From contig AP039711.1 of NCBI GenBank assembly GCA_051599415.1, positions 186,001-229,341 of the forward strand: 43,341 nucleotides of DNA, given 5' to 3'. Each line of letters begins with the position of its first letter. The stretch's first letter is position 1. The notes under the pieces were generated by a model. It had not been told where the DNA came from and ran no database searches. It was given only the letters and a program-made list of their open reading frames with translations. This DNA is from Savitreella phatthalungensis. Lineage: Eukaryota. Of the stretch, positions 1 through 43,341 are shown one piece after another. Made by a program: the position numbers and the translations under genes.

Positions 1-464
1 CCCGCGCGTGTCTGTGAGCGAGCGTGGCAAGCGTACGCAACATTCACTTGATTAATCGAACCGTACAGCAATTAATCGAGCTGCTCTTGAATCATGGACG
101 AGTCATGTCATGCCTAGCTTTTGTTTGATCAGCCAGAATCAGTCAGAGCACCAAACCATCCGATAGCCCGATCCTAGCTCATTGACCTGTGCAATCACAT
201 GCGATTGATCGAGCTATGACGTTCCAAGTCGAATGAGGCTCAATTCCGGTTAATTGATGCCTTGACAATTCCAAGTAAACTTGCTCAATAAGTAGCCGTG
301 ACATCCTCGCATACAGCTTCAGACAGCTTCTTATCGACACTGCACAGCTACCACTCGACTCGGATCGCTGCACAACACTCGCTTCACTGTCTGCTTAAGG
401 TTGCAGCATCCACTTCAGACCGTTATTGACTGACTGCGCTCGAGTATCCAACTTACTGATTCTC

Positions 465-2136
465 ATGTCGAGCGAGTCCGACAAACACAAGATCGACGGC
501 GGTCCAGCGGAGAACGAGGAGGAGATCAAGACGCTGCCATGGCGGAAGGAGCAGCGTGTTCCCACCGGTCCCCGTCTATCACCGCCAAGAAGCAGGAACA
601 GCTCAAGCGCCAAGAGTGCGGGCAATTTCAGTTCGAAGAGGAGCTCGACATCCTATGACTCTTTTAACAGGTCTCGGCGCTTATCAGACATACCTCACGG
701 GTACAATTTTCCGCCTTCGCCGTTGGCAAGCTATGACGAAAGGAGACAGCATCCGCTGACACCCTCTCCTTCCATACATGGCGGAAATATGCTCGACGAG
801 GTGTCTGGCATGCTGAGGAGGTCTCATCTCATGCATGTTCCATTTGTCGTGTCAAGTCCGACCTCACCGGCCAGTCCAACCGGTCTCGTTCCGCTTACGT
901 CGGTCATGACGCCAGGTGAGATACCCTCACTCGTCGGCTCTTCTACTCCTGGTGACACGACACCGCTGTGTTTGTCCCCCACCTCGCCTGTCAGTCCAGA
1001 GCAAGCCAAGCAGGTCATTCAAAACAGCCCACTCAGCGCTATTGCTATGGCTGAAGTGGCGCATCAAGCAGCACTCCAGCGACGCCAGCGCTCGAACAGC
1101 ACCAAAAGCGGTAGACTACACAAACGGGAGGACTCCAACAGCTCGCAGCTGTCTCAGGGACCACTACCAGTTGAGCTAGAGGAAGCCCTTTTTGCCGAGC
1201 CCAAGATACCTCAACCCATTCCAAGCCTATTCAGTACGCCTGCAAATGATGCGCCGCAGCAATCGACCCTACACAACCCATCGCGCACAAAGAACATATA
1301 TGTCCGTGGATTGCCTCCTGAGACGACGGACGACAACCTCTACGCCATCTGCAGGCGATTCGGTCGGATTGTATCGAGCAAGGCCATAATCGATGTCTCA
1401 ACTGGGCACTGTAAGGGTTTCGGCTTCTGCGAGTTTGATGACGAGCAAAGTGCTCGCAACTCGATCCTCGCGCTCACACACTATGGCTATCAGGTCTCAT
1501 TCGCCAAGGATAGCTTCAATGACCGTCTGCAGGACTTACGTGACTCGTCGTCGACTAACCTCTACTTGAGCAATCTGCCCGTGGACATGTGTGAAGAGGT
1601 AAGAAGAACGGCAGGCGGATAGAATCGGTGACTGACTGTTTCTCCCAGGATGTCGAAGAGCTCTTCTCGCCGCATCGCATTGTCTCTCAGCGCATTCTGC
1701 GAGACGCGAACAGGACGAGTCGTGGCGTTGGGTTTGCAAGGCTGGAGACGCGCAGAGACTGTGACGATGTCATTGCAGAGCTGAACGGCACAAAGCTTCC
1801 TGGCTGTGATCAGGCTCTGCAGGTTCGTTATGCTGATTCGCCACTGCAGAAGAAGCTCAAAACCCAGACACAGCAGCGTCGACAGTGGCGTGCGCGAGAG
1901 TACAACAGTAAGTTTAGATGGGAGTGATCGATGGATGGAAGAATTTTGCTGACCATTCAGTCCTCACCGGAAAATTTGCACAAGATCTGGCGAGCAACTT
2001 TGTGCATTCTAGCAGCGGAGAGGCTAATCAGCGTGAGGGACTTGCGATGGACGGTGAGGCGTCGCTCGAGACTGTCAGGCCGGACAGCAGGACTGCTCGA
2101 AGTCCCGCTCTTACGGACGAATCAGATGGACGATAA
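465..2136 (+). CDS. spo5: Two-RRM RNA-binding protein, Spo5/Mrb1 (RBMS/MSSP-like); join(465..1598,1649..1907,1961..2136)
   Basis: RRM1 NIYVRGLPPETTDD...CKGFGF and RRM2 TNLYLSNLP...SRGVGFAR. Introns 1599-1648 (GTAAGA..CTGAC..CAG) and 1908-1960 (GTAAGT..CTGAC..CAG) join three ORF-track fragments in frame. First in-frame ATG is at 465. Orthology is from remembered similarity to S. pombe Spo5. Confidence 0.8.
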
Positions 2137-2953
2137 GAAGGACCATTGAACTATGAACGACGACAATTCATCACTCACTTTCAGACGTATCGACATCAAC
2201 CGAGTATTATGGAGATTTTCAGCCAGTTTGCTTGTCCATCAGGCGGAGATCCCTTTTTGCTCGCCGCCGATTGACCAACTCATTTTATATGCATCGATTA
2301 TGACCACCCTAGCACGTTTTTCATCCTTCGAGTTTTTCCATTCACGTGATCTCTGCCATGTGTGTCATATATCGGGAGAGAGATATAATGATCATCAACA
2401 TCGATCTCTCTCTTTATACCGCGCTGTCTCAAAAGTTATCAACCATAATTAATTGATGAATTATCGATCTATAGCTTTGGGTTGGTGATATACAGGACGT
2501 ACGTATGCATCATGACGGCGCTGAATGGCTTCCCGCTTTTCATGCACGTACGTACGTATGCATCAATTGAGATATCCGAAGCAATTTGCTGAAGATAAAA
2601 AAATCGATCCAGCCTAGCTAGCTAGACAGGTTTAATTGATGCATTCGACTTCAGATTTATGTAAATTCGAATAAATCAATTTTCACTATAATCCAATTCA
2701 ATCAGGTTTGACAGCAGGTAGGTTGTTGGCTTGAATTCATGATCATTGCATGAATCAAGAGGTAACAGAAAAATTTGTCCCTGAATATCGACCTGGTGGT
2801 CATGCACAATTGATCGAGACTTTAGAGAAAGGAAGCTAGAAAGCAAGGAATTTTAGTAAGAATTCTGCAGGAAAGAAGATCCAGATCGACCCTATCCGTC
2901 ACTCGGCCTCATTCAGGCTCACTCATTCTCACCCATACTCACCCATACTCATA

Positions 2954-2998
2954 CTCTCTCTCCTCTGGAGCTCTCACTCTCTCTTTCTCTCTCTCCCT
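2954..2998 (+). repeat. CT-rich microsatellite in the URA2 promoter/leader
   Basis: Imperfect (CT)n tract ~300 bp upstream of the URA2 ATG. Confidence 0.6.
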
Positions 2999-3292
2999 GT
3001 ACGCGTTACTGCTCTGTACCTTGCTCTACTCCCTGACACAATCAATCCCCTCCGTCTTACCCGTCACAACCTGCTTCGTCGATCCCCAGACACCTCTGCA
3101 AACACCATCACTGCCAGCACCATCACTACCACCACCCACCACCACCATCATCACCATTACGACCATTCCTCCGGTGCTACCACAGCCTCCAACCTCAAGA
3201 AATAAGTGATCATCTCATCCAGCAAGGTCTGTGCAGGTCCGACAACCGGCAGCCGAAAAAGCTTTTCGTTGTCGTCACGCTCTCTCATCGAT

Positions 3293-6200
3293 ATGCGACG
3301 AGTCAGCGGCACCAACGGTCACGCTCCGACGTCGCCAACCCCAGCTCTCTCAGAGCAGCAGGAGGTCAGGCCGTCGACAAGTGGTGTACCTAGCAGCGTT
3401 GGTCAGGTCCTTTCAACTGCTGGACCGGCCGCTCAGCATCCGCGCGTCAACATCACACCGACTGCGCTCGCACAGACTCATCCTTACCCACCTGTCTCTG
3501 CACCTGCATCGGCCGACCAGAACCCTCGACTCGTCACCCTCGAGCTCAAAGATGGCAGCGCCGTTCAGGGCTACTCCTTCGGTGCCGACAAGACCGTGGC
3601 TGGCGAGCTCGTCTTCCAGACAGGCATGGTCGGCTACCCTGAATCCATCACAGACCCTTCTTACCGCGGCCAGATCCTCGTCATCACCTATCCGCTCGTC
3701 GGAAACTACGGTGTCCCAGACAGACAGACACTCGATGGTCTCATCTCCGAGCTGCCTGCCTACTTTGAGTCGATTGACATTCACGTCGCCGGACTCGTTG
3801 TCGGCACCTATGCATTCGACTACTCTCACTTCCTGGCAAAGAGCAGTCTCGCAGACTGGCTGAAGGAGAAGGGCATCCCTGCCATATATGGTGTCGATAC
3901 ACGTGCACTCACAAAGAAGATCCGCAACCAGGGGAGCATGCTCGGTCGTCTGCTCATGGCTAAGGTCGGCACCCCTGCTGTGCTCGAGCCATCCCTCGAC
4001 CGCGAGGCCTGGCGAAAGCACTTTGAGACCGCAGATTGGACCGATCCAAACGAGCGCAACCTTGTACCGGAAGTCTCCATCAAGCAGTCGGTTGTCTATC
4101 GACCGAAGGCTGAAAATGCACTCAAGGCACAAGATGGCACCCCGCTGCGCGTCCTTTGCGTCGATGTCGGCATGAAGGCTAATCAGATTCGTTGCTTCGT
4201 CAAGCGCGGTGTCGAGATGAAGGTCGTTCCTTGGAACACAGACTTCACTGCAGAGACAGAGCCTTATCATGGTCTGTTCATCTCGAACGGTCCAGGTGAT
4301 CCGGCACAACTCACAGACATTGTCGAGCGTCTGCGCAAGGTTATGGCGACCAATAAGGTGCCCATCTTCGGTATCTGCCTCGGTCATCAGTTGCTCTCCC
4401 GCGCAGCTGGCGCAGAGACACGCAAGATGAAGTTCGGAAATCGTGGACATAACATCCCGTGCACGAGCCGTGTCAGCGGCAAGTGCTACATCACTTCTCA
4501 GAACCACGGTTACGCTGTCGACGCTGCAAGCCTGCCGCAGGGCTGGTCCGAGCTCTTCGTCAACGCCAACGATGGCTCCAACGAAGGCGTTCATCACGAC
4601 AGCCTGCCCTTCTTTTCTGTTCAATTTCACCCGGAATCAACACCCGGCCCTCGCGACACAGAATTCCTGTTTGACGTCTTCATTGACGTGATCCAGCGCA
4701 GCAACACACAGGGCTCTCTTCAGGCTGTCAGGTGGCCGGGAGGCCTGGAGGCCGACAATCGTGCCGCTCATCCACGTCTGCACCCCAAGAAGGTCCTCGT
4801 TCTGGGATCTGGTGGTCTCTCGATCGGCCAGGCCGGTGAATTCGACTACAGTGGCTCGCAAGCAATCAAGGCACTCAAGGAAGAGGGCATCTACACTGTG
4901 CTCATCAACCCGAACATCGCCACAATTCAGACTAGTAAGGGTCTAGCAGACAAGGTCTACTTCCTTCCAGTCAACCCGGACTCAGTCCGCAAGGTCATCA
5001 AGCACGAGCGTCCGGATGCCATCTACGTCACTTTTGGTGGCCAGACAGCGCTCTCCGTCGGTATCGCCCTCAAGGACGAATTCGAAGCGCTCGGCGTCAA
5101 GGTTCTTGGCACGCCAATCGACACCGTCATCACGACGGAGGACCGTGAGCTCTTCGCTCGCAGCATGGAGCAGATTGGAGAGAAATGCGCGGTGTCGTCG
5201 TCTGCTACGTCAGTTGACGAAGCCGTCGAGGCAGGCAAGCGTATCGGGTTCCCTGTCATCGTTCGTGCTGCATATGCTCTCGGTGGTCTCGGATCTGGTT
5301 TCGCAGACAACGAGCAGCAGCTCATTGATCTCTGCAAAGTCGCGTTTGCTGCCTCGCCTCAAGTGCTCGTCGAAAAGTCGATGAAGGGCTGGAAGGAGAT
5401 CGAGTACGAGGTTGTCCGTGACTGCAACGACAATTGCATTACGGTCTGCAACATGGAGAACTTTGACCCTCTCGGCATTCACACTGGTGATTCCATTGTT
5501 GTCGCACCTTCGCAAACACTCTCGGACGAGGACTACAATATGCTTCGTACGACCGCCGTCAACGTAATTCGTCACCTCGGCGTCGTCGGCGAGTGTAACA
5601 TTCAGTACGCTCTGAACCCGTTCTCACGCGAATACTGCATCATTGAGGTCAACGCGCGTCTTTCGCGTTCCTCGGCACTCGCATCAAAGGCGACCGGATA
5701 TCCGCTCGCATACACGGCTGCTAAGCTCGGTCTCAACATCCCTCTCAATGAGATCAAGAACAGCGTGACCAAGGAGACTTGTGCCTGCTTCGAGCCATCG
5801 CTCGACTACTGCGTCGTGAAGATTCCCCGTTGGGACCTGAAGAAGTTCACTCGTGTTTCCACTCTCCTCTCTTCGTCCATGAAGTCTGTCGGCGAGGTGA
5901 TGAGCATTGGCCGAACTTTTGAGGAAGCCATTCAGAAGGCCATTCGTGCCACAAACTACAGCAACCTGGGCTTCAATGAGACCGATGCCCTCATGTCTAT
6001 TGACGATGAGCTACAGACACCTTCCGATCAGCGTCTGTTTGCCATCGCTAACGCCATGCACCAGGGCTACTCCGTCGACAAGATCTGGCAGATGACCAAG
6101 ATCGATAAGTGGTTCCTGACCCGACTCCAGGGGCTCATGACCATGGAGAAGCATCTGAAGAGCTTCGCGGCCAACCAGCTGCCAGCAACCCTGCTTCGCT

Positions 6201-9200
6201 CGGCAAAGCAGCTCGGTTTCTCAGACCAGCAGATTGCTCAGTTTGTCGGCTCGAACGAATTCGCGATACGTCGTCTTCGTGTCGAGGCTGGCATTCAGCC
6301 ATTTGTCAAGCAGATCGACACAGTCGCCGCAGAATTCCCGGCCTACACAAATTACCTGTACATGACCTACAACGCTAGCGAGCACGACCTCACCTTCGAC
6401 GACCACGGTGTCATGGTCCTCGGTTCTGGTGTGTACCGTATCGGCTCTTCCGTCGAATTTGACTGGTGCGCCGTCACGGCCGTGCGCACACTTCGTCAGA
6501 AGAATGTGAAGACCATTATGGTCAACTACAACCCCGAGACCGTATCGACAGACTACGATGAGGCAGATCGTCTGTACTTCGAAAACATCACGATCGAGAC
6601 TGTGCTTGATATCTACGACACCGAGACCTCGAACGGTGTCATCATCTCGATGGGTGGTCAGACACCGAACAACATCGCTCTCGACCTTCACAGGCAGAAC
6701 GTTCGCATCCTCGGCACCTCGCCCGAGATGATCGACAATGCTGAGAATCGTTACAAGTTCTCCCGCATGCTTGATCGGATTGAGGTCGACCAACCGACCT
6801 GGTCAGAGCTTACCTCGACAGACGAGGCTGCTGGTTTCTGTAAGAAGGTCGGCTACCCAGTGCTCGTACGTCCCTCATACGTGCTTTCTGGAGCCGCCAT
6901 GAACACGGTCTACTCCGAGGACGACCTGTCGAGCTACCTCAAGCAGGCTGTAGAGGTTTCGCGCGAGTACCCCGTCGTGATCACGAAGTACATCGAAAAC
7001 GCCAAGGAAATTGAGATGGACGCTGTTGCCGTCGATGGCAAGCTCGTAATGCATTGCATCTCCGAGCACGTCGAGAACGCCGGAGTTCACTCCGGTGACG
7101 CAACACTCATCCAGCCGCCACAAGATCTGGATCCTGAGACCGTTCGTCGCATTGAGCTCGCCACGGCCAAGATCGGTAACGCCCTCAATGTCACAGGCCC
7201 GTTCAACATCCAGTTCATCGCCAAGGACAATGACATCAAGGTGATTGAGTGCAACGTTCGCGCTGCTCGCTCCTTCCCATTCGTCTCCAAGGTGGTCGGC
7301 GTCAACCTGATCGAGATGGCAACGCTCGCCATTCTTGGTATGCCGGTCACTCCGTACCCGAAGGTCAGTCTGCCGAAGGATTACGTCGGTATCAAGGTGC
7401 CACAGTTCTCATTCAGCCGTTTGTCTGGCGCTGATCCTGTGCTCGGTGTCGAGATGGCATCGACCGGTGAGGTCGCCTGCTTTGGCCATAACAAGTACGA
7501 GGCCTACTTGAAGGCGCTTGTCGCCTCGGGCATCCGCCTCCCGAAGAAGAACATTCTCTTGTCCATCGGGAGTTACAAGGAGAAGATGGAACTTCTGCCC
7601 GCTGTCAAGAAGCTTCACTCGATCGGCTTCAAGATCTTCGCCACATCCGGCACAGCGGACTTCCTGCAGGAGCACGGTATTCCCGTCAAGTATCTCGAAG
7701 CTCTGCCTGCTGATGGTGGCGACGATCAGCAGCAGCAGAAGAGCGAATATTCCCTGACGCACCATCTCGCAAACAATCTTATTGACATGTATGTCAACCT
7801 TCCGTCCGCAAACAGGTTCAGGAGACCCGCAAACTACATGTCAAGCGGATACCGGTCGCGTCGTATGGCCGTCGACTACTCGATCCCCATCATCACCAAC
7901 ATCAAATGCGCCAAGCTGATGATTGAGGGTCTAGTCCGGAACCCGCCGATGGACGTCGTCAAACTTGACGCACAGTCTGACGTTGAGAGCATCAGCTTGC
8001 CAGGCCTCGTCAATGTGTCCGCGTTCGTGCCGGAGGTCGAGTCCGGTGTCAAGGATGTCATGGACGCTCATGTCGCAGCCGGCTTCAGCATGGCTCGCGT
8101 CCTGCCGATCGGTACCGCAGGCTCCATCAAGGATGCAGCAGCGCTTCGCGCCGTCCGGACGGCACTCGCAAATTCATCGGCGTGTGACTTCAACGTGGCC
8201 GTTGCCGCGACTGCCGACAATACCGGTGAGCTCAAGTCTGTCCAGGCTGAAACCGGCAGCTTGTTCCTGCCCTTTAATCTTCTCTCGGGCACATCCAAGG
8301 TCGCTGCCATCGCTAGCCACTTCTCCTCGTGGCCAGACTCGAAGCCAATCGTCACAGACGCGAAGTCGACCGATCTTGCATCAGTTCTTCTGCTCGCCAG
8401 CCTACACAATCGCCGCATCCATGTCACCAATGTCACAAGCCAAGATGACATTTCCCTCGTGGTGATGAGTAAGGATCGTGGTCTTGACGTCTCCTGCGAC
8501 GTCTCTGTCTTCGCCCTTTTCTTGTCGCAGGCTGAGCTGCCGGAGGCCAATTCCTTGCCAACGAAGGCCGACCAGGATGCTCTTTGGAATAACATCGAGG
8601 CCATTGACTGCTTCTCCGTCGGTACCCTGCCACAGGATGTCGCGCGAGAGCTCGGTCAGACTGTCAGCGCCGGCTTTGGTGTTCGGGAGACCCTGCCATT
8701 GCTGTTTGGCGCTGTCGCCGATGGTCGCCTCAAGCGCGAAGACATCGTCGCCCGTCTGCATGACAACCCCATCAAGATCTTCCGCCTGCACGAGCAAACT
8801 GGCTGCAGCGTCGAGGTCGACTTTGGTGTCACTCGCCAGATCAGCGGTGACTCACAAACGTGGTCGCCATTCTCTGGCAAAACCTCGCCGGCGTTTGTCC
8901 ACCGCGTCGTGATCAAGGGACAGACTACGGTTCTAGATGGCAATGTCATTGCTAAATCTGTTGGCTCTGACTACTCTGCTTCATTCGACAAGCGCAACAC
9001 GACTGAGGTCGAGATGCCTTCAAGCCCGCTTGCAGGACCTCAGCAACGCCGCTCGACTTTTGTGCCCAGCACCATCGATGGAGCTTTGCTCCCGCCATCG
9101 ACGACTGGTGCTTTGACCACACCAGCAGCTGCTGACGCGCTCGGCCTCGCGCCGTCTGCACTGCCGGCGCAGGTAGCACAGACGCAGCGCCAGCGCCTCG

Positions 9201-10144
9201 TCGATCTCATCAACAACACGCCTTTCCTCCGCAAGCACATCCTCTCGGTTGACCAATTCACCCGACAGGATTTGCACGTGCTATTCACCGTCGCTTCCGA
9301 AATGCGCACCAACGTGCAACGGGACGGCGTGCTTGACCTGCTGTCTGGCCGACTCATCACAACCATGTTCTACGAGCCTTCGACGCGCACGTCGTCGTCT
9401 TTCGATGCGGCCATGCAACGCCTCGGTGGCCGTACTGTCGCGATCGCTGCCGAGATGTCGAGCGTACGCAAGGGAGAGACCCTTGCCGACACGATCTATA
9501 CATTGTCATCCTACGGTGACGCAATCGTGCTTCGTCACCCATCTGATGACTCGGCCCAAATCGCCGCTCGCCACTCACCAGTTCCGGTCATCAATGCTGG
9601 CAACGGCAGCAAGGAGCACCCTACTCAGGCCTTCCTGGATCTCTTCACGATCCGCGAAGAGCTCGGTACGGTGAATGGTTTGAACATCACGTTCCTCGGT
9701 GACCTGCGATACGGTCGTACCGTTCATTCGCTCAGCAAGCTCCTTCGCTACTACTCTGTGCATGTCAACTTCGTGTCACCGGCGGCGCTGCGCGTGCCGG
9801 AAGACATCAAGGCGGATTTGCGCGCTCATGGCGTATCATTCTCTGAGCACGCAGACCTGTCGGAGGTGATTGCGGACACGGACGTGTTGTACTGCACGCG
9901 TGTGCAGGCTGAGCGATTCGCAGACGCGAGTGAGTACGAGTCACTCAAGGACAGCTACGTGGTCGACAAGACAGTCATGTCTCGCGCAAAGCGCCACATG
10001 ATCGTCATGCACCCGCTCCCTCGCAACAACGAGATTGCAGAAGAAGTCGACTATGACTCTCGAGCAGTCTACCTGAGCAGGCAGATGCGGATGGGCCTGT
10101 ATGTGCGGATGGCCCTGCTAGCATGCGTTCTCGGAGCCCGCTGA
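3293..10144 (+). CDS. URA2: Glutamine-dependent carbamoyl-phosphate synthase / inactive dihydroorotase-like domain / aspartate carbamoyltransferase (2283 aa)
   Basis: GATase motifs [24 protein letters not shown] motifs [25 protein letters not shown]; ATCase motifs [23 protein letters not shown]. The DHO-like segment lacks the metal-binding HxH ([10 protein letters not shown]), as usual in fungi. The track start at 3206 is GTG; first ATG is 3293. Confidence 0.97.
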
Positions 10145-10429
10145 TTCAAAGGCAAAAAAGCAAGCTGGGGAGCATTTTCGTTCAAATCCACTACACTCCC
10201 CAGCTCCAACCTCATCCCTCAAAAGTTTACCCAAACAAAAGTTACAACACACATATAGAGACAGAGTTCTTGCGGATAGAATCATGGGTCTTACAGGACA
10301 AAGGAAGAGCGCGTTGTTCCGTTCTCTTGATGTAGGTCTCCTTTTGTACTTCTGATGTGTACAGAAGGTCAAATGGTTTACGACGATTTAACGAAGTTCA
10401 GATGACATTCAGATGCGTGCGTAGAGGTA

Positions 10430-10453
10430 TGTGTGTGTCTGTGTGTGTGTGTG
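10430..10453. repeat. (TG)n microsatellite
   Basis: gtgtgtgtctgtgtgtgtgtgtg, downstream of the microprotein gene. Confidence 0.7.
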
Positions 10454-10501
10454 CGTGCTTGCGTGCTTGCGTGGAATGCGCGTGGAAAGCCCGGCTGTGG
10501 A

Positions 10502-10748
10502 TTAGACACCGCCACCAGAGCGTTCCACACCTTTGACGCTGAGGTCATGCTTGCCATCAGTCGCCTTGTCGGTCGCTGCGCGGGACTGATTTGCAGTTGA
10601 CGGGTGGCTACTGGTGTTCTGCGATGAGCCGTAGAGGTACATGCCAAGTGCAGCTGCGCCGCCAACGGCCTATAACACAGGTCAGTCGCAACGATCAAAG
10701 CGTCGCAGAAGAGATACTTACGCCCAACACAACTGCTTTACGTGGCAT
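10502..10748 (-). CDS. 64-aa spliced microprotein with N-terminal hydrophobic anchor; complement(join(10502..10669,10722..10748))
   Basis: ATG in acagccATG context; 52-bp intron 10670-10721 with GTAAGT donor, CTGAC branch and TAG acceptor. Product MPRKAVVLGAVGGAAALGMYLYGSSQNTSSHPSTANQSRAATDKATDGKHDLSVKGVERSGGGV. Confidence 0.75.
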
Positions 10749-12493
10749 GGCTGTCGTGAATGTGGTGATAGCTGTTGGAAGCGTCAAAAAGTGTGTGTTG
10801 TCGTGAATAGCCTGCGGGCGACAGACAAAGAACAAGGGTCAGTAAGTGAGCGAGTGAGCAAGCAAGCCAGCAAGTGATTGAGCGAGTGCCTACGTGTGCG
10901 CGTGACTGTACGTGAGTGAGTGACAGGAAATGACGGAGTGGATGAATCGCGCTACAGACTTGAGATTGAATCAATGCATGGACAGTGGAGACTAGTCTGA
11001 GAGTGGTGACTACGGATATGGTGATCGATGACTGGATTCCCATCTCATCAAGCCTGATTTGACTTCACATCGATGCACACGATCCTTTCATTTCTTCCTG
11101 TCCAGTTTGATTTTAGGAAAAGCGTGGGGGTGGAAGAGATCGAAGGAATTCTTAGTTGTGTGGACGTGGCCATTTGAATAATAATGGGACAAAGTGATCG
11201 ATTGCTCTGGTCAATCCACCTACCCACACACTCGATCACTCACTGGATCAACTTCTCCAAACCTCCCACTCACACATCCATCACATCCCATCAACCAATG
11301 AATGGTTGGTGTAGCACTTCATCAAACTGAAGCAGGCCAAAACTCTCGAAAATAATCACGAAATCCGGCAATCCCTTCTCAGATTTTGATTATTCCAGAA
11401 CTCAATACCATGTAGTTAGAAACCCGCGGTGGGCTGCGTTGAACTCATATCATCCAGTCTTACTCCACATCAAAGAGCCAAAGCTGGAGAAGGTCTGAGA
11501 CAAGTAGTGAGTAGATCAAGTGGTTTTGGTGTAAGATGACTTCATCCTTGATCGACTGACTGAATAGGCCTCGATGCACTGAAGCTGCAGTGGAATAACC
11601 ATCCTCATTCAGAGATTTTCCTTTAGTGCCTAGGTCAGACATTTTGATTCCTGGTTGATGTCTTGACAATCAGATCTCCCTGGCTCGATGACTTGCTGTG
11701 CCAGATGACGCACTTTCCATAGATCGGCTGGGCACTAGGCAGGAATAAAAGGAGAAATGAGAGTTTCTCCGTAGCACATCGATCGTCGATTAGCCGAGCT
11801 GCTCAAAAACAGTCCACGGCAAAGACATTGAGAGATCTTCCGGCGGACACGAGAGATGCTCACCAGAGCCTGAAGCATAGTCAATCCAGTCGCTATTGCT
11901 GCCATCCTCGCGATGGTTCATACATGGACATCACGGATCGCAGTCCAGCCTTTGACCACTAGTCTCGTTCCAATCTCGCTTCAAGTCGTCCACAGGAATG
12001 GAAATACTGATACAAAATTGACAAGACTGGAGCTCCGATCGATTACCCCTGCTCGCCCAGCATGGAATCAAACGTCTCGGGATAAAGGTCCTGATGCGAT
12101 GCAGTTTGCCTGCACCGGAGCCTTACATTGCAATTAAGTCGCGCACAGCAGATTCGACCTGTCTATCGCGGCAATGACACTCAACCATGTTCCGCTGTGG
12201 CAACAGCCCTTGGCATCGTTCCATAGATACTATCCTGGAGCTCCTGCAAATCACTTGAATCCACAAATACAGATGATCTACAATTGAGTCCGACAATTGC
12301 GTCCGCGGATCTTGAAATTCGTGCAGGAGACTCGTGCGCGTCGATCTCAAGACTGATCAAAAAATCGATCAATCTCTCCGATGAATGCGGTCAAATCTCA
12401 TACGTTGACGTGCAAGACACCTTTGACACACCTTTTCCTCGCGTATTTCAGTCATCCGAGGTCCTTGGTCCACCTTGCTATTGCTTCAATATC

Positions 12494-14047
12494 ATGGTCA
12501 TCGATAAGGCCACAAAGTATGATCGACAGCTGCGACTGTGGGGTCCTGATGGTCAAGAAGCCCTTGAGAACGCAAGCATTGCTCTCTTTGGAGCCACCGC
12601 CACAGGCTGCGAGACACTTAAAAATCTCGTTCTTCCAGGAATCGGCCAGTTCACGATCATAGACGACAAGCAGGTCAAGTACGAGGACTGTGGCGTCAAT
12701 TTCTTTGTTCGTCTGACAGATGTGAGCAGACCGCGCGCTGAAGTCGCTGTCGAACTTCTCAATGAGCTCAATACGGATGTGATTGGCCACGTATGGCACG
12801 AATCTCCCGAAGAAGCGGTCTACAGCAGCATGAGTCGTATCACAGAAACATTCGATCTCGTCATCGTGGCGGAAATGCCCTTGCCGGCCTTACACCGCCT
12901 GGCAGATCGTCTTTACGCGGAGGATATCCCACTGATCGTTGCGCAGACAAACGGATTCATCGGCAGGATACAAATTTCCATTCCCGAGCACACAGTCATT
13001 GAGACACATCCAGATACTTCAAGCGATCTGCGGCTCGACAAACCATGGCCAGACCTGCTGGAGCTTGCCGCGAACCTCGACCTATCAAGTCTGGACGATG
13101 AGGCTCATACACATGTACCATTCGTACTCCTTCTGCTGCATTACAAGCGTCTCTGGTTGACTGAGCACGGCAATCTCCCGACGACGTACGAGCAAAAGAA
13201 TGCTTTCAAAGACCTGATTCGTGCAGAAATTCGCAACAATGATGAGGAGAATTTTGACGAGGCGATCGCAAACGTGTGGCGAGCATGCGGTAAAAGCACC
13301 ATCAGTTCAGACGTGCAGCGCATCTTGGACGATGACAAGTGTAGACACTTGACAGCCAAAAGTACGATGTTCTGGTTCCTGGCCAGAGGCGTAGCCGACT
13401 TTGTCAACCTTTCAGAAGAGGGTGATGGGCTCTTGCCACTGAGCGGGGCTCTGCCCGATATGAAGTCTACGACAGAAGCATACGTACAGCTGCAGCACAT
13501 CTACCGGGCCAAAGCCAAGGTTGACGCTGGAAAAGTCTTGATCCATGTACAGGACCACCTCGCTTCTGTCGGCCTGTCTCGGGATAGATACTCTCAAGAA
13601 GAAGTGGAGCATTTCTGCAAGCACTCAGCGAATTTGAAGCTCTTACGTTACAGCAGCCTGAAGGACCAGACTCATTTCGACAAGCTACCTCTTGAGGATG
13701 GTGCCAGTGACCCATCAGCATTCGTCCTGGCTTATCATGCCGCGGAGCTCCAAGCTTCGCCAGAAGATTATCCGGGTCAGCGCAACGAAGCCGACTTGGC
13801 ATCTTGCACGCAGGCTCTGTTGACAACTACAGGGACATTGCTTGGCAGGAATCCTCCGAGCGCAGTTCACAAAGCTTGCGCGGAGCTTGTGCGTAGTGGC
13901 GGGGGAGAACTGCATAACATTGCTTCACTCGTGGGTGGCGTTGCGTCGCAGGAAGCGATCAAGCTTCTCACCAAGCAATATGTCCCGCTCAACAACACAT
14001 GGATCTTCGATGGCGTGCATAGCACGAGTCAAGTCTTCCAGCTGTAA
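12494..14047 (+). CDS. ULA1: NEDD8-activating enzyme E1 regulatory subunit (APP-BP1/Ula1)
   Basis: KYDRQLRLWG, ETLKNLVLPGIG, EHTVIETHP, LPLSGALPDM, ELHNIASLVGGVASQEAIKLLTKQYVP. First ATG at 12494. Confidence 0.93.
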   Translation: MVIDKATKYDRQLRLWGPDGQEALENASIALFGATATGCETLKNLVLPGIGQFTIIDDKQVKYEDCGVNFFVRLTDVSRPRAEVAVELLNELNTDVIGHVWHESPEEAVYSSMSRITETFDLVIVAEMPLPALHRLADRLYAEDIPLIVAQTNGFIGRIQISIPEHTVIETHPDTSSDLRLDKPWPDLLELAANLDLSSLDDEAHTHVPFVLLLLHYKRLWLTEHGNLPTTYEQKNAFKDLIRAEIRNNDEENFDEAIANVWRACGKSTISSDVQRILDDDKCRHLTAKSTMFWFLARGVADFVNLSEEGDGLLPLSGALPDMKSTTEAYVQLQHIYRAKAKVDAGKVLIHVQDHLASVGLSRDRYSQEEVEHFCKHSANLKLLRYSSLKDQTHFDKLPLEDGASDPSAFVLAYHAAELQASPEDYPGQRNEADLASCTQALLTTTGTLLGRNPPSAVHKACAELVRSGGGELHNIASLVGGVASQEAIKLLTKQYVPLNNTWIFDGVHSTSQVFQL

Positions 14048-14071
14048 ACGTGTAATCTCATGACATTATGA

Positions 14072-14785
14072 CTAGTAACCTCCCTGTGCGCCCTGTTCTG
14101 CTCCCGTCACGATTGCCACGGACGCGGAGCAGCCTAATCGAGATGCACCTGCGGCTAGCATGCCACGAGCATCCTCGGTCGTTCGGATGCCCCCGGAGGC
14201 TTTGACCTGCAGGCCTTGCGATGCGACTTCTTCATGCATGATACGGACATGCTCGACTTTGGCACCACCGCCTCCAAATCCGGTGGAGGTCTTGACGAAC
14301 GCTGCTCCACCGGCGATCGACAACTTGCATGCCCGACGAATCTCATTCTCGCCTTGTAGGAGGGACGTCTCGATGATGACCTTAACGATCGCCGGCTTGC
14401 TGGCTTTGACGACGGCCTTGATATCATCGACAATCAGTTCATCTGCATCTCGCGTATTCTCCCGCAGCAAGCCTACCCCGATGACCATGTCGATCTCATG
14501 CGCACCGTCTGCCACGGCAGTCCGGGCTTCGAAGGCTTTGCTCTCCGAGCTTGCCGCACCGAGCGGAAAGCCGACGACGGCGATAGGTACAGGCCCACTG
14601 TGACTGCTCGCGTCTGCTCGCAAGGGCGAGCCCAGGACTTCTCGTGCAAGTTGGATATGCGAAGAGTTCACGCAGACTGTCGCGAACTTATGCGTCAAAG
14701 CCTCTTGACAGATTTGTCTGATCTGCGCACGCGTCGCATCCGCGGACAGGATTGTATGATCTATGTGCTGTGCAATACCCGCCAT
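14072..14785 (-). CDS. deoC: Deoxyribose-phosphate aldolase (DeoC/DERA)
   Basis: IDHTIL, VGFPLGA, EIDMV, KVIIET, FVKTSTGF (Schiff-base Lys), VKASGGIR. Likely start MAGIAQHIDHT at 14785. Confidence 0.93.
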   Translation of the reverse strand: MAGIAQHIDHTILSADATRAQIRQICQEALTHKFATVCVNSSHIQLAREVLGSPLRADASSHSGPVPIAVVGFPLGAASSESKAFEARTAVADGAHEIDMVIGVGLLRENTRDADELIVDDIKAVVKASKPAIVKVIIETSLLQGENEIRRACKLSIAGGAAFVKTSTGFGGGGAKVEHVRIMHEEVASQGLQVKASGGIRTTEDARGMLAAGASRLGCSASVAIVTGAEQGAQGGY

Positions 14786-14913
14786 GCTCGCGCTGCAACA
14801 TTTGATGGATCCTGAACCGTGTCTTTGAGACTTAGCTGGTTTCCTCATTCGGACATAGCCGAACATGTGAATTTTATACGCTACATGAGGAAAAATTGAA
14901 GCGGCAAAAGACG

Positions 14914-16624
14914 TTAGGAGTCGTGGTCGTCATTATCCGCATTATCGCGGTCGTTGCGCTTGGCCGTCTCATCAATCACCTTGCGGAAGTCTGTTCGGCT
15001 GATGACAAAGATCTCTGTGGTAGCGACGATGAGTAAGGCCAGGAAACATGCCAATCCAGATGCCATACAGACCCATATGTGCGGGGAAAGCGAGCGCAAT
15101 ACCCGCCGGCAGGGCCACGGCATAGTACGCAGGTAGGTTGACAGCTGCAGCAATTGCCTGCTTCCCGAGTCCGCGGAGAACACCCTGTGCGACTGCAGCG
15201 AGAGCATCGAAACAGCCGAAGAAAGCGAGGAAGGGAATCACTTCGGAAACGAGGACGATCACCTCTGGATCGCGCGAGAACATGTGGCCCCACTGCTTGC
15301 GGAACACAAATAGCAGAACAGCCGCAGCAATAGCGTTGACGACTCCAAACCCGATGGCTACGCGAGCGCAAATTCTTGCGGGCTGCTCAGTGCCGGCACC
15401 GACCAGATTGCCAATGCGCGTAGCCGTAGCAACAGAGATAGCGAACGGGATTTGGAAAAGGATCGAGGATGACGTGTTCAGGATGGACTGTGCCGCAAGT
15501 TGAGGCGTGCCGAGCCAGGACGAGAAGACGCTCAAGACCTCAAATGCCGCCCATTCGCTAAGAATCATCAAAACTCCAGGAATCGCAAGCTTGATCATCG
15601 GACCCCAATTCGAGAAGGCGCGCTTGCTGAATCCACCCCAGGCATCCTTGTCATCGAAGAAATAGATGTATAGTAGCAGAAGTCCCGCCTGAAGCCAGAA
15701 AGTGAGCACTACGGCGGTTGGGGCTCCAACAAAGCCGATTCCGATCCGTTCGTCCCATACAAGGACGTAATTCAGGACAATGTTGATAGGTGCCGAAATG
15801 AACAAGCAATACGTGCCCGCTCGAAAATCACCTTTGGCCTGGGTATACCGCTTCAGCGTTTCAAAGACCGCCATGGCGGGCACCCCGAGGAGAAATCGCT
15901 GAAGATACTGTCCGCTCAGTCGTGCAATCTCGGGGTCTTGGCGAAGCAATAGCATGAGCGCTTCGCCATTCAAGAAGACGAGTGCAACAGGAATGTGAAG
16001 CAGGACAAGAAGCAGGAGACATCGCTGAACGTGTACCCCGACCAGTTCCTTCCGCCCCGCTCCGTATGCTTGAGGACAAAGGGTGTCGAGCGAGGATATA
16101 CAACCTTGAAAGAGGGAGAAGGCCATGATTGCGGATACCATGGTTGACAGACTCGAGGCACCAAGCTCTTTCGTGCCGAGGCGCCCGAGTGAGAAGACTG
16201 TAGAGAATTGCTCGGACGCCTGAAGCAGGAACGTGATGATGAGCGGCAGACTAGTGCGACCGAGAACGCGCGACTCATGTCGCCAGGTAGACTGTACGCG
16301 GTTGCCCTCTACCGCCTCATCCCAGAGATCATCAGTGTCCGTCTTTGGCAGCAAGGGCGAGTTCTCGGACGGAATTGCCCTGGATGTATTAGACGCTCCC
16401 GCTGCCCGAGTGTCTTGAGCACTCGTCCTGAGCAGTTCGCGCTCTTCGTCGTGACATGCCTCTTCCTCCTCAGCGGTCAAGTGTCCCGCAGGTAACGGTG
16501 AGGATGCAAGCAGCGCCGGCCGGGCGAATCCCGCCGCGAAACTCTGCCGACGATAAGAATTAGCTAGCGAGTGTTTGCCATGGGCATGGCCATCGCGCGA
16601 GCTGCGCCGCGGCCTGATGTCCAT
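14914..16624 (-). CDS. MATE-family efflux transporter with an apparent 1-bp frameshift at ~15044
   Basis: MATE motifs LDTLCPQAYGA, KLAIPG..SEW.AFE, TRIGNLVGAG, GVLRGLGKQ. The final TM helix and tail (MFLALLIVATTE...TDFRKVIDETAKR) continue in the adjacent frame to a stop at 14914. Confidence 0.85.
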
Positions 16625-16754
16625 GACTAGGCCCTCCCTATATGCTGTCTGATTTACACCGAGCCGTTGCACGTTTCAAAACGACACAATTTTTATCTCT
16701 CTCGTGTTGCGGGATCTTTATGTCTATCATTTCCAAAATAAGCCAAACGGACCG

Positions 16755-18212
16755 CTAGCCGCTCCACTCTGGTGCCACTTCCTTCTTACCGAGTGCGTAC
16801 GGCACGATGCCAGATACGTGTGTCTCTGGACCGTACACGCGCATTGGCAGCTTGAGCCGCTCTCCACATGCTTTTATGGCACGAAGTCCTTCCTGATAAT
16901 TTGGTCCTGCACGCCGCACCCAGATCTGAACGTTGTGGGTGTGGAAGGCGCCAGCGAAATCTGTAAGAGCACGAATGATGCCCTTAAAAGTGGAAGCAAC
17001 GTTTGTGAAGTTCGCGATACCACCGCCAATGAAAAGTATTTTGCCCTGCGGGTTGGCTTCGCCGCGGGTCATGAGCTCGAACACTGTCTTAGCGTACTCG
17101 TATGTCTGCGCCTCCGAAGGCGCACCAGAATATTCTCCGTAGTTTGCTAGGTCGTCGGCAAAGCCATTTGCAGCAATCGCGTCTGCGTAGACCACGGAAG
17201 CACCTCCACCGGCCACAAGTGTCCAAATACGACCCTGCGGATTGAGCACAGTGAGCTTGAGCGAGGCACCAGTCTTCGCGTCCAGGTCTGCAATGTAAGC
17301 CTCCTCCTTTGAAAGCTCGCGGCCGAAGGGAGCCGGAAATTCGATGGGCGGACCTGCGTCGGCGCTGATCTTCGTGGACTGAACAGCCCTGAGGCCGACA
17401 TGAGCCGGTGCGCGAGCAACGGCCCATTTGCTGCCGGCCTCGAACTCTGCTGTCTGATCCAGCTTCGCTGCGAGGTCGAGGTAGTGCACGGAGGCTCCTG
17501 TCTCGTCCGGGATGACGACAAGCGGGTTGATCTCGAGCAAGGTGAATTGACAGTCAACGTAGACAGCGTATAGACGAGAGATGAAGTCGACGAGCACGTC
17601 GTGGACCTGTGCGGGAACCTTCTTGAGGAGGGTTGAAGCGATCACCTCGCGGGACGGGAACTCGGACAGATCAACGGGCACTAGCAGCTTCTCTGCCTTT
17701 GCATCCACATCGCCGATGTCGACACCGCCTTCGTGTGAGAACCAGATCCAGTCACCCTCGCGCACGCTCATGATGTTGATGTAGTACTCGGTCTCCTGAG
17801 GATGTGGCACGAACGGCTCGACGAGGAATGTCCGCAAATACCCACTAACGTGCTCGACGGGCTGCTTCTTGCCAGCTCGCTCCTCAATCCAAGTCCGGGC
17901 TTCCTGCCAGGTTGCGTTGAGCTTCAGCAAGCCTGCTTTACCACGACGCTTGATCAGCATGTCGGGCTTCGCAACAAGCTTTGTCGTCTGGAGCCAACTG
18001 CCGTGATCCTGCTCTGTCTGGTCAAGCACCTGCTTGACGTGTGCTGCATAGTCCTGCACCTCTTCCGGGGATTCAAATTGGATCGATGCAAGTTGGACAG
18101 CGCCAGTCTTGCTCTCTGTCTTGTAGGCAGATTGCGAGACAGATGGTGATCTGCTCAGCCAGTATGCCAAGATGGCTTTGCCATCATACTCCCGAATAGC
18201 TTTTGCAGACAT
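16755..18212 (-). CDS. acl2: ATP-citrate lyase small subunit
   Basis: MSAKAIREYDGK, AKPDMLIKRRGK, LDAKTGASLKLT, VAGGGASVVY, NYGEYSGAP, GGGIANFT. Confidence 0.95.
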   Translation of the reverse strand: MSAKAIREYDGKAILAYWLSRSPSVSQSAYKTESKTGAVQLASIQFESPEEVQDYAAHVKQVLDQTEQDHGSWLQTTKLVAKPDMLIKRRGKAGLLKLNATWQEARTWIEERAGKKQPVEHVSGYLRTFLVEPFVPHPQETEYYINIMSVREGDWIWFSHEGGVDIGDVDAKAEKLLVPVDLSEFPSREVIASTLLKKVPAQVHDVLVDFISRLYAVYVDCQFTLLEINPLVVIPDETGASVHYLDLAAKLDQTAEFEAGSKWAVARAPAHVGLRAVQSTKISADAGPPIEFPAPFGRELSKEEAYIADLDAKTGASLKLTVLNPQGRIWTLVAGGGASVVYADAIAANGFADDLANYGEYSGAPSEAQTYEYAKTVFELMTRGEANPQGKILFIGGGIANFTNVASTFKGIIRALTDFAGAFHTHNVQIWVRRAGPNYQEGLRAIKACGERLKLPMRVYGPETHVSGIVPYALGKKEVAPEWSG

Positions 18213-18489
18213 GGTCGTGCGAGACACTGTGGTGACTGGAGTACCAGGAGCTTTGTCTCTTGATGTATGTGTGCTAGTGGTGTGTTCAAGGTCTGTGTGT
18301 GTCCAAACAGGTCTGAGTCAAGGTATCCGTAGTCAGTCGTGCCACTCACGAGCACGAGGACTCACAGGTGTAGTTCACCACGGTCACCACCAGCAAACTC
18401 AGTTGCTCCGCGATCAATATCGAAAGGGCGCTGCTCAGTTACTGCAAGTTCACTACAGCCGTAGGCTAAGGTCAGATCAGCAATCAGAA

Positions 18490-18503
18490 TTTTCGCGCGA
18501 AAA
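18490..18503. promoter_or_regulatory. Perfect 14-bp palindrome TTTTCGCGCGAAAA in the acl2/acl1 bidirectional promoter
   Basis: Seen directly. It contains CGCGAAA (SCB-like) on both strands; function is inferred. Confidence 0.4.
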
Positions 18504-19098
18504 AAAAGGTGGGACCATTTTTGGATTTGAAGGACAGAATGGAGTTCTATGCAGGCTTCGCTCATAGACTGTTCCCACTCGATCGAAGGTCGATATACAA
18601 GCCACTGTTTTTAATCTGAATGAGGTGATGAGCACGATCAAATTTTGCCCAACCAGAAAAGACACCAATGAGACAACAGAATCACCCAACCACTGCCGAT
18701 CATCGAACCAATCACACAAATCTTACTCCTTCCATGCGTCCGAAACCAGGATAAACTCTTTCAATCGCCCCGAGGCATGGATACTACCACTCCCGCTCGG
18801 TAAATCGTGACTGTACGTGTTTCAATCAAAACCCTGTTGTTCCTGTTCAATTTCCTGCTCTCAACCTCTTGGGCATTGATCCTTCTGTCACTCTCGGATT
18901 CAAACCTGCCGACTGTAGTAGCTAGGTTCACTGCTCGCCGAACGTGGGCTGACTGAGTGAGTGAGTTAGTGAGTGGCTTGCTCACTGAGTGACTGACTTG
19001 CTTTGCTGTCCGTATCACCACGACGGTCGTCCTTCGTCGGAGCTAGTCTGCAATAGAAGATACAGTCTCAAGATTCAGTTAAGACAACTCTTTTCAAC

Positions 19099-21030
19099 AT
19101 GGTTACGCAGGTCAACGGGTCTTCTGACGCTATGCCTCAGCATGGTCTAGGCGAGCTGTTCGATAGCAACACCAAGGCATTTGTCTACGGTCTCCAGCCA
19201 AAGGCAGTCCAGGGCATGCTTGACTTTGACTTCATTAGCGGTCGATCCCAACCCTCCGTCAGTGCTATCATCTATCCGTTCGGTGGACAGTTCGTGTCGA
19301 AGATGTACTGGGGAACAAAAGAGACACTTTTGCCCGTGTACCAGTCTGTCAAGACGGCCTGTGAGAAGCATCCCGAGACGTACGTTGTCGTCAATTTCGC
19401 CTCTTCCCGATCTGCGTACGCTTCAACAATGGAACTTCTCGACTTCCCGCAAATCAAGGCCATCGGCATCATCGCCGAAGGCGTGCCGGAGCGTCGTGCC
19501 CGCGAGATCCTCGTGAAGGCTGAGCGCAAAGGAGTCACCATCATTGGACCGGCCACGGTCGGTGGCATCAAGCCTGGTTGCTTCAAAATCGGCAATACTG
19601 GTGGCATGATGGACAACATTGTCGCATCCAAGCTTTACCGTGCTGGATCGGTTGGATATGTTTCCAAGTCCGGAGGCATGTCGAACGAGCTTAACAACAT
19701 CATCTCGCAGAACACCGACGGAGTTTATGAGGGTGTGGCCATCGGCGGCGACAGGTACCCTGCCACAACTTTCATCGACCATCTGGTCCGCTACGAAGCC
19801 GAGCCCTCTTGCAAGATTCTCGTTCTGCTTGGCGAGGTCGGTGGTGTAGAGGAGTACAAGGTGATCGAGGCTGTGAAGACTGGTAAAATTACCAAGCCGA
19901 TCGTTGCTTGGGCTATCGGAACCTGTGCCAGCATGTTCAAGACAGATGTGCAATTCGGCCATGCCGGCTCGTTCGCCAACTCGCAACTGGAGACGGCCGC
20001 TGCTAAGAACGCCGCCATGAAGGCCGCTGGCATACACGTGCCAGACACTTTCGAGGACATGCCACAAGTACTTGCTGAGGTCTATAAGGATCTTGTCAAG
20101 AAGGGCACGATCGTTCCGAAGCCCGAGCCTACTCCTCCAAAGATTCCCATGGACTACGCCTGGGCACAGGAGCTCGGTCTGATCCGCAAGCCTGCATCCT
20201 TCATCTCCACCATCTCCGATGATCGTGGTCAGGAGCTCGTCTACGCTGGCATGAACGTGTCCGATGTCTTCAAGGAGGACATCGGCGTTGGCGGTGTTAT
20301 GTCTCTGCTTTGGTTCAAGCGCAGACTGCCTGGATACGCCACGAAGTTCCTCGAACTTGTTCTTATGCTCACAGCTGACCACGGCCCGGCCGTGTCAGGT
20401 GCTATGAACTGTATCATCACGACCCGTGCAGGCAAAGACCTCATTTCCTCCCTCGTGTCTGGTCTTCTGACGATTGGTACACGTTTTGGCGGTGCCCTCG
20501 ATGGTGCAGCAGAGGAGTTCACCGGCGCCTTCGACAAGGGACTCTCGCCCCGTCAGTTCGTCGACATTATGCGCAAGCAAAACAAGCTCATTCCTGGCAT
20601 CGGCCACAAGGTCAAGTCACGGCAAAATCCTGATCTTCGTGTCGAACTTGTCAAAGAGTACGCTCACAAGAACTTCCCGAACACCACCTTGCTCGATTAC
20701 GCCATCGCTGTGGAGACAGTCACTACTTCGAAGAAGGACAACCTGATTCTCAACGTCGACGGCGCCGTGGCAGTTTGCTTCGTTGACCTCATGCGCAACT
20801 GCGGCGCCTTCTCCGCAGAAGAGGCTGAGGACTATCTCAAGATGGGCGTCCTCAATGGTCTATTCATCCTTGGCCGATCGATTGGTCTTATGGGACACCA
20901 CTTCGACCAGAAGCGTCTGCGCACTCCGCTTTACAGGCATCCGTGGGACGACATCAGCTACATCATGTCCGACTACTCGAGCGGAGAGAAAGCAGAGCGC
21001 CGCGTCGAGGTCTCCGCAAACAAACTTTAG
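19099..21030 (+). CDS. acl1: ATP-citrate lyase large (catalytic) subunit
   Basis: [27 protein letters not shown] (phospho-His), [29 protein letters not shown]. Confidence 0.96.
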
Positions 21031-21165
21031 ACGCACTAAACTTTATAGAAGAAATCTGCCCGAACAAATTTTGGTGACGTAGTTCATGCACAAATTTTTA
21101 CTCAGAAACTCTGCATTGCAGCTAGTGATGCACGTTGGTGGCGGGGTTTCCTGATCAATCCGCAA

Positions 21166-21891
21166 ATGCCTTGTCAAATCCGCAAGCTTGGAGTACGAAC
21201 GCTTTCTTCAGGCAGGTCCGGCAAACCATTTAGGTCTTCGACGATGCTAAAGGCGAGGGGCAGCTGCGCATGTCGCTACGTCGCCGCTCCGGCAAGACGA
21301 GTCAAGTATTTCGCCAGCGTCGCCGCCCGGCCCGCAGCATTCCCCCGCGCCGGACTACGCAGCACTAGCTGCGTGCAAGAACTCTGGTTCAGTGAACAGA
21401 CGGATGGAGTGCGCCTGTCCAAGGCCGAACTGGCCAAGCGCATTGAAGCGCTCGTAGATCTTGACGAGCCCACGGCAAGCACAGTAAAAGAAGAGATTTC
21501 GAGCCGCATTGACAGCCGCATATCAATGCTCGTGGGCGAAATAAAGCATACGGACGTGCACCATGACGGCCAACAGTGTGTGCATTCTGTCATGCTAAGC
21601 CGTATTTGTTCTCCGAGGACAATTCTTTCGGGCCGCACATCGACTAAACTGCTCGCCGGTCGCAAAGTGGTCGTCTTGACAAATTTCCCCTGGAAGGACA
21701 CGGCAGGTGTGCTATCGCAAGGCATGCTCGTCTCAGACGCTCAAGGAGAGCTTCTGACACCTTCGAATGGACTCAACGTTGGCGACAAGCTCACGCTCGC
21801 AGACGAAGGTTCCATTATCGATAGCCTCGCATTTGACGAGCAGGGATTTGCGGTCCTGCGTCGCGGTGAGCTCATCAAAGCCGATGACTAA
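21166..21891 (+). CDS. Stand-alone tRNA-binding OB-fold protein (Trbp111/CsaA/EMAP-II-like) with an Arg/Ala/Ser-rich, possibly mitochondrial, N-terminus
   Basis: PRTILSG...GRKVVVLTN...GVLSQGML resembles the tRNA_bind fold. Alternative start ATG at 21244. Confidence 0.6.
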   Translation: MPCQIRKLGVRTLSSGRSGKPFRSSTMLKARGSCACRYVAAPARRVKYFASVAARPAAFPRAGLRSTSCVQELWFSEQTDGVRLSKAELAKRIEALVDLDEPTASTVKEEISSRIDSRISMLVGEIKHTDVHHDGQQCVHSVMLSRICSPRTILSGRTSTKLLAGRKVVVLTNFPWKDTAGVLSQGMLVSDAQGELLTPSNGLNVGDKLTLADEGSIIDSLAFDEQGFAVLRRGELIKADD

Positions 21892-21983
21892 CTAACTCTC
21901 TCACGCTCTTTTCTAACGACTCTCTTTACATAGCGAAGGCAACATGATCTGTCATAAAGCTGTTGGTACATAAATATCCGTGG

Positions 21984-22741
<758 letters not shown>

Positions 22742-22816
22742 TCAGATCTTCACGGAAATACGTACTTGTTCGTCTGTCAAAAGTCATCGATCATATTATG
22801 TTACAACGAGCAAGGA

Positions 22817-23702
22817 TCACAGCTCGTCATCCTCAGCAACTGCGGACTCGTCAAGCCAAGAAGAAGCACTAGCAATGGATGATTGACGTGGCGCAGGCAC
22901 AGCGCCCCCGAGCCGGCGAATTTCGGATTCGAGCTGGGCTTCGCGATCCTCATGCTCGCGCACGACTTGTTGAAGCTGGCGAATGTACTCGACGGATTTG
23001 CGCAATATCATCCCCTTGTTGGGTTTCGCCGTGCTCGTCGTGCTCGGCGGACCACCGCTGGTCGGCGTGGTCACCTCCTGTTTGATTGCCGGCTGGGAAA
23101 TACCATTCCCCGAAGGCGGCGGAATGATTGGCACGAGCACTGCAAGTTCTTGGATCTGCTCATTGATGTTGTCCCTGCGACGACGCTCCACAGCGTTGTG
23201 CGAATAGCGGCGCATAGCCTTTCTTTCTGCGACAGTTGTTGTGCTGCGAGCGGCTCCTCCGACATTGACGGAGTTGCCGTTCGGAATGCTCATGCTCCGC
23301 CGACCGGAGTGAGACTGAGAGTGCGAGTGGCCTAGAAAGCTGGGCGAGTCCAGGGACGATCCCCAACCCGGAGAGTGCTGTTGTGGGGGCTGTGGGATGG
23401 GAACACCCGCTGGTAGCATTGTAGGCCGGCCTTGTGCTCTGCCGTCGTGCCCGGGACCAAGGCTGTTCAGCATTTCGTGGGAGAGATGCAGACTGTGGCC
23501 TGCTTCGGTCGAGTCTGTCGTGCAATCGTTATTTGCCCGAGCGTAGCCTTGCCAATCGAGGGATTCTGCGATCTCTTGGTCAGAAAACGCATGCGACTGG
23601 GGTGGTGGGAACGGTGGCATGTAGTGGTGGGCGTGCGCGTGCGCATGAGCATGCGTGTGCGAATGGCCTTGTGGACCGGGATGTGGTCCCGCTGAATGCA
23701 GT

Positions 23703-23737
<35 letters not shown>

Positions 23738-23935
23738 ATGTTGTTGTTGTTGCTGCTGCTGCTGATGCGGCTGAGACTGGACTCCCGAAGCCGGTCCGTG
23801 ACCACCGGATCCTAGTGAGGGATAGCCAAGGTGTCGGGTCTGCATGAGTGCAAAGTCGCTGTCGCTCAACAGGTGCATTGGCTTTCTGTCCAGGTCGATA
23901 GCAAACTCGATCGGAAATCCGTGTGCACTCATCAT
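22817..23935 (-). CDS. bHLH(-zipper) transcription factor, USF/MITF/Rtg3-like, with polyQ
   Basis: SHNAVERRRRDNINEQIQEL...KPNKGMILRKSVEYIRQLQ. Confidence 0.88.
23702..23764 (-). repeat. CAG/CAA trinucleotide tract encoding polyQ
   Basis: Q8-H-Q12 run in the bHLH ORF. Confidence 0.85.
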
Positions 23936-24450
23936 GGTGAAAGGGAGACCTAGTCCAATTTATGCGTGTGCGCTGTCGCTGGGCAATCTCGCGCGCAGGC
24001 CTTCCTCCAGAATCCGACTGCAGCGCAGATCGGGGCGCACGGGCAGGTAGGCGCCACTCCTCGCGTGTCGAGCGCTATCTCTAGCTCGTACGTGCTCTTC
24101 CGCAACGGGCGTGGGTGCGCGCGTGTCGCAGAGGTTCTCGGACGATAGCCGAGATGAGTTGTTTCGGATTGATGTCCGCCTAGGATCGAATCTCGATGTC
24201 GCCCTAGTTCCCGTCTCCTTCGTCGTCCGTGTCTTCACAACTTGTTGTGTGTAGCTACAGCCTATGGCGACCCACCCGAAGGGCGCGGATGTTGCGACGT
24301 TCGAGCTCCACATTGAAATCTGGGGTAAATCTGACATCGGCCGACGGCTTCCGCGGAATAATTACATTGTGTTTAGATTTCCCTCTATCGAGCGGAAGAT
24401 CGGCCCAGGCTGAAGGAGATCAATCTATGCCACATTTTACAAGAATTCTC

Positions 24451-26133
24451 TCACTCGAGCGAAATGGCCAGCGCGTAGTCAAAGTCGTCGTCTTCTTGCG
24501 TGCGAACGTGCGCGCTCGTGGCATGCTCGACATCGTGGAGTGACCTCCTGACCGCTTCCGCTAGATCGTCGTCGTCGCAATTAGATTGGCGATGACTAAA
24601 TTCGGCGCTGAGCATCTGGGCGTATTCGACGAGTTCGTCAGGCGTCAAGTCTCTTGCCAGCTGCCCGCCCGCGAGCGTCTCCAGCCGATCATTCTCAGCT
24701 TCTCTCAGCATCGTCTCGTATATGTCGTCCTCAATGTCGCGCTGTATTGTCGTTCGTCGGTCGTGCAAGGGCATGCCAGCGCCTGTAGTTGCGTGTCGTC
24801 GTCGTGACAGCCCTTTTCGCTTCCCATTTGCTCGCTCTGCCAAGGGATCAACGTCAAAGGCACGTACCTGACTGCCGATGCGGAAAACTCCGGCTGATGG
24901 CGATGGCCCTAGAAGCACGTTGCCTACCACGAACCGACCCGGCTGTTCTTCTGCCAGGGCGAGATGCTTCTGCGACAGGAGCGACCATTGCTTGAGCAGC
25001 TCGCCGGTGAAGATGTCAAGAACGAGAAGCCGACCATCTGATGTACCTACACAGCAGCTCGAAGCAGATATTGCCAGGTCTGAAATCACGCCGTCCTCAA
25101 TTGTATGCGTCGCAACGGCCTCGAGCGTGCGCGCGTCGATGATCGTGACACAATAATCGTCTGCATATGCTGCCAAACATCCGCCACGGCCAGGCAATTC
25201 TTCTCCTCGTGGATATTCTGGAGCCATAGCGGCATGTAGCAGGTGGACTTCTTTCGCAATCTGGAGCTGCCCGGTCCGACGAATTAGCCTATCTGTGAAG
25301 GTCAGGACGTCGCCCGCGTCGACAGCAAATGAATGTGCTCGCGACGAATCGAGGGCACGTTCAACAATTTCGCAGCAATCATTCTCAATCGTCCAGAGCT
25401 CTCCGGAAGAGCACAGAACAAGAAGCCGCTGGCCCTGCCACAGCACGTCAATCGCTCCTTGAACTTTGTGTCGCCCTCGATGCCGGCTGCTGTCCCGAAA
25501 GTTCCAAAGTATGATGCCGCCATCATCGGCCAAAGACGCCAGATTGACGTCGGACGCGTCATTCATCGTCAATTTCGTGACAGGAGCGTCGTGCCAGCCA
25601 GCACGTGTGAACGCCTCGAAGGATTTGGAAACTTCCCTGACCATGTGGTTGAAAGCGACGGTGCCGTTCCGGAAGCCATAGATGATACCGCCACGAAAAA
25701 GGTGCATGGCTGTCACGTCGCCACTGCTCAAGCGCATTGAGGACGGGTATAGCAGAGCTTTTGAGACCTTGCCTGAGTACGTGTCTGCGATAGCGACGAG
25801 CCCATTTGCCATACTGCCCGCCATTACCGACGTCGGTGACAGCATGTGAAGGTGCGTGATAGGCCCAACACGGCAGTCGAAAAGCAGGGAGCGTCCACGT
25901 CCGCGCCGATACTTGCGCTGGAGATTGGCTCTTAAAATGTACTCCTGCCGCCAGGTCTTAGCAAGCGCTGGAAAGCGCTCCGGCGCGTTCATTTGTCGAA
26001 CCAGCGCGGCCTTCCAGGCATTCTCATTCTCGATCAGTAGTCGCATGCGCCGACAACTCAGAGCAAGGCTCTCGAGCGAATGTGGATCCAGTTCCGAGCA
26101 CACTGCCAGCCATACCTCGCCAGGTAGGTCCAT
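24451..26133 (-). CDS. F-box / WD40-like protein with C-terminal ubiquitin-interacting motifs (Pof10-like)
   Basis: N-terminal F-box MDLPGEVWLAVCSEL...LALSCRRM, beta-propeller-like middle, UIM-like DDLAEAVRRSL and DDFDYALAISL. Confidence 0.75.
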   Translation of the reverse strand: MDLPGEVWLAVCSELDPHSLESLALSCRRMRLLIENENAWKAALVRQMNAPERFPALAKTWRQEYILRANLQRKYRRGRGRSLLFDCRVGPITHLHMLSPTSVMAGSMANGLVAIADTYSGKVSKALLYPSSMRLSSGDVTAMHLFRGGIIYGFRNGTVAFNHMVREVSKSFEAFTRAGWHDAPVTKLTMNDASDVNLASLADDGGIILWNFRDSSRHRGRHKVQGAIDVLWQGQRLLVLCSSGELWTIENDCCEIVERALDSSRAHSFAVDAGDVLTFTDRLIRRTGQLQIAKEVHLLHAAMAPEYPRGEELPGRGGCLAAYADDYCVTIIDARTLEAVATHTIEDGVISDLAISASSCCVGTSDGRLLVLDIFTGELLKQWSLLSQKHLALAEEQPGRFVVGNVLLGPSPSAGVFRIGSQVRAFDVDPLAERANGKRKGLSRRRHATTGAGMPLHDRRTTIQRDIEDDIYETMLREAENDRLETLAGGQLARDLTPDELVEYAQMLSAEFSHRQSNCDDDDLAEAVRRSLHDVEHATSAHVRTQEDDDFDYALAISLE

Positions 26134-26268
26134 AGTAAGCCGCTGATGTCTTTACTCGGGGAATGAATTTATTTACTACATCCACATGCGTCATCGTCAG
26201 GATATACTCACTAACTTGCTTTCCTAGGCGATAGATTCAGAGTTGCATCGAAAGATGTGCATTCACCT

Positions 26269-27840
26269 CTACTTCTTCGTCGGCTTATTAGGCGCCGTCT
26301 CTGGTCCTACGAGGACATGGTTGTGTTGTCCGCTCTTGTGGATCTCCCCATGTTGCTTATCCTCGTAGCACATGTCGATTGACTGGATCCAGTCATCGAG
26401 CACGATGTCATGCATACGGAAGCGCTGTGCCGGATCCATCTGTAGCATTCCTTTGATTACGCTGCGCGACTCGCGCGGCAGGAGACGCAGAAGACGCCAA
26501 GGTCCCCTCAACGGATTCTGCTGATCAGCGGCATTTGCCGTCTGTTGCGTCTCGGTCGACGCCTGGGCCAGGGCCGGCATGCGACAGCGCTCGTCAGACC
26601 GCGGATCATTGGTTGCAAAAGACTTGAACGAATTGTCTGATAGCCGCGGAGATTTCCAAGGGAATCGGCGAAGCCACATGCAGCAGAAGATGATGGCACA
26701 TGACCAGATGTCCGCAGGCTCGGGAGAGTAGCTCGTCTGGCTGCAGGTCTCCGGGGAGAGATAAGGATCGGAGCCGACGATGCCTGTCGCATTTTGTACC
26801 TCCTCTTCGAACGGATAGCGGAAGACAAATGCCGAGCCGAAGTCGATGATTTTGACAATACCGTGCTCGTCTACAACGAGGTTGTCGAGTTTGAGGTCGC
26901 GATGAGCCAGACCCATGCCGTGTAAATATTCGACGCCTCGGAGGAGCTGCTTGAAGCAGCAGAAAACCTCCGCACGAGTCATCTTGCCTGTCATGACGAT
27001 AGCAAACAGGTCAAACGGAGCGTACTCCATGACCTGATACCATCGGCTATTGTCTTTGAGCACCTCGATCGTCTCGATCACGTTGGAATGATGCATCGCA
27101 CTCGCCACACAGAATTCGGCCGTGACCTTCTTGTTGTACTCCTTCTGCGACTCATTCACAGCGCGCTCACGGAATTCCTTGACAGCGTAAAGCTGATTGT
27201 CGCTAAGCCGTTTGACGATGCGCACACTTCCGCCGGCGCCGCTGCCAAGCAATTTCCCGACTTTGCCGTATTTCTGGTGGAAGCCGATGTGATCATCACC
27301 CTTGACTTTCTTTGGCACCTTGGAATCAAGTTCGGGCATGTATACTGCCGAGGACGAGTGTGAGTCTGTGCCCGTCGGCGTACTGAAGCCACTCTTTTTG
27401 CCGGAGTGACCGTGTCGGAAAAACTTGCCGAGATCGAAGCTGGAGTGATGTTTCACATGCTCAGTTGTCTCCTTTGGCTTCTTGTTCGTCTGTGTATGGT
27501 GGTGATGGAAGAAGTCACGGAGGTGTATGTGCGAGCTGTGATGGGAACCCGCACCGGCGTGTGCCGCTGCCTGCGCCTGGTGATGATGTTTCTGGAAGAT
27601 GAACTGCGGCGCAATCTCGTGCGACTGTGGAAGCCGTGCGCTGCGCCTATAGGGGTCTTCTGGGTCGTTGCGCGGTGTCGATGGCGGCGAGATGTCCGGA
27701 GAGTGGATGCGCGAATGTGGATGCGAGCCAGACAGCGAGCCCTGACGTGACCCGATTGTCGCAGCCCCGAGTTCCTGCCTCAGTTGAGCTACATCTGATT
27801 CGTCCGCATCATCGTCAATCACAAATTGAGGTCTCGACAT
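26269..27840 (-). CDS. Npr1/Hal-family Ser/Thr protein kinase
   Basis: LGSGAGGSV, YAVKEF, KKVTAEFC, AHRDLKLDN, IDFG, GIVGSDPYLSPE, RRFPWK; His-rich N-terminus. Confidence 0.92.
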   Translation of the reverse strand: MSRPQFVIDDDADESDVAQLRQELGAATIGSRQGSLSGSHPHSRIHSPDISPPSTPRNDPEDPYRRSARLPQSHEIAPQFIFQKHHHQAQAAAHAGAGSHHSSHIHLRDFFHHHHTQTNKKPKETTEHVKHHSSFDLGKFFRHGHSGKKSGFSTPTGTDSHSSSAVYMPELDSKVPKKVKGDDHIGFHQKYGKVGKLLGSGAGGSVRIVKRLSDNQLYAVKEFRERAVNESQKEYNKKVTAEFCVASAMHHSNVIETIEVLKDNSRWYQVMEYAPFDLFAIVMTGKMTRAEVFCCFKQLLRGVEYLHGMGLAHRDLKLDNLVVDEHGIVKIIDFGSAFVFRYPFEEEVQNATGIVGSDPYLSPETCSQTSYSPEPADIWSCAIIFCCMWLRRFPWKSPRLSDNSFKSFATNDPRSDERCRMPALAQASTETQQTANAADQQNPLRGPWRLLRLLPRESRSVIKGMLQMDPAQRFRMHDIVLDDWIQSIDMCYEDKQHGEIHKSGQHNHVLVGPETAPNKPTKK

Positions 27841-27979
27841 GGTCGAAGCACTTCGAGTTTACCTTTGTCGTGTTGCGCCGATCTTCGTCGGCTTTTCAAC
27901 CCTTGCACATGGAACACCAATTTAGCAGAGCTCGGCAAAAAGGAGCACGGGGTGCAGTTCATCATGAAGTGAATATGTT

Positions 27980-28600
27980 TTAAGGTCGTCTTGCTACTAT
28001 GTCATGAAGAGACGCGACGCGGTTGCTCAGACTCATAAAGGCGAGCTGCTCGTGCTCCAGCGCCTGCTTGAGACCCTTGGCTGTGACGCTCCCATCATCA
28101 AGGAGGTCAACGTGTCGCTCTAGGTTGTCCAGTAATCTTATGTACTCTTTAAGTCTGCGCTCCAGTGCGTCCGTGCTCTTGTTGAAGAAGGAGAGAATGA
28201 CATCGGCGGCAGGCCTGCCGTGAAAAGTCCGTGATCTGGCGCTGTCTATGTATGTTGTGCTCAGCCGCGCGTTGGAGGAGGTCTTTGCGAGCTCGTCCGC
28301 AATAGTCTGCACGATTGTTTGGTCGTTCTGCAAATTTCCCCTGACGCGCGCCAATCTCCGTTGTACTTCGCCTACATCTGCATCGATGGAATCGACAGTG
28401 TCCTGCAGTATGTCTGCGTGCAGTCCTAGCTGATCCGATAGGGATGTCTGTTGCGAGATATGCGCCTGCAGGCCCTCAAGCAAAGCTTGCGCGTCCGGAG
28501 GGAGATCACTCACCCTCGTTAGTCTCTCGAGTGTAGGCGCAGGCGCAAGAGTCGAAGCCGGAGCCTGAGTCGGAGCGACGCTCGCCCCGAAGGAGAACAT
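27980..28600 (-). CDS. Nup49/Nup58-like central-channel nucleoporin coiled-coil protein (206 aa)
   Basis: TRVSDLPPDAQALLEGL..HI..Q, FFNK..D.LE.RL.EY and FMSLSNRVASLHD resemble the Nup49 helical region. Start MFSFG at 28600. Confidence 0.62.
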   Translation of the reverse strand: MFSFGASVAPTQAPASTLAPAPTLERLTRVSDLPPDAQALLEGLQAHISQQTSLSDQLGLHADILQDTVDSIDADVGEVQRRLARVRGNLQNDQTIVQTIADELAKTSSNARLSTTYIDSARSRTFHGRPAADVILSFFNKSTDALERRLKEYIRLLDNLERHVDLLDDGSVTAKGLKQALEHEQLAFMSLSNRVASLHDIVARRP

Positions 28601-28713
28601 TCCCTGTCTGAGCTGACTCCCGTATGTATTTACTTGCGCATATATCCATTGATCGCAAACGCACCTCAAAATCCGTCACGCACACGTCTACGGCGCGACG
28701 GCGAACTCCACAC

Positions 28714-29556
28714 ATGGACGAGCTCGCAGAGCTCTATGAAGGGGACGCAGTTGACTCCGAGCAGGTGACCGGTAGTGTTGGCGTGGACGACAGCGATGCG
28801 GATGACTCAGGCTCGGAGTCCGACTCCGATCTCGAGATCGTTATATCAGCCAAGCCGGGCCAGCGTGCAGAGGCACCGGACTCGGCTCGACAGGCTGGCA
28901 TTGCGCCGGCGGTCAGAATCACCAGGCCAGATACCGGTGGCTCTACATCCACACCGATTGCAATTGTGCAACCACGAAGGGAACCAATCGTCCGACCACC
29001 GGAGATCGACCTAGAGGCCATAGCTCAGCTCGACGGCAAGAGCATCATCGAGCAAGACCTCGAACAGCTGGAACGCAAGCCGTGGCGATTGCCGGGGGCA
29101 GATATCTCGGAGTACTTCAACTATGGCTTCGACGAATTCACATGGACTGCATACTGCCAGAAGCAGAAGCAGCTTCGCGACGACTACGAGCCGTCAAAGG
29201 TAATGGCGAGCATGATGTCAATGTCAATGCCTGGCATGATGGGCGGTATGCCTATGGCAATGCCAGGAATGCCTGCAATGCCGGGGATGCCTGCAATGCC
29301 GGGGATGGCACCGCTCGGAGGATCAATGCAGAGCATGCCACCGATGCCGAGCTCTATGGCGGGCATGCCTCCCATCGTGGGCCCGATGACGAGTGAGCCA
29401 CAGGATGCGGAGCGCGAGAGAGAGTCACACAGGGACAGGGAGAGGGAGAGAGATTATAAGGATCGGGAACGAGACCGGGAACGAGATCGCGACCGCGATC
29501 GTGACGACAGGCTGCCCAGTGGGCCCTCAGGCCGGAGAGGAAAGAGACGGTGGTGA
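28714..29556 (+). CDS. fip1: Pre-mRNA polyadenylation factor Fip1
   Basis: Fip1 motif KPWRLPGADISEYFNYGFDEFTWTAYC, acidic N-terminus, RD/RE-rich C-terminus. First ATG at 28714. Confidence 0.93.
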   Translation: MDELAELYEGDAVDSEQVTGSVGVDDSDADDSGSESDSDLEIVISAKPGQRAEAPDSARQAGIAPAVRITRPDTGGSTSTPIAIVQPRREPIVRPPEIDLEAIAQLDGKSIIEQDLEQLERKPWRLPGADISEYFNYGFDEFTWTAYCQKQKQLRDDYEPSKVMASMMSMSMPGMMGGMPMAMPGMPAMPGMPAMPGMAPLGGSMQSMPPMPSSMAGMPPIVGPMTSEPQDAERERESHRDRERERDYKDRERDRERDRDRDRDDRLPSGPSGRRGKRRW

Positions 29557-29713
29557 ACGAATTTTATGTTATAAACCTTAGTTGCTCGGATTTAGATATG
29601 ATTGGCTTCCAGGTGATCAGTACCATGTGGGCAATAGAGCACGTAGCGACAAGCTGGCATATCAAGAAGAGCAAGCCTGTTCCATTCTTGACCGACATAG
29701 AGACGACGTCGAC

Positions 29714-31039
29714 ATGGTCTATCACAAGGTCAAGACTGGTTGTAGAGAGTGCAAGCGCCGCCGCATAAAATGTCCGGAAGAGCGGCCGTGTTGCTCGAGA
29801 TGCTTACGTTCCAAGCGGCAGTGCGAGTATGCGCCGGTTCAGGAAGCCGTCAGTCGCCCGGCTAAGCGGCGCGCCATCGACGAAGTTGCCCTGCCACTCG
29901 ACAAAGATGCAATGTGGTTTGAGGACAAGACGTCTGGCTCTGCATTGATTGGTAAGGCGCATGAAGGACCACAGCTCGAGTTCCGTGTTGCCATGCTTGA
30001 AGCTAGCGAAAAGGCGCAGAAAGATGACGTCGGGCATCCAGTGCTGGATCAATTCAGAGCAGCAATGCGCGAAGCCTCGAGCCCAAGGACGCCTTCCCTT
30101 GTACTTTCGGTCTCCACGGGCTCATCTCCAACAAATCCGCTCTCGACTCCCACTTCTGGACCGGACGAGGACGTGCAGGAGATCTACACAGCAGGCACGA
30201 TGCCCATCACAGCTGATGAGCCGCTTGATACAGACTTTTGTGCGCAGATTGGGCTCGTTGCAAAGCGCCGCGCTCGGCACGTCTCGCCCAATCTCTTTGT
30301 CAACGAAGTAAGTGACTTGATTGAGCACTATTTGGCCAAAGTCGGGCCTTCTTTTGCGTTCAAAAATACGACCCACTCCTACGCATTCATTTGGACTACG
30401 GATGTCGTCAAACTCGCTTCGCAGAATCAGCTGATTCAGGACGCGATTCTCATGATGGCTGCAGCCGATCTGTTCTATCGCACCGACGACAAGGAACACG
30501 AGTGTAAAGCACTCAAATACAAAGGTAGGGTGTTGACGGGCCTCGTCGATGCCGTCGAGACGGATAAATTCCCGGCGCTCGTGGCGACGATGGCGCTCGC
30601 ATCAGGCCTGGCTGGACTCGGCGAGCGCTGGCTCGACATCATTCCGAAAGTGCACATGATGAAGCGCATCGTCAACGATAGGTGGAAGGACGAGCTGCTC
30701 AGCCTCGCACAAATTACCCACCTTATTGAGAGCTCAAAGGGACCTATGGAATCGCAAAAACTCCAGTACAGGCTTTTCCAATGGTACGCGGCCCACTCAG
30801 GCGAAGATGACCCGGAATTCTACAGGGTCCTTTTCAAACTCCTGAGTCAGTACGCAGACCCAGATGCAGGACTTCACGCGATCGCTCGTAGCTGTCTCGA
30901 AAGATACCTCGAGCTCAGTGGCGGGGAGCCGGGACTGGCTGCAGACCTCCTGGCAAGATTCCCTGAGGATGCTCGTATTCAGTGGGACAAGCGCAAGCGC
31001 AAACAGGCCAGGTGGATTGGCAGAATTGCAGCAGTATAG
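29714..31039 (+). CDS. Zn(II)2Cys6 fungal transcription factor (Upc2-like N-terminus)
   Basis: HKVKTGCRECKRRRIKCPEERPCCSRCLRSKRQC fits C-x2-C-x6-C-x6-C-x2-C-x6-C. ATG at 29714. Confidence 0.88.
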   Translation: MVYHKVKTGCRECKRRRIKCPEERPCCSRCLRSKRQCEYAPVQEAVSRPAKRRAIDEVALPLDKDAMWFEDKTSGSALIGKAHEGPQLEFRVAMLEASEKAQKDDVGHPVLDQFRAAMREASSPRTPSLVLSVSTGSSPTNPLSTPTSGPDEDVQEIYTAGTMPITADEPLDTDFCAQIGLVAKRRARHVSPNLFVNEVSDLIEHYLAKVGPSFAFKNTTHSYAFIWTTDVVKLASQNQLIQDAILMMAAADLFYRTDDKEHECKALKYKGRVLTGLVDAVETDKFPALVATMALASGLAGLGERWLDIIPKVHMMKRIVNDRWKDELLSLAQITHLIESSKGPMESQKLQYRLFQWYAAHSGEDDPEFYRVLFKLLSQYADPDAGLHAIARSCLERYLELSGGEPGLAADLLARFPEDARIQWDKRKRKQARWIGRIAAV

Positions 31040-31547
31040 ATAATTTCTTACAATTGGAAACCCCCTTTATCATGTCCACCAGGGCATTATTGCGCTGTGT
31101 GAGGGTTCAGTGGCAAAGGTGGTCCGAGTACCAGTCAATATGCGTCTTGTCAAGCGCTCTGGTCGTCTACATACAATACAATTATACAAATTGGCTGTCA
31201 CTGCTGCGATCAGTCCACTACAGCATGTCTTAAAACGGCGTCATCTTTGCCTGAGTTTCAAGACCTTCTGTCGTAGTCACTGCGCCCCAGTATACGCAAT
31301 ATTTTGGATGCATGCCCCATGCACACGGCTGTGCTGCTTCTTTCATGGCGTGTTCCGCGACACACATCAGTAATGTAAGCAGCGCCAGTATATACGGTTA
31401 TTTTCCAGGCATGTATAAGAATACTCATTGTTGTAAATTAGGTCATAATTGTGACTACTATTTCATGTTGTGTTTATAGATGTTCGGAATATTTGTCTCT
31501 CCTTTTCAATTGCAGGCACTCTTTTCCTGTGACAACACTCGCCACAT

Positions 31548-31795
31548 TGTTGCGGAGGACGACCGCAGGGAGCCGAGAGCAGCAGACAAAGCGACACGGA
31601 CACAAATCAGACAATACAGGTGGACACAGACAGAGTCCATCGAGGAACACGGAAAGAGACAAACGAGTATGCACAAGTACAAACAGACACAAATGAGCTA
31701 CAAGAGGCGGTCTAGGCAATGACGCTGACCCTAACTGATACATACCACAACACTGCTGATGTGGCAGACTGTTTGAGGTACAAGGGGGCGCAGCA
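31548..31795 (+). mobile_element. Decayed 5' part (U3) of an LTR; left arm of the fold-back
   Basis: Begins TGTTGCGGAGGAC and aligns by eye with LTR 34681-34926. Confidence 0.85.
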
Positions 31796-32070
31796 TTGTC
31801 CTGTGCTAGGTCCTGGTGTTGATGATGCGTGCTGCGTCCCCTGAGACCCGACCAGCCTGCCACGTCAGCAGAGTCGCGGTATGTATCATTTATAGCATAG
31901 TCAGTGTCACTGCCTCGACCGCCTCTCGTAGTCCTTCTGATTCTGTTTGTACTCATTTGAATCTCTCCGTGTTTCTCGGTGGACTCCGTCTGTGTCCTCC
32001 TGTGTCGACTGGTTTGTGTCTGTGTCGCTTTGTCCGTCGATCCCGGGTCCGGCGGCCGTCCTCCGCGACA
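31796..32070 (-). mobile_element. Decayed partial LTR in inverted orientation; right arm of the fold-back
   Basis: Ends GTCCTCCGCGACA, the reverse complement of the LTR start; aligns with LTR 34681-~34980. Confidence 0.88.
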
Positions 32071-33387
32071 CTTAGGGGCTTCGTAAGTCCTAATCTCTAG
32101 TCCTTACCTCGATACTCGCTTTTGTCTCGTTTTTGACTATCGTCTCGTGTATGTATGTATATATTGTCATGTGACCTCGTATCAGCCAGTGAGAAACCTA
32201 CTTGTAGCAGCCAATGTTACTGTCATGGGAGTCCATGTAAAGTGCAAAGAATTTCTGTTCTGTACTGATCATCCACCAGTGATAGTCCTCGCAATATGTT
32301 GGCTTTCATGGCGTCTGCCTGCTCTCGAACATGTTCCGGCATTGTTCAACTGCTGAGCTACTCCTCACGTCACGCCACGTGCAAGTCGTCATTTGTTGAT
32401 CTTTCAAAACTTCGATTGTATACCTGGTTTCCCTGCGGAGCTGTAATTCGGGTGAGGTATGCCTCTGTCTCTGTCGTCCAGAATCATATAGTCCTCTTTT
32501 TTAGTTCTTAGTTCTAAATGCCCTCATTGCTGTCGTCCGGTGCATCAAATCAGCCTCTCAGATCAACGTATCGCTTGTATTTACAGCTTCACTTGAATTG
32601 GAGTACCTTTCGATTTCTTTTGACCCCTTTCTGCAATTTCGAATGTGATATAGCCGTCTGTTGCCATAAACAGAGCATTATACATGTATATTATGAAAAG
32701 AGCACCATCATTATGCATGGATTTTATGAAACAAGAGAGCATTATGCGTCATTTCATGACTCCGGCAAGCATTCGCAAAGAGCATCCTTGAGCGACTGAC
32801 GAATCTTTTACACTTCGAAAGTTCACAAAAAGAAGAGCTTTTGTGAGCAGACCTGCGACAGTGATCAATTCCAGTGACGCGCTCAAGGTTGTGCAAATAG
32901 CTGTGGCCGTTTTTCGAAGACAAGAGGGCCTCGAGCGATACATTCGTCTTAACCAGCGAAGCTTTGGCGTGTCCGGACTTTCTCTCGCGCCTCCATCATT
33001 GTATACGGTGACCCGAATGTGTTGTGTGGCTGTTTCAAGATATTGATGAAATCCATAGCACATTGTTCGTGCCAGACTGGGTACACCGCGCAAATTGCTT
33101 GTGATCGTGGCTTGCAGCTGTTCAACGCTAGCTAAGTATCACAATTTGGGACCTGAGATATACATACTGTCGGCAGTAGACTCGATCGATCATGTCATTG
33201 CAGGTCATCTGCAGTATCTTTGCCTGTAATCCGTAACGAGCTACAGATCAGTTTGTAAAACACCCATGCCGAAAGGTGGAGCTATTGAGCAATTTCCGCG
33301 TCTTCTGTTGTCTCTAGCATATAGCACAAGCGATGAAGGTGTCCCAGCCAGCTCCTGACAAAGTGTAGATATTGGTGTAACATCCGC

Positions 33388-33818
33388 TGTTGCAAAGGAC
33401 GATCGCACGACCCGAGAGCGACGGAGAAAGCGACACAGACGCAACCCAGTCAACACAGGTGGACACAGACGAAGTGCGACAAAGGGCACAACCAGACACA
33501 AACAAGTACACATAGACACAGAAGGACTACAAGAGAGGTTGGTCTAAACCCTGCTATGACTGCTACATACCACAACTCTGCTGATGTTGCTCTTTACTGC
33601 TGACATGGCAGGATGGCCTAGGTGGAAGGACACGCCACGCTGTATAGAGGCAGCATGTAATATATCACCAACGCCAGGACCAAGTACAGATCAATACAAT
33701 TCAACAGCTCCGTAGGGGGCTACCATCTTGTCAGATGTAAAAGTGAAGTGATTGCGGAAGTGACAGCATCGTGTACAGAGTGTATACAATCAAACCGGGC
33801 GACTTGGCGATCGCGACA
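33388..33818 (+). mobile_element. Full-length solo LTR with 5-bp TSD TCCGC
   Basis: TGTTGC...CGCGACA termini, colinear with the intact LTR; TCCGC at 33383-33387 and 33819-33823. Confidence 0.9.
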
Positions 33819-34023
33819 TCCGCAATTGCTTATGCTTCGAGGATGACCGTAACTTTGTGATGTAGCAATCTCCACAGCACAGATACTAAATTCTGCATCT
33901 TTCGCTTGTGATCTCTTCCACTCTATTGCGTCAAGCGTGCTGCGGTCTTTCGATGTCTGAGTGTGGTCTGCGTCATGCGATCTGCCATACAAGCAGGCTT
34001 GAGATGCGTAGTCAGCGCAGCAG

Positions 34024-34420
34024 CGCCACAGAGGACTGTCGCTGAACCCTAGAGCGGCTGACAAAGTGACACAGACACGGCATCGGAAACACAGCAGCAC
34101 TCATGTGGAGCACAGCAAGATACGAACGCTACAAAAAGTCACGGTACGATAGAAAAGATCGTGGTTCCTGACTTCACCCAGCTTGTACGACGTGTTATTG
34201 TTGCAACATGTTGCGACTCTGCTGACATGAGAGGACGCAGCATGTTGTATGTGAACGGCATGTAAGATGTCACCAACGCCTACCACACAGAGCAATATCT
34301 ATTCAACGGCTCTGAATAGAGCCACAACCCTGTCAGACATTGTATTAGAGGGTGGCGGAAGTGACTGCATTGTATGCAATTTGTATACAAGCAGCCAGGA
34401 AGACTAGACAAGGCGCGATA
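34024..34420 (+). mobile_element. Highly degenerate solo LTR
   Basis: Patchy colinear matches (gaggac.g.cgc, ctgctgac, tcaccaac, tattcaac.gctc, gcggaagtgac, gtatac, cgcgata). No clear TSD; boundaries approximate. Confidence 0.7.
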
Positions 34421-34680
34421 GCTGTATCCCGTTGCCTCTTCTTGTCTGTCGGTGTTCTCCGATGACTGTTTGTTGAGTGTCTCTCATGAAGTCCTCCAGA
34501 TTTTGTTCTTCTAAGGGATTGGGTGCTGATTTGCGTTGCTCCGCCCGGCGTACACGGGTTCTGCAGCTGTCTTCCGCGATACGCGGCATATTTCAAGACA
34601 TGGCAGAGGATGGCCCGCTATGAAATGTACATGTATCCGAAGGAAGAGGGTTCGCAACATCACAAGCAAAAGCCGCCCAT

Positions 34681-35104
34681 TGTCGCGGAGGACGGCCGCA
34701 GGACCCGAGAGCGACGGACGAAGCGACACGGACACGAGACAGACAACACAGGAGGACACAGACGGAGTCCACCGAAGAACACGGAGAGACACGAACGAGC
34801 ACGAACAGACACGGAGGGACTACGAGAGATGGCTTAGACGATGGCACCCACCATGCTATATCTGATACATACCACAACCCTGCTGACGTGGCAGGTCGGT
34901 AGGGGAAGTACAAGAAGACGCGACACGCCGTACGGAGACGGCGTGCCAGATATCACCAATACCAGGACCTAGCACAGAACGATACTATTCGACAGCTCCA
35001 TACGGGGCTACTATCTTGTCATACGTAGACCGAGTGATTGCGGAAGTGACGGCGTCGTGTACGAACCGTATACGATCGACCTGGGCCATCGACCGGCCGC
35101 GACA
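34681..35104 (+). repeat. 5' LTR
   Basis: Identical by eye to 40966-41389 except A34745 vs G41030; 8-bp terminal inverted repeat. Confidence 0.97.
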
Positions 35105-35106
35105 GT

Positions 35107-35117
35107 ATATCTGGCAC
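35107..35117 (+). other. Primer-binding site, self-priming type
   Basis: ATATCTGGCAC, 2 nt after the LTR, is the exact reverse complement of LTR-internal GTGCCAGATAT (34943-34953). Confidence 0.75.
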
Positions 35118-35241
35118 CACCTCTTCTCCAATCATTCCGGTACGGACGCGTTCGAGTCAGGACCGTTCGAGTGCAACTACGGAGATCCCGTCACGTACGG
35201 GTGAGAGCAGAGCACTGAGCGGTACGCGAGACAGAACAACC

Positions 35242-36081
35242 ATGTCAGGAGCTAGCAGGGGACTGGCCTACCCGGAGTTCTCTGGAAATCCGCAGCAGCT
35301 CAAGGGTTTCCTGGCGCGACTTAAGATCCGATTGAACATCGACCAGGTCACAGATGAGTTCGAGAAGGTGAGCACAGCTTGTGGTTGCCTACAAGGGAAG
35401 GTTTACGACTGGGGGAACTCGGTGGCGGAGGCTACTACGGAGGGCAGGTGGCCTCTGGAGCTGGGAATCTCAAGCTTTGACTCATTTTGCAAAGTCCTAC
35501 GAGCAGAATACCAAGAGAAGGACGCCGCATGGGTCGCAGCAGTGCGACTGATGCACCTGAAACAGACCGGAACACTGACGGAATACAACGACGCATTCCA
35601 AGTCAACCGAGACAAGGTCGCCTGGAACGATCGGGCGCTTGCAGACCACTATCGAAACGGTCTTGCCCCGTGGATAGCAGAGCGATTGTCTACAGAGCCA
35701 CGGGAAAAGCTAGAATCGTTGACATCACTCCGAGAGGTTGTCAGAAAAATACAGGAGCACGAGACGGTGAACGCAATTCAACGAGCCGGCAGAGGTTCCG
35801 GACCCCGTGTCAAACCGGGGGAGGACTTGCGGAAGAGACTGGACGAGCCAAGAAAGAAGACTACCGAAGACTCGAACACGAAGGCGTCCGATGACGACGT
35901 CGTGCATGTTCAGATCGGTGCGGAAGATGGCGCGTCAAAGAAGAGAAAATACGAAGGCGAGGACGATAGGTCGAAACGTTATCGGGACTATCCTCCACGC
36001 GACTATTCCAACATGCGTTGTTACGCATGCAATGAACGGGGACATATTTCCACGTATTGTCCGACACGCACGGGAAACTAG
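35242..36081 (+). CDS. gag: Gag with CCHC zinc knuckle
   Basis: PEFSGNPQQLKGFL, LKQTGTLTEYNDAF, YRNGL, CYACNERGHISTYC. Confidence 0.93.
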   Translation: MSGASRGLAYPEFSGNPQQLKGFLARLKIRLNIDQVTDEFEKVSTACGCLQGKVYDWGNSVAEATTEGRWPLELGISSFDSFCKVLRAEYQEKDAAWVAAVRLMHLKQTGTLTEYNDAFQVNRDKVAWNDRALADHYRNGLAPWIAERLSTEPREKLESLTSLREVVRKIQEHETVNAIQRAGRGSGPRVKPGEDLRKRLDEPRKKTTEDSNTKASDDDVVHVQIGAEDGASKKRKYEGEDDRSKRYRDYPPRDYSNMRCYACNERGHISTYCPTRTGN

Positions 36082-39000
36082 AGAGGGTGGACGGACGGAC
36101 CGAGAGATGGTCGGAAGCTACAGTACTACGATCATCCGCCCCCCTTATCACATTCCCGGTCGAGATACAACTTGGAGACAAGACGGCAAGAGTGGAAGCG
36201 TTGATTGACTCAGGAGCATCGTGCAGTGGACTCGATGCAAAGTGGGTAAAGGAGATGGGCCTTCCGACGGAGAGGTGCGAGAAACCGATTCGAGTGACCG
36301 GAGCGGATGGACAACTCTTGAATGGAAGCGAGATTACATATCAGACACCACCAGCAAGGGTACGAATAGGCGACGAGATAGTCGAAGAGACGTTTCTCAT
36401 CACCGAGCTTGTGACGAAGTGTTTGCTTGGCTATACCTGGTTGGCAAAGGTCAATCCGATCATCAACTGGGCAGAACATACCATGCGCATCCGAGGCAAC
36501 ACGATTGTAGCCACACAGGTACACGAACCAGCGGACGGAGAACAAACGATAGCGGCACTGGAGTGGATTCCAACACAGGACAAGGATGACGAGACGTTCG
36601 AAAACGACCTAGCAGTCTATGACTCCTTGTTCGACCCAGCAGCACAGGACGCGCTACCCGAACGCACCGAGTTCGACCATCGTATTCAATTAAGGGTCGG
36701 GCCGGACAAGTACCCGGCACCGGCAAAGATCATACCGCTGAGTAGAGCGGAGGAGAGAGAGCTAGAGGAGTGGACGGCACTGAACCTGAAGCGTGGGTTC
36801 ATTGCACGCTCGGAAAGCTCGTTCGCGGCACCAGTATTCTTTGTGTCGAAGAAGGATGGCTCGAAACGTTTGGTTACAGATTACAGGGAACTCAACAAGG
36901 TTACGGAGAGAGACAGTTTCCCACTGCCACTGATTCCGAGCATCCTGAACAGGGTCGGAAAAGGCAAGGTCTTCTCTCAGCTCGACCTAAGAGGGGCATA
37001 TAACCTCGTACGCATCGCGGAGGGAGATGAACCGAAGACAGCGTTCCGAACACATCAGGGTTTATTCGAATACCGAGTGATGCCGTTCGGACTCATGAAC
37101 GCACCAGCAACGTTCCAGCGAATGATGAATGTCATTCTCGAACAAGAGATAGGGAAGTTCTGCGAAGTATATCTGGATGACATGATTATCTACTCGGAAA
37201 ATGAGGGCGACCACGCCGTTCACCTCAAGCAGGTCATGTCAAAGCTCGAACAGAACAAACTACTCGTGAAGAAGGAGAAGTGCCATTTCTACAAACCGGA
37301 AGTCGAGTTTCTGGGATACCGAGTGATGTACGGCTATATCGGCATGGCACCGTCGAAGATAGAGGCGGTAACGAGCTGGAAGGCACCGAACAACAAGAGA
37401 GCGATTCAACGATTTTTAGGATTCGCCAATTTCTATCGACGGTTTATCAGGAACTACACGATGATTGTGAAGCCGTTACAGGAACTTACGAAGAACATAC
37501 CTTTCAAATGGGGGAACGCGCAAGATGAGGCATTTCGGAAGCTGAAGACAGCATTTGTGCACGGCCCGATTTTGGCGCAATTCGACGTCGAGAAGGAGGT
37601 GTGGCTAGAGACGGACGCGTCGGACTTCGCGATCGCGGCGGTCTTTTCACAACAGCACGATGGACGATTACACCCGGTCTCATTCTTCTCCCGATCACTT
37701 TCAGACGCGGAAAGGAACTATGATGTACACGATAAGGAGCTCCTAGCGGTCGTGGCGGCATTTGGATACTGGAGGGTGTGGCTAACATGTGCGAAACAGA
37801 TCACGGTGGCTACGGACCACAGGAACCTGCTATACTTTTTCAACAAGGAAGTGTGGAAACAGCGCCATTGGAGATGGCGAGAGGTACTGGAGAGCTATCC
37901 GTTCAAGTTCCTATATCGTTCAGGGTCGCAACAGGTTGTTCCGGACGCCCTGTCGAGGAAGGAAGAACTGAAGAAACACAGATCGGATCCGGACGATGTC
38001 CCGGACAAGCCATTGTTCGAGACGAACCGATGGGAGGAGGTTAAGGACGGGAACGAGAGAAGCTTACGAGTGGCCATGATTCGAGCGAGCGAGCCAGAGG
38101 AGGAGGACGAACTGACACGAGACGAGTATTTTCAGGAGACGCCTGAAGAACTTCTCCGAATCGCGACGTCCTTCAATTCGGACTTTATCAGAGATCAACA
38201 ACAGATCCCCGGCACTACGATTGTGGAGGGGCTAGTGAAGAGGGGAGGACGCATAGTGGTTCCGGACCAGTTACGAATACGAGAGAGACTCATTGCGATG
38301 AGACACGATTTGCCGCTAGCAGCACACCGAGGCATTACGAAGACAGTGGAGCTACTACGGCGAGACTTCGAGTGGCCAGGATTGAGCGAAATGGTGAGCG
38401 ATTACGTACGCGGATGCGAGATTTGCAAGAGATCGGCCCCGAACAATCACCAGCCTTACGGACTACTCAACCCGTTGAAAATTCCGCGAGAATCTTGGCA
38501 GTGCATCGGAATGGACTTCATTGGACCATTACCGGTCTCCGAGGGCTACGATATGATACTGGTCGTCGTGGACAGGTTCAGCAAGATGGTGCACCTAGTG
38601 AAGGCGAAGGCGACCTGGACGACCGAAGATTTTGCTAGAGCCTTCATCGATGAGATCATACGTCTACATGGAATCCCCGAGGAGATCGTCAGCGATCGAG
38701 GACCGACCTTCCGATCCAGACTATGGGAGCAGATTTCGCGAAGACTACGAATCCGACTCAAACATTCAACAGCGTACCACCCGCAAACGAACGGGCAGAC
38801 GGAACGTACCAACGCGGTGGTCAAACAGGCGTTACGAGCATTCCTAGACTACAATCAGCAGACGTGGGCGCAATGGCTATCGGTGACCGAGTTCACGATC
38901 AACAATACAAAGAGCGAGGCGACGCAACAGACACCGTTCCGGGTTGTATACGGAAAAGACCCGAGGATGGATCTCGCCGAACTGGGAATAGACGAGGACG

Positions 39001-39554
39001 ATCCAAGATTCGAACCGCATGTGCATCATATCATGGAGATACAAGAACAGGTCAGATCGGAGCTAACGAAAGCACAGAAGCAACAGACGGAGGTTGCGAA
39101 CAGACGTCGCTTACAGACTCCGAAAATATTGGTGGGGGACAGAGTATGGGTGAACGCATCCAACTACCGATCGAGACGACCGAGCAAGTCCTTGGACTAC
39201 ACCAGATTGGGGCCCTATGAGGTCCTGGAGGTTCGCGAAAGAGACACCTTCGTCTTGGCGATCCCGAAGAACATGCGGATACACAACGTGTTCCATGCAT
39301 CAGCATTGGAGAAGCATCACGAGACAAACTACAACCGACCGAAGACAAGAAGAGTGAGAGAAGAAGGCATTACGAACGGCGAATACCCGCGAAGAATTAC
39401 ACAAATATTTGATTCCAGACCTAGCGGACGTTATGGACGACAGTACTTCGTCGAGTGGGATAGCGGTACCCCAGGAGACAGAACCTGGGAGAGAGAAGCG
39501 GACGTGAGAAGAGAGAACCCGAGATTACTAAGAGACTATCTGAATGGAGTCTAG
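36057..39554 (+). CDS. pol: Pol polyprotein: protease, RT, RNase H, integrase, chromodomain (made as a Gag-Pol fusion)
   Basis: ALIDSGAS; LDLRGAYN, MPFGLMNAP, YLDD; ETDASD, TDHRNL; HHCC plus MDF/SDRG/QTER; GPY; C-terminal QYFVEW...TWE chromodomain. Confidence 0.96.
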   Translation: MSDTHGKLERVDGRTERWSEATVLRSSAPLITFPVEIQLGDKTARVEALIDSGASCSGLDAKWVKEMGLPTERCEKPIRVTGADGQLLNGSEITYQTPPARVRIGDEIVEETFLITELVTKCLLGYTWLAKVNPIINWAEHTMRIRGNTIVATQVHEPADGEQTIAALEWIPTQDKDDETFENDLAVYDSLFDPAAQDALPERTEFDHRIQLRVGPDKYPAPAKIIPLSRAEERELEEWTALNLKRGFIARSESSFAAPVFFVSKKDGSKRLVTDYRELNKVTERDSFPLPLIPSILNRVGKGKVFSQLDLRGAYNLVRIAEGDEPKTAFRTHQGLFEYRVMPFGLMNAPATFQRMMNVILEQEIGKFCEVYLDDMIIYSENEGDHAVHLKQVMSKLEQNKLLVKKEKCHFYKPEVEFLGYRVMYGYIGMAPSKIEAVTSWKAPNNKRAIQRFLGFANFYRRFIRNYTMIVKPLQELTKNIPFKWGNAQDEAFRKLKTAFVHGPILAQFDVEKEVWLETDASDFAIAAVFSQQHDGRLHPVSFFSRSLSDAERNYDVHDKELLAVVAAFGYWRVWLTCAKQITVATDHRNLLYFFNKEVWKQRHWRWREVLESYPFKFLYRSGSQQVVPDALSRKEELKKHRSDPDDVPDKPLFETNRWEEVKDGNERSLRVAMIRASEPEEEDELTRDEYFQETPEELLRIATSFNSDFIRDQQQIPGTTIVEGLVKRGGRIVVPDQLRIRERLIAMRHDLPLAAHRGITKTVELLRRDFEWPGLSEMVSDYVRGCEICKRSAPNNHQPYGLLNPLKIPRESWQCIGMDFIGPLPVSEGYDMILVVVDRFSKMVHLVKAKATWTTEDFARAFIDEIIRLHGIPEEIVSDRGPTFRSRLWEQISRRLRIRLKHSTAYHPQTNGQTERTNAVVKQALRAFLDYNQQTWAQWLSVTEFTINNTKSEATQQTPFRVVYGKDPRMDLAELGIDEDDPRFEPHVHHIMEIQEQVRSELTKAQKQQTEVANRRRLQTPKILVGDRVWVNASNYRSRRPSKSLDYTRLGPYEVLEVRERDTFVLAIPKNMRIHNVFHASALEKHHETNYNRPKTRRVREEGITNGEYPRRITQIFDSRPSGRYGRQYFVEWDSGTPGDRTWEREADVRRENPRLLRDYLNGV
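36072..36141 (+). other. -1 programmed ribosomal frameshift signal
   Basis: G GGA AAC heptamer in gag frame directly before the TAG; pol is in the -1 frame; stem GGGTGGA (36085-36091) / TCCGCCC (36135-36141) after a 6-nt spacer. Confidence 0.8.
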
Positions 39555-39559
39555 AAATA

Positions 39560-40825
39560 CTAATGACGAGTACGGCGTAAAAAGTTGTTCACTGCTTTTT
39601 TGATGAGCCCGCGCCGACTACGCGGAAGGGACGAAGGATAGTCCAGACCACGTATGAGACAGTGGAGGGCTTCGCGTTGCCACGCACTTGAACGATTGAT
39701 AAAGTCAGAAGCCGCAGGAGAGACGTCCGGCCAGACAGGGCTTGTAGAAGGACGCCCTGCAGAAGGAGAAGTTGATTCGCCCAGCGCGAACGGAGACAGA
39801 GAGTTGTCCTCATTGAGATGAGTCACGTCTGCATTCCCAGATGGAAGCGTCAGAGAATGAGTACGAAGAGTATCGGAGTTCTCGAACGACGAGGAACCGG
39901 CAGGCGTGGGAGTGACCGCGCGATCAGAAGAGGGGGGAGCAGGCAGAGAGAGAGTGACGTCCTGACCAGAAGCCCCAGAGAGAAAAGAATCAGTAACCGT
40001 TTGAGAAGGACGAGGTGAGTGAACCGCAGAAGAGTAAGCCGGAAGAGTACCGGAAGGAAGAGAAGGGTTTACGACCTCGGTATTCGCCATGACAGAGAGG
40101 AGCGCGTCCCCTGAGAGCGGAGCAGGAAGATCACCGAGAGAGATTTGAGGCACATTAGGCCCAGCGAGACGGCGCCGAGCCTTCAAGGTATCTTGGAGCT
40201 CCTTGGTGGCGACTGCATTACTGCAGGAGCGATGCGCGAGATCGCAAGAGACGCAACAATTAGTTTTCCGAAGGTACGGCCGATAAAACGAGACGGGATA
40301 ACCCCAGATCTTCGCGCGGATGCAGGGCTGCATACAGACCACGAAGGGGCGTTCAGCGGTGTAGCCGGATGGAGGAGGACCGAATTGGAGTCGAGCGTTT
40401 ACCAGACGCTGCTGCCACTGCTGCAGCTCGCGCGGAGTGAGATCTAGACAGAGCTGGACCTGACCGGAGGGACACGGGGTGTCACGGAGAACCGTGATTT
40501 TCCCCGCATGAGGAGCTTCATTGCGGATGGCCGCGATTTCGTTCGCCGATAGCGACTCAATGGTGGCCTGCCCACGAGCGACACGGGTGACGGCATCAGC
40601 AGCAAGACGAGCGCGACGCTGTTGAGGAGTCTCGTTTACGGAACTCGCACGGCGAGTACGCGGAAGAGTAGCGGGCGCACGACGGCGTGGAGTCTGAGTA
40701 CGCACCGGTCCACCAGCGGAGCGCGACACAGGAGGTGTTGAATCGGCAGGAGCGGAGGAAGACGAGAGGACACTCAGGTTGGCATCGTCTTCAGAATCGT
40801 CAGAGTCGGGGAGTACGCGCGGCAT
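39560..40825 (-). CDS. Antisense accessory ORF of the retrotransposon (421 aa); unknown Cys-rich, possibly Zn-binding protein
   Basis: ATG-initiated ORF filling nearly all of the pol-3'LTR interval; its stop lies 5 bp from the pol stop; CMQPC...CCVSCDLAHRSC cluster. Confidence 0.7.
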   Translation of the reverse strand: MPRVLPDSDDSEDDANLSVLSSSSAPADSTPPVSRSAGGPVRTQTPRRRAPATLPRTRRASSVNETPQQRRARLAADAVTRVARGQATIESLSANEIAAIRNEAPHAGKITVLRDTPCPSGQVQLCLDLTPRELQQWQQRLVNARLQFGPPPSGYTAERPFVVCMQPCIRAKIWGYPVSFYRPYLRKTNCCVSCDLAHRSCSNAVATKELQDTLKARRRLAGPNVPQISLGDLPAPLSGDALLSVMANTEVVNPSLPSGTLPAYSSAVHSPRPSQTVTDSFLSGASGQDVTLSLPAPPSSDRAVTPTPAGSSSFENSDTLRTHSLTLPSGNADVTHLNEDNSLSPFALGESTSPSAGRPSTSPVWPDVSPAASDFINRSSAWQREALHCLIRGLDYPSSLPRSRRGLIKKAVNNFLRRTRH

Positions 40826-40851
40826 GGAGGACGCACTGCAATCGACGGCCT

Positions 40852-40862
40852 CTTATATATTG
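40852..40862 (-). promoter_or_regulatory. Putative TATA element for the antisense ORF
   Basis: Minus strand reads CCAATATATAAG about 27 nt upstream of ATG 40825, in otherwise GC-rich sequence. Confidence 0.45.
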
Positions 40863-40954
40863 GCTCTGAAACACACAGACGACGAAGCGATACGGACACG
40901 AGCACACAGGCTAGCACGCTGTTCTGCGCGTGGCCTGCCGGGGCGTCAGGCCTT

Positions 40955-40965
40955 GAGGTGGGGAG
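40955..40965 (+). other. Polypurine tract
   Basis: GAGGTGGGGAG directly abutting the 3' LTR. Confidence 0.85.
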
Positions 40966-41389
40966 TGTCGCGGAGGACGGCCGCAGGACCCGAGAGCGAC
41001 GGACGAAGCGACACGGACACGAGACAGACGACACAGGAGGACACAGACGGAGTCCACCGAAGAACACGGAGAGACACGAACGAGCACGAACAGACACGGA
41101 GGGACTACGAGAGATGGCTTAGACGATGGCACCCACCATGCTATATCTGATACATACCACAACCCTGCTGACGTGGCAGGTCGGTAGGGGAAGTACAAGA
41201 AGACGCGACACGCCGTACGGAGACGGCGTGCCAGATATCACCAATACCAGGACCTAGCACAGAACGATACTATTCGACAGCTCCATACGGGGCTACTATC
41301 TTGTCATACGTAGACCGAGTGATTGCGGAAGTGACGGCGTCGTGTACGAACCGTATACGATCGACCTGGGCCATCGACCGGCCGCGACA
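40966..41389 (+). repeat. 3' LTR
   Basis: 424-bp direct repeat of 34681-35104, followed by TSD CCCAT. Confidence 0.97.
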
Positions 41390-42102
41390 CCCATGCACTT
41401 CAAAGCAATGTGGTGCACATGCCAAGGTGATATATTGTTGTGAGACGAGACAACATGCTTGACGGCAGCAGCAGTCACAAGCAACCTTCGAGAGGAGTAT
41501 CAGAGCAGCAGCAGGGCCTGCAGAAGCAAGACTCGCATCAGCGAGGTGGCCATCTGCAGACATCAGCGTGGGCATCCGCAAGGATTAGCAAGCACCGGCG
41601 GGAAAGCAGCCATAGAATTCAGAGCAGGCGCAGAAGCAGAAGCCTCTCGAGAATTGACATCAAGAGAGGAAATTGGTCACCTCGAGGTTCCTCCACCTGT
41701 GGATGCAATCTTGGACCGGAAAACTGGCTCCGATGGGCGAGATATTCAGGCTTGCCGACCAAGACGCCCGACGACCTCGACAGTTAAGCCATGAACATAT
41801 TTTCGAATCACTTATGCACGCAGTCGGACGCAATATGCCTTGACGGGCCAAGTTTCATGGGTTTTAGTTGACTTCCATATGCAACAATCCTGAGATATTT
41901 GATCACAGGCAATTGGGAGCTCGTATCTATAAATAGTGAGGAGGCTATGCAGCACATGAGCTTTGCCTCGAGCACGCCTACACGCCTTTGACAAGAGCAG
42001 CAACCCAAAAGTGCTGTTCGGTTGTCGCCGAAGACGACGATCGTCGCTTGCGCTCCGTCGACCCATTTTGCTCCTGAGCTGACTACGTTGCTCTATCAAG
42101 GC

Positions 42103-43270
42103 ATGCCGTTGCACAGAGATGACGCAAAACGTCCGGCAACCCCATTCAGACGATCCAGTCGCATTCGAGCTCAACTTCCAGCGGGGTCTGATCATATGGG
42201 TCAGGAGTCTGCCGACTCTGCGCCGCTCAGCACTCCCACGCTGCCTGAGAACCGCACGACGACGAATGAAGACGCGCAACCGAGCGATTGCGACGATCAC
42301 AAGAGAACACACTACAAAGCGCGCGTTAATGTCGCCAGCCGGCCAGTGGATGTCGAAAAGCTTGATCGCTTTGCCGGCTGGTATGCGCAGCACAGAGATT
42401 CGCCGCTTTTAAGAATCGACCTCACTTCCAAAACGTGCGCCCGTCTGCTGAGCAACGAACGTGTCCGTTACGTGACGGGTTGGCCGACAGCCTACGACCA
42501 GTTTGCGTCGCTCACATCGACCATCGACGCGGACAAGCTAGACACTCTAGAGGCACGGCTGTCATGGTCACTCGATCAAGGTGAGCACGAAAATCCTTAC
42601 CACAACTTTTGGCAGGCATACCTTCAGCTTTTACTGAACAGCGATGCTTTCCGCGAAATTAGGGGCGCCTGTCACTTATTCGTCGGATGGGATGTGGAAA
42701 TCAAAACTCTCATGGATTCAGGGACTTTTGCCAGCGTCAAGCCGGACCTCACTGTCACAGCATTTTCGGCTGAGAAGACTTGGGTCAACCGCGTCTTGTT
42801 CTTGGCGGAAGTGAAATGCAGGTTAAGTTTTGATCATCAACACTTAGGTCAAGCTTTGGCACAACTGATAGCACTGCGGGAGCGAGACCGACGTAAGGGA
42901 CTCGAAATACCTGTATACCACAATCTGGCAATCTTCCAGCGCAGCGTGCGAATCATCTGCTGGCGTCCACGTCCAACCAGCGACCCCGTGAGCCGCGGAT
43001 CCCGGCGTCCACAAGGAGTCGTCACAATCTCGCCTCCTATATCGCTTGTGACCAGGGATGGGCATGACGAGCTTTTGCGCTGTCTCGCCGCTATCGTCGC
43101 TGTCAAACTCGAGCGAATCAGCACCCTCGAGACTGCCATGCCAGTGATTCAGGAATGGGTATGGGTTAGGGTTAGGGTTAGGGTTAGGGTTAGGGTTAGG
43201 GTTAGGGTTAGGGTTAGGGTTAGGGTTAGGGTTAGGGTTAGGGTTAGGGTTAGGGTTAGGGTTAGGGTTA
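42103..43270 (+). CDS. PD-(D/E)XK nuclease-like protein with no stop codon before the telomere (~353 aa then poly-VR)
   Basis: KPDLTV...FLAEVK...GQALAQL motif spacing; ATG at 42103; TATAAATA at 41928-41935; the frame continues as GTT AGG repeats. The track stop at 43296 lies in adapter sequence. Confidence 0.6.
43163..43270 (+). repeat. Telomeric array (GGGTTA)18, G-rich strand running toward the end
   Basis: 108 bp of perfect TTAGGG-type repeat, preceded by variant ATGGGT units. Confidence 0.97.
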
Positions 43271-43341
43271 GCTGTTCTCGCAAAGGCAGAAAGTAGTCTT
43301 AACCTTAGCAATACGTAACTGAACGAAGTAAGATAACAAAA
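43271..43341 (+). other. Untrimmed Oxford Nanopore native barcode and ligation adapter (artefact)
   Basis: GCTG + TTCTCGCAAAGGCAGAAAGTAGTC (barcode 06 as I recall it) + TTAACCTT + AGCAATACGTAACTGAACGAAGT matches the known end-of-read native-barcoding layout. Confidence 0.93.

Follow-up and report, generated by a model that had tools for sequence, protein, structure and literature searches.

[quoted passage not shown]

Antisense accessory genes are widespread among LTR retrotransposons, and none has an established function. Among fungi, Boty-like chromodomain elements of Botrytis cinerea and Sclerotinia sclerotiorum harbor the antisense gene brtn between pol and the 3' LTR, according to the passages of PMC7264820, PMC8365987, and PMC4227169 dealing with it, which cite Zhao 2011 (Virology 417:248) for the original description. 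In plants, antisense genes at this position (aORF-3R, a positional class and not a homology family) include gene23 of maize Grande, RIRE2 of rice, Retand of Silene (TRP28, PF04195), and PvRetro13 of Phaseolus; as described in the relevant sections of PMC7264820 and PMC11963269, a separate promoter is present in the one case that was examined (Grande), and proposals for their role include nuclear or DNA-binding activity. Most known examples belong to large plant families with many copies, which are experimentally awkward. HIV-1 ASP is a minus-strand gene of a retrovirus and, like HTLV-1 HBZ, is driven from the region of the 3' end. For HBZ, PMC11963269 describes a nuclear product with a regulatory role.

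In this study, we analyzed a window of 43,341 nt, i.e., the whole stretch of DNA under investigation, and identified an additional antisense open reading frame (aORF) in a 6709-bp Ty3/gypsy element (Table 1). It occupies the 1.4-kb gap from the pol stop to the polypurine tract, i.e., it is located inside an LTR-flanked element, between position 39554 and the tract, on the opposite strand, and belongs by position to the aORF-3R class. Altogether, our analysis suggests that the antisense accessory gene is real and probably coding, with a new protein domain; we estimate a probability of about 50% that aORF represents a genuine accessory gene of the antisense pol-to-3' LTR type, coding for protein and carried by an intact and recently mobile element. 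The layout is already known from Botrytis and plants, whereas the protein domain is new. The precedent in fungal Boty elements and several plant families would speak in favor of an accessory gene, and brtn, as described in the papers named above, contradicts the original prediction for this locus, which had regarded canonical fungal Ty3/Gypsy elements as encoding Gag and Pol only and antisense extra ORFs as a feature mainly of plant elements. Like the plant genes, as far as these are covered by the sections cited, aORF lies antisense between pol and the 3' LTR and has no clear function. In contrast, the plant carriers described there are non-chromovirus lineages with many copies and, for Retand, spacers of 2.9–6.6 kb, whereas the spacer found here has 1.4 kb and belongs to a fungal element of putative chromodomain type with a single-copy internal part. 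With HBZ and ASP, aORF shares the minus-strand orientation and would, like them, be driven from the region of the 3' end, but the promoters of these genes lie in the 3' LTR itself and the candidate promoter of aORF is internal, upstream of the LTR; no sequence relation of aORF to HBZ or ASP was found.

Table 1. Features of the Ty3/gypsy element and its antisense ORF (positions in the window)
Feature	Position	Strand	Basis
5' target-site duplication CCCAT	34676..34680	+	same pentamer at 41390-41394
5' LTR, 424 bp, termini TGTCGCGG...CCGCGACA	34681..35104	+	423/424 identity to 3' LTR
gag, 279 aa, capsid-like region and CCHC knuckle	35242..36081	+	Pfam Retrotrans_gag 1.5e-08
pol frame: protease, RT, RNase H, integrase, SH3_Tf2-1, weak chromodomain	36036..39554	+	open frame and Pfam
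aORF, antisense additional ORF, 421 aa, ATG start, convergent with pol	39560..40825	-	open frame
Conserved aORF domain, residues 78-219, shared with P0002	40169..40594	-	phmmer E 1.2e-12
Cys motif, residues 164-201; invariant C168, C191, C194, C201	40223..40336	-	two-protein alignment
CCAAT plus TATATAAG, candidate internal antisense promoter	40852..40863	-	read directly from sequence
Polypurine tract GAGGTGGGGAG, adjoins 3' LTR	40955..40965	+	read from sequence
3' LTR	40966..41389	+	423/424 identity to 5' LTR
3' target-site duplication CCCAT	41390..41394	+	same pentamer at 34676-34680

The carrier element is intact, complete, and recently mobile, displaying LTRs with a single base difference (34745/41030), an intact 5-bp target duplication, and open gag and pol with full domains. 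In gag, Ty3_capsid (2.6e-06; 27.4 bits, cut-off 29.1) and zf-CCHC (0.0029; 18.1 bits, cut-off 20.8) were additionally detected under the Pfam cut-offs. The pol frame is open from 36036, overlaps the end of gag by 46 nt (36036-36081) in the -1 frame relative to gag, and ends with a TAG stop at 39552-39554; its protease motif LIDSGAS is located upstream of the first ATG. Conserved domains in pol comprised RVT_1 (5.9e-39), RT_RNaseH (7e-31), Integrase_H2C2 (2e-15), rve (1.7e-11), and SH3_Tf2-1 (1.6e-11), and residues 1049-1096 matched Chromo (PF00385) with E 0.0011 and 19.3 bits, under the cut-off of 25.1. A search with the pol protein resulted in 6507 matches at E<=1e-50; among the best 120 of these, which were listed, the best identities were 32–49%, PF00385 was present in most, and neither a Savitreella entry nor a self-match appeared. 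A metagenome contig joined 34671 to 41386 and skipped 6714 nt, the combined length of the element and one copy of the target duplication; this contig represents an empty site. In the source run, a single unitig spanned 35450-40992 with a depth of 93.3 versus 76–86 in the flanks, so that the source contains the internal part of the element in a single copy. No second match to the ORF stretch was found in the whole window, no Rfam match in 34000-42000, and no tRNA gene in a scan of the whole window.

In regard to its layout, aORF starts 9 codons into an open stretch of 430 codons. Within 39555-40965, the longest stop-free frames on the minus strand comprised 77, 64, and 430 codons and those on the plus strand 89, 65, and 110 codons, and the other two minus-strand frames contained 9 and 17 stops over the region. 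The aORF stop (TAG, minus strand, 39560-39562) is located 5 nt from that of pol. Upstream of the ATG, which is separated from the 3' LTR by 140 nt, the minus strand reads CCAATATATAAG from 40863 to 40852, with the start of the TATA 34 nt from the ATG. An ATG-initiated minus-strand ORF of 421 codons between pol and the polypurine tract, stops 5 bp apart, a TATA-like element ahead of it, and a plus strand free of any comparable ORF had been predicted from the sequence, and all of this was recovered at the positions given here and in Table 1. Only the span noted at that time, 39560..40865, has to be read differently, since the ORF itself covers 39560..40825 (minus strand) and 40865 includes the upstream TATA. 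An env-like gene was rejected on account of the minus-strand location and of sense ORFs of at most 110 codons, and a nested insertion of another transposon in view of the missing transposon domain, the lack of a second match in the window, and the single-copy depth.

Comparison of aORF with 1,835,955,588 representative sequences via phmmer/HMMER resulted in two proteins at E<=0.001, namely aORF itself and P0002, whose residues 110-247 aligned to the conserved aORF domain. P0002 is a protein annotated as hypothetical in the yeast Savitreella phatthalungensis (locus PYCC9005_001649, BFZ54612.1) and encoded on a contig of 714,618 nt, the only contig with its exact sequence. BLASTP revealed 44/119 identical residues, with C, W, Y, P, R, and D invariant around the motif and conservative substitutions, and reverse tblastn of P0002 against the whole window hit 40492-40169(-) only (E 1.35e-20; next best E 5.3). 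P0002 comprises 289 aa versus 421 aa of aORF and lacks the S/P-rich half. Judging from this alignment, aORF shares a domain of about 140 residues with one other protein of a Taphrinales yeast, with four invariant Cys and conservation of the protein sequence. A word-indexed protein search with aORF returned only aORF itself among 8000 scored candidates, and a profile of both family members recovered the same two proteins only. Two peptide patterns gave 455 pattern matches in JGI metagenome contigs, and 81 were obtained in IMG/VR viral contigs, none being confirmed in either case. The family thus has two members, one protein from each of two sources, and such a sparse distribution would fit a gene of a mobile element better than a conserved host gene. 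Botrytis belongs to the Pezizomycotina, whereas the only homolog of aORF comes from the Taphrinales, i.e., from another subphylum. No brtn-like protein was among the two HMMER matches; brtn is reportedly missing from the current B05.10 annotation, as mentioned in part of the literature on it, and may be outside the library.

The deduced aORF protein is basic (pI 9.6), with an N-terminus of pI 11.2, a stretch from residue 221 to 365 consisting to 57% of S/P/T/A/G, and a C-terminus of pI 11.5, in agreement with the basic N-terminus, Ser/Pro linker, and basic C-terminus described in the original prediction. Its central CMQPCIRAK-x17 Cys motif was also present as described, and reads C164-MQP-C168-IRAK-x17-C190-C191-VS-C194-DLAHRS-C201. 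The suggested link to Zn2Cys6 clusters, by contrast, found no support. These clusters have the canonical spacing C-x2-C-x6-C-x5-12-C-x2-C-x6-8-C, whereas aORF (P0001) displays C164-x3-C168-x21-C190C191-x2-C194-x6-C201 and P0002, with five Cys in total, C197-x2-C200-x18-C219-x2-C222-x6-C229. Only four Cys are invariant, a fifth is placed differently (C164 in aORF, the position of A171 in P0002), and Pfam Zn_clus (PF00172) gave no match at E<=10 for P0002 or for aORF residues 150-219 and 101-242. Searching Pfam with the whole aORF at E<=1 revealed no family, including PF04195 of the plant genes. AlphaFold2 models, each calculated from a two-row alignment, were of low confidence (mean pLDDT 43.0 for the full protein and 47.6 for residues 100-225), and a PDB sequence search with the domain profile yielded nothing meaningful (best E 0.28).

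Apart from an accessory gene, aORF may be a passenger, i.e., a host gene or part of one captured in antisense by one copy of the element, as in retroviral transduction, and still intact since the capture was recent, without any part in the life cycle of the element. We regard this as unlikely but worth serious consideration. The single-copy internal part in the source counts against an accessory gene as a constant feature of the element family and agrees with capture; according to PMC7264820, low numbers of one or a few copies are typical of captured aORFs. Furthermore, P0002, annotated as a plain hypothetical protein on its large contig, may represent a regular gene of its host, a situation that would favor capture, and the third-position A content of aORF (0.10) matches the value for host genes (0.11). 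However, no host paralog or donor was recovered by HMMER, which gave only P0002, taken as coming from another genus, nor by the profile search. The exact fit of aORF into the spacer, with adjacent stops and its own CCAAT/TATA, is also tidy for a random capture. Finally, the third-position T of aORF amounts to 0.38 versus 0.21–0.23 in two host ORFs of the window, which corresponds to a plus-strand A-richness as found across the element and might weakly suggest some residence time.

We consider it highly improbable that aORF is largely a chance ORF or a relic, in which only the domain of about 140 residues was ever coding, the extensions are open because of the A-poor strand, and protein synthesis no longer takes place. 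Dinucleotide shuffles of the minus strand (39555-40965) had a longest open frame of 162 codons on average (SD 43) and reached 430 codons in 1/5000 cases, so that the ORF exceeds what is expected by chance, for which a check by simulation had been proposed; the antisense strand of gag-pol, with a similar base composition, contained at most 159 open codons. On the other hand, the minus strand contains only 16% A, which makes long open frames easier, and single segments were stop-free in frame in 342/5000 (N-terminal 110 codons), 272/5000 (domain), and 83/5000 shuffles (C-terminal 201 codons), i.e., in 1.7–6.8%, which counts against an accessory gene. The low-confidence models and the shorter P0002 without the S/P-rich half point in the same direction. 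Neither the full open frame and its ATG close to the start of the stretch nor the homology at E 1.2e-12 against 1.84 billion proteins is expected from a chance ORF or relic, and the element is young, with LTRs 423/424 identical, so that a frame that was open at the time of insertion has stayed open. In a codon log-likelihood comparison trained on 10 host ORFs of the window, the aORF frame scored best of six, both over its full length and in every third taken separately, with a margin of 0.038 versus 0.096 for gag and pol, which provides weak support for coding. Short ORF fragments with nearly the same sequence were found in runs of two other studies, one of 397 nt with 5 differences and one of 197 nt with 1 difference, both without indels; the 397-nt fragment came from the same metagenome run as the empty-site contig. 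With its single significant homolog, in which the Cys/Trp/Tyr/Pro pattern is conserved, aORF is very probably protein-coding.

As an accessory gene, aORF would be transcribed from its own promoter within the 140 nt that separate the ATG from the 3' LTR, where the CCAAT/TATA (40852-40863) is located, although a TATA this close to the ATG would mean a very short leader. Transcription would be convergent with pol, so that the 3' end of the aORF mRNA would overlap the genomic RNA. That an antisense RNA pairing with the genomic RNA and feeding RNAi or copy-number control is the functional product, with the ORF being incidental, is very unlikely as well. The convergent layout with nearly abutting stops makes transcript overlap likely, and this possibility is discussed in the section 'Transcription of aORFs-3R' of PMC7264820, but an RNA-only function leaves the protein-level conservation with conservative substitutions unexplained. 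With aORF as a protein-coding accessory gene, the product would be a basic protein with disordered arms, whose Cys motif may bind zinc in a two-knuckle site and not in a Zn2Cys6 cluster. It might be a nuclear protein that acts on nucleic acid or chromatin and benefits the element by regulating transcription, integration, or silencing, which matches the role proposed for the Grande gene23 and Retand TRP28 proteins. Against this, neither Pfam nor PDB sequences nor a confident structure supported any function.

A language-model feature search, in which aORF and P0002 were queried separately, placed both nearest to the same three Ascomycota clusters. The scores for aORF and P0002 were 0.89 and 0.89 with a DUF3716 cluster and 0.91 and 0.88 with a DUF8257/DUF8414 cluster, but, going by the figures supplied with the tool, 4 to 10 in 100 shuffled proteins also score about 0.9, and only 28–29% of the members of those clusters carry the families named (28% for the DUF3716 cluster). 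DUF3716 (PF12511) and DUF8257 (PF26785) are Cys-containing domains of hypothetical proteins of Ascomycota, and hmmscan against Pfam revealed no match to either at E<=10, so the putative relation is a lead and not a membership. According to the part of PMC8232023 dealing with them, the DUF3716 proteins REP9-1 and REP9-2 are carried by a class II transposon of Zymoseptoria and would, like aORF, be accessory genes of a transposon. It appears rather improbable to us, but of consequence, that aORF and P0002 are the first two members of a zinc-binding family borne by Taphrinales retrotransposons and distantly related to the Cys domains of DUF3716/DUF8257. If so, unrelated fungal mobile elements would have recurrently acquired an accessory module that could steer transcription or blunt silencing by RNAi or heterochromatin, and under convergent expression with pol, protein and antisense RNA could act jointly.

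The element is single, intact, and recently mobile, with 6.7 kb in a genome whose contigs add up to about 13 Mb in the source run, and the only relative of this fungus with a homolog is a yeast. With the conserved Cys domain being compact and an empty site existing in a related strain, the locus would offer a tractable system for the function of antisense accessory genes if the host is transformable, and it would extend the record of fungal antisense aORFs beyond Botrytis and Sclerotinia. In the NCBI source record, aORF is annotated as a protein, the annotation pipeline having called it as a host 'hypothetical protein' and left pol uncalled; such annotation may conceal further antisense accessory genes.

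At the right end of the window, we identified a complete LTR retrotransposon of 6709 bp with a target duplication of 5 bp (CCCAT) on both sides. Its LTRs, identical at 423 of 424 positions, terminate in the inverted repeats TGTCGCGG...CCGCGACA, and each contains 3.5 copies of the 10-nt tandem repeat ACACGAACAG. The gag gene was recognized by a Retrotrans_gag profile above the Pfam cut-off, accompanied by Ty3_capsid and zf-CCHC matches below their respective cut-offs. The pol frame carries a LIDSGAS protease motif 5' of its first ATG and revealed Pfam matches to RT, RNase H, integrase, and SH3_Tf2-1, followed at the C-terminus by a chromodomain match below threshold (E 0.0011, 19.3 bits vs. cut-off 25.1). 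Among the best 120 of 6507 homologs of pol (36255–39554), neither close relatives (32–49% identity at best) nor a self-match were found.

Features of the window, with the retrotransposon and its surroundings
Feature	Position	Strand	Remarks
Housekeeping genes	465–31039		ThiF-family enzyme, MatE transporter, both ATP-citrate lyase subunits, HLH factor, F-box protein, kinase, Fip1
CAD/URA2-type carbamoyl-phosphate synthase-aspartate carbamoyltransferase	3293–10144		within the housekeeping region
LTR fragment	31548–31767	+	the three fragments are 71–82% identical to the element's LTR
LTR fragment	31847–32072	-	
LTR fragment	33388–33800	+	
LTR retrotransposon	34681–41389		
5' LTR	34681–35104		424 bp
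Tandem repeat in 5' LTR	34779–34813		
gag	35242–36081	+	
pol frame	open from 36036, stop 39552–39554	+	overlaps the end of gag, -1 frame
Spacer	39555–40965		pol stop to 3' LTR
aORF	39560–40825	-	421 codons
TATA-like element	40863–40852	-	CCAATATATAAG, CCAAT plus TATA
Polypurine tract	40955–40965		GAGGTGGGGAG, adjoins 3' LTR
3' LTR	40966–41389		424 bp
Tandem repeat in 3' LTR	41064–41098		
ORF	42103–43296		397 codons
GGGTTA array	43163–43271		18.2 perfect copies

The spacer between pol and the 3' LTR is unusually long (1411 nt) and is filled by an antisense ORF, termed aORF. As the original prediction had it, this ORF starts with ATG, lies between pol and the polypurine tract, ends 5 nt from the pol stop, and is preceded by a TATA-like element, which begins 34 nt upstream of the ATG; likewise, the plus strand offers nothing comparable, its longest open frame in the spacer being 110 codons. 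Since the aORF corresponds to an annotated NCBI protein on the 229,341-nt contig and pol gave no self-match, the source annotation seems to include the former and omit the latter.

An exhaustive HMMER search against 1,835,955,588 representative proteins (E ≤ 0.001) returned two proteins, the aORF product itself and P0002, a 289-aa "hypothetical protein PYCC9005_001649" (BFZ54612.1) of Savitreella phatthalungensis, a yeast of the order Taphrinales. Residues 78–219 of the query aligned to 110–247 of P0002 (E 1.2e-12), with 44/119 identities and 65/119 positives in BLASTP, and a reverse tblastn search with P0002, covering the whole window, hit only 40492–40169 on the minus strand (E 1.35e-20; next E 5.3). 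No further relatives emerged from protein searches (word-indexed and profile-based) or from scans of metagenomes (two) and viral contigs (one). The alignment retains the pattern RP-VV..PC.R..W.Y..S..RPYL..N.C..CDLA.RSC with four invariant cysteines (C168, C191, C194, and C201 in aORF numbering). A fifth is shifted, lying 4 residues before C168 in the aORF (C164) and 3 residues after the equivalent cysteine in P0002, a displacement that would be of the kind known for ligands of zinc sites.

The Cys motif was present as originally spelled out, but its proposed link to Zn2Cys6 clusters had to be discarded based on the cysteine spacing and the lack of a Pfam profile match. The predicted protein layout was also recovered: the product is basic overall (pI 9.6), with an N-terminus rich in Arg (pI 11.2), a linker at residues 221–365 that is acidic and rich in S/P (57% S/P/T/A/G), and a C-terminus that is helical and again basic (pI 11.5; pLDDT 61–74 in AlphaFold2). 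As a whole, the AlphaFold2 models of the full protein and of its residues 100–225 were poor (mean pLDDT 43.0 and 47.6, respectively). Pfam searches detected no family for the aORF at E ≤ 1 and no meaningful one for P0002 at E ≤ 10, where an HTH_37 match (E 0.16) was dismissed; a sequence search of the PDB reached E 0.28 at best. A language-model feature search, performed separately on both homologs, led to the same Ascomycota clusters, one with DUF3716 in 28% of its members (scores 0.89 and 0.89) and one with DUF8257 in 29% (0.91 and 0.88). By the tool's own calibration, this possible resemblance is only a lead. According to PMC8232023, the DUF3716 proteins REP9-1 and REP9-2 are accessory genes in a class II transposon of Zymoseptoria tritici.

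With a probability of about 0.5, we regard the aORF as a real accessory gene of the element. A promoter inside the element, close to the 3' LTR, would drive an mRNA convergent with pol, and its product would be a basic, zinc-binding protein, disordered for the most part, with a nuclear role in the service of the element. Plant Grande, RIRE2, Retand, and PvRetro13 elements are described with the same layout, and for their antisense genes nuclear or DNA-binding roles have been proposed, none of them established according to these accounts (PMC7264820, PMC11963269). Nor is the architecture unprecedented in fungi, so that its novelty had been overstated: as cited in PMC7264820, PMC8365987, and PMC4227169, Zhao et al. 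(2011) reported the antisense gene brtn in Boty-like elements of Botrytis cinerea and Sclerotinia sclerotiorum, which carry gag, ZnF, protease, RT, integrase, and CHROMO domains. New are the protein itself, whose family comprises two members and whose Cys domain had not been described, and the fungal lineage, the only homolog coming from the Taphrinales. Were this homolog an ordinary host gene, it would speak for a gene captured by the element as a passenger, a reading to which we assign clearly less weight than to the accessory gene.

A chance or relic ORF appears improbable. The original prediction had raised the concern that a T-poor plus strand might produce such frames, and indeed the minus strand of the spacer contains only 16% A. 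In dinucleotide-preserving shuffles of this strand (n = 5000), the mean length of the longest open frame was 162 codons (SD 43), and the observed stop-free stretch of 430 codons was reached once. The other two minus frames hold 9 and 17 stops, and the antisense strand of gag-pol, similar in composition, is open for 159 codons at most. Each third alone is less striking than the whole frame, the N-terminal 110 codons, the domain segment, and the C-terminal 201 codons being stop-free in 342, 272, and 83 of the 5000 shuffles, respectively. By codon log-likelihood, with 10 host ORFs from the window as training set, the aORF frame ranked first of six, for the entire ORF and for each third, with a small margin (0.038; gag and pol 0.096; host ORFs 0.06–0.42). 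The decisive evidence is the homology to P0002, from which the aORF is very probably coding. A function of the locus at the RNA level only is just as improbable as a chance frame; an RNA-level effect may come in addition to the protein, since the convergent transcripts would overlap.

In X1, possibly the source sequencing run, one 5543-nt unitig spans 35450–40992 at a depth of 93.3, close to that of the flanks (76–86), while LTR bins reach 1933–3374; the internal part is therefore single-copy and the LTR family abundant elsewhere. In the phyllosphere metagenome X3, a 168-nt contig joins 34671 to 41386 and omits 34672–41385. The missing 6714 nt correspond precisely to the element together with one copy of the target duplication, which marks the contig as an empty site; accordingly, close relatives are polymorphic for the insertion, which is recent, and the element was recently mobile. 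Its convenient state, single, intact, and polymorphic, is likewise new. X3 also contained a 397-nt contig matching 40476–40872 (N-terminal third of the aORF plus TATA region; 5 differences, no indel) and a 172-nt piece of pol (5 differences), and run X4, from another organism, a 197-nt contig matching 40372–40568 within the conserved domain (1 difference, depth 2.9). These contigs show only the presence of the aORF region, without indels, in other samples.

In X2, a second run of the X1 sample, a gag-pol unitig (35758–39581) had a depth of 23.6, and aORF pieces (39904–40930) had 4.6–5.6, equal to single-copy flanks (4.6), the fall lying 27 nt beyond the pol stop. LTR bins reached 12,675–18,264, exceeding those of X1 about 700-fold when related to the flanks, and X2 contained a variant of 35002–35479 (22 differences, depth 12.9) that was absent from X1. 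Based on these depth contrasts and the variant, X2, with its library type guessed as "DNA?", behaves unlike ordinary genomic DNA from the same strain and may represent RNA or a biased library.

Just upstream of the element, three LTR fragments resemble solo LTRs, or broken ones, from related families and seem to form a small transposon nest, with ordinary housekeeping genes on one side and a telomere-like repeat on the other. This telomere-type GGGTTA array lies within the 3' end of an ORF of 397 codons without a Pfam match; from there to the end of the window, the sequence is non-repetitive. The array may represent an interstitial telomere or a healed one, adjoining a transposon-rich stretch.
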